Part shown: piece after piece, positions 1-64,000 of the stretch
Numbering within the stretch: position 1 is the stretch's first letter
Layout: each line of letters begins with the position of its first letter
From: a virus
Strand: one strand, 5' to 3'
Virus record (IMG/VR): IMGVR_UViG_3300025131_011243
Location: 58,592-122,591 of that record
DNA length: 64,000 nt
Program-made: the position numbers and the translations under genes
Notes under the pieces: model-generated
Databases searched by the model: none
What the model was told of the DNA's origin: nothing
What the model saw: the letters and a program-made list of their open reading frames with translations, nothing else

Positions 1-122
1 GCTACTTGGGCCTGTCCGAGACTGTCAAGCTGAGCCCAGTCACCCTCAGTAAAGTTGGGGTTCGTGGACGGATCAACGGGTACGCTGATCGGGATCACAT
101 GATGCAGTTCGATAAGAGCCAT
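1..122 (-). CDS. partial CDS (MALIELHHVIPISVPVDP...), possible head decoration/structural protein
   Basis: ATG at 122 with AAGGA RBS, open to the window edge, directly after the protease gene; function inferred from position only. Confidence 0.5.
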   Translation of the reverse strand, partial: MALIELHHVIPISVPVDPSTNPNFTEGDWAQLDSLGQAQV

Positions 123-140
123 AATTCTCTTTCCTTCGTT

Positions 141-3100
141 CTATTGGCGGTTATACGCCTGTTTCCATTGAGCGTCGTCGTCGGCTTGCGCCGCAGCCAC
201 ACGCTGTCCGAGCGTGAACAACTGCTGGAGTTGTGAGCTAAGCTCATTAGGCTTGGAAGCCTTATACAACTCGTCGCCAACTTCGCTACTAATTACAGGG
301 GCCTTACCTTCGATTCCCCTCGACGCCGTGTCGAATCCCTTTTGGCTTGCGAACAAAGACTTTTCATAGTCTTTGATCTGAGCAGGTTTGTAAGCCTGAA
401 GCTCTGCTACTTTTTGCTGAAGTTGTTCGGACTGGATAAGTCCAGCCTGAATCATTTTTCCAGCTACTCGATAAGCTTCATTCATACTTGCCTCGGATTC
501 CTGTGCATCGCTACTAGCGATGACGGTGCCTTTGTCTCTAGTTTGTTTCTCAGGGTCGATGTCATTTTCATCTTCATGCCCCAAGAGTTGGTTATCAGCC
601 GGAATTTCCGGATGATCTTCAGGAGAGTCAGGTTTATCGCCCATACTTTCCTGTTCATGTCCCATCATCGAAACATTACCTTCGCCCTTCACTCCTTCGA
701 GTGCTTCTTCGTCGCCGTCGCCTCTTGGCTTACGCTTCGAGCCTTCGGGGATACCGGCCAAGTCCTCATTTTTCTGGACTGGCTGAATATCTTCATCTTC
801 ATCAACGGGCTTAGGAGCTTCGAGTTTCTTATTTTGTGCCTCAAGGATTCTGTTTGCCAAAGCATTCATTCGATCCTTGGGGTTTCCAAATCCGTTCATT
901 GCGGCCAGTTCAGCTTCTTTCTGTAGATCTTCTTCGGATGCAGCCTGTGAAGTACCGGCTCCATCTTCGCCGCCTGTGTAGCGATCATCGCCGCCTGTGT
1001 ATCCCTGTTCCTCTTCATGTCCCATGGATGGGGAACCGACAGGAATTTCGGGCTGAGGCTTATCCTGAGGATTCAGGTCTGAAGGCTCTTGCCCGATAGT
1101 GGCGTTATCTCTTGGGACTTCAGGGTCGTTGGCCTTAGGAGGATCTTCATGCCCGATGGTTCCGGCATCTTCTCCGCCCGTATAAGGCTTAACTTCCTCT
1201 GAGTCTTGTACGTTTTCGTGTTGAATCTGAGTAACTTGAGCTTCTTTATTCTCGCCTTCGATTGCGGCGATGACATCTGAAAGATCCATATTAATCTTTC
1301 CTGTTTGTCCAAAATCTGATCGCATGTTCATGGCTTGAATAAACTCCTGTTCCTGTTCTTGTTCTTCTCCGAACAATCCCGTCTCTGCGGGACGTGCTTC
1401 TTCTTCCATCAAATCATCGTCGCCTTCTTTGAATTCATCGCCTACAGGAACTTCTGGGTTATCTTCTTCAATAACCTCATCTTCGATTCCTTCTTTTTCT
1501 CCAACAACGTCATCAATTACATCTTCAGCGGCATCTTCTACGACGCCATCTGGGTGATGATCTTCTGCTGCGATATCTTCAGGAGATTCGCCAAGAGCCT
1601 CATCGAGACCTCGGTCTACTTCTTCAGTTACGCCAGGTTCAGCCTTCTCAAGTTCTGTGATAAGGTCGATGACCTTTTGAGCAACACCTTCGCCTTCCAT
1701 CATTTCCACACCTTCGCCGCCGACTTCGTCGCCGCCGAATGGATCAACTTCATCATCCAGATCATCGATTCCGCCAACTTCGACTGGGATATCTTCAACT
1801 TCGTCAGTTTCCATCAATCCTGCGAGGTCATCGGCAAATTTATGAACTGGAGAAGCAAGAGCTTCCTTGAGGGAACCGCAACGAGAAACTGCTTCTCTGA
1901 TTGCGTAACCGCTGCGAACCTGATGCTCGACGCACTCTTCGTCGCCGTCTCGTTTGTCCTGCCAGATGCTGGCAAGCTTGACGGCCAATCCATCGGTATA
2001 AACGTCTGCGTTCTTCAACGAACTGCAAACGCAATCGTAAATTGGCTTACCTTCGCAAGGACCACTGAGGGCCAATGCATTTTCGCCAAAACGACGAGCT
2101 AGTTTTTCTCGGCAACTTTCGATTGGAAAAGTACCGGATACTGAGAATGCCTTCTTGTAATCGTCAACAACTGTACCAACCTTACTCGCCAGCTTGTTAA
2201 GGCCGGAGTTCTTGTCGGCTTTAACCTTCATGATGAGATCCGTCTTTTCACGGATGCTCATCTTATCGAAGTCAGCTTCAGCAACATTAAGGGCTTCTAG
2301 ACCCTTGAGCAGTTCTTTGCGTGCTCTGCTGCAAGACGGGCATTCATCGCCAGCGATCTTAGGAACCCAACGCCATTCGGCGTAGGCATTCTTAGGATTC
2401 TTGGCATCAACGGCATACTGAACCATATACTTGGTTCCGGTATCCATGCACATTCTCAAGCCATTTTCAAGCTTAATGGTGTTATTCTTACCTGTGGCAG
2501 GGCTAACGCTGCCAAGTTCGATTTCGCCTTCGGCCAATTTCTGAAGAGCTTCAGGAGTCAGACGAGTTGAGGCAGCGACCGGGATCTGAGGACCTTCGCC
2601 CTCTTCCGGAACCTCAAAGCCTTCGCCTTCGAATCCTTCAGCTTCTTCGGCACCCTTTTCATCAGAGGTAGTACCAGACCATTCCCAAACCTCGACATCG
2701 ATCTTGATCGTACCCTTCGAACCGCAGTTATTGCATTCGAACTTGCCGCTGATAACATCAACGTCTTCCGAACCGCAAACCGGGCAGATGGATCCAGGAG
2801 GCAGTGGGCTAAGGTCGCCTTCAAGACCTTCTTCGCCGCCCAATTCATCCGGAGTAGTGCTCAGGCTTTCGACAGGAGCAGCACCGGCATCAGGAGGCTG
2901 AGGTAGGGAAGCGCCAGCACCAGGTGCTTGTGCGGCTCCGCCTTGTCCACCCATTTCGCCGCCGAACATTTGAGCTTCTTTAGTTCGTTCTGCTCTTGCG
3001 GCGGTCTTGGTTTCGGCGTCGTCAGAAGCTACGGGCATTGCCCCACCGGCTCCGCCTCCGCCAGCGACTCCCGCACCCATCATGGGCTTGGGTTCGCCAA

Positions 3101-6100
3101 GAACATCATCAACAACATCATCGGCAGCGTCTTCGTCGCCAAGGTCGATGTCAGAGCAAGGGCCTTCGTCTTCGCCCATGAATTCAGGACCATCAACACC
3201 ATCGATAGCGAGCGAGCCTGCGGCTCCTTCGGGATCGATTTCGATAGTAATAACCTGAGCTTTCTTGTTACCAAGCTGAGCTTGTGCGAACTTGTTGCAT
3301 GCTTCGATGAACGGAGCCTTGTCGGCAGGATCAGCACCTACTTCTTTGATCGATGCGTAGATGCGAAATCGACCGTCAAGACCTGAGATAGCGTCGTCCA
3401 ACGCAGAAAACTTGTCAGTGATCGGTTCATCTTCATGAACTTCGCTGAGCTTAGTTTTGACAATTGTGTCAACTTCTTTCATGGCTTCCTTGGAACGAAG
3501 AACATGTGATACTGATTCGTAAACGTCTTCGACCTTAAGGCCATGCTGAGCGTTGTCGGCAACGGCGAAGATCATGGCATCGAGACTATCTGGAGTTTCG
3601 ACGCTCTTTGTAGCCATCTTACGGAAGTAAGAAACATTATTGGCTACGGCAATGCGGTCTTCGCCCTTATGAGGAAGTGCGTTAATCAAGGTTAAGTAAG
3701 CGGCCTTTTCTCGCATATCGTCGTTGTCCTGAATCTTGGAAGCGACTCTGGTCAACTCTGCGGGAGTTCGGTTGTACTTAGCGATTGCATCGGAGATAGC
3801 TCCGACAGCGACCTTAACAACGGCTTGAGCATATTCTCTTGAAGCCCAACGCTTGATGCCGTAATCCTGATTACGCAATTGATCTTCGGTAATCGTTTCA
3901 TAGGTTCCGACAAAGCGGTGGCTACTGAGCAGATCTTTAAGCTGAGCTTCGGTAATCCACTCTTCTTGATCTGTAGAAAGTTTAGAAGCAACGGCACGAG
4001 AAAAATCGTTCCATTGCTTTTCAGTGATGACATCTTGCATATCTTTCCAGCGAACAATGTAGCCTTCAGAGACTACGTCAAGCTGGTCTTCGGTAATCGT
4101 TTCATACGTACCTCGACGAGTTTGTGGACTTTCGCTGGTTGTGTCATTGACGGGTTCGTTATCTAGACCGAGTTGTTGATCACTCTCGGTAATACCTTCA
4201 TAGGTATCGCCTGTTCTTGGGTGAAGGTCTAGGTCATTGGCATCTCGTATTTGTTTTTCAGTAATAACTTCGCCTTGCGAAGCGTCGTCATCTGACGGAT
4301 TGCCAATAGATGCTGTTTTTTCCTGATCAGACATTGTTTCTGACTCCTTGGAATTCCTATTTTCTAATACTGTTTGGGCTGCCTTTTCGACATCCTGCCC
4401 AAACAGGCTTTGGATGTCCTCTGATAATTCAGAAAGGTGAGAGACCTTAAGGACCTCCTCACCTTTAGCTTCTGTTACATATGATCCGTCGAAGGTAACG
4501 GAATACCCGTTATCTCCAGAAACTGTTGTTGTTGACATATTCTTGTCTCTTAAGTTAGAAACAGTGTTACGGACCTCTTCGATCCTTCTTGTGACTTTCG
4601 ATGCTGCTTTTATAAATTCCTTCTTTGAATTCAGTAATTCGTTTGACAATTTCGGTTTAGTGATCGTACCGACCCCACCCAAGTCGCCCGTTTCTGACCC
4701 TGGCATAGATGTTGCCACAGGCTCAGGAGGTGCTTGCGGAGGTGCTTCAGGACCCGCTGGATCTATTAAAGCAGGACCTTCGGATTCGCTAACTACATCT
4801 GGAGAAGGTAGTTGTGAATAACCCATTTCGTTTAATTCGTCTACAAGATCTTGAACTTTCTCCATAGCTTCAACCAGGTCAGACACATACGCCATCGAGA
4901 TATGTTCTTTTTGAGACAACATAGAGCGAGTAACTTCTTCCATATTGGTCATTGCATTTTTTAATGCTTCAAGTTCATTAACTCCGGCCTCTTTTTCCAT
5001 AAGTTCAGAGTTTACTTTGACAAAACCCTCATCATTAACATTGGATGCCATCTTGACTACTTGAGCACTAAGTTCGGCAACCTTCTGCTGTACCGAAGGT
5101 TTATGAAGGATGCAATCAACCAAGCAATCATGACAAGCTGGATTAACAACGAACGAATCCTCAATGAACTTGAGTCCGAAGTTATGCTCAAATGCTTGTT
5201 GAGCCTGGTGAACCAGAGTTTTCTTATCGCCCTTTTCTGTTCCGCAAAGAGGGCAACTATCAGTTGGCTTATTGTTACTCTGGTGATATTCGCACTTGTA
5301 GTTACCGCTGAGTTTACGATTCTTCTTCTCTCGAATATGCGAGCAATAGTCTTCTGCTGTATGAGCATGGTTGTGGCATACTGAGCAGCAGCTATAATCC
5401 ACTGCGCAGTTGTGTACAGCAACTCCCTCAACGATAAACGAATTGTCCTCGGCCACTTCTAGGTTAAAAACTGGCTGATCATTGGCTATGGTTTCTATTG
5501 CTTTTACAGGCATCACCATAAAGTTATCAGCATGCCTAAACCATGACTGCCTATAATTGCCCTCCACCACTTTTTGGTCACATGTATATCCATTGAGCTT
5601 TTGAGACTCATTAGAACCTATGGATATGTGATATGATGTTCTGCGATTACTCGTTTCTTTTACATAAAGCGATGAATATATACCCAGTCTGGCAAGAACG
5701 AACCTTAATTGATGAGCCAGTTTTTCAGAACATGTCGATGCTGACAAATTGTCATATTGTTTCCCGATTCTCCAGTGGGTTATTCTCCTGCGGCACCCAT
5801 CTCCTGCAAAATATGCTCCCAACAAATGAGCTTGAACCTCTTTATCCCAATACAGAATAGAACCAGACAGTTCCTTGCCATAAGAATATTCTCCACAATT
5901 CATCATAAACCAAGCAGCAACATCTTTATCATGGAATTTGACTGTTATCGTATTTTTATTTGGTCTTTCGTAAATCTTGGCCGATTTTCCGGTATTAGAG
6001 AATTCCTCGTCCAGAAGATTCGATACTTCCTGTGCTAATGTTTTTTCTTCCAATCCGAATGTAAGTTCTACACCAGTCTTAGACCCTTTGTATTTAACAT

Positions 6101-7061
6101 AACTACCTTCGGCCAAGAAATACCCAATAAGGCGAGACTTGTTTACAGAAGCGTGTCGATGAGGAACAACCCTATTCGATACTGGAAAGCACAGCATATC
6201 GTCAGAAGTAAGATCTTCAGCCTTTTTCCACTCGAACTCAAAATCTGATTCTTTTTCTACTAATGCTGTAGCATATGATTCGGTCTGATACGCCCCACCT
6301 TTTTGACGTTTTTGAAATCTACCATACCCCTTAGGAACCTGAATGGGATCTTCAGTTACCCAGCATTTATCTTGTGTTTTTAAGGTCAAAAATGGATGTT
6401 CTTTTGTAACCTTGATATCAACAGGGTTGTTTTCGACACTTACTTTAAGTATGTCTTCATTCTCTTTGTCTAAGTGCCGTTGAACATTGATTACTTCTCG
6501 TATCTCTCCAGTATGGGAAATAACGAAATCACCAGCTTGCATTTCCGATATGGGGCGATAAGTTCCATCATTCATCAATACTCTCATATCGGGAGTAAAG
6601 CAGCCCATCGAAGAGCCATTGATATAGCCTTCTTCGATACCTCTGGCTAAGCGTGGATAGGCCAATTTGTCTATGCGGGATATAATGAAGATGCCATCTT
6701 TTTCAGTGTCATACCAAGCGTGAACGCATTCTCCCTTGGCTTTTTCGATGTCGTCATTCTGATGATTTGTGAACATCGGAACGCCGATAAATGTTTGATA
6801 AGACTTCTTCAATTCGGCAGTTGAAAAGAAGTCTCCATTATCATTGATTTCATTCGCCTTGATCGCAAAGATCTTGACGAACAGGTGATCTGGATGTTTT
6901 GCGATTGCCTCTTTAAGAGAGAACCCGCCCAGTTCTTGGTCCTTCTGGACGGAGGCAAACTTAACATTACTCATGTTGAAGATTTCCCAGCCTTCGGGTT
7001 TATTGAGAGCTTGGATATCTACTTTGGTATTTTCAGTTGTCGCCGTTTTATAAAAGGCCAT
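141..7061 (-). CDS. giant prohead protease/scaffold-like protein (2306 aa) with intein
   Basis: N-terminal NDNGDFF...MFTNH...GSSMG|C resembles phage capsid-maturation proteases; Cys/His-rich segment after the intein; long acidic C-terminal part; lies downstream of portal. Confidence 0.7.
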   Translation of the reverse strand: MAFYKTATTENTKVDIQALNKPEGWEIFNMSNVKFASVQKDQELGGFSLKEAIAKHPDHLFVKIFAIKANEINDNGDFFSTAELKKSYQTFIGVPMFTNHQNDDIEKAKGECVHAWYDTEKDGIFIISRIDKLAYPRLARGIEEGYINGSSMGCFTPDMRVLMNDGTYRPISEMQAGDFVISHTGEIREVINVQRHLDKENEDILKVSVENNPVDIKVTKEHPFLTLKTQDKCWVTEDPIQVPKGYGRFQKRQKGGAYQTESYATALVEKESDFEFEWKKAEDLTSDDMLCFPVSNRVVPHRHASVNKSRLIGYFLAEGSYVKYKGSKTGVELTFGLEEKTLAQEVSNLLDEEFSNTGKSAKIYERPNKNTITVKFHDKDVAAWFMMNCGEYSYGKELSGSILYWDKEVQAHLLGAYFAGDGCRRRITHWRIGKQYDNLSASTCSEKLAHQLRFVLARLGIYSSLYVKETSNRRTSYHISIGSNESQKLNGYTCDQKVVEGNYRQSWFRHADNFMVMPVKAIETIANDQPVFNLEVAEDNSFIVEGVAVHNCAVDYSCCSVCHNHAHTAEDYCSHIREKKNRKLSGNYKCEYHQSNNKPTDSCPLCGTEKGDKKTLVHQAQQAFEHNFGLKFIEDSFVVNPACHDCLVDCILHKPSVQQKVAELSAQVVKMASNVNDEGFVKVNSELMEKEAGVNELEALKNAMTNMEEVTRSMLSQKEHISMAYVSDLVEAMEKVQDLVDELNEMGYSQLPSPDVVSESEGPALIDPAGPEAPPQAPPEPVATSMPGSETGDLGGVGTITKPKLSNELLNSKKEFIKAASKVTRRIEEVRNTVSNLRDKNMSTTTVSGDNGYSVTFDGSYVTEAKGEEVLKVSHLSELSEDIQSLFGQDVEKAAQTVLENRNSKESETMSDQEKTASIGNPSDDDASQGEVITEKQIRDANDLDLHPRTGDTYEGITESDQQLGLDNEPVNDTTSESPQTRRGTYETITEDQLDVVSEGYIVRWKDMQDVITEKQWNDFSRAVASKLSTDQEEWITEAQLKDLLSSHRFVGTYETITEDQLRNQDYGIKRWASREYAQAVVKVAVGAISDAIAKYNRTPAELTRVASKIQDNDDMREKAAYLTLINALPHKGEDRIAVANNVSYFRKMATKSVETPDSLDAMIFAVADNAQHGLKVEDVYESVSHVLRSKEAMKEVDTIVKTKLSEVHEDEPITDKFSALDDAISGLDGRFRIYASIKEVGADPADKAPFIEACNKFAQAQLGNKKAQVITIEIDPEGAAGSLAIDGVDGPEFMGEDEGPCSDIDLGDEDAADDVVDDVLGEPKPMMGAGVAGGGGAGGAMPVASDDAETKTAARAERTKEAQMFGGEMGGQGGAAQAPGAGASLPQPPDAGAAPVESLSTTPDELGGEEGLEGDLSPLPPGSICPVCGSEDVDVISGKFECNNCGSKGTIKIDVEVWEWSGTTSDEKGAEEAEGFEGEGFEVPEEGEGPQIPVAASTRLTPEALQKLAEGEIELGSVSPATGKNNTIKLENGLRMCMDTGTKYMVQYAVDAKNPKNAYAEWRWVPKIAGDECPSCSRARKELLKGLEALNVAEADFDKMSIREKTDLIMKVKADKNSGLNKLASKVGTVVDDYKKAFSVSGTFPIESCREKLARRFGENALALSGPCEGKPIYDCVCSSLKNADVYTDGLAVKLASIWQDKRDGDEECVEHQVRSGYAIREAVSRCGSLKEALASPVHKFADDLAGLMETDEVEDIPVEVGGIDDLDDEVDPFGGDEVGGEGVEMMEGEGVAQKVIDLITELEKAEPGVTEEVDRGLDEALGESPEDIAAEDHHPDGVVEDAAEDVIDDVVGEKEGIEDEVIEEDNPEVPVGDEFKEGDDDLMEEEARPAETGLFGEEQEQEQEFIQAMNMRSDFGQTGKINMDLSDVIAAIEGENKEAQVTQIQHENVQDSEEVKPYTGGEDAGTIGHEDPPKANDPEVPRDNATIGQEPSDLNPQDKPQPEIPVGSPSMGHEEEQGYTGGDDRYTGGEDGAGTSQAASEEDLQKEAELAAMNGFGNPKDRMNALANRILEAQNKKLEAPKPVDEDEDIQPVQKNEDLAGIPEGSKRKPRGDGDEEALEGVKGEGNVSMMGHEQESMGDKPDSPEDHPEIPADNQLLGHEDENDIDPEKQTRDKGTVIASSDAQESEASMNEAYRVAGKMIQAGLIQSEQLQQKVAELQAYKPAQIKDYEKSLFASQKGFDTASRGIEGKAPVISSEVGDELYKASKPNELSSQLQQLFTLGQRVAAAQADDDAQWKQAYNRQ
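5409..6602 (-). mobile_element. intein with LAGLIDADG homing endonuclease (~398 aa) in protease gene
   Basis: starts CFTPDMRVLM, ends FIVEGVAVHN followed by Cys; LAGLIDADG-like blocks LIGYFLAEG and LLGAYFAGDG. Confidence 0.93.
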
Positions 7062-7149
7062 ATGGTTTTCCTATTCCATGCGGTACGGATACATACTCTC
7101 CTAGAAGAATGTTCAACAATGCTTTTCAATTATCCTGCAAAGAGTTACA

Positions 7150-7566
7150 TCAACCACGAACGTGGCGAGGGATTTCAACGTTTTCTAAATCTGTGACTGA
7201 AAAATTGGGCTGCCCCTTGGGGAACGGGATGGCCCATTTAGTGGAAGCATGAGACAATGCCGCCGTCAACGTGCTGAAATATTCTCCATAGGGAGCGTAA
7301 ATTTCAACCTTCTTATCTTTAGGATACCGCTTAATACCAGCGAAAAATCTCTTTTTCAACTCTTTCGTACGAGCAGGGCCAACAACCACAAAATAATCAC
7401 CATCAGAAGTATAATCATGACCTTCCCAACGGCGATAAGCCCCTGGCAACTGCTTGTCAAAACGGTTCTTCAACTTGACTGAACGTTCGTGATAATACTC
7501 TTTCCAGTTAATACCACGGTCTTTAATGCGTCGAGGACCGGCCTGTTTAGACAAGTTGAAAACCAT
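7150..7566 (-). CDS. hypothetical phage protein
   Basis: 138-aa ORF in operon, N-terminal FNLSKQA motif. Confidence 0.75.
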   Translation of the reverse strand: MVFNLSKQAGPRRIKDRGINWKEYYHERSVKLKNRFDKQLPGAYRRWEGHDYTSDGDYFVVVGPARTKELKKRFFAGIKRYPKDKKVEIYAPYGEYFSTLTAALSHASTKWAIPFPKGQPNFSVTDLENVEIPRHVRG

Positions 7567-7574
7567 ATCAGTTC

Positions 7575-9848
7575 CTATTCAGTATCAAAAAATACAACTT
7601 CGCCTAAACCATCTGGCATAGGCAGATAAGTAATGTTCAATCTATTCATGTCAATTTCCTCGAAAAAGTCTTCCGTCGATGAAACCTTGATGAACGGATT
7701 GTCAGATTCTGCCGCCTTGCGATATCTTTGCTTATGCTCTTCAGCCGCTTCGACGACATTCTCATAGACAATGTCCTGAATCATGTTTGCCTTATCCGTA
7801 ATTGCATCTTCTCTGAACCTTAAGATACGCCATCCTGCCCCAGCTAACTTGTTGTCCCTCTCATCATCTCTTTGCTTCATCTCTGCATTCTCATGCCACA
7901 TCTGTCCGTCAGCTTCAACACCAACGCCAACTTGAGGATAAGCAAAGTCAATAAGGAATGGCTGCTGTTCTCCCGGAAGAGCTACCTTGTATTGGGCAAA
8001 CAACCCGTAAGGTATGGGTGAAGACTGAAGCATCTTCATCATCTTTCGTTCCAATGATGTTAACTTAACAAGCTGAACTTGCGGAGACTGTTGCTCGTCT
8101 CCGGGCGCAGTACCTTTGCCTCTCTTGGAGATAAACGGAGGCTGACCACCAGCGGCTGCTCCCATGCCTCCGCCCATTCCTCCACCTGGGGCTCCGCCCA
8201 TGCCCATGTCGCCACCGGGGGCTCCGCCCATGCCCCCCATACCCATGTCTCCGCCCATGGCTCCCATATCTCCCGGAGGAGGGCCTCCGAAGCCGCTCAT
8301 GCCTCCCATGCCTCCGCCCATGCCCATATCGCCCATACCACCTTGGCCCATAAGCCCGGCAGCACCTTGAACGACTTGTTCTTCTCTTATTCGCTGAATT
8401 TCTGTGTCGTAATCAAGATTCATTTCCTCAAGAATAGACTGAGCACTAACCATGCCCTTGTCATATCCCTGCATCATGATCTGAACCTTGTTGCTGTTGT
8501 CTCGAAGGTTGAGGTCATTCCATTTGATGGTTGGATACAGGAAGACGGGTCTTCCCATCATGTTGGATTCTTCTTCATCAATGAAACCTTGCATCATAGC
8601 AATAGGCAAAAACAGATGTTTATGTACCCATTCCGCCAATTGATCTCGCCATGAATCCAAACGACTGATCAAGATTTCAACACCAACTGCTGCACTATTG
8701 TATCCAGGTGCTTCGCCGTTCAGAATTGCTTGGTTAAGCATCAAACCGTCGAGTATCTCTTTGCCGATTTGTTCCAGTTCAGTCGTGATGTTATGAATCT
8801 TGCCCGTTGCTCCGTACCATTCATAATCAAATGCATGGTGAGTAACAAGCGTTAAGTTCGGATCATTAGCAATCGTTGCCAATTGGTTCTGGATGTCAGC
8901 AATATCATCATCGGTTGCTGGACGATCTTTTTCACCAACCTTAACGACACGAATAGGCAGGATCATTCTTTCAGCCACGATCCAATTCGCCGTCATTAGT
9001 TTTGTTTTATAGGCAAGAATCGTAAACAAACGACGAAGAATAGAAGTTCCAAACGTACCATATGGACTTGCGTTAAGTCTTATATGACTAACGCTACGAT
9101 TAGACAATTGGATCGGATGACCCATCTGAATCAAGTCAATGATATGAGGTGGAATCTTTTCGAAAACTTCGGCTGGCCAACGTCTACTAATAACTGACTT
9201 CAGTTCTTCGTCGGGAACCAAACTGATTGTCGGATCGTTGCCAAGAACTGCGCCTTGAGCATCGATGTAATCAGGGTTGAGAATTACGACTCGATTGAAT
9301 GTGCCATCTGGATGGTTGCATTGGTCGTTAGTATCAGTATCGATGCCGCCGCCATGACATTTTGGACATGTGATTTCCAAGAATGGAAATACATCTCCAA
9401 GCAAAAAGTATTCATGAGCGATGTATCTAAGAATCTGCGACAGGTTAATGTCTTTGACGAATTGTTCGTAATATTTGAGGATGCGTCGGTTTTTACATTC
9501 AAGAGTGAACCCATTGAGTGGGAACTGGGCGTAGAAATCTACGCCTGCTGCAACTTTTGGTTCGTTCTCATAATAAAACCTTGCCCATTGATAAATTTCA
9601 CGACGCTTGGATGCAATTTGCCAGTTCTGGGGAGTATGCAGCGGCGAGAAAAACATTGGCTGCGTCATGATGACGTTCGACCCTGCTCCTAAAAGCTGAG
9701 CCGTCTTACTGAATGTATGTGAAATGGCGGTACTTTTGCCGAAAGAGCTACCGCTACCATCTGAGGAAGGAACGATACCTCCAGAGGCTATAGCCTTCAA
9801 ACGTCGGATCTGTTCCGACCCATCTCCACTTGTGAAGCGCAATACCAT
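7575..9848 (-). CDS. portal-like protein with Gly/Met-rich linker and C-terminal DUF559/Vsr-like endonuclease domain
   Basis: portal-like segments (EPKVAAGVDFYAQFP, PYGTFGTSIL, IKWNDLNLRD); C-terminal IDFAYP..GVEADGQMWH..RDDERD..L..AGWRILRF is PD-(D/E)xK DUF559-like; position between terL and protease. Confidence 0.75.
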   Translation of the reverse strand: MVLRFTSGDGSEQIRRLKAIASGGIVPSSDGSGSSFGKSTAISHTFSKTAQLLGAGSNVIMTQPMFFSPLHTPQNWQIASKRREIYQWARFYYENEPKVAAGVDFYAQFPLNGFTLECKNRRILKYYEQFVKDINLSQILRYIAHEYFLLGDVFPFLEITCPKCHGGGIDTDTNDQCNHPDGTFNRVVILNPDYIDAQGAVLGNDPTISLVPDEELKSVISRRWPAEVFEKIPPHIIDLIQMGHPIQLSNRSVSHIRLNASPYGTFGTSILRRLFTILAYKTKLMTANWIVAERMILPIRVVKVGEKDRPATDDDIADIQNQLATIANDPNLTLVTHHAFDYEWYGATGKIHNITTELEQIGKEILDGLMLNQAILNGEAPGYNSAAVGVEILISRLDSWRDQLAEWVHKHLFLPIAMMQGFIDEEESNMMGRPVFLYPTIKWNDLNLRDNSNKVQIMMQGYDKGMVSAQSILEEMNLDYDTEIQRIREEQVVQGAAGLMGQGGMGDMGMGGGMGGMSGFGGPPPGDMGAMGGDMGMGGMGGAPGGDMGMGGAPGGGMGGGMGAAAGGQPPFISKRGKGTAPGDEQQSPQVQLVKLTSLERKMMKMLQSSPIPYGLFAQYKVALPGEQQPFLIDFAYPQVGVGVEADGQMWHENAEMKQRDDERDNKLAGAGWRILRFREDAITDKANMIQDIVYENVVEAAEEHKQRYRKAAESDNPFIKVSSTEDFFEEIDMNRLNITYLPMPDGLGEVVFFDTE
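8150..8360 (-). repeat. low-complexity GGM/GGAP coding repeat in portal gene
   Basis: repeated ccgcccat/gcccat units encoding MGG; local GC spike. Confidence 0.8.
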
Positions 9849-9866
9849 AAGTCAATCAATCTCCTA

Positions 9867-10439
9867 TTAACCATCAATGGCAAGTGCTTCGGCTGCATCT
9901 TTGGTTTCATCGTCTTGACGCCCACCATGAATGGGATCCCATGTCCTATCTATATCTCGACTTATTTGGGTATCTTCCCTTGATTGGGGGCGTGCGTTTT
10001 TCAAATCCTGTTCTTCACTTTCAACTTCAGGATTCACTTTAGGAATTGCATCCAACTGATCTTCAGCCAATGGATTCTTCTTTTTCCTCTTTGCTTCAAT
10101 AAACCGTTTAGTTTTGGCGTCATACAATTCGCCAGAAGCAGCGACGGGAGCGTTTTTGCGTACAAACAGATCCTTAGGCACATAGCGATTCGTCGCCTGA
10201 CCTGGAGCATTCGGTTGATTGGGATGTATCTTGCCTGGTTCTAGCGTCTCATCTCCCCTGATAGGCATGCCACACTGACATACTGATCCGGGGTTTTTGT
10301 CGTCTAGATTAGAACCGCAATGAGGACATGTGCGAACAGCGGAAGAAATATCTTCGCCTCCGAAGAGGTCTTTTTTAGGACGCCCACCGATAGCGTTGTC
10401 TTCTCCGCCTTGATTAAGGTAAGCTTCTTTTAGCTTACT
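9867..10439 (-). CDS. probable -1 frameshift extension of 10430..11770 (zinc-ribbon CPHC..CQC); ORF track calls only 9867..10268
   Basis: frame stays open from the A10 run at 10439-10448 to the stop at 9867, with no start codon before 10268. Confidence 0.6.
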   Translation of the reverse strand, partial: SKLKEAYLNQGGEDNAIGGRPKKDLFGGEDISSAVRTCPHCGSNLDDKNPGSVCQCGMPIRGDETLEPGKIHPNQPNAPGQATNRYVPKDLFVRKNAPVAASGELYDAKTKRFIEAKRKKKNPLAEDQLDAIPKVNPEVESEEQDLKNARPQSREDTQISRDIDRTWDPIHGGRQDDETKDAAEALAIDG

Positions 10440-11770
10440 TTTTTTTTTGACCCTTGAGCCTCTTTCCAGTTGAACGGTTCCCCGCTGGTTTGAGGACCAT
10501 AGCCTCGCTCATCCTTTTCTCTCATGTCTTCGAGACGAGCTTCAGTTGAGGCGTATTCGGCCAAATAGGGCCTGCGACGTTGCCCAGGCTTGAGTTGAAT
10601 ATTATTAGTTTCAGGTATGTTCTTATCAGTTTCGAAACGTTTCTGAATGTATCCGCCAACCCATTCGCCGCTTTTATTACGATATGGGCGGCTATACTTA
10701 TCCATGATCGTGGAACGCCAGATGTTTTCCCAGTCAATGTTCCAGACATCATCAACAACAAGACCAAAGCCTTTGTTACGTTCAATGATATGCCAATCGG
10801 AAACAGGCTGACGAAGGAACGGATCGATCTTAGTCTGACCTGGTCCCCATAGGAAAGCGTTGTCCAAAGTCTTATGTTGAGCGGTCTTGCTCAAGTTGAA
10901 CGACTTAGGCGAATCCGGCTTATGCTTGTTCACCATGTCTTGAGCAATTTTCTTAATTGTGTCGTTTGGTGTTTGCATGGTTACTTTCTCTCGCATTTCA
11001 AAAGTGTCTCTATCGTTAGGTTGCTGTACTTTCAATGATTCTGCCAAGGCGTAGTCATACACTGCTTGGGCGATACGCATTCTATCTTCTGAAGATTCTG
11101 GATCCGACGCCCAATATTTATCCAACAACGTACCCAGTACATCGGTCTTATTATGTGTCTCACCTTCCATTTCGACGATTTCTTCTGGTCCGATTGGATC
11201 AAGCAAAGCATTTTTCGCATCTTCCGGATCTTGGCTTTTCCCTTCAAGCCAATCTCTAAGCTCGCTGGAATCATTAAACGCTACCGGCTCTTCTTGTATA
11301 AACTGGTCTTGTGCTAGTCCCTTTTCTGATTGCAATCCTTGCATTTCTATCTCATCTCCACCACCATAGTAGGGATCTACTTCATGAGCCTGCTTCAGGT
11401 TGAATGACTTTCTTGATGCCGTTGCCGCTGGCTGCATAGGTTGTATTGGAACTATTTGTTCCACATCTCCTTGTTGAATATTTTGAGCATTCACAAACTG
11501 CTGTACTGCCTGCACGATAAACTGCTCATACTTAACCGGATTCGTCGTCACTCCTGGAGGAGCACTGTCCAAAAGTTCTCTAATATTTTCAACTATGTTT
11601 TGTACATCTGATGGTGTTATCGTCGCCTGCATTTGGGACCCAAGGGTCCTAACTTTTTCAGCAATATACTTGGGATCGAACGGGCCTGTAGCCGGTGTCT
11701 GCCCTGGCATTGTTGCAGGGTTTACATTCGAAGGAGCTACATATCCAGTTTTCGTCCCATAGGTTTTCAT
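10430..11770 (-). CDS. hypothetical virion-associated protein (446 aa)
   Basis: long ORF, GGAGG RBS, FNLKQA/FNLSKTAQ motifs. Confidence 0.8.
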   Translation of the reverse strand: MKTYGTKTGYVAPSNVNPATMPGQTPATGPFDPKYIAEKVRTLGSQMQATITPSDVQNIVENIRELLDSAPPGVTTNPVKYEQFIVQAVQQFVNAQNIQQGDVEQIVPIQPMQPAATASRKSFNLKQAHEVDPYYGGGDEIEMQGLQSEKGLAQDQFIQEEPVAFNDSSELRDWLEGKSQDPEDAKNALLDPIGPEEIVEMEGETHNKTDVLGTLLDKYWASDPESSEDRMRIAQAVYDYALAESLKVQQPNDRDTFEMREKVTMQTPNDTIKKIAQDMVNKHKPDSPKSFNLSKTAQHKTLDNAFLWGPGQTKIDPFLRQPVSDWHIIERNKGFGLVVDDVWNIDWENIWRSTIMDKYSRPYRNKSGEWVGGYIQKRFETDKNIPETNNIQLKPGQRRRPYLAEYASTEARLEDMREKDERGYGPQTSGEPFNWKEAQGSKKKVS

Positions 11771-12564
11771 TTATCCTCCTGTCCAACGAGTCCGTCGAAC
11801 AGTTGACTAGTCATACCTTTTGTCGTTACAGGACCGCTTGCCATTCTGTCCTTTTTACCACGCTGTTCTCGTCTCGCATCAACCGCAAGTTCTCCTTCAG
11901 TCTTTTCTGGAACTTCGTTAAAGTCCATGTTGCCAGCCAATACATCAAATACGCTGATCTGAGATGGGCCGGTTCTACGACTTTCCTTACCAAGAGCAGG
12001 ACTGGCGGGAGCGATGCTGGATGGATTGCGAACATCAGTCGAAGCTTCAATTTCGCTGATTTCGTTTTGCTCTTTCACCTTTGCTTCTGCCCTGCGATCC
12101 TCAATCTTCCTCTTGCTGTCTTCGACCTGTTCTTTACTGGTTGGCTGTTCGGCCAGACGCTGTAGTTGTCCAGAGTCCCAGATCGAGTTGCCAAGACCGA
12201 CGCCCATCTCTCTTTTGGTTTCGCCATAGTGAGAGACGTTGCCGTCGTTGATTCTGCCAATGCTAGAAGCTTGAGACATGGCATTTTGATGACCGGAGCT
12301 TTGATCGAAACGATGAGGTCTTTGCGATTCCGCATCGGTTTCAGGACTGGCCTTCTTATCAGGAGCGGGAACTTCATTATCCAGGAATGGAATCATATTC
12401 TCCATAGCTGCTTTATGAGGATTTCCCGTCCTCTGAGGAACAAGGTCAATCTTTTCAGGTGGTCGGGCGTTATATTTCTCGTCGATGGATTTCACCTCTT
12501 CGGCGAGTTTTTCGTAATCGGCTTCTAGGAATCCGATCTTTTTCTCTCCAGATGTTCTATGCAT
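11767..12564 (-). CDS. hypothetical protein
   Basis: 265-aa ORF overlapping neighbours in operon. Confidence 0.75.
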   Translation of the reverse strand: MHRTSGEKKIGFLEADYEKLAEEVKSIDEKYNARPPEKIDLVPQRTGNPHKAAMENMIPFLDNEVPAPDKKASPETDAESQRPHRFDQSSGHQNAMSQASSIGRINDGNVSHYGETKREMGVGLGNSIWDSGQLQRLAEQPTSKEQVEDSKRKIEDRRAEAKVKEQNEISEIEASTDVRNPSSIAPASPALGKESRRTGPSQISVFDVLAGNMDFNEVPEKTEGELAVDARREQRGKKDRMASGPVTTKGMTSQLFDGLVGQEDK

Positions 12565-13222
12565 GTTTTTCTCCCAGCGATTTGAGTATTTTGATGATCA
12601 TTTGGCTCTTATTCTCCTTGATCATCTCTTTGAAGGAAGCGGCTTCAAGCTTTAGGCTGTTGTCGCTACCCTTTGGGGTGCCATATACCTCATCGAGCAC
12701 ATCTTGCTGAACAAGCTGTTCCTCATCTTGAGGATTCGATGATGTGAAGTCGAGTTCCACCTCTTTATTAGATCGACGGAATTTGAGAAAGTGCATTCCT
12801 GCGGTTGACTCAATGCCTTTAACTAGCCCTTTGAGTTTACTTTTAGGAATGGATTCTCCCGTATTTCCCATAGAGTCGGGAATCTTAACCTTGATGGTAG
12901 ATTCCCCGTCTGCCGATCCTTCTTCAGTTACAAATTGAGACTTGAATTCATGAAGACGTCTTGGTTCAAATCCCATCTGAGTAAGAAAGTCAAACACGAC
13001 CTTAGTAATATTGACATCTCCCGGCTCTTCAGCTTCTTCCTCACGTAACTCATGATCAACCTCATTACTGAGTTGATCTAGTTCAACAGCATCGGTATCC
13101 TCGGCAACACCAACCCCGCCTTCGCCATCGTAGGGGACAGCTTCCTGCTGGGGTTGAACCATAGGATCGTTGAATTGCTGAGCGAACACCGAACGCAGTT
13201 TACCGCTGGGGACGATAGCCAT
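12557..13222 (-). CDS. hypothetical protein
   Basis: 221-aa ORF with GGAGA RBS. Confidence 0.75.
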   Translation of the reverse strand: MAIVPSGKLRSVFAQQFNDPMVQPQQEAVPYDGEGGVGVAEDTDAVELDQLSNEVDHELREEEAEEPGDVNITKVVFDFLTQMGFEPRRLHEFKSQFVTEEGSADGESTIKVKIPDSMGNTGESIPKSKLKGLVKGIESTAGMHFLKFRRSNKEVELDFTSSNPQDEEQLVQQDVLDEVYGTPKGSDNSLKLEAASFKEMIKENKSQMIIKILKSLGEKHA

Positions 13223-13249
13223 AGTTTATCTCCGAAAGACGTAGGACAA

Positions 13250-13924
13250 TTATTTGTCTTGCAACATTGCGTCTACGTAAGCATCAGGATACAGTTGACC
13301 CCAATACGTTCGAAGTCTGGTCTCCTCCTCATCGGTAAGGTTGGCGATCTTCTTGAAGCGTCCTGAGGACAGCTTCTTCTGATCATCAGCCTCTTCATCG
13401 ATGCAATCAGTACCAGGGCCTTGGACTAGCTTTTCTTCAGCCTTGGACTGACCGTTGTCCGGACCTTCTTCGTCTTCCTTCGAATCGGCTTCCTTGACTT
13501 CAGCTTCTGCTTCGGCTTCACAAGGCTTGCAAGCCTTGCCGCACTCCTTGCAGTTGCCGTTGCCGTCTTCTTTTGCGTCATCGCAGGTGCAGCCAGAAGC
13601 TTCTTCGTCTTCGTCATCGTCTTTCTTCTCTTCGTCATCTTTTTTACCGAAGAGTTCTGCCTGATTGCCGCCGAAGTTTTCGACGCCAGCAGCTTCCTTT
13701 TCCTTATGGGGCTTAGGTGTAGACTCGCCCTCTTGGTGGAGGGGCTCTACATCAAGCTGACCACTGGAATCGGCCTCATCATCTTCAGCGGCTTGCTTAG
13801 GATGGTCATTGGCCTGAGCGGTTTTGACTTCTTGCTTCGGTTGGGTAAGCTTTTCAACGTAATCGTTGAATGAAATACCCTTTCCAACGTGGATCGAGTT
13901 CGTAACGAACTTGGGTAGCGACAT
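13250..13924 (-). CDS. acidic hypothetical protein with small Cys cluster
   Basis: 224-aa ORF, AGGAGA RBS. Confidence 0.75.
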   Translation of the reverse strand: MSLPKFVTNSIHVGKGISFNDYVEKLTQPKQEVKTAQANDHPKQAAEDDEADSSGQLDVEPLHQEGESTPKPHKEKEAAGVENFGGNQAELFGKKDDEEKKDDDEDEEASGCTCDDAKEDGNGNCKECGKACKPCEAEAEAEVKEADSKEDEEGPDNGQSKAEEKLVQGPGTDCIDEEADDQKKLSSGRFKKIANLTDEEETRLRTYWGQLYPDAYVDAMLQDK

Positions 13925-13982
13925 ATCTCTTTCTCCTATTGAAAGAAAAGAACTTTACATAAGTTCTGTTTATTTATGGAGT

Positions 13983-15842
13983 CTATACCGAAACTCCTTT
14001 GACTTTTTTAAGGAATTTTGCAGCAGAAACCTTTTTACGAAGATCCTGAGTGCTTGCTACAACCTCTTGATCGGAAAATTGGGTTCGATATCTTTTGCCG
14101 GTTTCCTCTTCGGCTGGAGCACCCTGCATCATCCCTAATATTTGATCTTTTAACGTAAGCAAAATAGGGCCACACAACCCCTTCTTTGCGGGATCTGAGC
14201 AAAAATCTTGTAACACTTTAACAAAACTTCCTCCAAACTGTTTGGGATTTCTCACCAGTTCCCTAGTCATTAATTTTTCAATACCTTCATTAGGGCTCTT
14301 CTTATCTTCCTCGACAACTTGCTGTTGCTCAGCATCAGGATTCCCGTCATTATCGTCATCTACGTCAGTGGCGTTAGGAACTCCATCTCCGTCTGGGTCT
14401 GCTTGAGGATCGGTAGCCGGATCTGCCGCCTGCGGACCAGCAGCCTGAATACCAAGTCCCTGCTTAAGAATAAGTGACGCTTCCGGGTCTTGCATCAACA
14501 TTTTTACTCTCTTGTAAACCAGATCTAAGAATTGCTTCTTAGTAGTGTTGTCAAGACCTGGAGTATTAAAAAGACCGTTAAGATCAATAGCCGCTGTCTT
14601 GGTGTAATGTGTATTGAAACTTGCAGTTGCAGGTACTGATAGTTTTTGCACAAATTGGTTTTTGATAGCTTCGGGTTGAGCATTGATAAAAGCAACCAAA
14701 GTTCCGGCATCAGCTTGATTAATCTGTGCCATTTCTGACTGACCGAGTCCACCACTTGCAGGACCTTTTTGTTTCTCCTGATCCCCCTCTCCCTGAGGAG
14801 CACCTTCTGGAGCAGCCTGAGGAGCTTGCGACTCTTCCTGTTGTATTTGAGGTAAAGCAGAACTGATTGAAGTTACGAGTTGATTCAAGATTTTCTTTCG
14901 AAGATTTCCGCTTCCTATTTGATTTGTAACTTGGGTATTAGATGCCTGTTGCATAACGCCGGAAACTTGATTAAAAAGTTTCTTTGCACCTTCACTTGCT
15001 CCCAAAAAACCACTACTGTTTGCAGAAGCATATAAATCAGTAAATTCTGTTTGAAGATCCTGCATCGTTTTGTTAAATGTTGCAGCAAGTGTATGATTCA
15101 ATGTCTGATCAACTTGACCATTAGCACCAACTAACTGGTCGTATTCAGAAAGACGTTGCTGCAAAACAGACACAGTATTCTGGAGACGATTTGCTATGTA
15201 TCCTTTTTTGCCTCTGACCTTATTGGCCATATCTTTGACGCCGCCCCAAAAACCCTTATCTCTTCCAGTCTGAGCTTCATGAACAAGATGATTAGCGATA
15301 TCAACTGCCTTCGCACTCATCTGTTCTTGACCAGCTTCTTTAAGGCTTTCAGCAACATGCATCATGCGATCTGCATTATCGATCAAAGCGACGGAATATC
15401 GTTCCATGCCCTCTTGTAAAGATTCGTGTACCGCATTTTCAAAAGGCATGCCCGCATCAACGTTCTTAGCAACTGCATATCTAAACACCTGCTCTTCATG
15501 ATCAACCATCTCTTTGTTTTCAGCAGTCTTGACAAAAGAGTTCTCGTCCGCATACTTGTTCCATGCGGCATCATCGTTGTTGATAGCTTCCGTATATTCT
15601 GCTTGGCATTCCCACCAAATGTCATGCACAGGTCGCTTGGGTTCACTCGCCCGTTTCTGACGATAACAATTCTGCCAGCATCGGCTGTTGCGAATCCAAT
15701 ATCCTTGAGCACCAACGTATTGGGCCTTCTTAACCCAAAGTGTTCTCTCGGCGACCTTGTCTACATTAGCCGCAAGCTTGGAAAGAGAAGCTCCCTCCAT
15801 CTCGTTGGCTAGTTGCGACAATTCTTGAATAACATTTTCCAT
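13983..15842 (-). CDS. hypothetical virion-associated protein with thrombospondin type-3-like Ca-binding motif
   Basis: DPDGDGVPNATDVDDDNDG motif; start moved to ATG at 15842 after a GGGG RBS. Confidence 0.7.
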   Translation of the reverse strand: MENVIQELSQLANEMEGASLSKLAANVDKVAERTLWVKKAQYVGAQGYWIRNSRCWQNCYRQKRASEPKRPVHDIWWECQAEYTEAINNDDAAWNKYADENSFVKTAENKEMVDHEEQVFRYAVAKNVDAGMPFENAVHESLQEGMERYSVALIDNADRMMHVAESLKEAGQEQMSAKAVDIANHLVHEAQTGRDKGFWGGVKDMANKVRGKKGYIANRLQNTVSVLQQRLSEYDQLVGANGQVDQTLNHTLAATFNKTMQDLQTEFTDLYASANSSGFLGASEGAKKLFNQVSGVMQQASNTQVTNQIGSGNLRKKILNQLVTSISSALPQIQQEESQAPQAAPEGAPQGEGDQEKQKGPASGGLGQSEMAQINQADAGTLVAFINAQPEAIKNQFVQKLSVPATASFNTHYTKTAAIDLNGLFNTPGLDNTTKKQFLDLVYKRVKMLMQDPEASLILKQGLGIQAAGPQAADPATDPQADPDGDGVPNATDVDDDNDGNPDAEQQQVVEEDKKSPNEGIEKLMTRELVRNPKQFGGSFVKVLQDFCSDPAKKGLCGPILLTLKDQILGMMQGAPAEEETGKRYRTQFSDQEVVASTQDLRKKVSAAKFLKKVKGVSV

Positions 15843-15855
15843 TACGGTTCCCCTG

Positions 15856-16425
15856 TCATTTGACGGCAAACTTAGGTTCAAACCTGTCGCCCATAAACAT
15901 GTGGTACATTATGTTCGGGACGATGAAGGCTCTAATATCTCCTACCGTTCTATCAAACGTAACCAAAATCTGGTTACCTGTCGTTTTTGCAAAAAACTCT
16001 CCATGCGGTTCTACTTCTCTTTCTACCGTCACTCCACCCTTCGTTTGGTAGTAGATCCTGACGGCTTCCTGATTCTGTTCTGCCCAAGCAATTGCTTCGG
16101 CAGAGTTTTCAAAATCTGGATAGTCTTTATCAGCTTCTGGTACGTCGGCTTCCGGGTCATGTGCCGGAACGGGTTCTTCGATGGGTGGCGTCTCTATCGT
16201 TGCTTCTGGAACTTCTTGTATATCCGGGAGTTCTTCTTCTCCCAAATTGTCTTCTAACACTTCGTCAAATTGGTCTTTACGAAAAATGGGTAGTTTTTCG
16301 TTCAACCAGTTGAAAAAACGAGACGATTTGTCTTTAAGCCAATCCTTTATCTGGGATTGCTTCTCCAAACGGCTCGCTAATCTAGCGACATCTCCTACAT
16401 ATCCGTGCGTATAAAACGTCCTCAT
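15856..16425 (-). CDS. WYL-domain protein
   Basis: C-terminal IYYQTK..EREVEPH..FDRTVGDIRAF. Confidence 0.65.
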   Translation of the reverse strand: MRTFYTHGYVGDVARLASRLEKQSQIKDWLKDKSSRFFNWLNEKLPIFRKDQFDEVLEDNLGEEELPDIQEVPEATIETPPIEEPVPAHDPEADVPEADKDYPDFENSAEAIAWAEQNQEAVRIYYQTKGGVTVEREVEPHGEFFAKTTGNQILVTFDRTVGDIRAFIVPNIMYHMFMGDRFEPKFAVK

Positions 16426-16463
16426 CTAACTCTATCACCCTTAAGCTTATAGGAAACGTATCG

Positions 16464-16838
16464 CTATTCCTTCTTTTTGAAGTTCAAAGTGCCTTTCTTA
16501 TTCTCCTTATTTACTTCTCCCAACTCGACCGCATCGCCTGCTTTTATGCCATGACGTTCAAAGAATCCTTGATTGGCTTCAATCGCAGCATGACAGGGAT
16601 GGTCGCTGGATACAGTTCTTTTGTCGAATCGATCTATCTTGGATATCTTCTGGATCTTCCCGCTTTCGCCGATAAAGGCGATATCCAAGGGGATATAAGT
16701 GTTCATTCCCCAGAAGTTAAGGACCTGAGCGCCGCCGAATACGAACAGCATACCCTCATCGTTTGCCAACGATTGACGGTACATTAAACCCCTCTCTTGG
16801 CTTGACGGAGTGTTCGCTATTTCGACCTTCAATTTCAT
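16464..16838 (-). CDS. DUF192 family protein
   Basis: VEIA.TP...RGLMYR..L....GMLFVF, FWGMNTYIPLDIAF, AIEANQG. Confidence 0.9.
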   Translation of the reverse strand: MKLKVEIANTPSSQERGLMYRQSLANDEGMLFVFGGAQVLNFWGMNTYIPLDIAFIGESGKIQKISKIDRFDKRTVSSDHPCHAAIEANQGFFERHGIKAGDAVELGEVNKENKKGTLNFKKKE

Positions 16839-17230
16839 CCTGCCACCTCATGTCGAAAACCTTTTCTACTCATGTTGTAAGTAAGATCTTCTAGTTCGTC
16901 TTCCGGAACGATGAAATACATTGCTGCATCAGAGCTTCTAACATCGTCTAAAACCGCTCTCGTATTGTTGTAGTTCTGATACTCTTCGAACCATTGATTG
17001 ATTTCATTCATATTGCTTTTCGGTACGGTTTTTACTTCGTACAGGTCTTCGACTGTTGGCATCATGCGATAGTTGCGAGTATAGGGATCAAACATGTACT
17101 TCATTTTTATCTGACCACCTCTGAATCGCCACATGCGTTTGATTTCAGAATCGTAATATGACAGGTCTCTCTCTACACGTTCCTTAACTCTATTGTTAGA
17201 CGAATCCACATGGACTACAACATCTATCAT
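16835..17230 (-). CDS. hypothetical protein
   Basis: ORF with ATGA overlaps on both sides. Confidence 0.7.
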   Translation of the reverse strand: MIDVVVHVDSSNNRVKERVERDLSYYDSEIKRMWRFRGGQIKMKYMFDPYTRNYRMMPTVEDLYEVKTVPKSNMNEINQWFEEYQNYNNTRAVLDDVRSSDAAMYFIVPEDELEDLTYNMSRKGFRHEVAG

Positions 17231-17661
17231 TTGAATTGCCCCCACCAAAGATCTTCAGTTTTTTGAGCGATCTTTGCCTTTTTGACGGTCTTGATCTTGG
17301 TGTTAGCCAACGCCTGTTGGAAGTTGACTTCAACCTGGATCTTGTCTAAAGAAGAAGAGTCGTCACCTAAGATCATAACTTTGATGACATCAGTTCCCTT
17401 CTTGGTTATTTCAATACGATCACCAATAGCCCGAACAAGATCCGCTTTCTCCAATGACTCAACATCGGATGCGGAGACTGTTACAGGACGACGATACGAC
17501 TTTTCGCTAATGCGATTGTTTTCATCTCTCCATATGGAAAATAGCTTGCGAGCAGTTGACTGGGGTACGGTTTCTTTCTGATGTATTTGAAACATGACGC
17601 CAGGCATTTGCGGCAAAAGATAATCGATCAATGATTGTGCATGTTTTTTCATAGGACGCAT
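17227..17661 (-). CDS. hypothetical protein (possible winged helix)
   Basis: 144-aa ORF; IEITKKG wing-like motif. Confidence 0.65.
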   Translation of the reverse strand: MRPMKKHAQSLIDYLLPQMPGVMFQIHQKETVPQSTARKLFSIWRDENNRISEKSYRRPVTVSASDVESLEKADLVRAIGDRIEITKKGTDVIKVMILGDDSSSLDKIQVEVNFQQALANTKIKTVKKAKIAQKTEDLWWGQFK

Positions 17662-17663
17662 AG

Positions 17664-17769
17664 TTAATTCCCCGTAAGCAATTTTCTTTCTGCGTATGGA
17701 GATTCGTTTCCTCTGTCATACCAACTAAACGACTCGTTCCTTAACTCTCTCCAATAATGGCATTCGCCA
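17664..17769 (-). repeat. diverged copy of the 3' end of gene 18572..19351
   Basis: ~105-bp direct repeat of 18572..18677; encodes GECHYWRELRNESFSWYDRGNESPYAERKLLTGN versus GEGHYWRELRNEPFSWYDRASESPYAERKLLTGN. Confidence 0.9.
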
Positions 17770-18471
17770 TTAACCGTCATCGAACTCCATATCATTGTCT
17801 TTACTTCTATCTTCGTGCAACCAATTCCTGTCCATTTCCCATCCGTCAATATGCTTTTCTAAATAATGCAGATGTTTATGGCAATTACCACACAGCACAA
17901 CACACTTATTGATTTCTCTTAGAATAGCCGTCCAACCATAACCTTGATTTACAGAATTTGCTATCCCGAACTTCTTCTGAGATGGATCAATATGATGAAA
18001 TTCCAAGCAGAACCATCTTATTTCTCCACACTTTTGACAACAGGCAGACTTCTTATATTCGATGATTTGCATCCTCTTTTGCTTCTTCCTGAACCTGTCC
18101 TTCTCGTTAACTTTACTGCGATTATTCTTTCTGTATCTTTTGCTTGTTTCTGCTTCACGCTTTTTGTTGCGTTTTTTGTGGTTCCTGCTATAGTACCTTT
18201 TGTTGGTCAGCCTACTGCGACGGCGTTTTTCCTTTTCCACGCATTCTTCTTGGCTACAACATTGTGCTTTATATAGTTTGCTAAAAGCATGCTTGGCACC
18301 GCAATGTCTACAAGTACATCTTTGATCGTATCTATCTTGCTGCTTCTTGTGTTGGTCGGCTTTTCTCCATAACTTAAAACAGTCATCACTACAGTAAATC
18401 CTGTGCTTATGACTACTTATAAACTCTTTCTTACAATACTTACACTCCCTGTGTCCATCCTTAACAGACAT
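17770..18471 (-). CDS. free-standing HNH homing endonuclease
   Basis: CQKCG..LEFHHIDP..KCVVLCGNCH; N-terminal Cys-rich zinc fingers; GGAGG RBS. Confidence 0.88.
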   Translation of the reverse strand: MSVKDGHRECKYCKKEFISSHKHRIYCSDDCFKLWRKADQHKKQQDRYDQRCTCRHCGAKHAFSKLYKAQCCSQEECVEKEKRRRSRLTNKRYYSRNHKKRNKKREAETSKRYRKNNRSKVNEKDRFRKKQKRMQIIEYKKSACCQKCGEIRWFCLEFHHIDPSQKKFGIANSVNQGYGWTAILREINKCVVLCGNCHKHLHYLEKHIDGWEMDRNWLHEDRSKDNDMEFDDG

Positions 18472-18571
18472 AAAACAACCCTCCAAATATAGATTACACA
18501 CAATCTAATTCGAAGGGCATCCGAAAAACACCTCTTTATTTTAAGCATAATTTTTGAACTATTTTGGATAA

Positions 18572-19351
18572 TCAATTTCCCGTAAGTAACTTTCTTTCTG
18601 CATACGGGGACTCTGAAGCCCTGTCATACCAACTAAATGGCTCATTCCTTAACTCTCTCCAATAATGCCCTTCACCTGTCCTTCCGTCATTGTTATAGTT
18701 CTCAAGACCTCTTCGATACCTACGTTGACGACGAATGTCTCTGTCTCTACCTCTTACTTCTTCATCGATAGACGACCATGGAAATGTTCTTTCCAACAAA
18801 GGCAAATCAAGGTTAGCCCAAGGGCCGGAAATCCCCCTAGCCATTTTTATGTTCATGCGATCAATAAGACGAGGACCAAGACTTGCGAATCTCAAAAGCT
18901 TGATAACATATTGAAGGCGACAGATGGATCTAAAAATCCAGTCGATAGATATCTTGTAATTAGGAACAGAATGAATAGTGTAATTTGGGTAAACCGATAT
19001 GTCTTGATTCAATGCGTCTTGTACAAGATTGGTTAGAACCGAATCGTCAAGATCTTCAAACATCCTGCTCATTTTGGCAAGATCTTTCAGAGCGCACACA
19101 AACATGGTGGTTGAGCCAGCGTCTGAGACGTTGTCTCCCCGATCTTGGAGAACCTCAGACATCTCGCCCCATAGTTCTCCGAACAGTTTTTTCCTGATTG
19201 TAATTTGCCCTTGGATTTGCTTAGCAGCGGGAATGACGGGCGCAGTCTCTAACTGACCATCCTTGTTTTTGAATTGACAAGTCTTGGAATCAATCAGGCG
19301 AATGCCATAGAAAGCAAGTTCTTTCTTTAGGGTATCCCAAACTTCAGCCAT
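18572..19351 (-). CDS. hypothetical protein (probable target gene of the adjacent HNH)
   Basis: 259-aa ORF whose 3' end is duplicated beyond the HNH. Confidence 0.75.
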   Translation of the reverse strand: MAEVWDTLKKELAFYGIRLIDSKTCQFKNKDGQLETAPVIPAAKQIQGQITIRKKLFGELWGEMSEVLQDRGDNVSDAGSTTMFVCALKDLAKMSRMFEDLDDSVLTNLVQDALNQDISVYPNYTIHSVPNYKISIDWIFRSICRLQYVIKLLRFASLGPRLIDRMNIKMARGISGPWANLDLPLLERTFPWSSIDEEVRGRDRDIRRQRRYRRGLENYNNDGRTGEGHYWRELRNEPFSWYDRASESPYAERKLLTGN

Positions 19352-20379
19352 TATTCAATTTCGCTGTTGTTCTTGGCGAGACGAGAGTGCTGAGATAATC
19401 TTTCTGCATCCTGCTCGTGGTCAACAAACGAAATAGCATCAGGGTCGGCAAGCCCGGTATCGATCATATCGATTGGACCAGACTCGTTCGGTAACTCTAC
19501 TAAAACTTCACCGCCATCAGCGGTAGGAGCAGGTCGTCTTCGCCCAACAGGCGATAATCCTTTCGCCTTTGGTTTCGATTTTTCAGAAGCTGCTACCTTT
19601 GTTGTTTTCTTAAAGACTTTTTTTTTGACTGGTCCTGATTTCTTCTTCTTAGCCTTTGGACCGGGCTTTTTCTTGGGTCCAGGCTTCTTGCCCGACTTCT
19701 TCCTTCGTGATTTGATTGTCTTCTTCGGACTCTCTTCTTCGGGTTCTTCGGTAAAATCGATATCACCTACCTTGATACCCTCAACTGAAGATTTGACGAA
19801 TCCTTCATCTTGACGATTTGTTTGCTGCCCCGTAGCTTCCATGCTCTCGTCAATATCCAGATTCTTTCTGTGATGGGGATCCCATGACTGCATCGTGGTC
19901 TCCAGATCTTTCTCATCAGATTCAACCGGCTCTACATTCTTGACGTTTGTCTTTTTCTTACCTTCTTTGGGGGCGGGGGCCTCTTCAGCTTCTACTTCCG
20001 CCTCTTCAACCTGAGGAACGCCTTCGGCGTCATAGACAACGACCAAGTTCCGTTCGATAGCTTGCTGAAGATGGTCGTCATGAAGCAAGTCTGAAGTGAT
20101 GTATCCTGACGAGCCTGTAGTGATGTTAAGTCCGACACTACCAATAGAGATGGGACCTCCGCTGGTATTGCTTACTCTGTGAACGATCTTGGATGGGGGC
20201 TTAACTTCCGGAGCTTTGCCTACGAGTTTCAAAAGGCCCTTCTTGATAGCCATTTGGACATCGTCTGTATAAAACTCTTCATCGCTAACATCAACCTCTG
20301 TCTTGGCGACAAGATTGCGAGGAATAGAGGGGAGCATAAGCTCTCCCTTGAAGGATTCCGGTACTCTAAGTTTAGGCAT
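19351..20379 (-). CDS. hypothetical protein with Lys-rich segment
   Basis: 342-aa ORF; KKPGPKKK repeats. Confidence 0.75.
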   Translation of the reverse strand: MPKLRVPESFKGELMLPSIPRNLVAKTEVDVSDEEFYTDDVQMAIKKGLLKLVGKAPEVKPPSKIVHRVSNTSGGPISIGSVGLNITTGSSGYITSDLLHDDHLQQAIERNLVVVYDAEGVPQVEEAEVEAEEAPAPKEGKKKTNVKNVEPVESDEKDLETTMQSWDPHHRKNLDIDESMEATGQQTNRQDEGFVKSSVEGIKVGDIDFTEEPEEESPKKTIKSRRKKSGKKPGPKKKPGPKAKKKKSGPVKKKVFKKTTKVAASEKSKPKAKGLSPVGRRRPAPTADGGEVLVELPNESGPIDMIDTGLADPDAISFVDHEQDAERLSQHSRLAKNNSEIE

Positions 20380-20392
20380 GGTATTTTACCCT

Positions 20393-20968
20393 CTAAAGTT
20401 GACTTTGGACTCTGCCAAATATATCGACAGATTTACCCCGATTTCGCCTGTGAACTCTGCTGGCCGCAGATTGCTCACTAAGGTCGCCTCGGGGGCTCAC
20501 TCCTCGGTCCAAGTCTCTTTGAGGATTTTGGTCATTAGCATCAGCCAACCAATTGCTGTCAATTCCTTCTTCTGAAACATTTTGATCGCCTTCATATTCT
20601 CTGAATATTTCTCTTTTATTCTTCTGCTGCTCTTTTCTATTATCCAAATCTGTTTCTGTTCCGTAAAAGTCTCCACCTACAACAGAGTCATCACGATCTT
20701 TAGGGCCAAATGCACTCTCTCCCATACCCCCTTCATCGCCTGGTCTGACTCGATGGAGATTCTTCTCCTTATACGGGTCAGTACGGTTGGGGCTATCGGG
20801 ATCATCTATCGTAGGAGTAAGAGTTCCTCGATAGGATATTTTCATGATTGAGCCACCGCATAGAGAGCAGCCTTTGGATGCTAATCTGAAGTTGGTTTCA
20901 CGACCACAATGATCACAAATGAATGCAACCTGATTATCGAATTGATTCAGATTGAATGTTTGCGACAA
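20393..20968 (-). CDS. hypothetical zinc-ribbon protein
   Basis: CDHC..CSLC; TTG start with GGAG RBS. Confidence 0.65.
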   Translation of the reverse strand: MSQTFNLNQFDNQVAFICDHCGRETNFRLASKGCSLCGGSIMKISYRGTLTPTIDDPDSPNRTDPYKEKNLHRVRPGDEGGMGESAFGPKDRDDSVVGGDFYGTETDLDNRKEQQKNKREIFREYEGDQNVSEEGIDSNWLADANDQNPQRDLDRGVSPRGDLSEQSAASRVHRRNRGKSVDIFGRVQSQL

Positions 20969-20971
20969 TTG

Positions 20972-21910
20972 TTATTCTCCAGGCATTGAGAACTCAAGTT
21001 CATCGATAGGAATAACTGCCGATGGAGTCATTGGGCCAGCTATTGCTGACTTAGCCTCTTCGTCTTCGTCTACATCTTCCTCATCAGCCTCTTCTTGCTC
21101 TGCTCCATCTCTCATCTCTGCCATTGCATCTTCGAATGATTCGTTTCTGCCTAATTCTTCCAGATCATCCGGCTCATCGGCTATAAAATCTTCTTCTCCC
21201 CAATGGGCGAAGATCTTCTTTTTTCCATCTTCAATTTCAGCCAAAATCTTGATCTCTTGTTCGTTTAGCTCTCTACCGGCGTTAGCAGCTACGGCATAAA
21301 CATGGAAGATCATGGCGTCTGCATCCTTCAAAGATGCCATAACCATCTCAGGGATTTTGTCCTTTTTATTCTGGGCCTTCTCGTTGTCCGCTCTGTCTAC
21401 AGAAACAGGATAAGTCTTATCTAGCCCCTTCATGCGGCTAGGATGGTTATGCAACTGACTACCTTGCTCGGGCACATTTTTGGGCACTCTCGTTCTCTTC
21501 TCATCAAGCTGTTGTCCAACAGAATTACTCTGAAGAGGAGTCTTGTCCTGATCTCCCTTTTGGGCTTTACGGAAAGCTTTAAGCTTTTCTTGGAAGAAAG
21601 CTTCGGCCAAGATATCTAGCGGCTTAGCGTCCACATCCCAGTATTTACTCAAACGCCTTTCGTTATAGCCCTTTTTAGCACTATTCATAGACGCTTCGGT
21701 TGTCTCTTCGTATGTACCGGTTCGAGCTTCTTCAAGCTGACCTTGGTACAGAACGGTATTGTCTTTGTTCTTCCGATTCTTACTCAACATCCAGTCGATG
21801 TTGCCAGGATCGGTTTCTGTATGCCATCCCCTGTCATCCCGATTGTCTATGAGATTGTTCTCTGGAGACTTAGGGGTATCTTCGGCATGTTTCTTTAGGT
21901 TAAAGGTCAT
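20972..21910 (-). CDS. hypothetical virion-associated protein
   Basis: 312-aa ORF starting MTFNLKKHA. Confidence 0.75.
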   Translation of the reverse strand: MTFNLKKHAEDTPKSPENNLIDNRDDRGWHTETDPGNIDWMLSKNRKNKDNTVLYQGQLEEARTGTYEETTEASMNSAKKGYNERRLSKYWDVDAKPLDILAEAFFQEKLKAFRKAQKGDQDKTPLQSNSVGQQLDEKRTRVPKNVPEQGSQLHNHPSRMKGLDKTYPVSVDRADNEKAQNKKDKIPEMVMASLKDADAMIFHVYAVAANAGRELNEQEIKILAEIEDGKKKIFAHWGEEDFIADEPDDLEELGRNESFEDAMAEMRDGAEQEEADEEDVDEDEEAKSAIAGPMTPSAVIPIDELEFSMPGE

Positions 21911-21940
21911 AGTTAAAGGCTCCCTTATGATTAGCTCTTA

Positions 21941-23881
21941 TTATCTTTGGCTAGGAGGATACAAATTCCTTCTTTCCATCATACGAGTTACTTGTTTTGC
22001 TCCGCCCACAGCTACGCCAGATCCTATCTGCCACATCTGGTTTCCGCTGCTAGGGACGACGCCAGTTTCCACTATCCTGCCATGAGGTAAACTATGAACA
22101 GCACTGGCAATAGTATTCCAAACGGCCCCAGCCAAGGCATCGCACAAGTCATCGGTTGTTACGCCATCTTTGTTCTGAGGCGGATAGACCTTGAATCCTG
22201 TTGAGTCATACTTGCGTTGCAGATGAAGCATTTCGTTTCTCAACTGCTCACAGGCCCTGTCCGTCCGTGGAATATGAAGACGACCGGAGTTAATCATGTG
22301 TTCCAGTTCTTTATAGATCGTCATCTTGTATTTTCTGGTATACTTCATTTCCTTGGCTCTGAGTCCTGCCTTCCTCATTTTCTGAATACTGGCAGCAGAG
22401 TTCATTTGGTCATAGGTTACTAAACCAAGATAGAACCTTCTCTTCAAACCTATTACATAGTCATCTATCTCTTCAATAGATATTGGCGTGTCATCATCTG
22501 GTTGCCAAAACTTAACATGATCAACAATAACAACAGGCTCAGCCTTTTTAGTTTCCGGATTGATTGCGTTCTCTCTATGTGTAATAACCAGTGCATAATT
22601 ATTGCTTGATGTAGCGGGGTCAAGGTGAGCAAAATATATCTTACCTGGTTCTCCGATTGTCCTGTTGTTAAGTTCTGGAAACTTGAAGCAAGATTCAACC
22701 GAGTCTCTATCAAAACAACTTTCACCGGCAGTACCTGAAAACATGGCTCCAAATTCCATCTGGAACTCTTCGTCATTCATTTCTGAATTAGCTTCTAACA
22801 GCGAGTATTTTGTTTGTTGAGTATTAACGTCCCAAGTAGGAAGGCGACACATCAATCTATGCTTGATGTTATGAGCGTTCTCATACATATCCCAGAAAAC
22901 ACCTTCCTTACCTCTGGGGGATGAGATGGATAGAATCTTACTGTCGAATATTCGGTTTATCTTTTGATTGCCTTCGTCGTCTAAAATCGGATTTCCGTCT
23001 TCGTCGAACGCATCAAAGTTACGTCCATACGTATTCAAAGAAGGGGTCAAGGCTGAAAGGATACGCTCACCCGATGACGAGCTTCCGGTACTCTTGTAAG
23101 ACGCAACTTCATCAAGAATAAGAACAAAAACACCCTTACCCAACAAGCCGTCAGAGTTACTGTTACCGACTTCGATAACAACTGACCCCTTCTTGGGTGG
23201 CAGCCTTTGTTCATTCATCTGTTTGTTGAATTCTACATCGGAAGGAGTTAGTAGATAAATAGCTCCTTCTTCAACACCTTCGGGGCCTATCTTGTCTTTG
23301 AAGTAAGGACTGAGCATTAGCTTATCACGAATTTCCTGGAAAGCGATACGAGCCTGATGCCTGGCTGAGGCTACCGTTAGGATACTAATTGGCATACCAG
23401 AAGCGATGTTATACAAAGCGTAAGGGTCTCCGCCCTCGCATTCCAACAGACGCATTGCTTCGTATAGAGCGACAATAGAAATCAGGAAGTCTTTCCCGCT
23501 ACGACGCCCCCAACACAAGACAAGCTCTCTAAAGATATCTTCGGAGTTGTATTTCCCCAGGATATCTCCGTTCTCTACCCATTCGTTTTCCTTTGCTTGA
23601 AATAGACCCAAACGTTCGCACATTTCTATCTCTTCAGGATTCAGTTTTAGGGTCTCGTTACCCATCGATCCTCTGTAGAAAACCTTGAGGATCATTTTTT
23701 GGACAGGATAAAGCAAAACAGGACTTGGTCGATGCGGCAAACCTAAATAAAACGGATCTTCCACAAATGCAATGATATCAGGTATATAGCCTCCGCCTTC
23801 GCCTGAAGTAATCTCATTTTTCAGGTCAGAAAGCAATGAGTTAACAGATTCTATTTCAGCAGACTTCTTCTTGCGGGCCAT
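21941..23881 (-). CDS. terL: terminase large subunit
   Basis: Walker A WGRRSGKD, Walker B LILDE, ISSPRG coupling motif, RNase H-like HLDPA and DDLCDALAG. Confidence 0.93.
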   Translation of the reverse strand: MARKKKSAEIESVNSLLSDLKNEITSGEGGGYIPDIIAFVEDPFYLGLPHRPSPVLLYPVQKMILKVFYRGSMGNETLKLNPEEIEMCERLGLFQAKENEWVENGDILGKYNSEDIFRELVLCWGRRSGKDFLISIVALYEAMRLLECEGGDPYALYNIASGMPISILTVASARHQARIAFQEIRDKLMLSPYFKDKIGPEGVEEGAIYLLTPSDVEFNKQMNEQRLPPKKGSVVIEVGNSNSDGLLGKGVFVLILDEVASYKSTGSSSSGERILSALTPSLNTYGRNFDAFDEDGNPILDDEGNQKINRIFDSKILSISSPRGKEGVFWDMYENAHNIKHRLMCRLPTWDVNTQQTKYSLLEANSEMNDEEFQMEFGAMFSGTAGESCFDRDSVESCFKFPELNNRTIGEPGKIYFAHLDPATSSNNYALVITHRENAINPETKKAEPVVIVDHVKFWQPDDDTPISIEEIDDYVIGLKRRFYLGLVTYDQMNSAASIQKMRKAGLRAKEMKYTRKYKMTIYKELEHMINSGRLHIPRTDRACEQLRNEMLHLQRKYDSTGFKVYPPQNKDGVTTDDLCDALAGAVWNTIASAVHSLPHGRIVETGVVPSSGNQMWQIGSGVAVGGAKQVTRMMERRNLYPPSQR

Positions 23882-23939
23882 AAAACAGTCCTTGTCAAAA
23901 CTTTCGTTACAACATATGTGTTCAACAAAAGTTAGAGAA

Positions 23940-24305
23940 CTACTCTATATTTCCAGCATTAATTTCGTATCCTGCCGTCGCAGACAAGGTAGCGAACGTT
24001 TGTGGGACCAATATATTGTTGTCTGAAAGAAAGGCATTCACATCACCATAATGATGAACAACATGAACTTGAAGAGCCTCAATTAGGCTTAACACCGTTT
24101 GGGCTTGAACGTATTCTCTTGTTATGGTCTGGCCCAATTTCTCAAGCCCTCGATCAAGATTGGTTCTTTCGATATCGGTCGCAGTCAAACTGGACGTAGC
24201 GATAGTATTACGCATGGCGGTTACTCGACCACCTGCACTGACTGAAGCATCTTCTGCCTCTGCTATCGATGAAACGATCACGCTATATTCGCTGGGACTA
24301 ATCAT
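23940..24305 (-). CDS. hypothetical protein
   Basis: 121-aa ORF. Confidence 0.7.
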   Translation of the reverse strand: MISPSEYSVIVSSIAEAEDASVSAGGRVTAMRNTIATSSLTATDIERTNLDRGLEKLGQTITREYVQAQTVLSLIEALQVHVVHHYGDVNAFLSDNNILVPQTFATLSATAGYEINAGNIE

Positions 24306-26068
24306 GTATACACAATATCGCTTAATGAGGTATAGTCATACCAAATCCCGCTCGCATCTCTTTGACGATAACGAACATAATATTCTTGACCCCTTACTAG
24401 ATACTCATCATCCTGACTTATGTATCTTACTCTTTTGCCAACAAAACCAGACTGCACCCCACCTGCTGGCATGTCGATAAACTCGTCGTCGTCTTCCTCT
24501 ACCATCCACCCTTCTTGCGACGAAAGGTTATTTACAGTGACAGTAATATCCGAAAAGTCCGATTCGGTGGAAATATCAATCTGGAAATGGTAGTTCGTAA
24601 ACGCAACTGCTTCGTCCGTGATCGTAAACTCAAAATCCCAGAACCCTTCGTCCAAGACATTAGCAGATGAGATGTTGGAAAAAGCTTCATTCAGATTTTT
24701 CAGCAGAACGCTAACTTTGAATTCACGATCTGTCAAATATTCATCCAACGTCTTAAATAGACTTGTGATACTTTCTGTCTTGAAGAAATTGACAGGGAAT
24801 CTGAAAAAAGCCCCAGCAAATGGGTTGAACAATGCAGTTATTCTTTCCGAATTATTGTGACCAATCAAATCATTGACTCTTGACATCATATCAACTGCCG
24901 TGGCAACATCTGTTGAAGAAACAACCGTATTCCTCACATTTGATATGGCATCAGATCTTACATTCATATATGCTACAGAACGTGCAAAGTCTCCAGATAT
25001 CAACCTCCACATTTCGTCTTCGCCTATCTTTGTTTCATCTTCAGCAACTGCATCAGGTTTTGGGAAGTCGAACGTTACCAACGGATCCCCGAAGAACGCT
25101 AGTGTCCAATCAACGTGAGGAACGCTGAATATATACGCCTCGCCAATTGTCGCTCCTCTTCGCAAAGCTTCAAAGAAAGGTTTAGGTCTAAGAAACCCGT
25201 CTATCGTTGGATCAGACATAGCTCCAGCCAACCCACTGTATCCGGCAGATATAGCCAACGGAACCCATCGTCCTTCTGTTGTGGATCTAACCAAACCGGC
25301 AGCGTCATAATCTGCATTATAGAAAAACGCACGCTTCGTATTGGTTACCCTAAAGAACGAAGAAGTAGTTCTGTCAGTAAACCACGACCACACAAACGAA
25401 TCTCCCTCAACCGAAGGAAGGACGGAATCAAAGTATGGATCTATAAATTGGGTTGTAAAGACATCAAGATTAAGACTGCCAAGAGTTGAGTTTAGGAATC
25501 CCACCAGATCATCAGTATATCTATCCGCATCAGGCCCTGCTCGATCAGAGTATGGATCAATGTAGAATTTTCCGTTGACGATAACCTGTTTAGAAAGTTT
25601 ATCTCCTTGATTCATCATGTTGACTACGGCGGCACTATTGGGGCCATCCATTCTTGCTGTAATCAAGCCAAAGTCAGCATCATCTCCGTCGTATCTGGCG
25701 AAGATCTGTCGGTTATACAAATAGTTTTCTGTTTTCTTGGAGAACGTGTGGTTAATTCTAGAGATTCGAGAGGAAGCAGATATGATGTCTGTCCCCTCCA
25801 TAAACCCGCCAGGTACGGTGAAACCCAGAATAATAACCCAAATAGTTCTGTTTGAAAGCGGGGCAGTAGCTAGAGCGGTCTTCAGAGGCGTCAGAACTTG
25901 GGTATTAAATTCATCCTCATCGTTCAGTATATCTACATCAGAACAAGGGACGCCTACTAGCTGCTCGTCAGCTAAGCCATGAATTGTTTGGTATCTATTG
26001 GCAATATCCAGACTAGCACCATCGCCAGACCGGTAAACAAAGACTACATTTTCACTTGATAACGCCAT
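24302..26068 (-). CDS. TIGR03790-like protein with beta-rich C-terminal domain
   Basis: VFVY....S..IA..Y, ITARMDGP, GATIGEAY..S...DW...FGDPL. Confidence 0.7.
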   Translation of the reverse strand: MALSSENVVFVYRSGDGASLDIANRYQTIHGLADEQLVGVPCSDVDILNDEDEFNTQVLTPLKTALATAPLSNRTIWVIILGFTVPGGFMEGTDIISASSRISRINHTFSKKTENYLYNRQIFARYDGDDADFGLITARMDGPNSAAVVNMMNQGDKLSKQVIVNGKFYIDPYSDRAGPDADRYTDDLVGFLNSTLGSLNLDVFTTQFIDPYFDSVLPSVEGDSFVWSWFTDRTTSSFFRVTNTKRAFFYNADYDAAGLVRSTTEGRWVPLAISAGYSGLAGAMSDPTIDGFLRPKPFFEALRRGATIGEAYIFSVPHVDWTLAFFGDPLVTFDFPKPDAVAEDETKIGEDEMWRLISGDFARSVAYMNVRSDAISNVRNTVVSSTDVATAVDMMSRVNDLIGHNNSERITALFNPFAGAFFRFPVNFFKTESITSLFKTLDEYLTDREFKVSVLLKNLNEAFSNISSANVLDEGFWDFEFTITDEAVAFTNYHFQIDISTESDFSDITVTVNNLSSQEGWMVEEDDDEFIDMPAGGVQSGFVGKRVRYISQDDEYLVRGQEYYVRYRQRDASGIWYDYTSLSDIVYT

Positions 26069-26111
26069 CCCTTTACATTATCGTCAGATGGCGTTTTTAC
26101 CTTCCCGAAAG

Positions 26112-26615
26112 TCAGGTTCCGGTAGATCCCAAACCAGCCTCGCCTCGCTGGGAATCTTCCAGTTCACTAACAACCATGATATTGAAATGCTCGGTTTTCC
26201 TCATAAGGATTTGACCGCACCTGTCGCCAGATTTGTATAAATCATACTTGAACTTCATCCATGAACAATCGACATCAGTAAGATACTTGTCGGGCATGAA
26301 TCCCAAAAAGTCTATTAGCTGGTATCGAAAAAGGATATCGCCCCTATATCCTTCGTCAACCAATCCTATGGAATTGCACAGCAACAAATCCTTCTTGGAA
26401 TTGCTTGACCTTGGCATGATTTCAGTATGGTATCCAGGTGGCGGCTCTATTGCCCACCCAGTGCTATACTCTATGTAAAGAAGTTTTCCATTTACAAATT
26501 TGAACTTACCATCATCGATAGCATACATATCGTACGCTGCATCTTCTCCGGGATGTCCTTGGGTTGGTGCAATCGCTCTTCCATCAAGCATCTTCATCTT
26601 CAAAACAGGCTTCAT
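26112..26615 (-). CDS. dut: dUTPase
   Basis: AAYD, PRSS, GLVDEGYRG, RCGQ, RGEAGLGSTG motifs. Confidence 0.95.
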   Translation of the reverse strand: MKPVLKMKMLDGRAIAPTQGHPGEDAAYDMYAIDDGKFKFVNGKLLYIEYSTGWAIEPPPGYHTEIMPRSSNSKKDLLLCNSIGLVDEGYRGDILFRYQLIDFLGFMPDKYLTDVDCSWMKFKYDLYKSGDRCGQILMRKTEHFNIMVVSELEDSQRGEAGLGSTGT

Positions 26616-26636
26616 CTTTCTCTCCTTCGAATTGTA

Positions 26637-29600
26637 TTAGAGACATTTGCTCCAGCCGCAGGATTTACAAGTAGAGCAACCTTGGTTTCTTTCTAAAGCT
26701 CCACCGCAAGTTGGACATTCCTCTCCCGTCACCGAAGTTCCATCTTCAACGTACTTTTTCAAAACTCTTGCCAAAGCTTTGGCTGGCGACTGAAGGTCAC
26801 CTCTTGTCTTCTCAAGTTGATGGACAACAAACGCCACGTCAGCACCGTGCCTAAGGCTTGTCGATATCATCCTTGTCAGCGATTCTTCTTCTTCAGTACA
26901 GAATTCGCCTACGTTTTCTACTTCAACTTCGGTATCATGGTCACGGAATATACCTCGATACTTACCTCTACCTACTCTAGACATCTTTCCTTGAAGAATG
27001 GCGTTCCTTTTATGGAACCCGTTCTTACCAATAAAGATTTCGTATGGATCGGAACCAAGTAATCCGACAACGATCAAATACAATTGTCCGGTCACTCTGG
27101 TAAAATGAAGTTCTGCGTCAAGATCTTCAGGTCGTTTGGGAGCAACAGTCTTCGTAATGTGGTTTCCATTTCTTTCGTCTTCTTTTTTGTCTTCAACCAA
27201 CACGCCAGTACGACAATTCTTACGATACACAGTAATGCCTTTGCATCCTTGTTTCCATGCAGTCTCATAAATCTCGGCTACTTGTTCAACCTCAACGTCT
27301 TCGGGAAGATTGATCGTACTACTAATGGAATGATCAACATGTCTAGTAGCGGTTGCTTGCAGATGGACCCTTTGTTTCCAATTTATATCTTCGGCGCAAT
27401 GCCCAAACCATGGGGATTCTTCTACATTGTCTTTGCCGGTGACTTCCATCCATTTCTGTATTTGCGGATGGTAAACCGTAAACTCTTCCCAACAATCTCC
27501 GTTAGGATCAGTGAAGTCAACTCTCACGTTTTCATCATTGGGGTTGATCTTCTTGCGCCTCTTGTATCCGATCATGAACAGAGGCTCAATGCCAGAAGTT
27601 GTTCTTGTAAGAATACTAACGCTTCCTGCCGGGGCGGTTGTTAGGATAGCGATATTGCGACGACCGTATCGCTTCATATCTTCGTACAGTTTGGGATCTT
27701 CGTCCTTAATTCGGCGAAGGAAAGGATTGCTCTTTTCAAACTCATGGTCCCAGATTGGGAAAGGTCCCAACTCTTTAGCCATATCAACAGAACTTCTATA
27801 GCACCCTAGTTTCAAAGTGCGATAAATTTCGTCTACGACTTCAATACACTTCTTGCTACCATAGGCATATCCCATAGCCGCAATTGTATCGCCAAGCCCA
27901 GTAATGCCTGTTCCCGTTCTTCGTCCCTGCTCGCACTTCGTACGTATGCCTTCCCATAATTCCAGTTCTCTCTGTCTGACATGAGCAGGTTCAGGATCGT
28001 TTTTGATCTTGGATATGATGCTGTTAACTTTCTCCAATTCGAGATCAACCATATCGTCCATAAGACGTTGGATAATCTGAGCATGTTTGGAAAATAACTC
28101 AAAATCAAAGTAAGCTTTTCTTGTAAACGGATGAACAACATAGTTCAACAGGTTAAACAACATCAAACGACAAGAGTCATTGGCACACAATGTTAATTCG
28201 CTGCACGGATTTGTGCTGATTGTCATGAAACCAAAATCAGCGTAACAATCGGCTGGGGACTCTCGCAGGATATTGTCCCAGAACAATAAACCTGGCTCAG
28301 CCATAGCGTGAGCGTTTTCAACAATCTTCATCCAAACTTCTTTTGCATTTACTTTCTGAACGATGGTTGGTTTTTCTGCATCGATTGGCCATCTCTGTTC
28401 ATATTCTTGGTCATTTTCAACAGCTTTCAAAAACTCGTCCGACAAACGTACTGAGATATTAGCTCCCGTTACTCTTTGAAGGTCTTTCTTAACATTTGCA
28501 AAATCCAGAATTTCAGGATGATGCACAGATAGAGTCACCATCAAAGCGCCACGACGACCCGCTTGCCCAACTTCACGTATGGAGTTGGAATACCTTTCCA
28601 AGAAGGGGATAATGCCTGTCGAGGTTCTGGCTGCGTTGCGAGTAGCTGAGCCACTGGGGCGTAAATGAGAGATGTCCATCCCGGTTCCACCACGACGCTT
28701 GGATATTTGTACAAGATGCTCGTCTGCTCTTGCAATATCTCCATAGCTGTCTAAAGGAGAGTCAACAACGTAGCAGTTCAGGCTGACAAGGCCCTCTACA
28801 GGGTATGAATGATGGTTCTCTACCCCAATAGTGTATACATATTTAGGAGAAGATGTATTTAGAGTCTTAGAATCTATGCGAACAAACTTCCGTCCTCCTA
28901 TGTCTTTTACATGCCATTCTACCTCTTCTTTCTCGGATAGCGAATGTATCCTGTTGTCGTCGTAATGTTTTAGACTAGAAGATATAAAACTAGAGCATTT
29001 TGGGAAATCCAGACGAGCATAATAATTCTTCGCCAACTCAACATTAACACTTCTAGTTATGCCAATTGGTATATTGAAACTACGAAGAAGATGGTAGAAA
29101 GATTCAACCAATCCATGATTAGAAAGAACCACTCTCAAATCGCCATCTTTTGTTATAGTCCCATCAGAGTCTATCAAGCCTTGTGTAAGTGCGAGTACGA
29201 GTTCCTTGCTCCAGGTGAACATAGTATCATATATTTTTTTACCTTCCGATTTTCTTCCGAACAATTTTTCAAAAGCCATACCGATTAACGTGGAATGATA
29301 GACTATTTGCACGGTCCCATCTATGTGCTCGTTGTTATTGACATCCGGTTTAATGCCGAATATCTTTTCACCATACGTTGTTACATAGTCGATGATTTCT
29401 TTTTCATCTGATCCAAATGTAAAAGTTATACCTCTCACTTTGGGTTCTGTAGTATGTTTTCTATTTCGCAGACCCTTAGCACCGTAATTATCAAAAACGC
29501 AACCGTCGCCATACCAGAGGCCGACAAAATAAGCAAAATGTTCATCTACTGTCCAAACAGACTTTACCGCTTGATGGGATCTTGTTAACAATTTCGTAGT

Positions 29601-30431
29601 TTGTTTAGTTCGATATTGAGTGGCAAGTTGAATAGACGAATCGTCTCTACTAACTGTATAAATATGCTCTCCCCTTTGGTGCATATCTTCTGGAAAAAGT
29701 TCATTCAGATCAATACTGGGGGTTTCGTTATCCCAGTCAGAGTCATGATCGGGTATGGCGATATAATCACCTTCTCGGAGATATTCAACAGAATTCCACT
29801 GAGGTTCTTCTTCCCATTTTTCTTGTTCACTGGATAGGGATAGGAATTTATGATTATCCGTAACTGTTACGTTAGGAGTACGAAAGCATTTCAAATCAAA
29901 CATACGCCTGTTTCCGAGCAAGTTCTTATGCACTTGGGAAACCAACTCAAATGTACCATTGTGAGTAACAACCCTATCCCCCACACATACACCTTCTATG
30001 TTCTTAACACCATTGTCAGTCAAAACTCTCGTTCCTGGAGAAAAGCAATTGGATAGGGTAATAAATTGATGATTATTCCCAATCCCATACATCGGACTGC
30101 CTTGGGGAACGACGTATTTGAAATGATCTAGATAGTTGAATATATCTTGAGCGGAAAGGGGTTCTTTGAACTTACCGGCCTCGATACGGGCGAATTCGTT
30201 GGCCAGACGCCAATGCATCTGATCGGGAGTTTCTTCTAGAAGATTCTTTTCATTGTCTCTGAGAGCGTACTTGTCAAGGAATACTTTTGCGGCTAAATCG
30301 TCGCCGTCAAAGTAGTCCGTGCATTTCTCTAATGATTGATCGTAGTCGTAAAATACGGATTCGGAAACTGGTTTCTCGCCATTATCTTCCTGTTCTTTGG
30401 TTTTCTCTATCGTTACTGATTCAGGGGGCAT
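26637..30431 (-). CDS. nrdJ: class II (B12-dependent) ribonucleotide reductase with intein
   Basis: SNC, GRRGALM, TNPCSE, TAPAGS, KGITVYR; C-terminal TSCPD-like domain and zinc ribbon; start placed at ATG 30431 after GAGGAG. Confidence 0.9.
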   Translation of the reverse strand: MPPESVTIEKTKEQEDNGEKPVSESVFYDYDQSLEKCTDYFDGDDLAAKVFLDKYALRDNEKNLLEETPDQMHWRLANEFARIEAGKFKEPLSAQDIFNYLDHFKYVVPQGSPMYGIGNNHQFITLSNCFSPGTRVLTDNGVKNIEGVCVGDRVVTHNGTFELVSQVHKNLLGNRRMFDLKCFRTPNVTVTDNHKFLSLSSEQEKWEEEPQWNSVEYLREGDYIAIPDHDSDWDNETPSIDLNELFPEDMHQRGEHIYTVSRDDSSIQLATQYRTKQTTKLLTRSHQAVKSVWTVDEHFAYFVGLWYGDGCVFDNYGAKGLRNRKHTTEPKVRGITFTFGSDEKEIIDYVTTYGEKIFGIKPDVNNNEHIDGTVQIVYHSTLIGMAFEKLFGRKSEGKKIYDTMFTWSKELVLALTQGLIDSDGTITKDGDLRVVLSNHGLVESFYHLLRSFNIPIGITRSVNVELAKNYYARLDFPKCSSFISSSLKHYDDNRIHSLSEKEEVEWHVKDIGGRKFVRIDSKTLNTSSPKYVYTIGVENHHSYPVEGLVSLNCYVVDSPLDSYGDIARADEHLVQISKRRGGTGMDISHLRPSGSATRNAARTSTGIIPFLERYSNSIREVGQAGRRGALMVTLSVHHPEILDFANVKKDLQRVTGANISVRLSDEFLKAVENDQEYEQRWPIDAEKPTIVQKVNAKEVWMKIVENAHAMAEPGLLFWDNILRESPADCYADFGFMTISTNPCSELTLCANDSCRLMLFNLLNYVVHPFTRKAYFDFELFSKHAQIIQRLMDDMVDLELEKVNSIISKIKNDPEPAHVRQRELELWEGIRTKCEQGRRTGTGITGLGDTIAAMGYAYGSKKCIEVVDEIYRTLKLGCYRSSVDMAKELGPFPIWDHEFEKSNPFLRRIKDEDPKLYEDMKRYGRRNIAILTTAPAGSVSILTRTTSGIEPLFMIGYKRRKKINPNDENVRVDFTDPNGDCWEEFTVYHPQIQKWMEVTGKDNVEESPWFGHCAEDINWKQRVHLQATATRHVDHSISSTINLPEDVEVEQVAEIYETAWKQGCKGITVYRKNCRTGVLVEDKKEDERNGNHITKTVAPKRPEDLDAELHFTRVTGQLYLIVVGLLGSDPYEIFIGKNGFHKRNAILQGKMSRVGRGKYRGIFRDHDTEVEVENVGEFCTEEEESLTRMISTSLRHGADVAFVVHQLEKTRGDLQSPAKALARVLKKYVEDGTSVTGEECPTCGGALERNQGCSTCKSCGWSKCL
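28776..30047 (-). mobile_element. intein with LAGLIDADG endonuclease (~424 aa) in nrdJ
   Basis: TLSN|CFSPGTRV...YPVEGLVSLN|CYVV; blocks VGLWYGDG and QGLIDSDG. Confidence 0.92.
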
Positions 30432-30611
30432 CCCTTTCTCCTCTCCCAATGAATTGCCTAAAGACTATCGGTTAAGCTTACTCACATTACTTAGGCAATC
30501 ACATCTTCCTCCTGCCTTAAATCGGGAAAACATTTCTTGTCTTGTAAGATGTTGGTCAGCATCAATTTCGCATCAATTCCGCATAAGAATATTCTTGCCA
30601 ATCCGAAGCGA

Positions 30612-31304
30612 TTACTTGCTTCTGTTGACAATTTTCTTATGCAACATCGCACGAGGATAGGCTTTCTCGCCTCCTATTTCGTCCAATGCTTCTTCTAAAG
30701 TATAACAATCATCGAACACTTTGCTGGGAGAGCAATTGATGATTTTCTTTTCTTCTGAGAACGTCTTGATCCATTTTAGTCCCTTGCCGCAATTTCTTAA
30801 GGTGTGTGGGTAGTGGAAATGATTTACGCCATAGAAGTCGGTTTTACCTTCTCTGTAACAACAATCCATGCCTACCAAAACGATGGGATTGCAACCCATT
30901 TTGTAAGCTAGTTGAAAGGCCAGAGGCCCGGTTGACCCCCGGCCATGCAAAACGGCTGGATGAGTAGGAATCTTATAGTCGCCAACTGTTAATCTATAAT
31001 GATAGAAACGACCTTGGGTCTCTGCGTTTTCACGACAAAACTTAATAGCTTTGGTTCGTACGATATGTTTTTTCTCAGTAATCCAAGTCTGTATATCCTG
31101 CCACATGAGTATGGTAGGATCTATTCGCATAAAAGCCCGGTTCATCCCTATAGTAAAATGGTCCCCCAAAAGACTGACATCAACGTCGTCTAATGAGGGA
31201 CCATTCCCGATCAAAAAGCATGGCACGTCGGTGAAAACGCCATTCCAACGTTTTGCACCCCAGTGATTCCCATACTTGTATGCTCTAACCCTTTTCTTGA
31301 TCAT
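30612..31304 (-). CDS. DUF115/MptE-like (Maf glycosyltransferase-related) protein
   Basis: CFLIGNGPSL, TIGMNR, AYKMGCNPIVLVGMDC. Confidence 0.75.
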   Translation of the reverse strand: MIKKRVRAYKYGNHWGAKRWNGVFTDVPCFLIGNGPSLDDVDVSLLGDHFTIGMNRAFMRIDPTILMWQDIQTWITEKKHIVRTKAIKFCRENAETQGRFYHYRLTVGDYKIPTHPAVLHGRGSTGPLAFQLAYKMGCNPIVLVGMDCCYREGKTDFYGVNHFHYPHTLRNCGKGLKWIKTFSEEKKIINCSPSKVFDDCYTLEEALDEIGGEKAYPRAMLHKKIVNRSK

Positions 31305-31311
31305 CAGCGAG

Positions 31312-31923
31312 TTATCCAGCCGCCAACGCAAGCTGCATACCTCGCATCAACTTAACGTCGCTGTCTCTCAAGAATTTCATCCACTCGTCAGGCATACTTC
31401 TCAACCTTCGAGCAAACAAAGGACTCCAAGAAGGCTTGAAAGGCTTACGAATAAGCTTCAATCCCATCTCTTCGGGAGTTTTATCTCCCTTTGCGTGGTT
31501 TAGACGTTTACTGGTCCAAACAACGTTCTGCCAGTCGTTTCCTCCGCCCCTGGACGTTGGGACGACATGGTCAACAGAACCATCTCTAATAGGAAAGATG
31601 TCTCCCGTATACTGGCATACACGGTCTCGCAAGTAGACGTTCCTCTTCGAGTACTGAATCTCGTAGATAGGAATGTCTCGGTAATTGATAGCCATGGCCA
31701 CCTTAGGAGCCCTGGCCTTCCTGTCTCTGGTCAGACGAATGAAGGTTTTATCTCCGACCGGAAGAGTTTCCCATGTCTCCCAATCGTAGGTAGTGTAATT
31801 ATCCTCATCAACGAATTGCATAGTGCCGATGAAAACTTTGGTAATTACGTCTTCAACGTTCATGACAGTTACAGGTGTGAAGTTTCTGTTCAGAATCAAT
31901 ACCGGATCTTGCAATACAGACAT
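31312..31923 (-). CDS. HNH endonuclease (McrA-like)
   Basis: VLILNRN, NVYLRD..CQY, SVDHVVPTSRGG..W.NVV, N..KGDKTP. Confidence 0.9.
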   Translation of the reverse strand: MSVLQDPVLILNRNFTPVTVMNVEDVITKVFIGTMQFVDEDNYTTYDWETWETLPVGDKTFIRLTRDRKARAPKVAMAINYRDIPIYEIQYSKRNVYLRDRVCQYTGDIFPIRDGSVDHVVPTSRGGGNDWQNVVWTSKRLNHAKGDKTPEEMGLKLIRKPFKPSWSPLFARRLRSMPDEWMKFLRDSDVKLMRGMQLALAAG

Positions 31924-31951
31924 TTTACTACTCCATTTCTCAAGGTTCCCC

Positions 31952-32467
31952 TTACAAATATTTGTTCCATTCGCTAATCATCCTTGGATTGATGTCAACG
32001 AACCTGATGTCAATTAGATGGGTGTAGTTTTTAGCTATCCCCATCATTATCCTTGCTACCGAACTTGCCTCTAATCCTCCGATGCCAGTCCCCAACCCAG
32101 GAAAAGCAATACTTTCCATCTCATCTTTAATCGCTTGGTTCAACACTTTTCGCATTGCCTTGTCTACAATATCAAGACTGGTAAAGCCTCCGGGGTATTT
32201 CATCGTTACCGCATGGTACACCCTTTTTACCCCTCGTCTTTTTAGCCGATGAGGTTCAGTCGAGTAACAGTCTCCTGGTTCGAACGGCTTACCATGAACA
32301 TCTACCTTGCCTTTTGCTTCTCTGCGAAAATTCTGCCCTCCTGCTTCGGCTATCGCTCCTGCCGCACCGGCTCCCATTATACCAACCCCATTCGCTGGAC
32401 TGACTAAAGCGTCGGTCTTGGGTTTGGTAATATTTGCTTTATCGCCTTCAACGATTTTAATCGCCAT
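31952..32467 (-). CDS. macro domain (ADP-ribose-binding/hydrolase) protein
   Basis: IVEGD...DALVSPAN..GIMGAGAAGAI, YHAV, SIAFPGLGTGIGG. Confidence 0.9.
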   Translation of the reverse strand: MAIKIVEGDKANITKPKTDALVSPANGVGIMGAGAAGAIAEAGGQNFRREAKGKVDVHGKPFEPGDCYSTEPHRLKRRGVKRVYHAVTMKYPGGFTSLDIVDKAMRKVLNQAIKDEMESIAFPGLGTGIGGLEASSVARIMMGIAKNYTHLIDIRFVDINPRMISEWNKYL

Positions 32468-32510
32468 GCCGGTCTCCCAATTGTTTATAGGATATCGAGA
32501 GAAAAGGCAC

Positions 32511-33356
32511 TTAATACGGCTGTTCTGCGCCTGTCTGGTCTTCAAAGATGCGCATAACATCCGTCCCGAAATAATCGGGGTTGCGCTCTATCTTATTTCG
32601 CAACCTTGAAAGGATATCTTTGTGCATCTGACTAACCCTCGACTCTGAGAGATTTACCTTATCAGCTACCTGACCCATTGTCAGGGATTCATAATAGTAA
32701 TAGTAAACGATTTTTTGTTCAACCCTAGAAAAGCTTTTTCCCATTAATTTTGAGAAAAATTCTCGCCTCATCAGACCATTTCCGGGCATTTCCGTATGAG
32801 TGTCCTTGAGCATATCGTTGTAATCCGAATGTCCCTCCCCCATACCCTCGCTCCCAGCTTCCTGAGAATGATTGTTGGAATGATCAAGACTAGCGACATA
32901 AACAGAAGAAAACTTCTTCAAACTATGATTGAGATTCTTATCCTCGATCCCCATCTTTCTAAGAACTTCGATGTCGGATACAAACTCTCCACTTTCCGTT
33001 TGCATATGCTGCTTGGTTCTTTCGAACACGGATATATTCATTCTAACCGTACGAGGAACGATATCCTCCCGCCTCAATCCATCGATCATGGCACCTTTGA
33101 TTCTAGGACGGGCATAGATTTCGAACTTGACGTTGCGATCAGGGTCGTAGCCATCGATGGCATTGTATAGACCGTCTACTCCGAATGAAGCCAGTTCAGT
33201 AGGATGGACTTTCCATCTCATTTTGGCCGCAAGTTTACCAGCTATCTTCTGGACATAGTTAAAGTAAAAGTCAACCAATTGCTGTTTGACTTTATCGTTC
33301 CTGGTCTCAAAATGCTGATCCCATAGCTGTTCAATTGAAACTTCAGTTTTCACCAT
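32511..33356 (-). CDS. FliA/WhiG-family RNA polymerase sigma factor
   Basis: YDPDRNVKFEIYARPRIKGAMIDGLR and LTMGQVA..NLSESRVSQMH. Confidence 0.9.
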   Translation of the reverse strand: MVKTEVSIEQLWDQHFETRNDKVKQQLVDFYFNYVQKIAGKLAAKMRWKVHPTELASFGVDGLYNAIDGYDPDRNVKFEIYARPRIKGAMIDGLRREDIVPRTVRMNISVFERTKQHMQTESGEFVSDIEVLRKMGIEDKNLNHSLKKFSSVYVASLDHSNNHSQEAGSEGMGEGHSDYNDMLKDTHTEMPGNGLMRREFFSKLMGKSFSRVEQKIVYYYYYESLTMGQVADKVNLSESRVSQMHKDILSRLRNKIERNPDYFGTDVMRIFEDQTGAEQPY

Positions 33357-33452
33357 TGTCTCTCCCTTCCATCCACACACACTAGCACCGATATAAACAC
33401 TATCGGTTTTATGGGCGAAATATGTCAAGGTTTTTAGTTGAAAAAAAATAGC

Positions 33453-33481
33453 TTGGCATCCTCTCCCATTTCTGGTATACT
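33453..33481 (+). promoter_or_regulatory. sigma70-type promoter of pncB-nadE
   Basis: TTGGCA-N17-TATACT with extended -10 TG. Confidence 0.65.
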
Positions 33482-33573
33482 CCCGTTGGATACATGGAGT
33501 TCGCCAGCCATTAATTTAGTCCCAAATGGCAGGATTCCTTTGATAAACTTAGGTTTTTTCAGGAGTTGCGACT

Positions 33574-34776
33574 ATGGCGATCATCCAGAGCATCATTGAT
33601 GACGACCTGTATAAACTGTCGATGCAGGCGGCTATCATGGCCCTTTACCCCAGAAACAAGGTTCGGTACAGGCTGTTCCTTAGAGACGACGTAGAATTCC
33701 CGGATGGGTTCGCAGCAGCACTCAGAGAAGAAGTCAACGCCATTGCGAAACTCGCATTGACTGATGATGAGAAACATTTCCTTTCTTTGTCATGTCCGTA
33801 TTTTCCGCCGCCGTACCTTGACTTCCTTCATGGGTACAGGCACGATCCCAACGAAGTCAAGATTTCCCAGAGCGATGGAAAACTCTCGGTAGAAATCGAA
33901 GGCTACTGGTATCGAACGGTTCTTTGGGAAGTTAAGCTCATGGCTTTGATCAGCGAGTTGTATTTTGATCTCATTGGCGGCGACATCAAAATGACAAGGA
34001 ATTGCATTGACGGACCCGGCTTCTGGAAAGAACGTGCCGAAGACAAAGGTACGATCATTTACGACAACCAACTTCGTACCGCCGAGTTCGGTTCCCGCCG
34101 ACGACGCTCATTCCGATGCCAAGACATTGTTGTCGAGAATCTCAAAAAGATGTCTGGAGAATACTTGATCGGGACATCCAATGTTTATCTCGCAATGAAG
34201 CATGGGTTGAAAGCCATTGGAACGCAGGCTCATGAATGGTACATGTTCCATGCCGCTAAGTACGGCGTCCTCATGGCTAACTCAATGGGCATGGGGAAAT
34301 GGGTAGACTTCTACCACGGAAGCTTGGGCATCGCTCTGCCCGATACATTCACGACTCAAGAATTCTTGCGAGTCTTTGATGGGTTCTACGCCAAGCTGTT
34401 CGATGGGACTCGACAGGATTCCGGAGATCCATATGGATACGGCGAGACTATGGTGAAACACTACGAAGGTTTGGGTATCGATCCCATTACCAAATCTGTC
34501 GTTTTCAGCGATGGCCTGACCCTTACTGAAGCGATTCAGATCAAAAACGTTTTCCACGATCAGGTCAAAGATTCCTACGGTATCGGAACCCATTTTTCCA
34601 ATGACGTTGGCGTCGTTCCTTTGAACATGGTGATCAAAATGGTTGGCATACATACCAATGGAGTCTGGGTTCCGACTTGCAAACTCAGCGATACCCCAGG
34701 CAAGCATACTGGTGACGAAGACACGATCAAACTCTACAAAGAAGAGATCCGGAGGATGAATGGTGTCGCCACATGA
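33574..34776 (+). CDS. pncB: nicotinate phosphoribosyltransferase
   Basis: DDLYKLSM, EFGSRRR, GTSNV, GTQAHEW, RQDSGDP, FSDGL, GIGT, KLSD. Confidence 0.95.
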   Translation: MAIIQSIIDDDLYKLSMQAAIMALYPRNKVRYRLFLRDDVEFPDGFAAALREEVNAIAKLALTDDEKHFLSLSCPYFPPPYLDFLHGYRHDPNEVKISQSDGKLSVEIEGYWYRTVLWEVKLMALISELYFDLIGGDIKMTRNCIDGPGFWKERAEDKGTIIYDNQLRTAEFGSRRRRSFRCQDIVVENLKKMSGEYLIGTSNVYLAMKHGLKAIGTQAHEWYMFHAAKYGVLMANSMGMGKWVDFYHGSLGIALPDTFTTQEFLRVFDGFYAKLFDGTRQDSGDPYGYGETMVKHYEGLGIDPITKSVVFSDGLTLTEAIQIKNVFHDQVKDSYGIGTHFSNDVGVVPLNMVIKMVGIHTNGVWVPTCKLSDTPGKHTGDEDTIKLYKEEIRRMNGVAT

Positions 34777-36821
34777 AAATTGCCCTCATTCAGCTTGATG
34801 TCAAAGCTGGAGATCCTGCTCGCAACGTAAAGCGGATGATCAAGTATATCGATAAAGCCAAAGCAGGCGGCGTCGATATAGTTGCCTTCCCTGAACTTTG
34901 CATAGGCGGATATCTCGTAGGCGATATGTTCAAACACCCATCGTTCTGCCAAGACTTAATGAGCTACAACGAAGATATCCTCAAGGCATCCGAAGGTATC
35001 GGAGTCATTTGGGGAAACGTCTACATGGACGAAACCAAACGGGGAGAAGACGGCCAACCCATGCTTTTCAATGCCGCCTTCTTCGCCATGGATGGCAAGT
35101 ACGTTCCGATGGTTGGCGGATGCGACTTCCTTCCCGGCATCATGTACATCAAGACGCTTCTTCCTAATTATCGGTTCTTCGATGACAAGCGGTACTTCAC
35201 CAGTTCACTGACATACGCAAGACATGTAGGATGTAAACTTCCTTCGCTGATTAAACCTTTCTTGTTTGAAGCTCCATCTCAAAAGGGATTGGGACTCAAG
35301 CCATATCGAATCGGCTTACAGTTGTGCGAAGACCTTTGGTGCGCCGACTATCAAGAAAGAAGAGAGTCCATCAACCCTGCTGGCATATTAACCAAACAAG
35401 GCGTTGACCTTATCATCAATCTATCTGCCTCTCCTTGGACCATGGGCAAGAATGAAGCCAGGGATCGGCGGATCGCATTCATTGCTAAGGAATGCGGCGA
35501 TGAATTTGTACCCTACTACTATGTTAACGCAACTGGCGCACAGAACAACGGCAAGAACATCGTGACATTTGACGGAGGATCAACCGTCTATGGAAAAGAT
35601 GGAAAGCCACGATGCCTCGCATCTGCTAACTTTGAAGAGAGTGACCACACCTATGTTCATGGATGTTTGATCGAGAACTCAAAAAGACTCGACATCATCA
35701 ATACGCTTCCCGCTGTTCCAAGGGACAGCGACGAAACTTCGATTGAACAAAAGAAAAACGCTATCGTTCGAGGACTTCGTCACGTTCGCCATATGATGAG
35801 GTCCCCAAGCAATCCCAATGCGGTCCTCGGTATCAGCGGAGGTATCGACTCTGCCCTTGTTGCCTGCTTGCTTGTTGAAGCTTTTGGCAAAGATAAAGTC
35901 ATCGGCGTTAATATGCCGACTGTCAATAGTTCTGAAGAAACCAAAAACGTATTCAATACGTTGGTTGATAATCTGGGCATAGAACATGCGATCATTCCTA
36001 TTAACGAAGTTGTCAAACATGTAAATCTCGCCCTGCGCATTACAGTGAATTCCAGGATTACTCGTCATCAAAAAGATGGAGAGATCATTCCTCCCATTGT
36101 TCAAGAAAACATCCAAGCCAAGATCCGTTCGACAGACATCCTTTCTAATCTCACCCAATCGATTGGAGAGGACAGAAAACAACCCACGATCTTCACCTGT
36201 AACGGCAACAAGGTTGAGATCGCTTTGGGTTACGCTACTCTGTACGGAGACTGGGGTGGAGCGGTGGCCCCTATCGGAGATCTGACCAAAGCTGAAGTCT
36301 ACCAAATGGCTCGTCTGTATCAAGCTATACCTCATCAACTTCTTCCGGATGATATTTACAAATTCGGCAAGGGAAAGATTCAACCCAGCGCAGAATTACA
36401 ACCCCTGGCAAACAAACAAGTTGATCCCATTAAAGTAGGCTATCATTGTGCTATCATCAGAGAATTGACCAACTATACGATCTCAACGCCTGAGAATCTG
36501 GTTGAATGGTGGCTGGACGGAACGTTGCATGAAAAGCTGGATATCCCCATCGAGTTGATGAGGCTCCACATGGTTGATGATCCAGTCGTCTTTATTGAAG
36601 ATCTACAATGGTTAATGAAAAGAATCAATGGAGCGGTATACAAGAGAGTTCAAAGCCCTCCGATTATCATTACAAGCAAGACGGCTTATGGATATGATCG
36701 CCGGGAATCTATTCCTCTGGGAGTCCCGGTGACTCGCCGTTTTAAACAAGATCTGGTCCCAACTCTGATGGACTGGCCTCGCCGTTATCAGGAAGGTAAA
36801 GCTGAGGATCAGAATCAATAG
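34773..36821 (+). CDS. nadE: glutamine-dependent NAD+ synthetase
   Basis: nitrilase domain (FPEL, KTLLPNY..FDD.RYF, CEDLW) plus synthetase domain SGGIDS, ENIQA, GYATLYGD, PSAEL. Confidence 0.95.
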   Translation: MKIALIQLDVKAGDPARNVKRMIKYIDKAKAGGVDIVAFPELCIGGYLVGDMFKHPSFCQDLMSYNEDILKASEGIGVIWGNVYMDETKRGEDGQPMLFNAAFFAMDGKYVPMVGGCDFLPGIMYIKTLLPNYRFFDDKRYFTSSLTYARHVGCKLPSLIKPFLFEAPSQKGLGLKPYRIGLQLCEDLWCADYQERRESINPAGILTKQGVDLIINLSASPWTMGKNEARDRRIAFIAKECGDEFVPYYYVNATGAQNNGKNIVTFDGGSTVYGKDGKPRCLASANFEESDHTYVHGCLIENSKRLDIINTLPAVPRDSDETSIEQKKNAIVRGLRHVRHMMRSPSNPNAVLGISGGIDSALVACLLVEAFGKDKVIGVNMPTVNSSEETKNVFNTLVDNLGIEHAIIPINEVVKHVNLALRITVNSRITRHQKDGEIIPPIVQENIQAKIRSTDILSNLTQSIGEDRKQPTIFTCNGNKVEIALGYATLYGDWGGAVAPIGDLTKAEVYQMARLYQAIPHQLLPDDIYKFGKGKIQPSAELQPLANKQVDPIKVGYHCAIIRELTNYTISTPENLVEWWLDGTLHEKLDIPIELMRLHMVDDPVVFIEDLQWLMKRINGAVYKRVQSPPIIITSKTAYGYDRRESIPLGVPVTRRFKQDLVPTLMDWPRRYQEGKAEDQNQ

Positions 36822-37125
36822 CGTTGAGAAACTCAACTATTGTCCAAGTGACTCCTAAAACAGCAAATCCGGATATGGGCCACAAGAAATAGAAGCCCGA
36901 ACAGGCATATAGGATAGAATCGACTATCAGAGCCGCCCAGAATGAGGAACAGACCGTACAATCCAGCATTCTGGGCAATTTCCAATGAAGCTTATGAAGG
37001 GCTATTTTAAGCCTTAGTTTTATAGGTCGAATAGGCCATTCAGAGCCCTTCTCAGCGATTGCTATAGCTAACCCATAAGATGCCATCATGGATATGATGA
37101 AATAGATTAGGAGCGATCCTAGCAT
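36742..37125 (-). CDS. small membrane protein (DUF1360-like)
   Basis: hydrophobic helices, LDCTVCSSFW. Confidence 0.6.
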   Translation of the reverse strand: MLGSLLIYFIISMMASYGLAIAIAEKGSEWPIRPIKLRLKIALHKLHWKLPRMLDCTVCSSFWAALIVDSILYACSGFYFLWPISGFAVLGVTWTIVEFLNAIDSDPQLYLPDNGEASPSELGPDLV

Positions 37126-37127
37126 GG

Positions 37128-37439
37128 TTACAGCCCCTTCTCCTTAAGCCTCTTCTGTACAACCTCCCATTTAGAGGGCTTTTTCTTATCTTCTTTCCTC
37201 TGAGACGACAATTTCTGGTATCGATGCATGGCGAGCATCAATCTAGTAGCGTCTTCTCCTGTCCCGCCATTTTCAAAAGGAAATAACTCAAACCACCCCC
37301 AAGATTCCAAAAACTTGTACAACTCAAGTTCGTCTTTATCCAACCTATGAGCGGGAGAAGAAGCCGCCAGGCACATGCGATGGTACACGCCTTCTGCCCA
37401 GTCTTTGACGATGTTTTTTAGTTTATCTTTCTTTGCCAT
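37128..37439 (-). CDS. hypothetical protein
   Basis: 103-aa ORF. Confidence 0.6.
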   Translation of the reverse strand: MAKKDKLKNIVKDWAEGVYHRMCLAASSPAHRLDKDELELYKFLESWGWFELFPFENGGTGEDATRLMLAMHRYQKLSSQRKEDKKKPSKWEVVQKRLKEKGL

Positions 37440-37514
37440 GTCTACACCTAACTTTATCGGAGTTCAAGCGTCAAAAACTAAAGGATAAAAACGTTCACAA
37501 TCGAAAGTACAGGT

Positions 37515-38219
37515 ATGAATTGGTATAAACAGGCTAGTTTCGACGAATTCGTGCAAGCTCTTAAATTCTTAGGGATTGCGGTTCCTGCAACGCTTTTAAT
37601 GGTTGTTCTTACCCAAAGTTTTGGAGGCAAAGAAGAAGCTATACAAGCTATCCAAAAAGATCCACAAGCCGCTGCCCAAGTAGTCCAACAAGAAATGCAA
37701 CAAAATCCCCCCACCCAAATCGAACAAAAACTGATTCAGCCTGAACCTAAGCCACAGCCAGAACCTAAAAAAAAGATCTCTGAAGATGAGAACTTTGTAG
37801 CCAGAGTAATCTTTTCTGAAGCTGCCGGAACTAGCAAAAAAGAAAGAGAACTAGTTGCCGCCAGTATGATCAACAGAATGAACCACCCAGGATTCGGTAG
37901 AGGAAAACTCTCTTCCATGAGAGATGTAGCTGAACAACCCAAAGCTTACTCAGCCATTAATGGCAACAAGCTGTGGTATAGATCTGAACATCCAGAACAA
38001 TTCGAGTATCAACCAGAAATTGATGCTTGGGAACACTCTTTACAACTCGCTACCGGAGGAGCTAGACCTTTGAATGGTCCTTCTGGTAATCCCATTGTAT
38101 ATTACCATGACGAAAGAGTCGATAAGCCTAGTAGTTGGGACAACAGTTGGTGGAATGCGAACTTGGAAATAGAAACGGATCAGTTCAAATTCTACAGTGT
38201 AACTCCTAATAGGAATTGA
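37515..38219 (+). CDS. SleB/Hydrolase_2 cell-wall hydrolase
   Basis: VARVIFSEA.G, VA...INR, V..QP.AYS, VYYH; N-terminal hydrophobic anchor. Confidence 0.8.
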   Translation: MNWYKQASFDEFVQALKFLGIAVPATLLMVVLTQSFGGKEEAIQAIQKDPQAAAQVVQQEMQQNPPTQIEQKLIQPEPKPQPEPKKKISEDENFVARVIFSEAAGTSKKERELVAASMINRMNHPGFGRGKLSSMRDVAEQPKAYSAINGNKLWYRSEHPEQFEYQPEIDAWEHSLQLATGGARPLNGPSGNPIVYYHDERVDKPSSWDNSWWNANLEIETDQFKFYSVTPNRN

Positions 38220-38226
38220 ATTCAAC

Positions 38227-38478
38227 ATGCCATGTGGATGTCGTCGCAAAAGCATAAAACAAAAAAACAAAACCATCAAAGCCAAAAAGCAAGAGGTGGA
38301 GTTTGAGACCCTGAAGCAACGCTTCAACGCCTGCAATGCTTGCAAATATGCGACAGACAAACATTACAAAGTAAAGACACTAACCAGGCGAAGCAAATGT
38401 AGAAAAACAGGTGAATTGATTTCCGTCAAAGCCAAAAAGAGGAAGCAGTCCTGTCCAATAAACAAGTGGCCTAAGTAA
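38227..38478 (+). CDS. small Cys-rich basic protein
   Basis: MPCGC...CNAC...C...SCPINKW. Confidence 0.6.
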   Translation: MPCGCRRKSIKQKNKTIKAKKQEVEFETLKQRFNACNACKYATDKHYKVKTLTRRSKCRKTGELISVKAKKRKQSCPINKWPK

Positions 38479-38538
38479 CTCGTTGCCAAATAGATTTCTT
38501 TTCAGACGTCGAGGTATGGCTCTGGGGACGGCGTGAAC

Positions 38539-39174
38539 TTAACTGTTTCTTTTTTGACCATTCTCCCCACTTTGTTCATTTCTACTCTCCAAATCGAGAT
38601 GAGGCTCTCTTGCGATTATGTTTCCGACATCCACAATAGCCCCCAAAGATGTTGTTATTGTTCCGTTCTTATCACATTTTTCGTATTTTGCGTTCAGAAC
38701 CTTTCCAGAACAATCGATAATAGGGGACCAATCCCCATCAACCTTTAGCATGTAGTCCGCAAGTCTTTTTACTTCTACATCAACAGAGTATTTTATTCTT
38801 TTGGCCTTATCGAAGACTCTAATAGCCACTCCGGTCTTTATCTTGACATTAGCTTCTCTGATCTTTGCTAATACGTCGTATAGATTCTTGACCCCAAACG
38901 CCTCTATGCCATCTTTTGCCAAAAATGCAAAACCTATATCATCTCCAGGCACCAAGTACTCCATAGACGACAAGGCACTTTCAGGTTTTCCAAAGCTGTC
39001 GTTGTCCCAGTATTTTACATTTTCTACTACATGTTTTATAAAAGATATGCTGGTGAGATCAAGGCAGATACTTTCCTTGTATCCTATGCGGATCATGTGG
39101 CTTTCCATTTTCGCCACACCATGATGATGAGAAGTTTTTGGAGGATTAGATGGATCAAAAACGTATAATGCCAT
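38539..39174 (-). CDS. hypothetical protein
   Basis: 211-aa ORF in operon. Confidence 0.65.
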   Translation of the reverse strand: MALYVFDPSNPPKTSHHHGVAKMESHMIRIGYKESICLDLTSISFIKHVVENVKYWDNDSFGKPESALSSMEYLVPGDDIGFAFLAKDGIEAFGVKNLYDVLAKIREANVKIKTGVAIRVFDKAKRIKYSVDVEVKRLADYMLKVDGDWSPIIDCSGKVLNAKYEKCDKNGTITTSLGAIVDVGNIIAREPHLDLESRNEQSGENGQKRNS

Positions 39175-39176
39175 AT

Positions 39177-39596
39177 TTACAGATCCAAGAAATTGAATCG
39201 GCTCATTTCTTCTGGTTCCTCTTCCTTTTCAGGAAGAGATTTGTTAGAGCCTTTTTTGCGAGGTGATTTTTTACGAGGCGTTTTAGCTCCAGCCTTTCCG
39301 GCTGCCTTCTTTTTCTTTTTCGTTATCTTTTTCACGCTCTGATCTTTAGCTTCCGAATAGATAAGTCCAACGAGAGACCCAACCGTCGTCGAGTTCGCCC
39401 CGCAAAACATAAGTATGTCGTTATCGCTCTCTTCCAGAGTAACGCCTATCTGATCTTCTAGTTTCATAATTAATTCAAGCACGTTTACGTCGTCAATCAA
39501 CTCTGCAACCTTCATATCAACGTCTGGCATGATACCAGAATAGTCTCGTATACAAAGCTTGATGATTTGCTCGATTTGCCTATAGAGTGGATTCAT
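39177..39596 (-). CDS. acyl-carrier-protein-like domain with Lys-rich tail
   Basis: DDVNVLELIMKLEDQIGV..TVGSLV resembles ACP helix 2-4; canonical DS serine absent. Confidence 0.55.
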   Translation of the reverse strand: MNPLYRQIEQIIKLCIRDYSGIMPDVDMKVAELIDDVNVLELIMKLEDQIGVTLEESDNDILMFCGANSTTVGSLVGLIYSEAKDQSVKKITKKKKKAAGKAGAKTPRKKSPRKKGSNKSLPEKEEEPEEMSRFNFLDL

Positions 39597-39946
39597 TATT
39601 CCTCACCTATCTCGTTCCCGTCTTCCAGCACAACGATTGTAGGATCTGTATTTCCTGCTTCTTTCCATGGAACCAAAGCGAATGCCATGATGATAACATG
39701 CTGACCGATCTCAACCTTTTGAGCGGCAGCACCATTGATGAAGATTGCGGTTTGGTCGCCCTCCGGTATGACGTAAGTTTCAAACCTTTCACCGGTTTCT
39801 ATGACTGCTACAAGAACTTTTTGATATGGTAGAATGTGGGAAGCATCCAGTATGGCTTGTCCTATACCTATGCTTCCTTCATAGTACGGAAATATTCCGG
39901 AGACCTCTGCTCCATGAATTTTGCTCTTGAGCATCTCTACTTGCAT
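39596..39946 (-). CDS. panD: aspartate 1-decarboxylase
   Basis: MLKSKIH, YEGSI autocleavage site, GERFETYVI, INGAAA. Confidence 0.95.
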   Translation of the reverse strand: MQVEMLKSKIHGAEVSGIFPYYEGSIGIGQAILDASHILPYQKVLVAVIETGERFETYVIPEGDQTAIFINGAAAQKVEIGQHVIIMAFALVPWKEAGNTDPTIVVLEDGNEIGEE

Positions 39947-40164
39947 GGCTATATCCTTACGGCTTGCCAGCTTCTTCGTCTATATTTGACACTTTTCTGC
40001 TACGACATCCTGTTCTTCTTCAGACATGTCGCCCCAACAATCGTCCATGCGATCTCTTATTTCATCGCCAGAGGGATCGTCGTCCGATTTGTTGTCCAAC
40101 AACTTGAAAAGTCGTATGTATTCTTTTTGATTATCATTCATCATAAATTCCCTTAGTTTTAAAG

Positions 40165-40255
40165 CGGAGACGCTGGGATTCGAACCCAGGAAGGAGCAAT
40201 TCAGCCCCTTAATTGATTAGCAGTCAATCGCCTTCAACCACTCGGCCACATCTCC
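40165..40255 (-). tRNA. tRNA-Ser(GCT)
   Basis: cloverleaf, ATTGA-CTGCTAA-TCAAT, long variable arm, G73, no CCA. Confidence 0.93.
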
Positions 40256-40304
40256 TAATTTACCTATCGTCATGAAATGAATTTTACCAGACATGTAAAC
40301 ACAA

Positions 40305-40395
40305 AGGAAGGTAAGGGAATCGAACCCTCGGACCCCATTTCTAGGACCACTGGTTTTCCAAACCAGCACGACTAACCAACATCCGTCTACCTTCC
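40305..40395 (-). tRNA. tRNA-Ser(GGA), non-canonical (U73)
   Basis: CTGGT-TTGGAAA-ACCAG, T-arm GTTCGATT, long variable arm. Confidence 0.8.
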
Positions 40396-40403
40396 AAGTA
40401 GAA

Positions 40404-40497
40404 AGGAAGGTAAGGGGATCGAACCCTTGTAACCCCTTGTTCAGGGGTTAACTGGTTTTCGAAACCAGCGCAACAAACCAACATTTGCCTACCTTCC
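40404..40497 (-). tRNA. tRNA-Ser(CGA), non-canonical (U73)
   Basis: CTGGT-TTCGAAA-ACCAG; paralog of the preceding tRNA. Confidence 0.8.
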
Positions 40498-40514
40498 AAG
40501 TTTTTCCAAACAAG

Positions 40515-40572
40515 AGGAGAGTATGGGATTCGTTACGGTTGCTTCGTTTTCCGAAGCTGTTCATAACTCTCC
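40515..40572 (-). pseudogene. tRNA-derived mini-hairpin
   Basis: acceptor GGAGAGU/ACUCUCC and 3' half of the T-arm retained; D and anticodon arms replaced by a hairpin. Confidence 0.5.
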
Positions 40573-40576
40573 TAAG

Positions 40577-40663
40577 CGGAAGGGACAGGAATCGAACCTG
40601 CATCACGCTTCTAACGTGAAACCGTTTTCAAGACGGCTTAGCCCGCCAATAGCAAGCCCTTCC
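40577..40663 (-). tRNA. tRNA-Ser(TGA), atypical D-arm
   Basis: GCCGT-CTTGAAA-ACGGT, long variable arm, G73. Confidence 0.8.
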
Positions 40664-40748
40664 TAAATATCTGTCGGGAATCCACGCTACTTGAGACCAT
40701 CTGCCCTTTTTTCAAAAAGCATTGTTTGTAGTAAATTTCCTTGGCCAC

Positions 40749-41075
40749 CTACTGCCCCCATCTCATTGCCAACATTCCTGCTACTACCAAACCCAAACCT
40801 GTCCATTGCCATCCGCTGAACTTGTCTCCCGCTCCCAAATAAAGCATAGTCAACGGAAAGACAAGAAAGATTATACTATCAAAAAGAAGCCCGTCAAACA
40901 ACTGCCTCTTTGAAATAATAGATATCAACACCCACCATTGACCTAAGGCTCCCCAAAGGAAAGCCGTCCATGCCCAGAGATGTCCGCCGTCCTGATTCAG
41001 CCTAAAGGTGAAGTAGTAGTAGACGGAATACCAAACAGCTATGCATGGGACCCACCATAAATAATGATACCACAT
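40749..41075 (-). CDS. small multi-pass membrane protein (SMR/DMT-like)
   Basis: four hydrophobic helices, QWTGLGLVVAG. Confidence 0.6.
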   Translation of the reverse strand: MWYHYLWWVPCIAVWYSVYYYFTFRLNQDGGHLWAWTAFLWGALGQWWVLISIISKRQLFDGLLFDSIIFLVFPLTMLYLGAGDKFSGWQWTGLGLVVAGMLAMRWGQ

Positions 41076-41111
41076 TTTGTTTCATCTCCGCCTCCTGTCG
41101 CTGCTTCAAAA

Positions 41112-41165
41112 AGGAAGGTAAGGGAATCAAACCCTTGGACCCCATTTCTAGGACCATTCGCTTCC
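41112..41165 (-). pseudogene. internally deleted copy of tRNA-Ser(GGA)
   Basis: 41110-41156 matches 40303-40349 with 2 mismatches; 5' GGAAG retained. Confidence 0.7.
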
Positions 41166-41176
41166 TGTTATTTAAG

Positions 41177-41268
41177 CGGATAGGGAGGGATTCGAACCCT
41201 CAGATCATCAAAGACGACCCCCTGATTAGCAATCAGGTGTCCCGCACCAGTGGGAATCCAGCCTATCC
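41177..41268 (-). tRNA. second tRNA-Ser(GCT), atypical
   Basis: CCTGA-TTGCTAA-TCAGG; 6-nt connector before the D-stem. Confidence 0.75.
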
Positions 41269-41360
41269 AAATTTACTTTAGTAAAAACTCCATCTTTTAT
41301 CATTTTACCTTCATCACTACCTTCCGTTATGGCCCGAAGGGCCACTTTTTGTTTATTCAA

Positions 41361-42158
41361 TTACTTGTCGTCATCTTCCTTTTTATTATCAACTACCGCC
41401 TTAAGTTTGTCAAGTGTTGCTTGAGCAACATCTTGGTCATCGTCCTGATCGTCGTCAAGCAGATGGTCGATCTTCGATGCCGCAATATCTGCTCCGGCAT
41501 CATACAGGGCAGCTTTCGTACCGACATATGACCCTCTGGACATGGATATATCGGCGAATGCCCGCCGAGTACCGACCTGATCCCCCTTATAGGCCATGGT
41601 ATTGCCTTGCGGGATATTCAGTCGATCAGCCGTAACAACAACATCGTGATTCGCCCCGATATAAGTAAACGTCCAGGTTCCATCCTGTTGCAGGTGCTTG
41701 AGAAGATCCGCAACCTGATTGCCATTGTACTCTCTCGAAGCATTTTCTTCGCCATCTGTCAGGATAGTAACCATCACTTCAACGTTGATTTTCTCGTCCT
41801 GAAGTTCTTCGTCGATCTCTGCTTTCAGACGATTACAGCTTTGCCCAATGGCATCGTAAAGAGCCGTCGTACTTTCGGGAGCATACTGTTCAGCGGTCAA
41901 TGGTTCGATGACATCGACGCCTTCTTTCCAGTGGATTGATTCGACCGAACTGTTGAAAGTTATCAGGCAATAACGATGCTCTTGATTCGGGTTCTCTCTT
42001 TGCAGTTTCTGGATGGTTGTGACATTTTCGTTAAAGCCATTGACTGTTGGCTTTATTACTGAACTCATCGAAGCACTACGATCTAATATGATCAGATGAT
42101 AGAACTTGATGGGGATGTTCTTGTCTCGCCCACCGACATCTAGGTTAGGGTTGGGCAT
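41361..42158 (-). CDS. vWA domain protein
   Basis: MIDAS ILDRSASM, TALYDAIG, ILTDGEEN. Confidence 0.9.
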   Translation of the reverse strand: MPNPNLDVGGRDKNIPIKFYHLIILDRSASMSSVIKPTVNGFNENVTTIQKLQRENPNQEHRYCLITFNSSVESIHWKEGVDVIEPLTAEQYAPESTTALYDAIGQSCNRLKAEIDEELQDEKINVEVMVTILTDGEENASREYNGNQVADLLKHLQQDGTWTFTYIGANHDVVVTADRLNIPQGNTMAYKGDQVGTRRAFADISMSRGSYVGTKAALYDAGADIAASKIDHLLDDDQDDDQDVAQATLDKLKAVVDNKKEDDDK

Positions 42159-42216
42159 AATTTGGTTCCTTTCTTATGGTAATTGTAAACTAAACACAAA
42201 CACTGAACCAAAAGAC

Positions 42217-42747
42217 CTACTCACTCTCATTTGTCTTTGGTTCTTGGTTATCTAATCTCATCGCTTCTGGAGAAAACTGATCATAAACGTTGATTCCTGC
42301 TGATTCCAATTCTTTCACAATGATATATGCAGCAAGTTCGTATTTATCTTTCAAGCTCCCCTTGTTGAGGTCTCGAAGATTATGGTTGATATCGGCTATC
42401 TTAACCAATGAGGCAGGAACGTTCGTCCTCAACCTCATGATGAAATCAAAGTAGCTTTCATCCTCATCTTTCCTTCTAGTCAGACAATCAACTGCTTCAA
42501 CGATTGCCATTGGGAATCCCTCTTGCCGCAAATCTACAAGAGTATATTCGCTATCCTCAACAACGTCATGCAACCATGCCACAACCTTATATAGAGGAGG
42601 AAGGACAGAATCTGCTACTGCCTTGGGGTGAGTAATGTATGGCTGACCTCCCCACCTTGTTTGGCCATAATGAGCCTCTGTAGCGATTTTCTCGGCCTTT
42701 TCAATCAGTCCATCAATCGATTCCATCGGATCCATGATCATTCCCAA
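42217..42747 (-). CDS. HD-domain hydrolase (RelA/SpoT HD_4-like)
   Basis: AHYGQTR..PYITHP, WLHDVVED, VKIADINHN. Confidence 0.88.
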   Translation of the reverse strand: MGMIMDPMESIDGLIEKAEKIATEAHYGQTRWGGQPYITHPKAVADSVLPPLYKVVAWLHDVVEDSEYTLVDLRQEGFPMAIVEAVDCLTRRKDEDESYFDFIMRLRTNVPASLVKIADINHNLRDLNKGSLKDKYELAAYIIVKELESAGINVYDQFSPEAMRLDNQEPKTNESE

Positions 42748-42955
42748 CTAGATTCTTCTTTCCCAAAAGATAGCCACCATTCTTATGTTCGACATAAAGC
42801 ATGATGATTGTAGCAAAAATCCATACACTCCATGACCAAATCGACAATTCGTAAATGACGATGATCAGTAACGAAATGACCCATAACATAGAAATCAAGT
42901 TATGGATACCCCTGTATATCGAACTGTAATCAGGAGTCACTTTCTTCGTCGTCAT
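42713..42955 (-). CDS. small membrane protein
   Basis: 80-aa hydrophobic ORF. Confidence 0.5.
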   Translation of the reverse strand: MTTKKVTPDYSSIYRGIHNLISMLWVISLLIIVIYELSIWSWSVWIFATIIMLYVEHKNGGYLLGKKNLVGNDHGSDGID

Positions 42956-43712
42956 CTTCTTGTCTTTTCTTCAATTCATCTCGGAGTTCTTCCCAAGGTC
43001 TGACTTGGCGATTATACTCTTCGGGATCGTTCTCCTTCATTTCCTTCAACTCTTCCACTTGTCCCGTCAGGTCTTCGAGTTTTTCGTCTCGATTTTCCGG
43101 GTATCCGTAGAAGGTAATGTCGTCCAAAATGGCACCGAAAACATCATATACAGTATAGCATGTTTCCGTTTTTATCGCAACCAAGTCCTCGGCTTTGAGA
43201 GATCTTTTTCCGTCGCTGTCCTTGGAGTAGTCCCTGATCTCCAGTTCCTTGTCCAATCTAACAGGATAATCCCTAAGCTCGCAGAGAGGCGAGAAGCTAA
43301 GCGAGACCCCACAGGTTTCTCCGGGCTTGTAGCCGTCCACGCTGCCGTCTGTATTGACGCCATGGAAGTCGGTCCAGTATTCGAACGCCTTCCCATACTT
43401 GCCGTAATCCCAATGCTCGGCAACCCGGTATATCTCGATGTATTCAATGGTCGGGTTCGTCTTGGTTCTCAACGGAACCTGATCCATATCATCGAGAAAA
43501 GGTTGGATAGAAAAACCCCCCAACTGAACATGGAAAACCTTCTCGTAGAATTCTATGTCCTGGCGAAGATGGCTCATCAGTTCTCCGAAGGTGATTTCTT
43601 CGGCAAACTCGATGACTTCGCCAAGGTAGTGGGTGAGAGAATCTACGACATCGTAGTCTCTGCTCTTGTCTGCATGTTCGAGAACGATGCAGTCCTTGTA
43701 CAGTTTAATCAT
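42930..43712 (-). CDS. hypothetical protein
   Basis: 260-aa ORF, AGGAG RBS. Confidence 0.75.
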   Translation of the reverse strand: MIKLYKDCIVLEHADKSRDYDVVDSLTHYLGEVIEFAEEITFGELMSHLRQDIEFYEKVFHVQLGGFSIQPFLDDMDQVPLRTKTNPTIEYIEIYRVAEHWDYGKYGKAFEYWTDFHGVNTDGSVDGYKPGETCGVSLSFSPLCELRDYPVRLDKELEIRDYSKDSDGKRSLKAEDLVAIKTETCYTVYDVFGAILDDITFYGYPENRDEKLEDLTGQVEELKEMKENDPEEYNRQVRPWEELRDELKKRQEDDDEESDS

Positions 43713-43802
43713 GGTCGGACTCCTGTTGTAAGTTACCTACATAAACATCGGTAACCTCCAACAGGAATCCTCAAAATGGAGATTTGCCTTTTCATGATTA
43801 AT

Positions 43803-43831
43803 ATGTTACCAGAAACCAAAATCCTTGTCAA
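43803..43831 (-). promoter_or_regulatory. sigma70-type promoter
   Basis: TTGACA-N17-TAACAT with extended -10 TG. Confidence 0.65.
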
Positions 43832-43834
43832 GTC

Positions 43835-44482
43835 CTACTTGTAACTCCGAACCGCAAAGTCCTTTAGAGTTACGGACCAACTCTTCCAACGAGGGTTGTC
43901 CGAAAGAACGTAGTCCAAAACTTCCTCAGCCACAACCGTAACGACTAGCATTACGATATTTCGGGCCAAAGGATAGTCACAGACATCTCCATCTTCCGAA
44001 TTTGCCGGAACTTGGTAAACGCTGTCCCAAACGACTTCTCCATAGTCCTCGAACAAACCGGAATGCAAGCAATCGATCTTGTTCTTAGAACAATAGTCGT
44101 GGAGAACCTGCCGGGCCTCGCTGTTGTCGAACGCATCGATAACAAGCTTAGCACCCTTGAGTAACTTCTTGACGTTTTTTTCTTCAAGCTTCTTGTTTAC
44201 AACGTCGATTTCCACGCCAACATCCCTCCAGATACGATTTTGCAAAGCCGTAACCTTCAAAGCTCCAACGTCGTTGTCGCCATAGACTTGAGTGTTGACG
44301 TTATGTTCGTCAACTCGGTCCATGTCGATGACGCAGATATCGCTTACGCCCTGACGGATCAGGGTCTCTACCAAGTTGCTACCCAAAGCACCCGCACCGC
44401 AAACAACGATACGAACGCCCTTGAGACGATCAATCAGACCTTCTCCACGGTAGGCGATTTCATGTGTGAATTTCTTGGCCAT
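43835..44482 (-). CDS. ThiF/E1-like ubiquitin-activating enzyme
   Basis: GAGALGS, DMDRVDEHNVNTQ, LKV, DAFDN..AR, candidate catalytic Cys in DVCDYP. Confidence 0.9.
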   Translation of the reverse strand: MAKKFTHEIAYRGEGLIDRLKGVRIVVCGAGALGSNLVETLIRQGVSDICVIDMDRVDEHNVNTQVYGDNDVGALKVTALQNRIWRDVGVEIDVVNKKLEEKNVKKLLKGAKLVIDAFDNSEARQVLHDYCSKNKIDCLHSGLFEDYGEVVWDSVYQVPANSEDGDVCDYPLARNIVMLVVTVVAEEVLDYVLSDNPRWKSWSVTLKDFAVRSYK

Positions 44483-44901
44483 TTTTTCGCTTTCTTCATA
44501 ATGGGTCTAACAACTGTCGGCATAACCCCCACAATTCTTTTCTTGATCATTCGAATATGTCCCTCAACGAAAGGTTGTTCGTCGTCAAAGAACCAGAAGC
44601 ATCTTAGCCCATCTGCTCCCTTAATGCAACATACAAACGGTCTTCCTTCGGCAACTATCCAAGCATTCATAGTTAAGATGTCGGTTGTGCTGGGACTTGC
44701 AATCATTGAAGGATGGGTATGAATCCAACCAATCACTCGATCAGGATCTCTCCTGACAAGTTCATGGTTGAATCCAACCCTAGCTGGGATGCCCAATTCA
44801 TAAGAGATAGCGCTCGTAACCCAAACGGGTCCGTACAGATCTCCTACCAAGATGTAGGACTCTTCGTCGCCAGTATTCATATTGAACATCAATCGCTCCA
44901 A
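44434..44901 (-). CDS. JAB/MPN+ metalloprotease
   Basis: N-terminal Glu plus WIHTHP....PS..D JAMM motif. Confidence 0.85.
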   Translation of the reverse strand: MERLMFNMNTGDEESYILVGDLYGPVWVTSAISYELGIPARVGFNHELVRRDPDRVIGWIHTHPSMIASPSTTDILTMNAWIVAEGRPFVCCIKGADGLRCFWFFDDEQPFVEGHIRMIKKRIVGVMPTVVRPIMKKAKKWPRNSHMKSPTVEKV

Positions 44902-45824
44902 TCTCCAGTGTAATCGTCGGTTCCTCTATCGTCTACGTCAAGATAGTTCCCGCCAACTCGGTAAATCTGGTTGCCCGTAATACCCTCTCGGATAACGCCA
45001 ACCAAACTCTGCAAGTCGAAGTTCCTATCTCCACCAGACAAACAGATGCCCGCCGATTGAACAGCAAGCGTTTTCTTATCAACAGTCGAACGATGAGTTT
45101 CACCATCGACAACATACTCGACAGTATACGACTCGCCTCGCTCAACGAAACTCCTGAATCCGCCACCAGCACGATTGATTGCCGACTTTACTCGACCTTC
45201 TGCCGTAAGAGCTTCCGCCTCGACAGCAAGCCTCTTGGCTTCCTTTTCGGCCTCAACAACATCGACCAAAGCAAGGTCGTAAGCACGTCTCTGTTCCTTT
45301 GACATACTTGAAAAATCAACGTCCTTCGGGGCAACGTTTTCTGACAAGGCATTTCTCAATACAGTTGCATGCTTGATGCTATGAGCGTCGTCGATCCTTT
45401 CGAACCAACAGTTGATGCCATCGAATCTAACACGCACTGCATCGAACAACTGCAATTCTTCCGGCAAAAGAATAGGAACAAATCCTTGAATCTTGAACCG
45501 GGAATCACCTTCGTTTGCAGGGATACCCCAGAAACGGTTGTCCTGTCGCCTGGTTGCGATCAACCTTAGAACAGGGAACAGGTTGAAGTACGTTCGCCTC
45601 TCGATCATCGTAGGCTCACGTACAAACTCTGCGAGCTTGTAGGAAGCGGGACGGAATACGCCCCAACCCTCAAAACCTCTCGGCTTTGAAACCCGCAATG
45701 ACATAACGATGTCAGCAATCTTAACCCTGATCGCCTTATTGCGCAGAACAGGGCTGAAGAATTCCGACTTGAGGAAAACATCTTCTTCCGCTGCCAACTT
45801 TTTCAAAAGCTCATTGACCTTCAT
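44889..45824 (-). CDS. uncharacterised protein of the Ubl/TROVE operon
   Basis: 311-aa ORF; C-terminal SAGICLSGGD..FDLQSLVGVIRE. Confidence 0.8.
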   Translation of the reverse strand: MKVNELLKKLAAEEDVFLKSEFFSPVLRNKAIRVKIADIVMSLRVSKPRGFEGWGVFRPASYKLAEFVREPTMIERRTYFNLFPVLRLIATRRQDNRFWGIPANEGDSRFKIQGFVPILLPEELQLFDAVRVRFDGINCWFERIDDAHSIKHATVLRNALSENVAPKDVDFSSMSKEQRRAYDLALVDVVEAEKEAKRLAVEAEALTAEGRVKSAINRAGGGFRSFVERGESYTVEYVVDGETHRSTVDKKTLAVQSAGICLSGGDRNFDLQSLVGVIREGITGNQIYRVGGNYLDVDDRGTDDYTGDWSD

Positions 45825-45839
45825 GGCCTTACTCCAATT

Positions 45840-45870
45840 AAAACAGGGTAGCAGAAGCTACCCTGTTTTT
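45840..45870. terminator. intrinsic terminator after the TROVE gene
   Basis: AAAACAGGGTAGC-agaa-GCTACCCTGTTTT perfect hairpin with A/T tails. Confidence 0.75.
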
Positions 45871-45896
45871 CAAGTCAAAATGTAGCTCCTTCCGGA

Positions 45897-47441
45897 TTAC
45901 GCAACTTTCCTTTGAGGGAGAGTATACGACATAATTTCCATCAACAGATCGATCTTCGACGGCTTCGTCAAAAGCGGGATCAACCCCGGCAACGAGTAAT
46001 AGTCGCCGTTGAAGATATACGCATCGTAGTCGATGTCGTTATTGCGACATCGCTGTTCCAGCGTATCCCGATGCGTCCCGCACTTAACGAACAGAACGTT
46101 CGGACGAGTGTCCATATCCTTCATGTAGTTCAATATGCTGGACAAGAACGACGGAGATCGGTTCTCACCTTCGTCCGTAATCATGATGATGTTCTCGACG
46201 TACTGCTTGTTACGTCGAAGCATCTCAATTCCGACGCCGCAGGAAGTACATCCGGTAGCAAAGATGCCATTCAGAGCCTTTTCCCACGATGCCAAATCCG
46301 TTCCGCTCGAAACAATCGGATACGCCATTTCGTCACAAGCATAGACGAACAAATCAGCGTCCATGATTGCCGAAGTCATAGCAGCAATCTGCTTACCAAC
46401 TTCAATGGCGATGTTCATCGAACCGGACTTATCGATGATGATTGCCGTAGGACGCTTGATACGTCCCTTCGACTTCAACTGAGCATCACCGATGTCCTCA
46501 AGCTGCTTGGCAACGTCTTCGTCAATATCAGTAGTCTTCTTGACCTGGGACGCTTTCATAGCCGCAACACGCTTGCCCGTCTTTGCCTTGTCAAGACGTT
46601 CCTGAATGAACGCCTTGAGGTCCGGGTTGTCGAATGCACCACGACGCTTCAACGAACCGATGTTGTTGATCAACTCTTGGTCACTCATGACCTGAACCAA
46701 AGCCAAAAGAACGGTCGGACTCATTGCCGAGATTACCGTCGATGCGATTCGGTACGGAACCTTGTTGGCGATGATGATCTCAGCCTGCTTTGCAGCCGAC
46801 TCAGTCTTACGCAGTTCCTTAACCGCCTTCAACTTGCTGTCATCAGGCGGATCTTCATCGAAGAGAATCTTTTGCGCTCGATCCGAAGGCTCAATGTGGA
46901 GAAGAGAGTAAACCCTCTTCAACGACTTTCGAGCCTGCAAAACGCAAGCGTCGAACCAAACCGGATCGTCTTCACGATCAGTCAGGTATCGCTTAACTTC
47001 CGTTGCAACAGATCGAGGAATATTCTTGCCCAGACCAGAATCCGTCAAAGCCGTTCGATGAGTCGTCTTCTGGTTGCGGCCAGTTCCAGTCGTAACCGGA
47101 GTACTGACCTTTTTCTTGCGACCGTGAATGAAGTCGATAACTCTCTCCACCTGATAAGGCGGCAGTTCACGGAGCATGGCCAGTCCAACGTCTCGGTGTC
47201 CTTCGAAGTTGCTCAGACACAGGTTGACGATGAACAGTTCCTTATGGTCACGGATCTCGCCATTGTCAGCATACCATGCGCCCAAACGAACGTAGAACAA
47301 CGGATCTTGAGCAATCATCTGTTCATGAACAGGATGACTTGCGCTCAGATTTCTGTGGGGAGTCATCAACAGCGTATTCAGCATCCCCAAACGAAGATCC
47401 TGTTCACTGGACGTATCAACTTGTGCAGTTCGTACAGCCAT
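45897..47441 (-). CDS. Ro60/TROVE-like helical domain plus vWA protein
   Basis: N-terminal DPLFYVRL..W....EIRD, ELINNIGSLKRRG, C-terminal MIDAS IDKSGSM, TSCG, ITDEGEN; adjacent Y-like RNAs. Confidence 0.75.
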   Translation of the reverse strand: MAVRTAQVDTSSEQDLRLGMLNTLLMTPHRNLSASHPVHEQMIAQDPLFYVRLGAWYADNGEIRDHKELFIVNLCLSNFEGHRDVGLAMLRELPPYQVERVIDFIHGRKKKVSTPVTTGTGRNQKTTHRTALTDSGLGKNIPRSVATEVKRYLTDREDDPVWFDACVLQARKSLKRVYSLLHIEPSDRAQKILFDEDPPDDSKLKAVKELRKTESAAKQAEIIIANKVPYRIASTVISAMSPTVLLALVQVMSDQELINNIGSLKRRGAFDNPDLKAFIQERLDKAKTGKRVAAMKASQVKKTTDIDEDVAKQLEDIGDAQLKSKGRIKRPTAIIIDKSGSMNIAIEVGKQIAAMTSAIMDADLFVYACDEMAYPIVSSGTDLASWEKALNGIFATGCTSCGVGIEMLRRNKQYVENIIMITDEGENRSPSFLSSILNYMKDMDTRPNVLFVKCGTHRDTLEQRCRNNDIDYDAYIFNGDYYSLPGLIPLLTKPSKIDLLMEIMSYTLPQRKVA

Positions 47442-47491
47442 GGTCTTTCTCCTTAGAAAGAGTTTTACAAATTATCGATTCGGATTCGGAA

Positions 47492-47701
47492 TTAACCGAA
47501 TACAGCCTGCGGACGAAGAGTCATGTCACCGGTTTCTGCGTTGCGGTCAACAACGAAACCATTCATCTTGGTGAGAGGAGCACTGAAGTGATTAGCTACA
47601 GCCTGCTTGACGTCTTGGTCGGTAGAGAGATCGCCCACATCGATATCCTCGAAGAGAAGATCGAACGATTCTCCATTGTATCTGACGTGAAGTACTGACA
47701 T
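47492..47701 (-). CDS. ubiquitin-like (beta-grasp) small protein
   Basis: 69 aa, beta-beta-alpha-beta-beta pattern, ends in Gly (QAVFG), co-operonic with E1 and JAB. Confidence 0.75.
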   Translation of the reverse strand: MSVLHVRYNGESFDLLFEDIDVGDLSTDQDVKQAVANHFSAPLTKMNGFVVDRNAETGDMTLRPQAVFG

Positions 47702-47746
47702 TTTTCATCTCCTTTCGTCTGCAAGCCTCAAGAGAGGCATAAAAAA

Positions 47747-47878
47747 AGCCTTGTCTAAGTTTCAGGACGGTTTCTTGGGTAACGTGCAAGATTTGAACTT
47801 GCGACCTTCACTTCCTAATAGTGACGCTCAACCTACTGAGCTAACGTTTGTAACGTCCAAATTGTTGGAGACAAGGCT
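47747..47878 (-). ncRNA. Y-RNA-like RNA with nested tRNA-like domain
   Basis: terminal stem AGCCUUGUCU/AGACAAGGCU plus U-tract; inner D, anticodon (loop AUUAGGA) and T arms; shared motif. Confidence 0.75.
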
Positions 47879-47881
47879 AAG

Positions 47882-48016
47882 TGGGAGAGGTAGGAGTCGA
47901 ACCTACGAGTCTTGCGTTTTCAGGGCAATGCTTTACCAAAAGTTTGTAAGCTACATCCCATTGGAGACGGACAAGCCGTCTAAGTCAGAATAGCTATAGC
48001 ACTAAGCTACTCTCCC
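47882..48016 (-). ncRNA. tRNA-like (GAA anticodon) RNA with ~60-nt motif insert in the D-loop
   Basis: acceptor GGGAGAG/CUCUCCC, T-arm GUAGG-UUCGACU-CCUAC; insert ACUUAGAC..GUCUCCAA..UACAAAC. Confidence 0.75.
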
Positions 48017-48041
48017 ATAATTATTCAGTTTTCAAAAAGCG

Positions 48042-48112
48042 AACGTCCAAGTTCAGGCAGCGGTCAAAGCATTCCGAAGATTGGTTTGTATGCTGTCCTT
48101 GTTGGGGACGTC
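48042..48112 (-). ncRNA. stand-alone minimal Y-like motif RNA
   Basis: ACGUCCCCAA..CAGCAUACAAAC..GCUGCCUGAACUUGGACGU. Confidence 0.65.
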
Positions 48113-48126
48113 AACTTAATTTCAAG

Positions 48127-48268
48127 TGGGGGAGACAGGACTCGAACCTGTAGTCTTTCGCTTATGAGGCAAACGCTTTTCCATTTGTTTGTAAGCTACG
48201 ACCTATTGGAGACGAACAAGCCGTCTAAGTTGGAATAGCTGTTTAACGTAGTTTTTAGCTACTCCCCC
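48127..48268 (-). ncRNA. tRNA-like (CAU anticodon) RNA with motif insert in the D-loop
   Basis: acceptor GGGGGAG/CUCCCCC, T-arm ACAGG-UUCGAGU-CCUGU; insert nearly identical to that in 47882..48016. Confidence 0.75.
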
Positions 48269-48273
48269 ATGGA

Positions 48274-48318
48274 GGTCCCGGTCGCCAAGTTTCCGAAGAA
48301 GCTTGACGAGTCAGGACC
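48274..48318 (-). other. stable hairpin within the RNA array
   Basis: GGUCCUG..UCGUCAAG..CUUGGCGA..GGGACC. Confidence 0.45.
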
Positions 48319-48349
48319 ATATAGTTTTCAAAGAACTCTTTGAAAAGTC

Positions 48350-48516
48350 AAGAAGAAACAGGCGTCCAAGTTCGAGCAGCGGTATGACATTAGTCACAGA
48401 TCTTAAATCTGTTGCCTTATCCACTTGGCTATACGTTCATGTTGGTGAACATAGTGGGATTCGAACCCACGTTGTTGTTTGTACGCTACGCCAGTAGGGG
48501 ACGCCGGTTTCTTCTT
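48350..48516 (-). ncRNA. Y-like RNA containing a circularly permuted tRNA-Leu(UAA)-like domain
   Basis: order T-arm, acceptor 3' strand + ACCA, loop, acceptor 5' strand, D-arm, anticodon arm, all within the motif stem. Confidence 0.75.
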
Positions 48517-48592
48517 CACTTGTCAAAGTCGAGCCTTACGACTCTGCCCTATCTTATCAGCTTCCCAGCCACTTTCAAGGGCAATATTCAAC

Positions 48593-48620
48593 TTATCGGC
48601 TTTTTCTTGAAATTCCTTTA
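48593..48620 (-). promoter_or_regulatory. sigma28-like promoter upstream of the RNA array
   Basis: TAAA-N16-GCCGATAA; a sigma70-like TTGAAA-N16-TAAGAT also lies just downstream. Confidence 0.55.
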
Positions 48621-48636
48621 ATGAATTCCGCAAAGC

Positions 48637-48945
48637 TCAGTTTTTCTTACCTCTCGCAGCTTCAGAGGGCATCTTACCATATCTTTTATGGCTGTCAACC
48701 CCTAAATCATCGTCGTCAAAATCATCTCCGTCATCCCAAACTTCTCCGTTCTCATCTTTGTAACGCTCGTCTTTCATCCAAGTTATCACAACAGGATCTT
48801 CGCCTCGATAAAACTTTTCCTGATGCTGCCCGTCATGATCCTGGGGGAGAGGACATCGGACGGTAGCAACCCCATCGCCAAAGTCGTCTCCGATATAAAG
48901 GTGAGCATTACATTCGCCTTCAACATCTTCTGGTTTTCCAAACAT
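48637..48945 (-). CDS. hypothetical protein
   Basis: 102-aa ORF, AGGAGA RBS. Confidence 0.65.
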   Translation of the reverse strand: MFGKPEDVEGECNAHLYIGDDFGDGVATVRCPLPQDHDGQHQEKFYRGEDPVVITWMKDERYKDENGEVWDDGDDFDDDDLGVDSHKRYGKMPSEAARGKKN

Positions 48946-48964
48946 TCGTTTCTCCTAAGTTAAG

Positions 48965-49046
48965 TGCGGAAGGAGGGACTTGAACCCTCAAGCCTTACGG
49001 CACTGGATTTTAAATCCAGCGTGTTTGCCAATTTCACCACTCCCGC
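48965..49046 (-). tRNA. tRNA-Leu(TAA)
   Basis: CTGGA-TTTAAAA-TCCAG, variable arm, A73. Confidence 0.93.
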
Positions 49047-49047
49047 T

Positions 49048-49518
49048 CTATTCATTCCAATCGCTGTCGATCATATCGTAAGGATCGAAACCCATTCTTT
49101 TCAACTTGTTCCAAAAGCGAATGTTATCTCGTTCTCTTTGTTCCTGTTTCTCCTCTTCCTTTCTAGCCCATTCTTCTCGATGCAATTTAATCTCTTCCAG
49201 CCTTGCCCTGCGACATTGGCTACACATGTTCCATAGGTATCTGCATCGCACATGAGGGTCAAGCTTCCGTCTTGCATGTTCGGTAAACTTGCTGCTATCC
49301 TTTTTGTTTGCCGTTTTCTTTACCTTGTACTGAGTCTTGCGATGCTTCTTCCAAGACCTTACGATGGTCGTTGAAACGTCGTCCCATGCGTCAGGCAACA
49401 TTCGGGGAGTCCTTTTCCCTCGAATCCTGTAACGCATTTCAGCATCTTCCATGTCCTCCAAGGACCCGTAGTAGCCACGACGTTCATTGGTCGTTGCGGG
49501 GGATCTGAAGTAACCCAT
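49048..49518 (-). CDS. hypothetical basic protein
   Basis: 156 aa, LPDAWDD..RSWKKHRKTQY. Confidence 0.7.
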   Translation of the reverse strand: MGYFRSPATTNERRGYYGSLEDMEDAEMRYRIRGKRTPRMLPDAWDDVSTTIVRSWKKHRKTQYKVKKTANKKDSSKFTEHARRKLDPHVRCRYLWNMCSQCRRARLEEIKLHREEWARKEEEKQEQRERDNIRFWNKLKRMGFDPYDMIDSDWNE

Positions 49519-49522
49519 TTTC

Positions 49523-49581
49523 GTATCTCCTATGCAAAGTTAAACACTTCACATAGGAGATACCGGCTTTGTCCTTTTCAT
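49523..49581 (-). promoter_or_regulatory. RBS-sequestering hairpin overlapped by a 10-aa uORF
   Basis: 12-bp perfect inverted repeat 49523-49534/49552-49563; uORF MKRTKPVSPM 49549..49581. Confidence 0.55.
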
Positions 49582-49597
49582 ATCTGTATCCTTTCAA

Positions 49598-49683
49598 TAC
49601 GGGCGAGAGGGGTCGAACCTCCATAGGATTTTACTCCCGCCAGATCCTAAGTCTGGTGCGTCTGCCAGTTCCGCCACGCCCGC
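49598..49683 (-). tRNA. tRNA-Leu(TAG)
   Basis: CCAGA-CTTAGGA-TCTGG. Confidence 0.93.
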
Positions 49684-49692
49684 TCTTTCAAA

Positions 49693-49778
49693 TACGGATA
49701 AGAGGAGTCGAACCTCCATGGGATTTTACTCCCGCTAGATTCTGAGTCTAGTGCGTCTGCCTATTCCGCCACATCCGC
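49693..49778 (-). tRNA. tRNA-Leu(CAG)
   Basis: CTAGA-CTCAGAA-TCTAG. Confidence 0.93.
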
Positions 49779-50270
49779 TCTTAAGTCATTTTTGTTCTTG
49801 TTCCTTCCTCCATATGTAGGAGTTTGACTATGACAATTTGGACATAGTAATCTAAGATTCCTTATGCGATTGTCTGTCCTGTCTCCGTTCTCGTGGTCCA
49901 AATGCATTGAAAGAGGTTCTCCATTCCACTCTGTTCCCATTCCGCATTTAGAACATTTTTCTTCCAGTTTGCCACATTCGATTAACCTTTTCTTAAGGTG
50001 GCAATTGTTGTATACGACTCCCTTTTTTAGGAGATCCCTTAACTCTCTCTTACTAGGTGGGCTCCATGTTTTATCAAGCTTTCTTCTAGATGCCTGCCCT
50101 AAAAAATGACTCGTATCTATCTTGAAGTTTTCAATCTTGCCCTTCAAGTGAGAATGATTCCCCCCTGAAGGAGCAAGCCCTATCTTCTCCAAAACCTGGC
50201 TAATGGAGAAAGAAGTAGCTACTGCCTCCTCCAGATCTTGGATAGAATACCTTTTCGACGTATGCTTCAT
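49761..50270 (-). CDS. HNH homing endonuclease in the tRNA cluster
   Basis: CSKCG..LDHENGDRTDNRIRNLRLLCPNCHSQT; stop codon lies inside tRNA-Leu(CAG). Confidence 0.92.
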   Translation of the reverse strand: MKHTSKRYSIQDLEEAVATSFSISQVLEKIGLAPSGGNHSHLKGKIENFKIDTSHFLGQASRRKLDKTWSPPSKRELRDLLKKGVVYNNCHLKKRLIECGKLEEKCSKCGMGTEWNGEPLSMHLDHENGDRTDNRIRNLRLLCPNCHSQTPTYGGRNKNKNDLRADVAE

Positions 50271-50333
50271 ATTGCACCTCCACTATTAGGTACAATATCT
50301 TATAGTAAACCTCCTTCACAATTTACCAATGAG

Positions 50334-50358
50334 GTTTGCCAGTTTCCGTCACCTGGGC
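50334..50358 (-). pseudogene. 5' fragment of a tRNA-Leu
   Basis: GCCCAGGTGACGGAAACTGGCAAAC, truncated in the D-arm. Confidence 0.55.
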
Positions 50359-50555
50359 TTTATTTTACCATGTTTGCCTCACGGATGCATCCTTTTTCTT
50401 GCCAAATTCTTTTTCTTCTGTCGAATTCAAAGGGATTCTATGATCCCGCAGGATGTCAAAGAGATTTCGTTTACCTTGCCGGTCTTCGGCTCTCTTACGG
50501 TCATAGTCGTCTCCTTCGTCGTTTGCTTGAGTTTTCATAGCAGTTCTCCTTTTAA

Positions 50556-50639
50556 TGCACCGGGTTGGATTCGAACCAACGTAGACTTTCGCCAACAGTT
50601 TGACAGACTGCTGCAACTCTCCAACTTTGCCGCACGCTC
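50556..50639 (-). pseudogene. degenerate long-arm tRNA with GTC anticodon
   Basis: D, anticodon and T arms fold but the acceptor stem has three mismatches. Confidence 0.55.
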
Positions 50640-50646
50640 TCAGTTA

Positions 50647-50684
50647 TTACAGCCTACCGGGCTCACCACCTGCCCAACTCGCCT
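50647..50684 (-). pseudogene. 5' half of tRNA-Tyr(GTA)
   Basis: AGGCGAG-TT-GGGC..GCCC-G-GTAGG-CTGTAA then breaks. Confidence 0.6.
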
Positions 50685-50697
50685 ATTAAGTTTCAAA

Positions 50698-50780
50698 TAC
50701 CCCTGACAGGAGTCGAACCTGTACGCCTTAATCGGCAGTAGGTTTTGAACCTACCGTGTCTGCCGTTCCACCACAGGGGC
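50698..50780 (-). tRNA. tRNA-Leu(CAA)
   Basis: GTAGG-TTCAAAA-CCTAC. Confidence 0.93.
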
Positions 50781-50791
50781 TCTGTTTCAAA

Positions 50792-50875
50792 AGGCCGCTG
50801 AGGGATTCGAACCCTCGATGGCTTAACGCCAGCGGATTTGCAATCCGCTCCCTTTGTCCGCTCGGGCAAACGGCC
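50792..50875 (-). tRNA. tRNA-Cys(GCA) with long variable arm
   Basis: GCGGA-TTGCAAA-TCCGC, U73, extra arm TGGC-GTTAA-GCCA. Confidence 0.85.
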
Positions 50876-51080
50876 ATACAGTATTCAGTTTTTGGTCGTA
50901 AGTATATGTTAGAGCGTACAGCATAAGCTGTCGCTCAAAATATACCATAGAGAGGTGCTAAGCAAGAAGCCAGAATGTTCGATTCTCTTAGTCATAACAG
51001 AAGTATCCTATCATACCATCGTCACATTTCAAGCCTTTTCTGAAGAATCCTGCAATAATTTTCGGCATAAAAAGGCCCCT

Positions 51081-51875
51081 CTAGTTAGTAAATCCGCCGC
51101 CAGTTGCAACCTGACTGAACGATTGCGAACCTTGGCTCGCCTGAACAGCAGACTGCGAAAAGACTTGGCATGCCTTTCTGATCGAAGAAGGATCACTTTT
51201 GGGAGTAAGAATCCATTCGTCACGGACTCCCATCTCGCCAAAAACCTGTTTGAAGTCAACCGATCCGTCGTCAACTCCCATCGCTGCGATGATATGGTTC
51301 TCGCTTTGCAGCATATCATCAACAATCGCCTTGACTTTCTTAGCCGTCATGACGTACGAATGTTGGTCTGCGCCATCGCTGATGATCAAGCTGATCGAGC
51401 GAGCGAAAACGCCGTTGTCCTTGAACTCTTGAGACTTGGCCAAGATCGTTGCGAGAAACGCAGCCGTTTGATCGTACAAGGGAGTACCTTGATTCGGATC
51501 ATAGTTGATGGTCGTCAGTTCCGAGACTGCATCGATCAGTCCGAACGGATTGATAATCTCGCCGTTGAGCAATTGAGTGAAGGCCAAGATATTATCCCGC
51601 TGCTTCGAATCCCTCAACGCTTGAATGACGAGATTATGTCCGTCCCGAACAGCTTGAGTATTGCCTTGGACAAATCGAATCGAACCACTATCGTCAGGCA
51701 TAATGCCTAAGAGGACAACTTCGCTCGCTTCGATATCGTCAACATCGACACCCATTGCTTCCTGAATCTGTTCGCCAACATCGAGGATTTCGATGGACTC
51801 CGCTCCCTCGGCAGACAGATCTCCTTGATCTTGGGCCGATTCGAAAAGCGTACCAATCGTAGCTGAAGTACTCAT
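51081..51875 (-). CDS. vWA (TerY-like) protein
   Basis: PDDSGSI, TPLYD, ISDGAD; start placed at ATG 51875 after AGGAG. Confidence 0.85.
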   Translation of the reverse strand: MSTSATIGTLFESAQDQGDLSAEGAESIEILDVGEQIQEAMGVDVDDIEASEVVLLGIMPDDSGSIRFVQGNTQAVRDGHNLVIQALRDSKQRDNILAFTQLLNGEIINPFGLIDAVSELTTINYDPNQGTPLYDQTAAFLATILAKSQEFKDNGVFARSISLIISDGADQHSYVMTAKKVKAIVDDMLQSENHIIAAMGVDDGSVDFKQVFGEMGVRDEWILTPKSDPSSIRKACQVFSQSAVQASQGSQSFSQVATGGGFTN

Positions 51876-51903
51876 TTTTGCAGACTCCTTTTCGATTCTT
51901 TGA

Positions 51904-52971
51904 TTAATCGATATCGACGCCGGGCCAATCAACGATGGGAGTGGTAGATTTAACGACATGCATCCCTGCGTTGACAAAACGTTCGAACGCTTCATCGGCC
52001 TGCGGAGTTGCATCGTAGATCGGAGGATCTCCCGGATACTGTCCAGGGATCACAACCGGCGACGTACAATCTTCAAGCAGATAGATCTTCTTCACCAACG
52101 ACGGGTCCTGTTGATTGATCTCATCCAGCAGATCGTTGATAAACCATGCGAAGCAGTGACTCTTGGCTTCTCCCAACCCGATGATGATATCGTGGTCGAG
52201 AATAAGCTTGAGGAATCCAACCTTCTTCTGGGCGATGGATGTCCCATCCTGATCAGCCAAAACATCAGGCTGAATCGGAGAGTAATTCTCCGTCAGCGGA
52301 TTCCCGCCCTTGATCTGAGTCTTGCGTTCATTGTGTCGGGCGACGGTATGGAAGAAGATCGCTTCATGGAGCAGGGGAATCAACGCATGTTCCAACCCGC
52401 CGAGAATGGCATGATAGGGCCATGGCGTCAATGCATATCGACGGTAAGCCGATGATCCCGTATTGAGGGTTTTCGAGTAATGCCTCAGATACGTTTCGAG
52501 ATACATATAGTTGCCGCCCTTGATGGTATGGGCAACGGCTGGATTGACTTTCCATTTGCCGCTTTGAATGTCAGCGTCCTCGATGGGAAGTCCCGGCGTA
52601 GGATGGTTGCCGTCATCATCAACGAGAAAGATTTGATGGAAGATCTGGATGACAGTATGCGTATCCATCGTCGGAGCAATGGATGTAATCAGGTGCATGT
52701 TTTCATAGATGAACTTACATGCTCTGACGCAGTCGTCATACGCACCGGCAACCGGAAGACCGCCCTGAGGATGGGCGAAGGTCAACTGAACGTCAATAGG
52801 AATGACGCAGATTTTGGTTTTGTCGATAGCGGCAGACTTGATGCCATGTTGTTTGGCCCAATCTTCCGCTTGCGGAGCCAGGTTTTCGTAGTCAACGAAC
52901 CAGAGATCGCCAACTCGACTTTCATCGAAATGGGCGGGAATCGGGAGCGTTGAAGCGGCTACTGAAGACAT
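51904..52971 (-). CDS. nicotinamidase/isochorismatase-like cysteine hydrolase
   Basis: IDVQ..F, TMDTH, WPYH, GEAKSHC, LLEDCTS. Confidence 0.85.
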   Translation of the reverse strand: MSSVAASTLPIPAHFDESRVGDLWFVDYENLAPQAEDWAKQHGIKSAAIDKTKICVIPIDVQLTFAHPQGGLPVAGAYDDCVRACKFIYENMHLITSIAPTMDTHTVIQIFHQIFLVDDDGNHPTPGLPIEDADIQSGKWKVNPAVAHTIKGGNYMYLETYLRHYSKTLNTGSSAYRRYALTPWPYHAILGGLEHALIPLLHEAIFFHTVARHNERKTQIKGGNPLTENYSPIQPDVLADQDGTSIAQKKVGFLKLILDHDIIIGLGEAKSHCFAWFINDLLDEINQQDPSLVKKIYLLEDCTSPVVIPGQYPGDPPIYDATPQADEAFERFVNAGMHVVKSTTPIVDWPGVDID

Positions 52972-52983
52972 TTGCTAACCTCC

Positions 52984-54804
52984 TTAGGTAATTGTGAGAA
53001 GCCTTATGGCTTTGTTATCTACTGCGTAGATCCCTTCTTTTGCCAGGAACAGGTGGCTGCTCGAATCCACAAAAGGCTCCGTATCAGGGTAGTCCTTTGT
53101 TTCAGCGATCATACTACCATGTAATTCGATGCGTTTCAACCCCTCATCTGTCGATGAGAAGAATAATTTTCCAGCCGCCGTTTTTCCCCTGATATTCTCC
53201 AGCCAAGCGACATGCTCGTTGCTATCGTCAATACTAGCTAAAACCTCGCCTTTTTCGCTGATTACGACGCAATGAGAGACGACGTTTGCCCCCTCTTTTG
53301 ACTTATATAGGAACCAGCAAATTTCATCTGCAAAATAGCAAGTTGAGTCCAAAAGCTGACCCCGAAACGGCGGCAGCTTGACTCTATCGTTGATTCCCTT
53401 GCTTGAAGTCCTGAAAGTGAAAGCTACCGACATTTCGCCAGCCCGATAGAATCCGAAACCGAACTTTTTCCCTGCCCAGAACAAAGTTTGACCAGACAAT
53501 ACGTCACCAATTCGTTCAATTCCCTCAACTCCGGAAACAGTTACTCGCTTCGTTAAGAATCCGTTGTTCAACCAGAACAAGTCTTTGCCGTTTGAATCAA
53601 AGACAGGAAGAACACCTCTATAACTATCAACCGTCAATTGATCAACAACTTGTCCGTCTTCCAAACAAAGAGCTTTTCCGCTCTTCCCAAAGAGAGATTG
53701 CTTACCATGAATGCGATACCGAACTTGAGGGTCAAGCTTGCTCCGATGAACAACCTTGTTCTCTTCTCTTCTATAAGCTCCATCTTCATGATACAAATAC
53801 TTCAACTTACCGCTTTGAAGGGCAGCAAACAAAATTACTCCGCTCGTTTCAAACATACGATCCGCCTTTACCGAACCTTTAATGGTAACGGTCTGAACGA
53901 TTCTACCAGAAGGAGGCTTCTGATATGAGTACGGAGACTGAAGAAGGATGGCAGGGAAAGCACCACGTTTGTCCTTGACAAAAACGTCATGAAAATGACT
54001 TCTCAACGAATCGGAGAGTTCATTCATCTTTCTGGCAGGCTTGGGATACTTAACGTCCGGATGAAAAACGCTAATACGATGCAAAGGTCTGTTGCCATGA
54101 GCAACCTTATGGGAACCTTTTTTGGGAATATATACTCCATCATACGGTCGAGTATACAGCAGACATTCAAACAACATAATGTTAAATGCATACCAGTCCG
54201 AATCCTCATTGTGAGGCTTGGTCAATTCAACTCGATCCGAATGACATACCAAAGGATCAACAAAGTTAGCAGTAAACATGGGACATAAATACTTACCATA
54301 TTGCCAACTGTCTGCATCGATAAAGTAAGCATCGGTCCCAACAATAAGACAATTCATGTCGTTGTTGTCGCCAATCACAGCGACCTTATGTATACCGCTC
54401 AAGGTTTCATGTATATTTTGGAAGATCGATGCGACCTGTTCGTCGTCCGCACCAGAACTTCTGAAGCTTTTTTCCGAATACCTGAATAAAAGGTCTGCCC
54501 CTGGAATCAGCTTCATTACATATCCGACAATCTGATTCTTGCTGTTTCTAACAAGACTCTCCGGAGAAACAACCTTGGCAGGAACCTGTTTGGGAAAGGC
54601 TGCAAGTTTTGTCTGATGAGCCTTAAGGCGAGCCGTTGCTGCTGACTGTTCGTGAGGTAAACCGGCATAGTCTTGGTGCTTAGGCCCTTTGAAAATTTTA
54701 ACAGCCTTGCCGCCATATTCGTAGACATCAGCCTCTCCGCCTTTTCCAATGGATTTAGACGGATCGAGTCTGACTTTTTTGTTATCAATATAAACGTCAG
54801 CCAT
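52984..54804 (-). CDS. Ser/Thr protein kinase-like protein
   Basis: IGKGGEADVY, AVKIF, IGDNNDMN, IDADS, DWYAF. Confidence 0.85.
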   Translation of the reverse strand: MADVYIDNKKVRLDPSKSIGKGGEADVYEYGGKAVKIFKGPKHQDYAGLPHEQSAATARLKAHQTKLAAFPKQVPAKVVSPESLVRNSKNQIVGYVMKLIPGADLLFRYSEKSFRSSGADDEQVASIFQNIHETLSGIHKVAVIGDNNDMNCLIVGTDAYFIDADSWQYGKYLCPMFTANFVDPLVCHSDRVELTKPHNEDSDWYAFNIMLFECLLYTRPYDGVYIPKKGSHKVAHGNRPLHRISVFHPDVKYPKPARKMNELSDSLRSHFHDVFVKDKRGAFPAILLQSPYSYQKPPSGRIVQTVTIKGSVKADRMFETSGVILFAALQSGKLKYLYHEDGAYRREENKVVHRSKLDPQVRYRIHGKQSLFGKSGKALCLEDGQVVDQLTVDSYRGVLPVFDSNGKDLFWLNNGFLTKRVTVSGVEGIERIGDVLSGQTLFWAGKKFGFGFYRAGEMSVAFTFRTSSKGINDRVKLPPFRGQLLDSTCYFADEICWFLYKSKEGANVVSHCVVISEKGEVLASIDDSNEHVAWLENIRGKTAAGKLFFSSTDEGLKRIELHGSMIAETKDYPDTEPFVDSSSHLFLAKEGIYAVDNKAIRLLTIT

Positions 54805-55582
54805 CGGTCTCCTCTTCCGGTTTGCGACGAATCACAACCAACCCTACGTCATCATGCATAAAACCAGGTTCGCCGTTGTAGTCTCTTGCGATCAGATGGA
54901 AACGACGACGAAGCATATCTTGGTTGTTGAAATATTTGTCTTCTGTCCAAATTTGAGACAAACTTCCGAACTGTTTTTGTTGACCGGGGACATTTTTGTC
55001 AGGCTCAAAGTAACTCAAGCCGTCTGTACTAATGACCAAAGACTGTAAGGCATCCGTGGGAATACAGGCTCTTTGAACGAACTGGTATTTCCCGTCCTCT
55101 TCGGGAAAGATGTGAGAATAAACCATATAAGGAGGCGCATTGCCGGGAAAAGGCCCGATTTCGGACATTTCTCCATTGACGCCAAAAAAACCATCTCCTA
55201 TGGAAAATACATAAGAGTTTCCTGGCATAACAACTGCGACAATAGTTGTACACAGAAAATTCCCATCCAACAGATGAGTCTCATCTCCTCTCATGTTTTT
55301 GACGATTGCTTTTACTGCTTTCAGCGCATTAATACGGACATCGTCCATTGCACAATCAACATTAAAATTGTAAGACAAATATAATCCGACATCTTGGGCG
55401 ACTATCCTAGAAATGATTTGAGCCCCAATTTCTGAATGATCGCTACTCCCGCATCCGTCGCAGACGACAGCGACAATCGTTGAACCGTCGTTGGTTACGC
55501 ATACGGCGTCTTGATTATTGCGGCCAGCATTGAGGTGATCTTTACCACAAACGGACGCCGAAGCGACTTGGAATTCATCCAT
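54797..55582 (-). CDS. PP2C-family phosphatase
   Basis: G..H....NNQDA, VCDGCGS, IGDG, STDGL, DDV. Confidence 0.88.
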   Translation of the reverse strand: MDEFQVASASVCGKDHLNAGRNNQDAVCVTNDGSTIVAVVCDGCGSSDHSEIGAQIISRIVAQDVGLYLSYNFNVDCAMDDVRINALKAVKAIVKNMRGDETHLLDGNFLCTTIVAVVMPGNSYVFSIGDGFFGVNGEMSEIGPFPGNAPPYMVYSHIFPEEDGKYQFVQRACIPTDALQSLVISTDGLSYFEPDKNVPGQQKQFGSLSQIWTEDKYFNNQDMLRRRFHLIARDYNGEPGFMHDDVGLVVIRRKPEEETDG

Positions 55583-55639
55583 CGTTATCCTATCTATAAA
55601 GCCCTCGCATTGTACAATATTTGGATTGAAATTCAAGGG

Positions 55640-55666
55640 AAAAGAAAAGGCGGCATTTCTGCCGCC
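55640..55666 (-). terminator. intrinsic terminator after the RNase P RNA
   Basis: GGCGGCA-gaaa-TGCCGCC-TTTTCTTTT. Confidence 0.85.
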
Positions 55667-55672
55667 GATAAA

Positions 55673-55874
55673 GACGTTTGGCTCCGTAAGCAGGATTCTG
55701 TTCTATGTCGTCATTTCTCTATTGGCCCTCTACCCGCCATCATAGTCATGCTCACCAACTCCGGCTGCTTGAGGTTGCTATCTCTGTGGTCCAAGCGGCG
55801 TTAGCCTCCCACATTAGAGCACTATAGTCCTGACTTTCCTCTGCGAATTGCAGCGACGACTCGAACCAAACGTC
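55673..55874 (-). ncRNA. rnpB: minimal RNase P RNA (~202 nt)
   Basis: CR-I GAGGAAAGUCAGGA and CR-V ACAGAAUCCUGCUUA form P4 with compensatory changes; P1, P2, P3, P5, P15 and L15 GGU fold. Confidence 0.88.
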
Positions 55875-56196
55875 AAATACCCTTTAGAGCTTGCACAATT
55901 TTACCAACTTCTTTGCCCCATTCTGTCCGCTTATTGCCTATGGCCAATATAGTCTTGGAAAACTCGGAAGCTGGAGCGTCTTCTATCTTACCCAATTCTA
56001 TTCTTCGAAGCAAGATCCTCATATCCTTGGACAATTCTTCGCCTCTCCTTTTCATTCCATCGAAATCATGGGACACAAAAATTACCAAAGAAGCATCGTC
56101 CGAAGAATCGTACAAGGATTCAATCTCGTTCAAAATCCTATGTATTTCTAATTGGCTTTCTCTGATAGTTGATTCCACCACATTGATGGGTATCAT
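55873..56196 (-). CDS. hypothetical protein
   Basis: 107-aa ORF; stop codon overlaps the rnpB 5' end. Confidence 0.65.
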   Translation of the reverse strand: MIPINVVESTIRESQLEIHRILNEIESLYDSSDDASLVIFVSHDFDGMKRRGEELSKDMRILLRRIELGKIEDAPASEFSKTILAIGNKRTEWGKEVGKIVQALKGI

Positions 56197-56621
56197 TTTT
56201 TCAACCCTTTCTCAGCCAAATATTCATCAACTCTGTTTTTTACCCTTTGTGCTGGAGTGGAAGTTTCAACTACATACAGAGCTTCTGTCTTTAGTTCCTC
56301 GCCCCATTGCTGAACCAAATCTGTGGCCCTGTCCCTGTAATCGTTGTCGGTGATGCTCTTGCCTACTGGAGACGAAAAGAATTCAATTGCTTTATTGATA
56401 TCTGTTTCGCTCAAATGGTTCGCCGCTAAAACTACCAAGCGATTGAACAAAACATCTTCCCCATATTTGTCTTGAAGTTTCTTCCTATCTTCTTCACTAA
56501 CCTCGGGAGCCGATCTCCAAAGATCGGCAAAAATACGATCTACCAATTCTCTGGTGATAACATTGCTTCCCATCAACTTCAACAACTGCATGGTTCGGCT
56601 AAGATATTGCGCTTCAGTCAT
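56193..56621 (-). CDS. DUF2059-like protein
   Basis: HLSETDINKAIEFFSSPVGKSI. Confidence 0.65.
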   Translation of the reverse strand: MTEAQYLSRTMQLLKLMGSNVITRELVDRIFADLWRSAPEVSEEDRKKLQDKYGEDVLFNRLVVLAANHLSETDINKAIEFFSSPVGKSITDNDYRDRATDLVQQWGEELKTEALYVVETSTPAQRVKNRVDEYLAEKGLKK

Positions 56622-57010
56622 GGCTGAACAATGCCTCCCGTTTTCTGAGTCTCTTCCATAAGGTTGTCAAGAACCTTGAGGTCATGCTCTGTTGCGGTCG
56701 TAATCCCTCCGCCCTGCTGTTTTGTCTGTTCTTGAACTTCCGCTTCCGCCTGTTGCCAAGCTGCGTTGAACTTATCAAATGCTTCGTTGATATTCAGGGC
56801 ATCAGCGATGACAAACTTGATACTAACAACACCTTGTCCGGTATCGACAGGTCCTATGCCTATAAAAATAGGCTCGTCCCCAGCTACAGGAACGTCCTCT
56901 CCGTCCGGAATATCTACTTCGAATTCGCCCTCCTTGGTCCACATTTCAATCCTGTGAAAACTGTCGGATTGAAATATGCTCCTACGACGAAAAGGAAGAT
57001 TGAACTTCAT
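56618..57010 (-). CDS. hypothetical protein
   Basis: 130-aa ORF, AAGGTG RBS. Confidence 0.65.
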   Translation of the reverse strand: MKFNLPFRRRSIFQSDSFHRIEMWTKEGEFEVDIPDGEDVPVAGDEPIFIGIGPVDTGQGVVSIKFVIADALNINEAFDKFNAAWQQAEAEVQEQTKQQGGGITTATEHDLKVLDNLMEETQKTGGIVQP

Positions 57011-57069
57011 AAAACACCTTTCATTTGAGTTATTGACTTTGGATATTGTACTCTAATGGCAATCACAAA

Positions 57070-57263
57070 GGTGGGGCTGGACGGTACATCGCAGAAAAGA
57101 AGTAAAAAACGAGAATGAGTCTTGCGTCTTAATCGTTAACTATTGAGCCATTGAATCTTGAATTCTGACCTTCTAGATCACGATCAGGTACGTTGGTCAT
57201 TCAAATGACCTAACATTTGTTTTCGCAGTTCACCTCTAGTCAACTTCTCCGCCCAACCCCATC
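57070..57263 (-). ncRNA. candidate structured ncRNA with ~7-nt periodic repeats
   Basis: 15-position closing stem (one mismatch) 57249-57263/57070-57084, internal hairpin, eight imperfect YCAA-type heptads at 57114-57170. Confidence 0.6.
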
Positions 57264-57279
57264 AACAGATCAGTCGAGA

Positions 57280-57738
57280 TCAGTCGAGATCAGGAATATC
57301 GATTGTCGTATTGTGATTGAAAGTGTCGAGTTCCGACTGGATGGTATCAATCTGTGTTTCCAGTCTGGCAGCATTCTGGTCCGCTTCTTGCCTACGGACT
57401 TCGGCCTCATAGACCGGAGCATCGCCAGAACCGTAATAGCTAGACGCCGAAGTTCCATGATTCGTGTTGATCCCATTCCAGAAATCTACTTCAGTCTTTG
57501 ATTCTGAAAGTCTGAAGATTTTGCCTACAATGGGGGCGTTAGCCTGAGCCACAGCAACCTTAAGATCGATCAGATGATTTACGAGAGCCTCTCGCCTTTG
57601 GACAAGGGCTCGGATATCCTCTTCTCGCTCTTCTCCCTGAACGGCAGAGTTTGAACTTTGAACCTTGTCGTTGACCTTCGCAATCCATCCGGCAACTCTT
57701 TTCTTGTAAGACAGTGCTTTTGCTAGTGTTAGTTTCAC
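57280..57738 (-). CDS. DIP1984/DUF6847-like coiled-coil protein
   Basis: LTLAKAL..K, LKVAVAQAN, IDTIQSELDTFNHNT. Confidence 0.6.
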   Translation of the reverse strand: MKLTLAKALSYKKRVAGWIAKVNDKVQSSNSAVQGEEREEDIRALVQRREALVNHLIDLKVAVAQANAPIVGKIFRLSESKTEVDFWNGINTNHGTSASSYYGSGDAPVYEAEVRRQEADQNAARLETQIDTIQSELDTFNHNTTIDIPDLD

Positions 57739-57749
57739 CTTGCAATCTC

Positions 57750-58355
57750 CTAGTATTCTTCGCTTAACAGGACTCTCTTAACTTCAACGCCCGAATAGCC
57801 CATTATATCCAACTGGGCTTTCACTTTTTTGTTTCTTACCCAAACCCGTCCAGCTTTCATAAGATCGAGTTCAGGAACGACGCATTGAACGGTTCCAGGA
57901 TTCTGGCGAGCCTTTCTCAACCATCGGCTTTTTGACCATGAAGGCTTTAATACCAATCTGCGCTCATAGTCAGATACATTATAGTCGTTATGCCCAGAGT
58001 TCAAAACAATATGCCAATAATCATAGTCGCTAAACATAAGGGTCGGAATCTGATCTTCCTCAAACGAGAACATGATGTAATTAGGAAACTCTCCCTTTTT
58101 ACAATATATGCTCTTGCCGTCCTTGCAGCCTATCCATCTTCTCCATTGATTCTGGTAACCAGTCATACCATGAGCATGCACGTTGTTGCCTACCGTCATG
58201 TATAGCGGAACAAAACCAGCGGCATCGCCCATCCATCGGTAAGCAGGTTCAAAATACTCATCAAATTCATCTTTATACGGACCATAAGAGGGGCGCAGAA
58301 TGCGAGCCTCAACTCCACGCATATCCGTACAATGATGGAAAATGAACTTCTTCAT
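57750..58355 (-). CDS. DUF3841-like protein
   Basis: AYRWM, FSDYDYWHIVLN, VQCVVPEL. Confidence 0.55.
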   Translation of the reverse strand: MKKFIFHHCTDMRGVEARILRPSYGPYKDEFDEYFEPAYRWMGDAAGFVPLYMTVGNNVHAHGMTGYQNQWRRWIGCKDGKSIYCKKGEFPNYIMFSFEEDQIPTLMFSDYDYWHIVLNSGHNDYNVSDYERRLVLKPSWSKSRWLRKARQNPGTVQCVVPELDLMKAGRVWVRNKKVKAQLDIMGYSGVEVKRVLLSEEY

Positions 58356-58371
58356 CCGTGAACTTTAGCAA

Positions 58372-58869
58372 CTACTTCGCTCGTTGAATCATCTGCTGCT
58401 GTTCTAAATACAACTCTGATCTTTCCCTTGTCCAAGGCTCAGTTTTAACGGGCTTATCTCTGGCGTCTACCCTTGGTCTTGCCTCTGGTCTTGCCTCTGG
58501 TCTTGCTGTTTCTTCTTTTGGCGGCTCTGGCTTTTCAGGAAGAGGGGCAGGCTCTTCTGCAACAGGCTCTTCCGTCTCTTCAGGATTGTCCCATGGAACA
58601 GAAGAAATGTCAAAAGGTTTCGTTGCGACTTGGGGATACAGTCTGGGTAACACAAAATCCTTGAAGTCCCCCTGATTCTCCTTCATAGCTCCAACTGTAA
58701 TACTTAAATTACGAACAAGCTCGTCTAGGGCTCCAACCGTACCTGCCAAAGCGTTGTTCTCAGCTTTAAGGTCAGAAATTTGAGCTTGTTGAGAAAAACT
58801 CCACGCTCCCCAAGCGATGATGATTGCCCCAAGAGCGGTATTCACGATATAAGGCTTGAGACCAGACAT
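58372..58869 (-). CDS. membrane-anchored coiled-coil/Pro-rich protein
   Basis: N-terminal TM helix, ARPE repeats. Confidence 0.65.
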   Translation of the reverse strand: MSGLKPYIVNTALGAIIIAWGAWSFSQQAQISDLKAENNALAGTVGALDELVRNLSITVGAMKENQGDFKDFVLPRLYPQVATKPFDISSVPWDNPEETEEPVAEEPAPLPEKPEPPKEETARPEARPEARPRVDARDKPVKTEPWTRERSELYLEQQQMIQRAK

Positions 58870-58903
58870 AAGTTGTTATTCTAACATTTGACCTGCATAC
58901 CCT

Positions 58904-59158
58904 TTATGCCACCGATCTGCTGAAGATGCGATCTACCTTCTTCCTCTTCTTCATAATATTTCCTGTTCGCTTTTTGTACTCTAATTCGCAATACGAATCT
59001 AGCATCTTTTCTACTTCTGGTTCCAAGTTGATGTTGCCACAAGAGCGGCATGTGAATACTTCTGAATTGATCCGAATTTCTATGTCGCCAACTTGTTTTG
59101 CTATTGCATGTATTCCTCTAGACTGACTTGTCTCTCGGTCGCAATGAATACAGTGCAT
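58904..59158 (-). CDS. YgiT-type zinc-finger protein
   Basis: CIHC...CRSCG. Confidence 0.65.
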   Translation of the reverse strand: MHCIHCDRETSQSRGIHAIAKQVGDIEIRINSEVFTCRSCGNINLEPEVEKMLDSYCELEYKKRTGNIMKKRKKVDRIFSRSVA

Positions 59159-59175
59159 TCATATCCCCTTACCCA

Positions 59176-59826
59176 TTACCAATGAAGTTCTGGAATTTCT
59201 AATAGACGATCATGGACTTCACCTCTAGTGTCAGCCAAACAAACGAACCTCGTACCATCGATTTCCTCGTCCATCTTGACATGGAAATGACCAAAGATCC
59301 AAATGTCAGGCTTGTGAATCTCGAACATGCTTTGTAGAGCATTTTCTGTCCTACTAGAAAACTCCCCCTTCCCTATGGGGGTAGCCAGTCTTAGAACTGT
59401 GGCCTTAGCTACAGTAGGGCATTCGTGAGAAACGACGATCTGAGGTTTTGTATCGGCGTACTGAACCATTACGTCTTCAAATAACTTCTGATAAGAAAGC
59501 TCTTCATCCTCCCACCAATCTATACCAATTGTTCTATTGTCAACATCGATAGAATAACCGCCACCAACCCAGAAGGCGTCCATACCTGGATGATAACCGA
59601 AGTCACCCAAATGGCTTGGATGAATCTGACATAATTCTGGGTTGTCGTGGTTACCTCTGATGAAACGATGGTCTTCAGAGTTTTCAACTAAAAGTAGATC
59701 TCGTTCTCGGAATATACCCATATCTCCGACTTGCCACGATTGGTCCAAACCAACAACACCCGAAGTAATGACCATGTTGTTGATCATCCATCTTCGGGTA
59801 GGGAATTCTCCATGAACGTCTCCCAT
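59176..59826 (-). CDS. calcineurin-like metallophosphoesterase
   Basis: GDVHG, VGDMG, RGNHD, SHECP, FGHFH; true start may lie a few codons upstream. Confidence 0.9.
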   Translation of the reverse strand: MGDVHGEFPTRRWMINNMVITSGVVGLDQSWQVGDMGIFRERDLLLVENSEDHRFIRGNHDNPELCQIHPSHLGDFGYHPGMDAFWVGGGYSIDVDNRTIGIDWWEDEELSYQKLFEDVMVQYADTKPQIVVSHECPTVAKATVLRLATPIGKGEFSSRTENALQSMFEIHKPDIWIFGHFHVKMDEEIDGTRFVCLADTRGEVHDRLLEIPELHW

Positions 59827-59848
59827 AAACCAGATAGTAATGCTCCAA

Positions 59849-60163
59849 TCATTGCTTGCTATTTACAAGCACTTCAATTTCAAACTCCAATGCAGTCGTA
59901 ACCTTTACCAATGAGGCTAACGATCTACCGTCATATGTTTTGCTTTCCATCCTAGCAATAACAGCTTGAGATACCCCGGACAGTTTAGCTAGTTGCTGTT
60001 GTGTTAGTTCTGACTTAACTCTTGCCCTATGTATCTTGGATGACAAATCGGAAACGATCTGTGCTATTTCCTTTTTCGCTATTTCAGCCGGTGACGACCC
60101 CCACTTACTTATGAAGTCATCTCGACGCTGACGTACTATTTCGTTCTTGCCTTTGACGGCCAT
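59849..60163 (-). CDS. XRE-family HTH regulator
   Basis: LTQQQLAKLSGVSQAVIARME. Confidence 0.9.
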   Translation of the reverse strand: MAVKGKNEIVRQRRDDFISKWGSSPAEIAKKEIAQIVSDLSSKIHRARVKSELTQQQLAKLSGVSQAVIARMESKTYDGRSLASLVKVTTALEFEIEVLVNSKQ

Positions 60164-60191
60164 AAACGCAATCCTTATTCAGGTTGAATCG

Positions 60192-60219
60192 ATTATACCA
60201 TATGACGCAATAAAGTCAA
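60192..60219 (-). promoter_or_regulatory. sigma70-type promoter
   Basis: TTGACT-N16-TATAAT with extended TG. Confidence 0.65.
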
Positions 60220-60226
60220 TATGGGC

Positions 60227-60763
60227 TTAATCGCTTCGTTTACTGTACAGACCGACGCCAGATCGATGACTAAATGAATCCAAACAATCGTAGTTGTCTT
60301 CCAAGTATCCTCTTGCCTTTTTGTAACCGCCTATCCGGCCTCGGCGATCATGATCATGAAGCATAACCAATGCCTCTGGGTTCATGAATTGTTCGGCAAA
60401 CAAAATCGCTTCGTAACGGAAGACTCCACTTCGATCTTTTGGCCCAAAGCCAGTACTCCCATCGACCAATACAAAATCATACTTATACAATCGGGTAAAA
60501 TCAGCCCATCGATCAGTATGAATTTCGACTTGGGGAAGAAAATGGTTAACCTGATCAATACAGGATTGAAAATTCTCTATGGATACATAGGACTCAGGCT
60601 CAACAGAACTCCATACGGCCCAGGTCGTAACTCCGCACCCGAATTCTAAAACAGAATGCACCCGTTCCTTATATGGCTGAAGAATATTATACATCCAGTC
60701 CAACTCTTCGCCTGTAGGGGCTAAAGCAGACGGTTTAAAATCTTTGGGCAATGAAAAACTCAT
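60227..60763 (-). CDS. class I SAM-dependent methyltransferase
   Basis: VLEFGCG, YDFVLVDG, LHD. Confidence 0.8.
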   Translation of the reverse strand: MSFSLPKDFKPSALAPTGEELDWMYNILQPYKERVHSVLEFGCGVTTWAVWSSVEPESYVSIENFQSCIDQVNHFLPQVEIHTDRWADFTRLYKYDFVLVDGSTGFGPKDRSGVFRYEAILFAEQFMNPEALVMLHDHDRRGRIGGYKKARGYLEDNYDCLDSFSHRSGVGLYSKRSD

Positions 60764-61665
60764 AACTCCCTCACCATATTCAGAAGCATTTTAGACATAC
60801 CTACAGGAGAGAAATACTTTTCGTAAACATCCATCGACGCCTCATGATAAGGGACAGGATCTATATCCCTTAGTTTCTCTAGATCCTCTGGCTTCGATAA
60901 AAGTACGTAGTGTTTTCCTGCCTCAAAGGGAAAGTCATAAGTAGGCTGATAATTCAAAGCCATTGGCATCCCGCATGAAGAGTATTCACATTCTCTTCTG
61001 TTTTTGCCGTCATGATTTCTTTGACGACCTTTGAGAGAAAGACCCCATTTGGTTCTTTTAAGCTTATGTATATACTCCTCCATCGGGAACCTAGCCAAAT
61101 AGTTTTCGAACGAAAAGAATCCTTTGTGCTTTACACAATAGTCTACCCACGGCTGTCTGCCAAATCTGTTGTTCTTTCCCGTAAGTATCGTGACATACTT
61201 ATGACGACCGTTCTTCCACTGAAATGGTTCTAGGGGAAAAAGGGCATTTGGCATAACCGTCCAAGACTTAACGGGTATCCCCAATGTGTCTGAAATAGTA
61301 CTCCACGTTTTATTCTTATACCATTGGATCTTGATTAGAAGGTCTACCCCAGATAAAGGCCCGTCTTCTTTCATCTTTTTCTTGTCCAAAGGACGTATTT
61401 GACCTTTCTTGTGAAAGTATCCCAACGCATAGAACCTGGTAGTCGGATGGAACGTGTCCCAAGTGTCGATGCCTATTGTTTTACCTTCGACCTCTATCAG
61501 GTTCCAATTCTGCTGACGGGCTCCAGGTTTTTGAGAATAGACCTCTGGCAAGTCTTTGTCCTGAACATCAAACAAACCACTATCACCCAGCAATCGGATA
61601 ATTGTCCGATTCCAACCAGCTAGAGATTTGTGTTCTTTCTGAACGTAAAGGGGGATCTTGCTCAT
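60760..61665 (-). CDS. putative glycosyltransferase (GT-B-like C-terminus)
   Basis: EYIHKL..TKWGLSLKG..NRRECE..GMP..FEAGKHYV. Confidence 0.55.
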   Translation of the reverse strand: MSKIPLYVQKEHKSLAGWNRTIIRLLGDSGLFDVQDKDLPEVYSQKPGARQQNWNLIEVEGKTIGIDTWDTFHPTTRFYALGYFHKKGQIRPLDKKKMKEDGPLSGVDLLIKIQWYKNKTWSTISDTLGIPVKSWTVMPNALFPLEPFQWKNGRHKYVTILTGKNNRFGRQPWVDYCVKHKGFFSFENYLARFPMEEYIHKLKRTKWGLSLKGRQRNHDGKNRRECEYSSCGMPMALNYQPTYDFPFEAGKHYVLLSKPEDLEKLRDIDPVPYHEASMDVYEKYFSPVGMSKMLLNMVREL

Positions 61666-63134
61666 AACATAGAGAACTGTTCAAAATTACTCAGTACCAT
61701 TGTCTCGGTAGGATAAACATCGCACCTGAATACATACTTGAATTCATCGACGACTTGTTCATAATGGTATCGGAAAGAGTGTTTTTCCTCCGAATCGTGA
61801 CATACTATAAACTTGGCAACATCTTTGATCTTACGAATTAAAGGAACTCTTGCTGCTGGAGGCTCTGCATCTACTAAAGCAACATCCCAGAACAAACCTT
61901 CTTTCCATTGGTCAAAATCGAACTCTTCCCATTTGTTAAAATAGATTAGCTTATGATGGTCATTGGCAAAACCTTCGAACAGCTTGAAATACTCCTTGCC
62001 TTTTTCGGGACTTTTGGGATTGCTCTCTATAGTCAGGAGTTGCCTGTTCAATGGAACGCAAAGGCTATGAAGCATGGGAGTGCTATAGTGTCCGCATCCC
62101 AACTCAAGGACGTTGCCCTTAGTCTGGGCGAAAGCAGACAAAAGCACGGGCAAATGAGTACCAGTTGACTTCATGGCATTGATTTTGGGCTTCTTTAGTG
62201 ACTGGGGGCCACTGTCTGTCTTGACTTCTTGTCTGGCTTTTTGTCTCTCTTCTCTATTGGCTTTGGCGACAGAACGACCAATGTAGTTTACCAATACTGT
62301 GGGATCTCCGCCAATAACAGGTTCTGATTCTTCTGGTTTTGGCTGGACTTTAGGAGTAAAGCTGTCTGGATCAACAATCATTTCATATTCGGGTAGTTCT
62401 TTAAGAGCAGCTACAATATTCGCCGTTCTATTCCCTTGCACCCACCCGAATTTCTTGAACTTAGGTCGTCTATATAACGATCCCAGTCTTTTGGCACAAT
62501 AAAACAGATAAGTATCTTGCGACGGAACGGGCAGCTTATACTGATCATCGATTTTGGCAGGACTAGTTACGTTTTTTGTCCATTCCGTATTGCCGAAATA
62601 TATGAACGAGATAATACGACTATGCTTGACCTTGTTGGACTTAGGGTCGTAAGGAATATTCAAAGGTTTTGAATCAGAGAACATGGGAACAGAATCCGCC
62701 CATGCATCCATCTTTTCAATAGCATTGTTCGGCTTGGTATATCCCCAAGGACTGCTAATAAAGGCTGGATTATCTTCAAACCATTCATCAAAGATCCATT
62801 GGTCACTATTGGTTGCGAAGACATCTGTATCTATCTTCAAATACCAAGGCGTCTTAACTCTTTCCCCCGGAATAACCGTCAACGCAGTGAGCATATTTTC
62901 ACGCTGAGTGTCGTACAACCCTTCTGGGGGATCCCAGAAATGAATCTGAAAATCGTCTCGATTGCGAAGCATCTTAAAGACAGGATGAGTAATCTTAATT
63001 TGCTTGGCATCGCAGATGGCAAGAACAGGACATGTCGCCAGTTCTGGTTTGAAATGAGCCCAACTAGGATAGGTTACCACCAACTGGTCCGCATGAGCTT
63101 CGTCCAAACCTAATACCATTGTAAAATCGATCAT
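61662..63134 (-). CDS. GT-A glycosyltransferase fused to methyltransferase-like domain
   Basis: YLKIDTD DxD motif; C-terminal VLELGCGHYST..VALVD..CHD. Confidence 0.7.
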   Translation of the reverse strand: MIDFTMVLGLDEAHADQLVVTYPSWAHFKPELATCPVLAICDAKQIKITHPVFKMLRNRDDFQIHFWDPPEGLYDTQRENMLTALTVIPGERVKTPWYLKIDTDVFATNSDQWIFDEWFEDNPAFISSPWGYTKPNNAIEKMDAWADSVPMFSDSKPLNIPYDPKSNKVKHSRIISFIYFGNTEWTKNVTSPAKIDDQYKLPVPSQDTYLFYCAKRLGSLYRRPKFKKFGWVQGNRTANIVAALKELPEYEMIVDPDSFTPKVQPKPEESEPVIGGDPTVLVNYIGRSVAKANREERQKARQEVKTDSGPQSLKKPKINAMKSTGTHLPVLLSAFAQTKGNVLELGCGHYSTPMLHSLCVPLNRQLLTIESNPKSPEKGKEYFKLFEGFANDHHKLIYFNKWEEFDFDQWKEGLFWDVALVDAEPPAARVPLIRKIKDVAKFIVCHDSEEKHSFRYHYEQVVDEFKYVFRCDVYPTETMVLSNFEQFSML

Positions 63135-64000
63135 TCGTACTTGCCCTCAAATTCTTTGTTCGAGTCAGCTACGATCTTCTTCCATTCTCTTGGTTTCAGT
63201 CGCCCAACTTGTTTGTCATTGGCCATCCATGTGTCCAAATGTTTCAGAAGACCAGAATCTATTAACTCTCCTGTACACTTCCACCACAGTCTTCCCGAAG
63301 GACGCTTGGTTGTTGCGTGTTTTCGGCCATGAAGATGCAGGATTTTAGCCTTCTTAATGTCGTCAAAAACAGCAGAACAATTCCAGACCGAATCCAACAC
63401 CTTTGTCTTATGGCGGAAGAACATGCATTGACAAGCGATCTCGTCAACGATAAAACGGCACTTACCTTTGTACGTTGTCTCGATCCAGTCTTTCATGAAT
63501 TCGTCAGACTCGCCTTTGGTTATGCCAAGGACCCCGGTATTGATTGCTGGACCAGCTACCAGGGCCTCCTCAATCTGTTTTTTAGGCAACACGTCGCCTA
63601 AACTGTTAATCCTCTTCTTCAACCTTTGCCCACTGGAAATCCAATTTGAGAACTGGGTAAGCAATGTAGGGGAGTCTTTGATCTGAGCAATAAGTGGATC
63701 TACATTGGTTAAGAAAACAACGTCGGTATCAACTGCCAAGGTTATGTCGTATGGTGTCTTGTTGATGATCTCAGGCTTGATGGTATACCCTGTATTCCTC
63801 TTGCACGGAGACTTCAAAGGGAAGTATGTAACGTCTACGCCCAAACGTCCAAGATCTTCTGTCATTTCACCAACATACTCATCTTCGGCCAAGCATACCG
63901 TAGCGTTGCCGCTGTAATGTTTTCGCAAAGTATAAGCCGCAACCATCATTCGCAAAGCGCATTTGTTACCGAAGTTAAAAAAGAAAACTCCCTTAGACAT
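63131..64000 (-). CDS. GT8-like glycosyltransferase (ATG at window edge)
   Basis: PYDITLAVDTD, INTGV, DE, WN, ILHLHG. Confidence 0.75.
   Translation of the reverse strand: MSKGVFFFNFGNKCALRMMVAAYTLRKHYSGNATVCLAEDEYVGEMTEDLGRLGVDVTYFPLKSPCKRNTGYTIKPEIINKTPYDITLAVDTDVVFLTNVDPLIAQIKDSPTLLTQFSNWISSGQRLKKRINSLGDVLPKKQIEEALVAGPAINTGVLGITKGESDEFMKDWIETTYKGKCRFIVDEIACQCMFFRHKTKVLDSVWNCSAVFDDIKKAKILHLHGRKHATTKRPSGRLWWKCTGELIDSGLLKHLDTWMANDKQVGRLKPREWKKIVADSNKEFEGKYE

What the first reader, a model, noticed from the sequence alone, without database searches (positions are those of the whole stretch)
47747..48516. One covarying RNA motif grafted onto tRNA scaffolds at three different positions
Five elements share half A (GUCYCCWA...UACAAAC) and half B (...ACUURGAC). 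Covariation is visible: GUCU/AGAC versus GUCC/GGAC, and an inner helix GGACG/CGUCC, UAGCU/AGCUA, CAGC/GCUG, GUAGCG/CGCUGC. The motif extends an acceptor stem (47747), sits in a D-loop in permuted B-A order (47882, 48127), stands alone (48042), or replaces the variable loop (48350). The bulged-C GUC helix recalls the Ro-binding stem of Y RNAs. Described bacterial YrlA RNAs carry that stem in place of the anticodon arm, so these topologies look different. Inference: a modular protein-binding tag attached to diverse tRNA mimics.
Basis: partly seen in the sequence, partly recalled or inferred. Interest (0 to 1): 0.9.

Follow-up and report, generated by a model that had tools for sequence, protein, structure and literature searches.

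The report
Phage Ro-protein RNAs built on tRNA shapes
Five small RNA genes next to a Ro60-like protein gene in a giant marine phage all carry one conserved two-helix docking module, wired into tRNA-shaped bodies in four different ways, which extends the known family of Ro-associated "Y RNAs" in an unexpected modular direction.

Summary
The minus strand of 47741-48516 holds five tandem structured RNAs. All five share half A (GUCY-CCNAY-N6-7-inner helix-UACAAAC) and half B (inner helix-N4-5-ACUU-RGAC).

Both helices covary. On 26 hairpin-form copies, 91.3% of cells pair against 75.2% in shuffles, and 10 of 12 pairs show compensatory changes (0/500 shuffles).

The module occurs in four connectivities, each recurring in related phages:
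- around a tRNA in natural order (A);
- as a capped hairpin replacing the D arm of an otherwise complete tRNA-like body (B, D);
- around a minimal hairpin (C);
- at the variable-loop position of a permuted tRNA (E).

The gene 300 nt downstream (45897-47441) has no Pfam TROVE hit. Its model matches Ro60 structures in the top 12 fold-search hits.

All 31 verified modules found by pattern in viral contigs lie on contigs that encode this Ro clade. One public 595-kb phage record has at least 15 modules.

The RNAs fail Rfam YrlA (19.8 bits against 69) and lack GNCGAA and GGUCCGA. Unlike YrlA, they keep full anticodon arms.

Verdict: a new variant of Ro/Y-RNA tRNA mimics. Expression and binding to the Ro-like protein are inferred, not shown.

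The parts
48350..48516 (-). Unit E. Terminal 17-bp stem holding the module (half A 48477-48503, half B 48363-48385). It encloses a circularly permuted tRNA: T arm, closed acceptor-like hairpin, D arm, then a complete anticodon arm (loop UUUAAGA, anticodon UAA). The module sits at the variable-loop position.
   Evidence: The fold is -63.6 kcal/mol, z -7.98, 0/200 shuffles. Rfam gives YrlA 19.8 bits (model 30-81) and tRNA 24.5 bits, both below threshold. A related strain in run X8 carries a compensatory U-A to C-G change in the acceptor hairpin.
48274..48318 (-). UUCG-capped hairpin between E and D. Its base is GUCC/GGAC, but it lacks the CCNAY, ACUU and UACAAAC signatures. Its role is unknown and it may not belong to the family.
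   Evidence: Fold -25.2 kcal/mol, z -5.0. Three compensatory double changes in the X8 strain contig.
48127..48268 (-). Unit D. A tRNA-like body with 7-bp acceptor stem GGGGGAG/CUCCCCC, discriminator A, a T arm and an anticodon arm (loop CUCAUAA, anticodon CAU). Its D arm is replaced by the hairpin-capped module, followed by UACAAAC-AAAUGG.
   Evidence: Rfam tRNA 35.4 bits. Acceptor and T arm confirmed. In X8 the hairpin G.U becomes G-C and the anticodon CAU becomes CUU.
48187..48244 (-). Permuted (half B-loop-half A) module hairpin of D.
   Evidence: Model R1 scores 54.5 bits, E 1.2e-10. The same site is found in the own-genome search.
48034..48115 (-). Unit C. A minimal Y-RNA-like unit: terminal stem with the module, a 17-nt payload forming a UUCG hairpin in which CAAA pairs with UUUG, then a U5 run.
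   Evidence: -23.3 kcal/mol, z -3.6. In X8 the outer-helix G.U becomes A-U.
47882..48016 (-). Unit B. A tRNA-like body with acceptor GGGAGAG/CUCUCCC, discriminator A, a T arm and an anticodon arm (loop CUGAAAA, anticodon GAA). The D arm is replaced by the module hairpin.
   Evidence: Rfam tRNA 33.2 bits. Acceptor and T arm confirmed.
47942..47999 (-). Permuted module hairpin of B.
   Evidence: Model R1 scores 57.7 bits, E 1.9e-11.
47741..47878 (-). Unit A. A 10-bp terminal stem (AGCCUUGUCU/AGACAAGGCU) plus inner helix GGACG/CGUCC flank a class-I tRNA-like body in natural order (anticodon UAG, only 5 acceptor pairs). It ends in U7.
   Evidence: Aragorn calls tRNA-Leu(tag) at 47777-47850. Rfam tRNA 50.9 bits.
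45897..47441 (-). 514-aa Ro60-fold protein (HEAT-repeat ring plus vWA domain with invariant D337-x-S339-x-S341). It is the presumed partner of the RNAs.
   Evidence: No Pfam, PHROG or NCBIfam match. AF2 model pLDDT 84.7. The top 12 Foldseek PDB hits are all Ro60, E 1.3e-12 to 2.4e-8, TMq 0.56-0.68. Relatives reach the Pfam Ro60 vWA cut-off.
47492..47701 (-). 69-aa ORF between unit A and the Ro-fold gene. It ends in ...AVFG and has no family match.
44889..45824 (-). 311-aa protein 'X' directly downstream of the Ro-fold gene. The same position is conserved in 10 of 14 related loci. The fold is unassigned, with weak OB-fold-like matches.

Best explanation
The locus encodes a family of Y-RNA-like noncoding RNAs that serve a divergent, phage- and planctomycete-borne clade of Ro60-fold proteins.

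Each RNA carries one docking module with four parts:
- a covarying core helix (GUCY/RGAC plus 2 or more outer pairs);
- a conserved asymmetric internal loop (CCNAY opposite ACUU);
- a covarying inner helix;
- an almost invariant single-stranded UACAAAC on the strand that leads into the payload.

Inferred: the Ro-like ring protein binds this module, as Ro60 binds the conserved stem of Y RNAs.

Shown: the module is portable. It can be closed by the RNA's own 5' and 3' ends (units A, C, E) or capped by a loop and inserted inside a tRNA-like body (units B, D). The payload is in most cases a complete tRNA shape that keeps an anticodon arm.

Inferred: the tRNA-shaped domain is the effector end. It presents the Ro particle to, or soaks up, tRNA-binding enzymes during infection, such as processing, modification or repair enzymes, or tRNA-cleaving host nucleases. 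Ro binding stabilises the RNA.

Standard units end in U runs and probably carry their own 3' ends. Hairpin-type units are usually transcribed immediately upstream of a standard unit, as a dimer.
For: Structure and covariation:
- Of 66 half-A profile hits in the window plus 16 loci, all 66 are on the Ro-gene strand. After 2 were dropped for lack of the UACAAAC part, 62 of the remaining 64 have a complementary half B: 26 hairpin-form and 36 terminal-stem form.
- The inner helix was not used for pairing. Its longest stem is 6.25 with the true partner against 4.49 with other partners, 0/2000 shuffles. This holds for each form separately.
- On 26 aligned hairpins, 91.3% of cells pair against 75.2% shuffled. 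10 of 12 pairs show changes on both sides. The covariation score is 0.564 against 0.248 (0/500). Sliding the partner gives 31.7-49.7% paired.
- G.U pairs in the helices fit only this strand.

Strain comparison: in the listed differences of a related strain contig, changes in the helices are compensatory or pair-improving, and none breaks the two module helices. 6 substitutions and 8 indels were not shown.

Association with the Ro-fold gene:
- The downstream protein has a Ro60 fold.
- The exact half-A pattern gives 35 matches in viral contigs. 31 have a partner, and all 31 lie on 6 contigs with the Ro-clade gene. The 4 without a partner lie on 4 contigs without it.
- In bacterial genome contigs only 6 of 42 matches have a partner. 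All 3 such genomes tested encode the Ro clade next to the modules.

tRNA-like bodies:
- 18 of 26 hairpin-type units have a canonical T arm. All 18 have a perfect 7-bp acceptor stem, against 1.2% of shuffles.
- Type-A bodies score 46-70 bits on Rfam tRNA.
- Type-E bodies match the T arm-acceptor-D arm core of YrlA at 26-28 bits.

Precedent:
- Ro60 orthologs with adjacent tRNA-like Y RNAs occur in 254 bacteria and 22 phages (PMC4201824, passages and supplements read).
- phiLo Ro60 binds two upstream Y-like RNAs (PMC12135203, passages read).
Against: - No expression data exist.
- No binding data exist.
- The protein has no Pfam TROVE match.
- The known Ro-contact motifs GGUCCGA and GNCGAA are absent.
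- The RNAs fail Rfam YrlA, and no Y_RNA match appears at E up to 10. Docking to Ro therefore rests on gene neighbourhood and analogy.
- Some type-A bodies are as good as real tRNAs by score (up to 69.9 bits). Part of the family might be working tRNAs rather than mimics.
- Anticodons change between close strains (CAU to CUU, UAA to UAG). This can mean relaxed constraint on that loop.
- The outer-helix statistic is partly circular, because partners were chosen by complementarity.
Confidence: 0.72

Rival explanations
1. These are working phage tRNA genes or pre-tRNAs. The module is a leader/trailer or intron-like processing and quality-control handle. The Ro-like protein chaperones or checks the precursor, after which RNase P and 3' processing release a tRNA used in translation.
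For: - Type-A bodies reach 46-70 bits on Rfam tRNA.
- In 9 of 11 type-A units the acceptor 5' strand starts inside UACAAAC with 6-7 pairs, so RNase P would cut within the motif. 3 of 11 have an encoded NCCA after the acceptor.
- Hairpin-type units have perfect G/C-rich 7-bp acceptor stems and canonical T arms.
- The locus sits among real tRNA genes.
- M. smegmatis YrlA is cut by RNase P and gets CCA (PMC4201824, passages read).
Against: - Unit A carries a Leu anticodon (UAG) on a class-I body with only 5 acceptor pairs, and duplicates a normal class-II tRNA-Leu(UAG) at 49598-49683.
- 5 of 11 type-A units with different anticodons share AAACAAU as acceptor 5' strand, and 5 more are A/U-rich variants overlapping UACAAAC. 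That fits poorly with distinct aminoacylation identities.
- Units B and D lack a D arm.
- Unit C and 9 more minimal units have no tRNA body at all.
- Unit E is circularly permuted with a closed acceptor stem.
Confidence: 0.13
2. The module is real RNA, but a factor other than the Ro-fold protein reads it. Candidates are the conserved downstream protein X, a nuclease, or the transcription/termination machinery. The Ro gene is only a neighbour.
For: - Protein X is conserved next to the Ro gene in 10 of 14 loci. Its model has weak OB-fold/S1-like matches.
- The known Ro-contact motifs are absent.
- Standard units end in U runs, so the terminal stems could double as terminators.
Against: - X fold matches are weak (TM at most 0.26).
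- The hairpin form is internal and cannot be a terminator.
- A partial module hairpin overlaps the Shine-Dalgarno of the Ro gene itself in 3 loci. This is what autoregulation by Ro would look like.
- Y RNA next to Ro is the established pattern (PMC4201824).
Confidence: 0.1
3. The module is a DNA-level repeat (mobile element ends, protein-binding sites, promoters) or a chance resemblance among tRNA genes.
For: The units are tandem, and some promoter-like hexamers lie between them (3 found against 2.2 expected).
Against: - Compensatory changes maintain two helices.
- G.U pairs work on one strand only.
- All 66 copies are in one orientation relative to the Ro gene.
- Partners match their own half and not others.
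Confidence: 0.02

Closest known systems
YrlA (bacterial and phage Y RNA-like A; Rfam RF02553)
   Same: - Encoded just upstream of a Ro60-type gene, often several in tandem. Caulobacter phage CcrColossus has three listed (PMC4201824 supplement).
- A protein-docking stem plus a tRNA-like effector domain.
- Unit E has the same T arm, closed acceptor hairpin, D arm order.
   Different: - Below Rfam threshold: 19.8 bits here and 26-28 bits in relatives, against 69.
- No GNCGAA motif.
- The docking module has its own consensus, with an inner helix and an invariant UACAAAC.
- A full anticodon arm is kept, whereas YrlA has none (10.1101/312249).
- Four connectivities exist, including an internal hairpin form.
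- Arrays reach at least 15 units.
Metazoan and Deinococcus Y RNAs (Yrn1)
   Same: - Terminal stem made by the 5' and 3' ends, holding a conserved helix flanked by unpaired C-rich nucleotides on the 5' strand.
- A 3' U run.
- Unit C resembles a minimal Y RNA.
- From recall, not from a call: the 3' strand ACUUGGAC resembles the ACUUGAC of human Y1.
   Different: - No GGUCCGA motif, and no Rfam Y_RNA match at E up to 10.
- Units B and D carry the helix as an internal capped hairpin, which is not described for Y RNAs in the papers read.
Thermus phage phiLo Ro60 with Yrl1/Yrl2 (PMC12135203; PDB 9KOP, 9L5Y)
   Same: A phage-encoded Ro60-fold protein with Y-like RNAs directly upstream. The phiLo structures are among the fold matches (ranks 11-12).
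   Different: - Protein sequence likeness is only E 0.19.
- phiLo Yrls are defined by a CGAA motif in a bulge and are not described as tRNA-like.
- No cultured-phage record matches the Ro clade here at tblastn 1e-3. The single match is an uncultured 595-kb phage.
tRNA (Rfam RF00005) and permuted or split tRNAs
   Same: - A, B and D pass the tRNA model (50.9, 33.2 and 35.4 bits).
- Canonical T arms, 7-bp acceptor stems (B, D) and 7-nt anticodon loops with U33 and R37.
   Different: - The D arm is replaced in B and D.
- E is permuted with a closed acceptor stem.
- A has a 5-bp acceptor stem and a class-I body with a Leu anticodon.

Membership tests
YrlA (RF02553) | Score at or above the Rfam gathering threshold (69 bits) | tested here: not met
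   Unit E scores 19.8 bits, E 0.59, model positions 30-81 only. Type-E relatives score 26.2-27.7 bits. A, B, C and D give no YrlA match.
YrlA (RF02553) | tRNA-like module in the order T arm, closed acceptor-like hairpin, D arm | tested here: met
   Met for unit E only (alignment, fold). Not met for A (natural tRNA order), B and D (open acceptor stem) or C (no tRNA body).
YrlA (RF02553) | The Ro-binding stem continues the anticodon stem, with no anticodon loop (10.1101/312249) | tested here: not met
   E has a complete 5-bp/7-nt anticodon arm, ACAGA-UUUAAGA-UCUGU, and the module leaves from the variable region.
YrlA (RF02553) | GNCGAA(N0-1)G motif near the 5' end (PMC4201824) | tested here: not met
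   No GNCGAA anywhere in 47740-48530 on the RNA strand.
YrlA / Y RNA in general | Encoded within about 4 kb of a Ro60 ortholog | tested here: met
   Unit A ends 300 nt upstream of a Ro60-fold gene. The same holds in 10 of 16 viral loci at the nhmmer threshold and in 3 of 3 bacterial genomes.
YrlA / Y RNA in general | Bound by Ro60/Rsr in vivo | not testable with these tools
   Needs immunoprecipitation or EMSA.
Y RNA (metazoan type) | GGUCCGA-type conserved helix with a bulged C; Rfam Y_RNA match | tested here: not met
   No GGUCCGA. No Y_RNA match at E up to 10 in 47000-49200. The helix here is GUCY/RGAC, flanked by CCNAY opposite ACUU.
tRNA (RF00005) | Score at or above 29 bits | tested here: met
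   A 50.9, D 35.4, B 33.2 bits. E scores 24.5 bits (below threshold) and C gives none.
tRNA (RF00005) | Complete cloverleaf: 7-bp acceptor stem, D arm, anticodon arm, T arm | tested here: not met
   B and D have a 7-bp acceptor stem, T arm and anticodon arm, but the D arm is replaced by the 58-nt module hairpin. A has a D arm but only 5 acceptor pairs. E is permuted.
Ro60 / TROVE protein | Pfam TROVE domain match | tested here: not met
   No Pfam family even at E 10 for the window protein.
Ro60 / TROVE protein | Ring of helical repeats closed by a vWA domain with a MIDAS motif (fold) | tested here: met
   The top 12 Foldseek PDB hits are all Ro60, E 1.3e-12 to 2.4e-8, TMq 0.56-0.68. D337, S339 and S341 are invariant in 31 relatives. 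Relatives P0058 and P0106 pass the Pfam Ro60 vWA cut-off, at 29.2 and 28.7 bits against 27.7.

The most novel reading that the evidence does not exclude
The docking module is a portable protein handle that evolution has grafted onto otherwise complete tRNAs at several positions. The result is a battery of Ro-mounted, anticodon-bearing tRNA look-alikes: up to 15 or more per phage, with different and fast-changing anticodons. They would act as decoys or sensors for host tRNA-cleaving defence nucleases, or hand damaged tRNAs to repair or decay enzymes. Some hairpin-type units (perfect acceptor stem, T arm, anticodon arm) may even be chargeable tRNAs that carry a protein-binding arm in place of the D arm.
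Probability: 0.2. Interest if true: 0.85.

Novelty: new variant of a known kind. Interest (0 to 1): 0.72.

Why it matters
What the tRNA-like end of bacterial Y RNAs does is an open question.

This family offers dozens of natural variants in which the same docking module is attached to a tRNA shape at different points, with and without a free acceptor end, and always with an anticodon arm. That is close to a natural structure-function series.

It also defines a Ro60 clade that domain databases miss. The clade has at least 1920 relatives, is common in huge phages, and is present in a cultured planctomycete, Zavarzinella formosa DSM 19928. The RNP can therefore be tested at the bench.

If the anticodon arms matter, the system links Ro particles to the phage-host conflict over tRNAs.

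Tried and rejected
- No RNA holder was listed for the locus, so expression could not be examined. Only DNA contigs were laid.
- Rfam gave no Y_RNA match, and YrlA only below threshold.
- The GNCGAA and GGUCCGA motifs are absent.
- An alternative D stem for B and D (GCUU/AAGC, as the Rfam tRNA alignment draws it) was rejected. The 3' strand is not conserved in hairpin-type units of other loci, while the inner helix covaries.
- Reading the hairpin as an intron was rejected. By inspection, removing it from D or B does not leave a canonical D arm.
- The promoter scan was not above chance (3 against 2.2), and no hairpin-type terminator was found on the RNA strand.
- Exact half-A matches in bacterial genome contigs are mostly chance: 36 of 42 have no partner.
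- Four viral contigs with lone matches have neither a partner nor the Ro gene.
- Some R1 hits of 29.8-46.7 bits (for example L004 3679-3750 and L016 2585-2662) join half B of one unit to half A of the next. They are not true hairpins.
- Protein X gave no sequence match to solved structures and only weak OB-fold matches. The Atlas was uninformative for X and for the 69-aa ORF.
- The literature search for the heptamer was uninformative, returning 5,138 papers, mostly primers.
- The review PMC10870794 is not held.
- Supplement file 5 of PMC4201824 could not be searched, so a listing of this clade there cannot be excluded.
- Searches for a description of permuted or arrayed phage Y RNAs found none.
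Full report
**What is there.** The RNAs lie on the minus strand. Reading 5' to 3' on that strand the order is as follows:
- unit E (48516-48350);
- a UUCG-capped hairpin (48318-48274);
- unit D (48268-48127);
- unit C (48115-48034);
- unit B (48016-47882);
- unit A (47878-47741, ending in U7);
- a 69-aa ORF (47701-47492);
- a 514-aa ORF (47441-45897).

The window is a fragment of a huge phage. It carries ribonucleotide reductase with inteins, NAD synthesis genes, a sigma factor and tRNA arrays. The record is an IMG/VR contig of 122.6 kb, estimated 26% complete. DNA holders are marine, seawater and hydrothermal-vent metagenomes.

**The shared module.** Every unit has two halves.
- Half A: outer 5' strand, GUCY, CCNAY, 6-7 nt that include the inner-helix 5' strand (often AGCN), then UACAAAC.
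- Half B: inner-helix 3' strand, 4-5 nt, ACUU, RGAC, outer 3' strand.

A profile of half A finds exactly five copies in the 64-kb window, all in this locus. The own-genome search with the hairpin model finds nothing elsewhere in the 122.6-kb record.

**Related loci.** Sixteen IMG/VR loci encode relatives of the 514-aa protein.
- Across the window plus these 16 loci, the half-A profile gives 66 hits at E up to 1. All 66 are on the strand of that gene, and in the loci almost all lie upstream of it.
- Two hits lacked the UACAAAC part and were dropped. They overlap the ribosome-binding site of the protein gene and are described below.
- 62 of the remaining 64 have a complementary half B close by. 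26 are a half B-loop-half A hairpin and 36 have half A and half B around a payload.

**Is it more than chance, and is it RNA?**
- Partner choice used only ACU plus complementarity of the outer helix, so the outer-helix figure (6.00 of 6 against 4.86) is partly circular.
- The inner helix was not used. Its longest stem is 6.25 with the true partner and 4.49 with partners from other units, 0 of 2000 shuffles. Against partners from other loci only, it is 4.47. For the two forms separately the figures are 6.37 against 4.52 and 6.08 against 4.57.
- On a MAFFT alignment of the 26 hairpins, the structure I wrote gives 91.3% paired cells against 75.2% in shuffles. 10 of 12 pairs show changes on both sides. 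The covariation score is 0.564 against 0.248 (0/500). Sliding the partner by 1-3 columns gives 31.7-49.7% paired.
- The first inner pair (columns 5/55) is unpaired in 11 of 26 rows, so the nucleotide just before UACAAAC is often not paired.
- Fifteen core-helix types occur, among them GUCC/GGAC, GUCU/AGAC, AUCC/GGAU, GUUC/GAAC, GCCC/GGGC, GUCA/UGAC, GUGC/GCAC and ACUC/GAGU. Some contain G.U pairs that would be C.A on the other strand.
- UACAAAC is identical in 58 of 61 distinct units, and ACUU in 52 of 61 (ACUC 8, ACUA 1). The middle position of CCNAY takes all four bases.

**Strain-level check.** A contig of run X8 covers the array with 49 substitutions and 23 gap letters. Among the listed differences:
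- the outer-helix G.U of C becomes A-U;
- the hairpin G.U of D becomes G-C;
- a U.G in D's anticodon stem becomes U-A;
- E's acceptor hairpin has one U-A to C-G double change;
- the UUCG hairpin has three double changes.

No listed change breaks either module helix. Anticodons do change: D goes from CAU to CUU and E from UAA to UAG. B's anticodon loop changes in sequence and length. Six substitutions and eight indels were not shown by the tool.

**Four connectivities, each recurrent.**

1. Type A (unit A). The module closes the ends, and the payload is a tRNA in natural order.
   - Eleven such units were scored strictly. In 9 the acceptor 5' strand overlaps UACAAAC with 6-7 pairs; 5 of the 11 read AAACAAU and 5 more are A/U-rich variants overlapping UACAAAC.
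   - 3 of 11 have NCCA after the acceptor in a strict register. By eye, five units read ..UUU(A/U)CCA or ..UUUAACCA.
   - Their bodies score 46-70 bits on Rfam tRNA.
   - Aragorn names anticodons for Asn, Thr, Arg, Glu, Leu, Trp, Gly, Ile, Met and Ser, always on class-I-sized bodies.
   - The window's unit A has only 5 acceptor pairs. It carries UAG, the same anticodon as the normal class-II tRNA-Leu at 49598-49683.

2. Type P (units B, D). The module is a capped hairpin.
   - 18 of 26 have a strict T arm. All 18 have a perfect 7-bp acceptor stem whose 5' strand lies 1-17 nt before the hairpin (1.2% of shuffles).
   - The hairpin takes the place of the D arm. After UACAAAC a D-loop-like ..GG.. 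stretch follows in many units, such as AAAUGG in D and UUUUGG in B, and then a normal anticodon arm.
   - 13 of 18 are followed within 20 nt by the 5' strand of a standard unit. In the window this gives the pairs D-C and B-A.

3. Type C (unit C). The payload is 13-23 nt; 10 units fall in this class.

4. Type E (unit E). The order is T arm, closed acceptor hairpin, D arm, complete anticodon arm. Five units fall in this class. All five have a 7-nt anticodon loop, and their T-acceptor-D core matches YrlA model positions 30-81.

A crude script finds an anticodon arm with at least 4 of 5 stem pairs, U33 and R37 in 22 of 33 tRNA-like bodies. Several misses are register errors of the script.

**The protein.** The 514-aa ORF has no Pfam, PHROG or NCBIfam match. 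Its only sequence similarity to solved structures is to the phiLo TROVE protein, at E 0.19.
- It has at least 1920 relatives among the 8000 candidates scored, some on contigs of 338-590 kb.
- A model from 31 relatives has pLDDT 84.7 and pTM 0.74.
- Its top 12 Foldseek matches in the PDB are all Ro60: Xenopus, human, Deinococcus and phiLo, with E 1.3e-12 to 2.4e-8 and TMq 0.56-0.68. Generic vWA domains follow.
- The MIDAS residues D337, S339 and S341 are invariant.
- Two relatives pass the Pfam Ro60 vWA cut-off.
- Among 50,697 GenBank phage records, only LR756511.1 holds a relative at E 1e-3. That is an uncultured 595-kb phage. None of the cultured phages with known Ro60 match.

**Co-occurrence.**
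- The exact half-A pattern occurs 35 times in IMG/VR. 31 have a partner, and all 31 lie on six contigs that carry the Ro-clade gene. The four without a partner lie on four contigs without it.
- In bacterial and archaeal genome contigs, only 6 of 42 pattern matches have a partner, so the rest are chance. All three such genomes tested have the Ro-clade gene directly downstream (54-63% identity).
- One of the three is the cultured planctomycete Zavarzinella formosa DSM 19928. By reading its upstream sequence I see one type-A unit and two type-E-like units, one with UACACAC.
- In metagenome contigs, 92 of 120 matches have a partner.
- LR756511.1 has 15 UACAAAC modules within 4.2 kb upstream of its Ro-clade gene.

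**How it most likely works.**
- Shown: there is a conserved, covarying, strand-specific RNA module. It is portable between connectivities. Its payloads are tRNA-like. It is strictly linked to a Ro60-fold gene.
- Inferred by analogy: the ring protein docks on the module, and the tRNA-shaped end engages tRNA-binding factors. The analogy is with Ro60/Y RNA and Rsr/YrlA (PMC4201824, passages and supplements; 10.1101/312249, passages; PMC12135203, passages).
- The near-invariance of UACAAAC points to sequence-specific reading. It is paired in types A and C, since it forms part of the acceptor-like stem, and apparently single-stranded in types P and E.
- In three loci a partial module hairpin (core helix and loops only) overlaps the Shine-Dalgarno of the Ro gene: L016 at 31.7 bits, L004 at 23.7 bits and L213 at 18.2 bits. 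This would fit autoregulation by the protein. The window lacks it.

**Rivals.** They are scored in their own sections:
- true tRNAs with a processing handle;
- another reader of the module, such as the conserved downstream protein X;
- DNA repeats.

**Comparison with the known.** This works like a Y RNA/YrlA system, but it is not a member of Rfam YrlA or Y_RNA, and the defining sequence motifs are absent. Tandem YrlAs near phage Ro genes are on record, for example three in CcrColossus (PMC4201824 supplement).

The papers I could search do not describe the following (the text of PMC4201824 has no 'permut'):
- the module consensus;
- the internal hairpin form;
- retention of the anticodon arm;
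- four connectivities in one locus;
- arrays of 15 units.

The 2020 review PMC10870794 and one supplement file could not be read.

**Verdict.** The feature is real and well supported by comparative evidence. It is a new variant of a known kind. Expression and protein binding remain to be shown.

Noticed in passing
window 43835-45824 (-); L003, L005, L006, L010, L012, L014 downstream of the Ro-clade gene: There is a conserved gene neighbourhood after the Ro-fold gene. First comes protein X (about 280-335 aa, 28-52% identity in 10 of 14 loci). Then a Prok-JAB protein (4 loci; weak in the window) and a ThiF/E1-like protein (5 loci plus the window). Together with the 69-aa ORF ending in ...AVFG, this looks like a ubiquitin-like or sulfur-carrier set. 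A link to tRNA thiolation or to the RNAs is speculation.
   Followed up: partly
L016 3948-3987, L004 3953-3984, L213 4940-4974: A partial module hairpin (ACUUGGAC-loop-GUCCCCAAnAAGGAGA) overlaps the Shine-Dalgarno of the Ro-clade gene. This is a lead for translational autoregulation. It is not present in the window, where a U7 run and a 69-aa ORF intervene.
   Followed up: partly
window 48274-48318 (-): A stable UUCG-capped hairpin between units E and D has three compensatory double substitutions in a related strain contig. It lacks the module signatures, and its role is unknown.
   Followed up: partly
L212 (NZ_JH636440.1, about 285.1-287.6 kb): The cultured planctomycete Zavarzinella formosa DSM 19928 carries the same Ro clade (54% identity) with three modules upstream. 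A protein-kinase-like gene lies upstream of those. Whether this is a prophage region was not examined.
   Followed up: partly
window 40164-41268 and 48964-50875 (-): Two arrays of class-II tRNAs flank the locus: five tRNA-Ser, and four tRNA-Leu plus one tRNA-Cys. An HNH endonuclease gene (49761-50270) sits among them. The anticodon loops of units A (AUUAGGA) and E (UUUAAGA) resemble those of the neighbouring real tRNA-Leu(UAG) (CUUAGGA) and tRNA-Leu(UAA) (UUUAAAA).
   Followed up: partly
window 141-7061 (-) and 26637-30449 (-): Two very long ORFs carry intein/LAGLIDADG insertions. One is a 2306-aa protein and the other a 1270-aa ribonucleotide reductase.
   Followed up: no
IMGVR_UViG_3300015263_000944, positions 126-128 kb and 141.6 kb (L022, L026, L027): Further verified modules lie 5-20 kb away from the Ro-clade gene of that contig. 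Arrays are therefore not always confined to the 4 kb upstream.
   Followed up: no

What the first reader, a model, noticed from the sequence alone, without database searches (positions are those of the whole stretch)
47882..48268. Two tRNAs (GAA and CAU anticodons) with near-identical ~60-nt D-loop inserts
Acceptor and T arms are intact and different between the two, but the inserts are almost identical (AGCUAUUCYRACUUAGACGGCUUGUYCGUCUCCAAURGKW/CGUAGCUUACAAAC). The inserts are too small for group I/II introns. The GAA element also has a C-C mismatch at the base of the anticodon loop. They could be decoys for anticodon nucleases, or tRNAs tethered to Ro.
Basis: seen in the sequence. Interest (0 to 1): 0.7.

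Follow-up and report, generated by a model that had tools for sequence, protein, structure and literature searches.

The report
tRNA look-alikes carrying a Ro60-docking hairpin
Two tRNA-shaped RNAs of a giant marine phage carry, inside their D loop, the same hairpin found on the neighbouring Y-type RNAs next to the phage's Ro60-like gene, so they are most likely tRNA mimics of fixed anticodon identity held on that protein rather than interrupted tRNA genes.

Summary
On the minus strand, 48016-47882 (anticodon GAA) and 48268-48127 (CAU) are complete tRNA bodies with a ~54-nt module in the D loop. The module is 48/54 identical between them; the bodies are 48/73.

The insert is neither an intron nor a mobile element. 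It is a two-stem hairpin (ACUU / RGAC…GUCY / CCNAC, then UACAAAC) also found on three neighbouring Y-like RNAs in other topologies.

The five-RNA array lies just upstream of a 69-aa Gly-ended protein and a 514-aa protein. That protein has no Pfam hit alone, but its family profile and AlphaFold model match Ro60/TROVE+vWA.

A covariance model finds 20 such chimeras in the window plus 9 of 21 related phage loci. All six helices covary, including a D stem that spans the insert.

Anticodon loops stay canonical and anticodons recur (GAA in 5). Three related phages examined also carry ordinary tRNAs with the same anticodons.

Best reading (0.68): a new architecture of tRNA-mimicking Y RNA that docks a tRNA look-alike onto phage Ro60. 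Binding, expression and charging are untested. No description appeared in four text searches of the paper library.

The parts
47882..48016 (-). Element A: tRNA-like body (7-bp acceptor, D stem 10-13/22-25, anticodon arm with GAA at 47919-47921, T arm UUCGA, discriminator A, no encoded CCA) with the module in its D loop
   Evidence: covariance model R1 125.8 bits; Rfam tRNA 33.2 bits, partial
47942..47995 (-). Module of A: stem 2, ACUU, stem 1 hairpin, CCAAU, stem 2, then UACAAAC
   Evidence: stem 1 100% paired, stem 2 87.1%
48127..48268 (-). Element B: tRNA-like body with anticodon CAU (48164-48166), discriminator A, no encoded CCA, and the same module in the D loop
   Evidence: R1 132.5 bits; Rfam tRNA 35.4 bits, model positions 7-64 only
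48187..48240 (-). Module of B
   Evidence: 48/54 identical to the module of A
48358..48505 (-). Y-like RNA 1: ends pair (7 bp) and carry the same motif. Inside is a permuted tRNA-like domain: T arm, acceptor-like hairpin with CCA in its loop, D arm, anticodon-like hairpin
   Evidence: Fold z -4.43; weak partial Rfam YrlA match, 19.8 bits against gathering 69; motif
48040..48112 (-). Y-like RNA 2: the same motif in end-pairing order, with no tRNA domain
   Evidence: Fold z -3.92; motif
47745..47878 (-). Y-like RNA 3: 10-bp basal stem with the same motif enclosing a 74-nt tRNA-like unit (UAG anticodon, 47777-47850), followed by a U run
48551..48578 (-). Sigma-70-like promoter match upstream of the RNA array
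   Evidence: 9 of 12, TG extension; a consensus match only
47492..47701 (-). 69-aa protein ending in Gly (ubiquitin-like candidate), between the RNA array and the Ro60-like gene
   Evidence: homologues upstream of the Ro-like gene in 13 of 21 loci; no Pfam hit
45897..47441 (-). 514-aa divergent Ro60/TROVE + vWA protein (MIDAS DxSxS at D337, S339, S341)
43835..45824 (-). Conserved downstream genes: 311-aa orphan (44889-45824), weak JAB (44434-44901), ThiF/E1-like (43835-44482)

Best explanation
The two elements belong to a conserved family of phage RNAs that fuse a tRNA to a Y RNA.

Each is a full tRNA body. It has a free 7-bp acceptor end, a D stem, a canonical 7-nt anticodon loop, and a T loop that can meet the D-loop GG. 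Between position 15 and G18 of its D loop sits a ~54-nt two-stem hairpin with a fixed internal loop (ACUU on one strand, CCNAC on the other) followed by UACAAAC.

The same module sits on three neighbouring RNAs, where it forms the end-pairing stem as in classical Y RNAs. All five RNAs lie on one strand in a row, between a promoter-like site and the Ro60-like gene.

Inferred: the module is the docking site for that Ro60-like ring. Each chimera would then be an adaptor that displays a tRNA look-alike of one identity (here Phe-type GAA and Met-type CAU) on Ro60.

By analogy with known Y RNAs, which tether Ro60 to an effector and gate its cavity, the tRNA part would bring Ro60 to a protein that reads that particular tRNA. 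Candidates are an anticodon nuclease or other tRNA-targeting defence, a synthetase, or a modification or repair enzyme. It could act as bait or as tether.

Shown here: the structure, its conservation and covariation, the shared module, the Ro60 fold of the neighbouring protein, and redundancy with ordinary tRNAs in relatives. Inferred: Ro60 binding, retention of the insert in the mature RNA, and the partner of the tRNA part.
For: 1. Structure. On a MAFFT alignment of six elements, the six-helix model is 95.8% paired against 79.2% in shuffles. Of 36 pairs, 21 have changes on both sides, against 2-5 when the partner is slid.

2. Family. Model R1 finds 20 full-length elements of 113-142 nt at 67.8 bits or more, in the window and 9 of 21 related loci. 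The next matches, at 53.8 bits or less, are ordinary 72-nt tRNAs. On the 20, 94.5% of cells are paired against 68.8% shuffled, and 31/36 pairs have double changes against 11-15 slid. The acceptor, stem 1 and the T stem are 100% paired.

3. D stem across the insert. Three of its four pairs covary. Two rival pairings show no signal: 67.4% paired against 68.4% shuffled, and 59.4% against 57.0%.

4. Shared module. The 5'-strand motif occurs 32 times in 22 sources, always on the Ro-gene strand and upstream of that gene. It occurs 0 times on the other strand, and shuffles average 1.8. Of the 32, 26 have a complementary CUU-flanked partner: 13 closed as a hairpin and 13 formed by RNA ends.

5. Neighbouring protein. 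A profile of 38 family members hits human RO60 at 1.4e-13, phage phiLo Ro60 at 5e-11, Xenopus Ro at 2.5e-9 and Deinococcus Rsr at 1.7e-6. The AlphaFold model has pLDDT 91.2, and its top 12 Foldseek hits are all Ro60/TROVE with TM 0.57-0.67.

6. tRNA-likeness under selection. Of 19 anticodon loops, 16 have U33 and 17 have A37. Anticodons recur: GAA x5, and CAU, UCU, CCU and GUU x2 each. All 15 elements with a D-loop GG have a UUCGA T loop, and 4 of the 5 without GG have UGCGA.

7. Not needed for decoding. Three related phages carry ordinary tRNAs with the same anticodons as their chimeras: Phe-GAA in G004, Arg-CCU in G001, and Arg-CCU, Asn-GUU and Phe-GAA in G003.

8. Literature. Bacterial and phage Y RNAs with tRNA-like domains next to Ro60 are established, and Ro60 contacts mainly a 5'-strand motif GGUCCGA, or GNCGAA in bacteria (PMC4201824, passages). 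Phage phiLo Ro60 binds two upstream Y-like RNAs (PMC12135203, passages).
Against: - No experiment or computation here shows that the module binds the Ro60-like protein.
- The protein alone has no Pfam hit, even at E 10.
- No Rfam Y_RNA or YrlA match covers A or B, and none reaches gathering in 10 related loci.
- The motif GUCYCCNAC only partly resembles the published GGUCCGA / GNCGAA.
- The module could instead bind the 69-aa or 311-aa protein, which co-occur just as regularly.
- A free acceptor end, a discriminator A and canonical anticodon loops are also what a working, chargeable tRNA would have.
- In this phage (26% complete) no ordinary tRNA-Phe or tRNA-Met was seen, so redundancy is shown only in relatives.
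- The D stem is alignable in only 12-14 of the 20 elements.
- The alignment of the 20 was fitted to the model, which favours the model.
Confidence: 0.68

Rival explanations
1. They are working, chargeable tRNAs (Phe, Met) used in translation. The D-loop hairpin is a retained expansion, for example a handle that shields them from host tRNA-targeting nucleases or marks them as phage tRNAs.
For: The elements have a 7-bp acceptor with free ends, discriminator A, canonical 7-nt loops with U33 and A37, and a D-loop GG with a UUCGA T loop. The phage has a PolyA_pol/CCA-adding family gene, which suits CCA-less genes. No ordinary tRNA-Phe or tRNA-Met was found in the 122.6 kb held.
Against: - Three related phages have ordinary tRNAs with the same anticodons.
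- Position 8 is A rather than U in 9 of the 20 elements.
- One family member lacks the anticodon arm altogether (L002:2130).
- Five lack the D-loop GG.
- A ~54-nt hairpin, let alone a bound 58-kDa ring, at the elbow would collide with ribosomal elbow contacts (general knowledge, not tested).
- The same module sits on RNAs that cannot be tRNAs, such as Y-like RNA 2.
Confidence: 0.15
2. The insert is an intervening sequence that is cut out and the halves rejoined, giving ordinary tRNA-Phe and tRNA-Met.
For: In A and B the insert is flanked by a direct repeat (GUAGCUUA in A, GUAGCU in B), so a precise deletion would give a cloverleaf. Rfam tRNA scores the 3' copy above gathering.
Against: - The flanking repeat is absent from homologues such as L002:1730, whose D-stem strand is GUUU.
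- Removing the hairpin would still leave a 23-nt D loop in A, and a repeat-mediated deletion a 14-nt one (read).
- The D-stem pairing that the deletion product would use shows no covariation signal (59.4% paired against 57.0% shuffled), whereas the stem spanning the insert does.
- UACAAAC and both stems are conserved as RNA structure and shared with RNAs that have no tRNA to restore.
- No group I, group II or ribozyme family matched at E up to 10.
- From recall: known bacterial and phage tRNA introns are group I introns in the anticodon loop.
Confidence: 0.05
3. The module is a docking site, but for a protein other than Ro60: the 69-aa ubiquitin-like protein, the 311-aa orphan or a host factor. 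In that case the Ro60 adjacency is only operon context.
For: The 69-aa, 311-aa and ThiF genes co-occur with the Ro-like gene in 13, 14 and 9 of 21 loci. The motif is not the published Ro60 motif.
Against: From Deinococcus to phage phiLo, the RNAs encoded beside Ro60 genes are its ligands (PMC4201824 and PMC12135203, passages). The end-pairing stem plus conserved 5'-strand motif is the Y-RNA layout. The motif also shifts between clades of the Ro-like protein: GUCYCCNAC, RUCCCAYAC in L006, GCGCCAUAAC in L017.
Confidence: 0.1
4. It is a small mobile DNA element or an assembly artefact that landed in two tRNA genes.
For: The inserts are near-identical (48/54) in bodies that differ more (48/73), with short flanking repeats.
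Against: Compensatory changes occur in both stems across 20 copies in 10 contigs. Four independent DNA runs carry the same sequence, with no insert-free joint. The insertion point within the tRNA fold is the same throughout the family.
Confidence: 0.02

Closest known systems
YrlA-type bacterial and phage Y RNAs (Rfam RF02553; Chen et al. 2014, PMC4201824; structure preprint 10.1101/312249)
   Same: Both are encoded beside a Ro60 homologue. Both combine a Ro60-type stem module with a tRNA-like D/T elbow, and both are thought to derive from tRNA. Y-like RNA 1 of this locus has the YrlA order of T arm, closed acceptor hairpin and D arm.
   Different: YrlA has a closed acceptor loop, no free CCA end and no anticodon loop, and its Ro stem takes the place of the anticodon stem (10.1101/312249, passages). 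A and B keep a free acceptor end and a full canonical anticodon arm, carry the module inside the D loop closed as a hairpin, and have a different 5'-strand motif. There is no Rfam match on A or B.
Thermus phage phiLo Ro60 with Yrl1/Yrl2 (PMC12135203; PDB 9KOP, 9L5Y)
   Same: A phage Ro60 with Y-like RNAs encoded just upstream. The protein here matches it by profile (5e-11) and by fold.
   Different: In the passages read, Yrl1 and Yrl2 are described as plain stem-bulge-stem Y RNAs with a CGAA motif, and no tRNA body or anticodon is mentioned. The protein here is only 13-14% identical over the structural alignment.
Canonical tRNA (Rfam RF00005)
   Same: Acceptor, anticodon and T arms, U33 and A37, the D-loop GG and a UUCGA T loop.
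   Different: The D loop is 77 nt in A and 85 nt in B, against about 7-11 (the usual range is recalled). ARAGORN does not call them. Half of the family has a non-U base at position 8.
Chargeable tRNA mimics: tmRNA and plant-virus tRNA-like structures
   Same: A tRNA-shaped domain with a free acceptor end, joined to a second functional module.
   Different: Those lack a true anticodon arm of defined identity and do not carry a Ro60-type module (10.1101/312249, passages). Charging of A and B is untested.

Membership tests
Canonical tRNA (RF00005) | Cloverleaf found by standard tRNA finders | tested here: not met
   ARAGORN lists 11 genes and neither A nor B. Rfam scores 33.2 and 35.4 bits (gathering 29), but only over the 3' two-thirds, with a wrong or missing acceptor.
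Canonical tRNA (RF00005) | 7-bp acceptor, 5-bp anticodon stem with 7-nt loop (U33, purine 37), and T arm | tested here: met
   A has a C-C mismatch at the loop-closing pair.
Canonical tRNA (RF00005) | D loop of normal size | tested here: not met
   The D loop is 77 nt in A and 85 nt in B, module included.
Canonical tRNA (RF00005) | Aminoacylation and use in decoding | not testable with these tools
   Needs a charging assay or polysome analysis.
YrlA (RF02553) | Match to the Rfam covariance model at gathering score (69 bits) | tested here: not met
   No match on A or B at E up to 10. The neighbouring Y-like RNA 1 reaches 19.8 bits. There is no match at gathering in 10 related loci.
YrlA (RF02553) | Closed acceptor-like hairpin, no anticodon loop, Ro stem in place of the anticodon stem | tested here: not met
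   A and B have free acceptor ends, a full anticodon arm and the module in the D loop. The definition comes from 10.1101/312249.
YrlA (RF02553) | Encoded next to a Ro60 homologue | tested here: met
   protein; recurrence in related loci.
Y RNA in the broad sense (Ro60-bound small RNA) | Stem carrying a conserved 5'-strand motif of the GGUCCGA / GNCGAA type | tested here: inconclusive
   A conserved motif GUCYCCNAC…UACAAAC exists (32 sites). It shares only GUCC with the published motif.
Y RNA in the broad sense (Ro60-bound small RNA) | Physical binding to Ro60 | not testable with these tools
   Needs a gel shift, pull-down or structure.
tRNA intron (group I, or archaeal bulge-helix-bulge) | Catalytic intron fold or bulge-helix-bulge junction; the usual site is the anticodon loop | tested here: not met
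   No intron or ribozyme family matched at E up to 10. The insert is ~54-60 nt, lies in the D loop, and its stems are conserved as a hairpin. I did not run a formal bulge-helix-bulge scan.
Ro60 / TROVE + vWA (for the 514-aa protein) | Sequence-family match | tested here: inconclusive
   Alone it has no Pfam hit and reaches only E 0.19 against two TROVE chains. A family profile hits RO60 at 1.4e-13 and three other Ro60/TROVE sequences at 1.7e-6 or better. Pfam vWA_Ro60 is found in 12 of 38 members.
Ro60 / TROVE + vWA (for the 514-aa protein) | Helical-repeat ring plus vWA fold with a MIDAS motif | tested here: met
   The model has pLDDT 91.2, and the top 12 Foldseek hits are all Ro60/TROVE over the full length. 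D337, S339 and S341 are invariant.

The most novel reading that the evidence does not exclude
These are chargeable tRNAs that carry a protein ring. On this reading, the phage keeps a small set of anticodon-specific aminoacyl-tRNA look-alikes (Phe, Met, Arg, Asn and others) permanently docked on Ro60. The set would serve as sentinels or bait for host systems that cut, modify or count particular tRNAs. The adjoining ubiquitin-like / E1 / JAB module would then act on whatever the bait captures. That would give tRNA-mimicking Y RNAs their first defined, anticodon-level specificity.
Probability: 0.2. Interest if true: 0.88.

Novelty: new variant of a known kind. Interest (0 to 1): 0.72.

Why it matters
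Y RNAs that mimic tRNA have been known since 2014, but what their tRNA part is for is still open. In the passages I read, the known ones lack both an anticodon loop and a free acceptor end, so the partner was suggested to read the elbow (10.1101/312249).

This phage family keeps the anticodon loop and the acceptor end, moves the protein-docking module to the elbow, and reuses a few anticodons across phages. That points to partners that read anticodon or acceptor identity.

It turns the question into a direct experiment: which host or phage protein binds a Ro60-docked Phe-type or Met-type mimic?

It also shows that standard tRNA finders miss or mis-score this class. Finally, one RNA module can evidently be placed at three different positions of a tRNA scaffold.

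Tried and rejected
- Phage GenBank collection: blastn of the 901-nt region found no match.
- Single-protein locus search with the Ro-like protein found no relative. The 38-row alignment was too diverse to seed a search. A 9-row alignment worked.
- RtcB and Rnl2-type RNA ligase are not found in the 122.6 kb held. The record is 26% complete, so this says little.
- Link to the miniature RNase P RNA. It is confirmed at 55671-55872 (72.1 bits, below gathering 100). Only 1 of 5 related chimera-bearing phages has such a match, and none of the 4 that are at least 98% complete. I dropped the idea that it exists to process these RNAs.
- Are the chimeras recent copies of the phage's own tRNA with the same anticodon? 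No. Identity is 61-73% over the 3' part, no better than to other tRNAs.
- Two rival folds were rejected for lack of covariation. One was the MFE helix between nt 5-12 and the 5' strand of stem 2. The other was the Rfam-style D stem that uses the second GCUU.
- The ESM Atlas gave nothing usable for the 311-aa protein.
- Expression: no RNA holder is listed among 20 runs. This is no evidence either way.
- The strict hairpin pattern gave 8 loci in viral contigs. Six lie in contigs I already held, and the two new ones have no chimera. In genome contigs it gave 7 loci. Only L045 has a chimera, with the same length, GC content and score as L007:1803, so it is probably the same phage.
- Papers. Four searches found no description of a Y-type module in a tRNA D loop. 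Two reviews (PMC10870794, PMC6047535) were not held. Supplementary tables of Chen et al. 2014, which list phage Y RNAs, were not seen and could bear on novelty.
- Complex prediction was not used, because it does not take RNA.
Full report
**What is there.** The window is bases 58592-122591 of a 122.6-kb IMG/VR virus record that CheckV rates 26% complete. Its relatives are phage contigs of 340-572 kb, and DNA runs that hold the stretch are marine.

On the minus strand, two elements have perfect 7-bp acceptor stems. Element A runs 48016-47882 and element B runs 48268-48127. Each also has a 5-bp anticodon stem with a 7-nt loop (GAA in A, CAU in B), a T arm with UUCGA, discriminator A and no encoded CCA. 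A has a C-C mismatch at the pair closing the loop.

Between the acceptor and the anticodon arm lie about 90 nt instead of a normal D arm. ARAGORN reports 11 tRNA genes in the window and neither of these. Rfam tRNA scores them 33.2 and 35.4 bits, but only by starting at an internal second copy of GUAGCUUA.

The shared 24-nt core occurs twice, against 0.00 expected. The module is 48/54 identical between A and B, while the tRNA bodies are 48/73 identical. Contigs from four other DNA runs carry the inserts unchanged, and none skips them.

**The insert is a module shared with neighbouring RNAs.** Three further structured RNAs flank A and B on the same strand.
- Y-like RNA 1 (48505-48358): its ends pair, and it encloses a permuted tRNA-like domain.
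- Y-like RNA 2 (48112-48040): a plain stem-loop RNA.
- Y-like RNA 3 (47878-47745): a 10-bp basal stem around a 74-nt tRNA-like unit, followed by a U run.

Their folds have z-scores of -4.43, -3.92 and -2.74.

All five RNAs carry the same signature. One strand reads GUCY-CCNAC, then about 10 nt, then UACAAAC. The other reads ACUU-RGAC. The GUCY and RGAC parts pair.

In Y-like RNAs 1-3 this helix is formed by the two RNA ends, as in classical Y RNAs. In A and B it is closed by a 5-nt loop, so the whole module is a hairpin.

Over the window and 21 related loci, the 5'-strand motif occurs 32 times. All lie on the Ro-gene strand and upstream of that gene, none lie on the other strand, and shuffles average 1.8. 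Of the 32, 26 have a complementary CUU-flanked partner: 13 in hairpin order and 13 in end-pairing order.

**The neighbouring protein is a divergent Ro60.** Downstream of the array come a 69-aa protein ending in Gly and then a 514-aa protein.
- Alone, the 514-aa protein has no Pfam hit even at E 10. Its only PDB sequence hits are two TROVE chains at E 0.19.
- It belongs to a family of 901 representatives at E 1e-3 or better.
- A profile of 38 members hits human RO60 (1.4e-13), phage phiLo Ro60 (5e-11, residues 22-399 on 60-431), Xenopus Ro (2.5e-9) and Deinococcus Rsr (1.7e-6).
- Twelve of the 38 members hit Pfam vWA_Ro60.
- The AlphaFold model has pLDDT 91.2. Its top 12 Foldseek PDB hits are all Ro60/TROVE over the full length, with TM 0.57-0.67.
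- A MIDAS DxSxS motif is invariant.

The 69-aa gene, a 311-aa orphan and a ThiF/E1-like gene accompany the Ro-like gene in 13, 14 and 9 of 21 loci. A weak JAB match lies between them.

**A conserved family with covariation.** In the related loci I found homologous tRNA-like elements carrying the same hairpin. One of them, L002:1730, has a D-stem 5' strand GUUU that can only pair with AAAC on the far side of the insert. That suggested the module sits inside the D loop.

I tested this on a MAFFT alignment of six elements. The six-helix model (acceptor, D stem spanning the insert, stem 2, stem 1, anticodon stem, T stem) is 95.8% paired against 79.2% shuffled. Of 36 pairs, 21 change on both sides, against 2-5 with the partner slid.

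The covariance model built from it finds 20 full-length elements at 67.8-132.5 bits. They lie in the window and in 9 of 21 loci: L001, L002, L003, L004, L006, L007, L009, L010 and L011. Fourteen of the 20 were not used for training. The next matches, at 53.8 bits or less, are ordinary tRNAs.

On the 20:
- 94.5% of cells pair, against 68.8% shuffled.
- 31/36 pairs change on both sides, against 11-15 slid.
- The acceptor, stem 1 and the T stem are 100% paired.
- The anticodon stem is 96.8% paired, stem 2 is 87.1% and the D stem is 76.9%, with three of its four pairs covarying.

This alignment was fitted to the model, which favours it. The D stem is alignable in only 12-14 of the rows.

Two rival pairings show no signal. 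One is the MFE helix of nt 5-12 with the 5' strand of stem 2. The other is the Rfam-style D stem that uses the second GCUU. The direct repeat in A and B is therefore a coincidence between the generic tRNA 8-13 sequence and the end of the module. It is not a splice or target-site signature.

**The tRNA part looks selected to resemble a real tRNA.**
- Of 19 anticodon loops, all are 7 nt, 16 have U33 and 17 have A37.
- The anticodons are GAA x5; CAU, UCU, CCU and GUU x2 each; and AUU, UCC, UGA, UUU, GCA and ACA once each.
- One element has no anticodon arm.
- Fifteen of the 20 keep a GG in the D loop after UACAAAC, and all 15 have a UUCGA T loop. Of the 5 without GG, 4 have UGCGA. This fits a real D-loop/T-loop elbow in A and B.
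- Position 8 is U in only 11 of the 20.

**They are not needed for decoding, at least in relatives.** I checked three related phages, 98%, 67% and 100% complete. Each carries ordinary tRNAs with the same anticodons as its chimeras: Arg-CCU in G001; Arg-CCU, Asn-GUU and Phe-GAA in G003; and Phe-GAA in G004.

The chimera bodies are not recent copies of those tRNAs (61-73% identity).

In the present phage, only long-arm Ser, Leu and Cys tRNAs were found in the part that is held. Redundancy is therefore not shown for this genome.

**Interpretation.** The evidence is: the same module on classical-looking Y RNAs; the position beside a Ro60-fold gene; recurrence of the pair; and a motif that shifts between clades of the protein (RUCCCAYAC in L006, GCGCCAUAAC in L017).

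Taken together, the most economical reading is that the module docks the phage Ro60 and that A and B are Y RNAs whose effector part is a whole tRNA look-alike.

Published YrlA RNAs have a closed acceptor and no anticodon loop, and their Ro stem replaces the anticodon stem (10.1101/312249, passages; PMC4201824, passages). Here the acceptor end and anticodon loop are kept and the module projects from the elbow region.

That suggests a partner that reads anticodon or acceptor identity. Candidates are a tRNA-targeting host nuclease, a synthetase, or a repair or modification enzyme. This last step is inference. So are Ro60 binding and retention of the module in the mature RNA.

The phage encodes a PolyA_pol/CCA-adding family protein outside the window, so CCA addition is plausible.

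**What it is not.**
- Not a group I or II intron or a known ribozyme: no family matched at E up to 10.
- Not a member of Rfam YrlA or Y_RNA.
- Not a mobile-element scar or an assembly artefact.
- The link to the phage's miniature RNase P RNA does not hold across relatives.

**Novelty.** Ro60 homologues with Y-like RNAs are known in phages: mycobacteriophages, CcrColossus, Bacillus phage G and phiLo (PMC12135203, passages). A jumbo-phage survey mentions TROVE proteins with a tRNA-like partner (PMC7824862, passages).

Four searches found no description of a Y-type module inside the D loop of a complete tRNA body. Two reviews and all supplements could not be read.

I therefore rate it a new variant of a known kind, and score interest at 0.72.

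I reached the same reading from my own calls before looking at those notes, and tested it here.

Noticed in passing
window 48358-48505 (-): Y-like RNA 1 holds a circularly permuted tRNA-like domain. The order is T arm, acceptor-like hairpin with CCA in its loop, D arm, then an anticodon-like hairpin with UAA in anticodon position. This is the YrlA order, but it reaches only 19.8 bits against Rfam YrlA (gathering 69).
   Followed up: partly
window 47745-47878 (-): The 'tRNA-Leu(UAG)' that ARAGORN calls at 47777-47850 is a short-arm, 74-nt unit embedded in a long Y-type stem that ends in a U run. It is probably another tRNA-like Y RNA and the end of the RNA operon, not a stand-alone tRNA gene.
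   Followed up: partly
window 43835-47701 (-): The Ro60-like gene sits among four other genes: a 69-aa Gly-ended ubiquitin-like candidate, a 311-aa orphan, a weak JAB (23.8 bits, cut-off 25) and a ThiF/E1-like gene (1e-31). The 69-aa, 311-aa and ThiF genes recur with it in 13, 14 and 9 of 21 related loci. This links Ro60 with a ubiquitin-like conjugation or sulfur-carrier set.
   Followed up: partly
window 55671-55872 (-): A 202-nt match spans the whole bacterial class A RNase P RNA model (367 positions) at 72.1 bits, below gathering 100, E 4.9e-22. This is a miniature RNase P RNA. A similar match occurs in only 1 of 5 related phages (G003).
   Followed up: partly
window 40164-41268 and 48964-50875 (-): Apart from the Y-embedded 74-nt 'Leu(UAG)' unit, all tRNAs that ARAGORN calls here are long (82-94 nt): five Ser, four Leu and an 84-nt tRNA-Cys(GCA). 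One Ser(UGA) scores as tRNA-Sec in Rfam (48.2 bits, gathering 47). No short-arm stand-alone tRNA was found in the 122.6 kb held.
   Followed up: no
L034:503-595 (G004) and L039:513-587 (G001): Two related giant phages carry tRNAs with anticodon CUA, which ARAGORN calls 'Pyl'. These are possible amber suppressors, which hints at stop-codon recoding in that phage group.
   Followed up: no
G000:C1:17353-17787 (-), outside the window: A 562-aa open frame matches the PolyA_pol / CCA-adding nucleotidyltransferase family (80.6 bits). This fits a phage whose tRNA-like genes encode no CCA.
   Followed up: no
L006 1300-2950 (+): This related 340-kb phage has at least 10 copies of a variant motif (RUCCCAYAC…UACAAAC) upstream of its Ro-like gene. 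That is a much larger Y-RNA array, including three D-loop chimeras.
   Followed up: partly
window 49761-50270 (-): An HNH endonuclease open frame (HNH_3, E 7e-6) sits inside the tRNA-Leu cluster.
   Followed up: no

Follow-up and report, generated by a model that had tools for sequence, protein, structure and literature searches.

The window analysed here is a stretch of 64,000 nucleotides, the last 64 kb of the 122.6-kb virus record IMGVR_UViG_3300025131_011243, and since these 122.6 kb are estimated to be only 26% of the complete genome, the record is probably part of a giant phage. On the minus strand of the window lie a tRNA-like RNA of permuted order, hereafter element A, its sister RNAs (elements B to E) and an operon with a gene for a Ro60-like protein (Table 1). 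The sequence of this region is also found in contigs of four runs marked as probable DNA, with no base substitutions listed and with two single-base insertions relative to the window, near 47740 and 47770 and thus outside element A; none of the RNA runs searched for the region's sequence is listed as carrying it. In a blastn search against GenBank phages, an ordinary tRNA-Leu was the sole match.

Table 1. Positions in the window of the RNA elements, their parts and two genes of the operon
Feature	Position	Strand	Basis
Element A, whole candidate Y RNA (terminal stem and permuted cloverleaf)	48350..48516	-	fold; model R2, 117.9 bits
Terminal stem, 5' strand AAGAAGAAAC-c-GGCGUCC	48499..48516	-	fold, reading
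Module, 5' side: internal loop CCUAC, then stem 2 strand UGG[C]GUAGCG, C unpaired	48484..48498	-	fold
Heptamer UACAAAC, followed by a short linker	48477..48483	-	motif, alignment
T arm GUGGG-UUCGAAU-CCCAC	48454..48470	-	alignment, reading
Closed 7-bp acceptor stem UAUGUUC / A73 / CCA / ACAU / GAACGUA	48432..48453	-	alignment, reading
Acceptor 3' strand UAUGUUC	48453..48447	-	reading
A73	48446	-	reading
CCA	48445..48443	-	reading
Spacer ACAU	48442..48439	-	reading
Acceptor 5' strand GAACGUA	48438..48432	-	reading
UA (U8 A9)	48431..48430	-	reading
D arm GCC-AAGUGGAUAA-GGC, 3-bp stem; A14, G15, G18G19	48429..48414	-	reading, alignment
Anticodon arm ACAGA-UUUAAGA-UCUGU; U33, G37	48412..48396	-	alignment, reading
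Anticodon UAA	48405..48403	-	reading
Small hairpin GAC-UAAU-GUC, variable-arm position	48395..48386	-	fold
Module, 3' side, and terminal stem: CGCUGCUCG / AACUU / GGACGCC / u / GUUUCUUCUU	48350..48381	-	fold
Element B, tRNA-like RNA	48127..48268	-	58.5 bits (R1)
Element D, minimal Y module with small hairpin as sole cargo	48040..48115	-	32.5 bits (R2)
Element C, second tRNA-like RNA, internal Y-module hairpin 47998..47942	47882..48016	-	56.7 bits (R1)
Element E, tRNA-like RNA of normal order; Y module formed by its leader and trailer	47748..47878	-	31.5 bits (R2)
69-aa ORF ending ...AVFG	47492..47701	-	homologues in 60/95 related loci
Ro60-like protein, 514 aa, HEAT ring and vWA domain with DKSGS	45897..47441	-	fold, profile

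Layout and conservation of the permuted RNA

The first-pass annotation had described a circularly permuted tRNA-Leu(UAA)-like domain with a Y-like stem, and this description is borne out by our analysis: all the segments that it had listed are located on the minus strand between 48516 and 48350, and the MFE fold has the same layout. In this fold a long terminal stem is formed by the pairing of 48516..48499 with 48367..48350, that is of AAGAAGAAAC-c-GGCGUCC with GGACGCC-u-GUUUCUUCUU, where GGCGUCC is stem 1 of the Y module, and the stem reaches about 48525/48340; an internal loop CCUAC / AACUU separates it from a second stem, in which UGG[C]GUAGCG pairs with CGCUGCUCG. The RNAfold MFE is -72.9 kcal/mol versus -41.4 +/- 4.3 for shuffled sequences (z = -7.4), and none of the 200 shuffles folds as well. 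In the tRNA-like part, C 48471, just before the T arm, can make a Levitt pair with G15. The internal CCA follows directly after A73 as claimed, and element A is indeed the sole tRNA-like element with an encoded CCA in the window, being shared neither by any of the 11 tRNAs called by ARAGORN nor by any of the three other tRNA-like RNAs of the cluster.

This fold is conserved in related loci. Ten permuted RNAs, namely the window's own and nine from related loci found by a motif-and-pairing script, were aligned by MAFFT, and RNAalifold detected de novo in this alignment the same six helices as in element A, with double (compensatory) changes in 28 of the 34 pairs. The paired cells amount to 94.1%; sliding the 3' partners by 1-3 columns lowers this to 33-46%. 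For covariation the score is 0.69 as against at most 0.15, and none of 500 shuffles reaches any of the observed pairing or covariation measures. It should be kept in mind here that this alignment is also the source of the structure and that its ten sequences are related to each other. Among these homologues, helices 1 and 2 of the terminal stem have double changes in 11 of 14 pairs, and all five pairs covary in the anticodon stem, a 5-bp stem with a 7-nt loop that comes after the D arm. The Levitt pair 15:48 is G:C in element A, A:U in seven other homologues and A:A in two. The heptamer UACAAAC is invariant in all ten permuted homologues as well as in all 14 seed modules of the module model described below.

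Moreover, a covariance model of the whole permuted RNA (model R2) gave 278 matches to terminal-module RNAs at E <= 0.1. The best 150 of these were classed by script, and after 81 had been dropped as non-permuted or duplicate, 69 distinct permuted relatives were left, each with a T arm, a closed acceptor stem and a D arm. Among these 69, drawn from the best 150 of the 278 matches, 60 have all seven acceptor pairs, most have the canonical YrlA order V, T, acceptor, D without anticodon arm, and 17, element A included, have four or five pairs in the anticodon-arm columns. In a pattern scan of viral contigs for TACAAAC..GGTTCGA, 11 of the 121 matches listed passed a loose D-arm filter, five of which were real; these represent four distinct RNAs, all already known.

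Such an RNA might be the product of a true circularly permuted tRNA-Leu(UAA) gene, with the module removed or the tRNA in two pieces, that decodes UUA/UUG. In fact U33, G37, A73, CCA, the 7+5 bp stack, U8, A14, G18G19 and G15:C48 are all present in element A. However, a canonical tRNA-Leu(UAA) gene (48964..49046, 62 bits) lies just 450 nt upstream, the anticodon triplets differ across all seven homologues with a canonical loop, three of the ten homologues have non-canonical anticodon loops, and CCA is mostly absent from the family. Since the anticodons vary and CCA occurs in only seven of the 69 permuted relatives (from the best 150 of 278 R2 matches), decoding and leucylation are not conserved traits of the family. 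Permuted tRNA genes are known from Cyanidioschyzon merolae, in which the 3' half lies upstream of the 5' half and the intervening sequence is removed by RNase P and 3' processing. Element A is alike in that its 3' half is encoded before its 5' half, with a short spacer at the acceptor end, but it differs in many respects: its termini have no bulge-helix-bulge, with a 5/5-nt internal loop between a 7-bp and a 9-bp helix rather than a 3-4-3 arrangement; there is no sign of a splicing endonuclease, and no RtcB was found in the 122-kb record, incomplete as it is; it is linked to Ro60; and its family has variable anticodons and acceptor stems that are often sealed. A genuine tRNA-Leu gene is therefore very unlikely.

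The layout also bears on the origin of the RNA. According to a model cited by Wang et al., YrlA arose from a dimeric tRNA transcript (10.1101/312249), and the order found here, namely the 3' part of copy 1, CCA, a spacer and the 5' part of copy 2, is exactly what this model predicts. Element A thus looks like a little-diverged derivative of a dimeric tRNA. That it should be merely an inert leftover of a tandem tRNA duplication is hardly credible, however, given the strong compensatory changes in each of the six helices among distant phages, the conserved linkage to the operon and the occurrence of the same sequence in contigs of four runs, one of which is near-identical throughout and may be the source of this DNA.

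The Ro60-like protein and the Y module

The Ro60-like ORF, which the first-pass annotation had missed, starts 0.9 kb downstream of element A on the same strand. Its 514-aa product has no Pfam match up to E = 1, and the Pfam TROVE model has no match in the own record. A profile built from 23 homologues retrieves from PDB TROVE domain-containing chains only (E = 0.014), and for the AF2 model of the protein (pLDDT 83.7) the 11 best listed Foldseek matches are all Ro60/Rsr/TROVE structures, phage Ro60 included, which match over the full length with E from 4e-11 to 2e-8 and TM of 0.56-0.67. The MIDAS motif DKSGS (residues 337-341) of the C-terminal vWA domain is invariant or nearly so among the homologues. 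Judged by this predicted structure, the 514-aa protein folds as Ro60. It belongs to a large clade: of 8000 candidates scored, 1920 proteins reach E <= 0.001, their contigs being up to 590 kb long, and at least 510 metagenome stretches are confirmed; a literature search of partial coverage gave no account of this Ro60 clade, of phage permuted tRNAs or of phage-encoded RNase P RNA.

The Y RNAs are followed by the operon (43835..47701, minus strand) with the order 69-aa ORF, Ro60-like gene, 311-aa protein, JAB peptidase and ThiF/E1-like. The 69-aa protein is possibly ubiquitin-like. Among 95 related loci, many of which end prematurely, the 311-aa gene is present in 60, ThiF in 31 and JAB in 23. 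PADLOC models for JAB and E1 match the neighbours, with E1-E2 models on the ThiF/E1-like enzyme at E = 6e-18, and PADLOC gives no match on the Ro60-like, 311-aa and 69-aa proteins. For the 311-aa protein, the Foldseek matches are weak throughout (OB/S1-like and Mpa inter-domain, E >= 1.6e-3), so that it has no firm assignment. We know of no described link between Ro60/Y RNA and a ubiquitin-like conjugation or sulfur-carrier set.

The flanking motifs of the Y module occur five times within 47745..48516, and across the five RNAs of the cluster the module is joined to tRNA-like cargo in three ways. It consists of stem 1 (CGUCC/GGACG), an internal loop and stem 2 with an unpaired C, followed by UACAAAC, and its invariant unpaired letters are an A on the 5' side, ACU on the 3' side and UACAAAC. 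In element B, with CUCAUAA as anticodon loop and GGGGGAG/CUCCCCC as acceptor, 48243..48187 form the module as an internal hairpin. A covariance model from 14 contiguous module hairpins (model R1) gave 100 matches at E <= 0.01 in 96 sources, and in the alignment, which was fitted to the model, 89.1% of the cells are paired versus 39-49% for slid partners, with double changes in 13 of the 14 module pairs.

Several features of the sister RNAs were noted besides. In elements B and C (47882..48268) the 7-bp acceptor stems are perfect, the anticodon loops read CUCAUAA and CUGAAAA, respectively, and a Y-module hairpin of about 55 nt separates the acceptor 5' strand from the D region; two folds compete in them, since the AGCU of the module has partners inside the module and can also form the D stem. 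Element E, with a 'Leu tag' call by ARAGORN at 47777..47850 and a U run after it, is a normal-order tRNA-like RNA with the module as leader and trailer, and another of this kind is found in a related locus (L006:3439-3569); in these RNAs UACAAAC is the 5' acceptor strand, and processing would free the tRNA-like part from the module.

The module probably serves for docking on the Ro60-like protein, as argued in the next section. It might alternatively be a handle for something else, for instance the operon's OB-fold protein or some nuclease, or else a signal for precursor processing and stabilisation of phage tRNA-like RNAs, with only an indirect linkage to Ro60. As in a processing cassette, the module is a leader/trailer pair or an internal hairpin of tRNA-like RNAs; by regex count NCCA is present in 7 of 13 normal-order tRNA-like RNAs flanked by the module, whose 5' acceptor strand UACAAAC provides; and the 311-aa neighbour with its OB/S1-like matches is found in most of the related loci (60 of 95). 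Moreover, the Ro-binding motif of bacteria, GNCGAA, is absent from the 5' strand of element A as read over 48525..48477, where GGCGUCC-CCUAC stands instead. On the other hand, the 5' strand GUCC with its loop is closer to the vertebrate Ro60 site, GGUCCGA as quoted in PMC4201824, than to the bacterial motif, 98 of the 100 R1 matches are co-oriented with the Ro60-like gene (by which the loci had been fetched), and a terminal stem with a tRNA-like domain is the known plan of Y RNAs. The alternative of another factor is accordingly judged unlikely.

Comparison with YrlA and predicted opening by RNase P

The best non-tRNA match of element A in Rfam is YrlA (RF02553), with 19.8 bits against a threshold of 69; positions 30-81 of the YrlA alignment cover T arm, closed acceptor, UA and D arm. 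Sub-threshold YrlA matches are also found upstream of the homologous Ro60-like gene in two related loci (L006 and L007). YrlA RNAs are encoded near Ro60 (within about 4 kb) and co-directional with it, mimic tRNA with a closed acceptor stem and bear the motif GNCGAAN0-1G near the 5' end (PMC4201824); they have no anticodon loop, and their Ro-binding stem extends the anticodon stem (10.1101/312249). Element A is similar in that it lies 0.9 kb upstream of a co-directional Ro60-like gene, together with further Y RNAs, that its ends pair into a long stem, and that T arm, closed acceptor, UA and D arm follow in this order, with tRNA tertiary nucleotides and a covarying Levitt pair (G:C or A:U in 8/10). 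It differs from YrlA in its score below the family threshold, in a full anticodon arm and a variable hairpin, in a Y stem that exits the variable-arm position rather than the anticodon stem, in the module CGUCC..A../ACUUGGACG plus UACAAAC in place of GNCGAA, and in its putative partner, which belongs to a Ro60 clade missed by Pfam TROVE. Phage Ro60 RNPs are described from mycobacteriophages, CcrColossus, Bacillus phage G and Thermus phage phiLo (Yrl1/Yrl2; PMC12135203), and as here a phage Ro60 homologue has Y-like RNAs just upstream; the Yrls of phiLo are defined by a CGAA motif in a bulge, however, whereas here there are five RNAs, in which module and cargo are connected in three ways, and the operon includes JAB and E1-like genes.

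An analogy to two-piece tmRNA had been proposed in the first-pass annotation. The permuted order could in fact yield two base-paired pieces with a CCA end, but ARAGORN calls no tmRNA in the window, the Rfam tmRNA match covers the T loop only (12.6-16.2 bits), and element A has no tag frame, an A:U instead of a G:U as 3:70 pair, and an anticodon arm. This analogy has thus to be given up, and YrlA is the right comparison, because for Mycobacterium smegmatis YrlA the processing has been published (PMC4201824).

As read from its sequence, element A has a 7+5-bp acceptor/T stack, U-1, G+1:C72 and A73-CCA. These are all of the determinants of bacterial RNase P substrates that are known to us, namely a 12-bp acceptor/T stack, U-1, G+1:C72 and RCCA 3' of the stem. 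According to PMC4201824, RNase P cleaves M. smegmatis YrlA, the one whose stem has 7 bp, both in vivo and in vitro, the 5' half then ends in CCA, and both halves remain on Rsr; element A shares the 7-bp stem, and differs in that the CCA is encoded, not added. With its 7-bp acceptor stem, U-1/G+1 and A73-CCA, element A is therefore of the 'openable' kind, and by analogy to that RNA (PMC4201824) the predicted RNase P site is between 48439 (U-1) and 48438 (G+1). The two pieces after the predicted cut have a cofold energy of -73.7 kcal/mol, with -37.7 for their association, and the M. smegmatis precedent makes an opening into two stem-held pieces plausible. In such a process the host RNase P or the miniature RNase P RNA of the phage (see below) would cut before G+1, 3' exonucleases would trim ACAU to CCA, and the halves would stay paired; that element A undergoes both opening and trimming in the way of M. 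smegmatis YrlA can be proposed tentatively.

The family as a whole is not uniform in this respect. By the covariance model, 7 of the 69 permuted relatives from the best 150 of 278 R2 matches have N-CCA immediately behind the 3' strand of the acceptor, the loops being ACCAACAU, GCCAAAAU, GCCAAUU, ACCACGC and three times GCCAUG (two with identical stem). A regex count gives CCA in 5 of 59 permuted RNAs and in 5 of 58 free tRNA-like genes of the same loci. This frequency exceeds the chance rate of 1 in 64, yet CCA is a minority trait in the permuted class, and since its rate is about the same as in free tRNAs, the encoded CCA is possibly a relic and not a functional end. In several close homologues, moreover, the acceptor is sealed by stable tetraloops such as GCAA and UUCG, which argues against obligatory opening. 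As to the chargeability of element A, the one feature in its favour is A73-CCA.

From the YrlA precedent, the RNase P determinants and the cofold of the halves, we therefore read element A as a Y RNA for the phage Ro60, and it is likely a YrlA-type Y RNA of a giant phage with a module that docks on the downstream Ro60-like protein. Here the module would be the docking site for the protein encoded just downstream, and the tRNA-shaped part would be the effector end, which would either recruit a tRNA-binding factor to Ro60 or protect the RNA. Since the Y stem exits the variable-arm position, acceptor, elbow and anticodon arm would all be exposed. We infer the binding to Ro60 as well as such a function, and element A itself belongs to a known class with published processing; what is new is the full cloverleaf with anticodon arm and encoded CCA, a different, putative docking module in three topologies, and a Ro60 clade that is invisible to Pfam.

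The conservation of Y RNAs and Ro60 extends from bacteria to humans. For the question of what role the tRNA-like half plays in bacterial Y RNAs, the phage clade offers a very large Ro60 family that domain searches miss, together with arrays of Y RNAs in which one portable module joins tRNA-like cargo in three ways. Copies such as element A, which are nearly perfect tRNAs with encoded CCA and resemble an intermediate of the dimeric-tRNA origin model, can serve as a clean substrate for asking whether RNase P opening, CCA ends and charging matter. Furthermore, a partner visible only by fold comparison may exist for those 'orphan' YrlA-like RNAs that have been reported without a Ro60 gene.

A miniature RNase P RNA and the neighbouring tRNA genes

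At 55671..55872 on the minus strand, 7 kb from element A, a match to the Rfam model RNaseP_bact_a is found with 72.1 bits (threshold 100, E = 7e-22). Here about 202 nt cover model positions 1-367, with P1-P4 and L15 GGGUA preserved and most of the specificity domain missing. The 340-kb record of the related locus L006 has a homologue of this miniature RNase P RNA with 67 bits (L218:1501-1726, minus strand), and a pattern made from the conserved parts matches 35 viral contigs, as pattern matches.

Two of the 11 virus records checked for the Ro60 clade contain RNase P-like RNA, the own record and that of L006, with no match in the other 9 of the 10 related records checked, and among the seven of these records in which the permuted element was seen, the NCCA loop occurs only in the same two. 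Of five further records with the miniature RNase P pattern, three gave just weak R2 matches of 29-43 bits; 15 of these 19 matches cover approximately the T-acceptor-D part alone and may come from adjacent tRNAs, and 4 span the whole model. Since these further records gave weak R2 matches at best, the co-occurrence of the miniature RNase P RNA with Y RNAs is not general. The miniature RNA retains the CCA-binding L15 GGU. A bolder reading would be that element A forms a two-piece, CCA-ended mimic of a whole tRNA tethered to Ro60, and that the phage opens its CCA-encoding Y RNAs by its own RNase P RNA without specificity domain. The shared occurrence of RNase P-like RNA and NCCA loop in the two records is a hint in favour of this reading, which we regard as rather doubtful. 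If it is true, a two-piece mimic bolted to Ro60 would expose its elbow and anticodon loop together with a free acceptor end, and could be a decoy or sensor for host enzymes that target tRNA, or could even be aminoacylated.

The tRNA array of the window contains an HNH endonuclease ORF (HNH_3, E = 7e-6) at 49761..50270 (minus strand), just upstream of tRNA-Leu(CAG) (49693..49778) and slightly overlapping it. Directly downstream of Cys and Leu tRNAs, another tRNA-like element lies at 50564..50631 (minus strand), a sub-threshold match to Rfam tRNA (28.1 bits, model positions 9-63) with anticodon loop CUGUCAA and a long variable arm, and without a clear acceptor stem. Outside the window, the same record encodes at 17353-17787 (minus strand) a 562-aa ORF with a PolyA_pol domain (CCA-adding enzyme/poly(A) polymerase, 80.6 bits), which is consistent with a phage whose tRNA genes have no encoded CCA.
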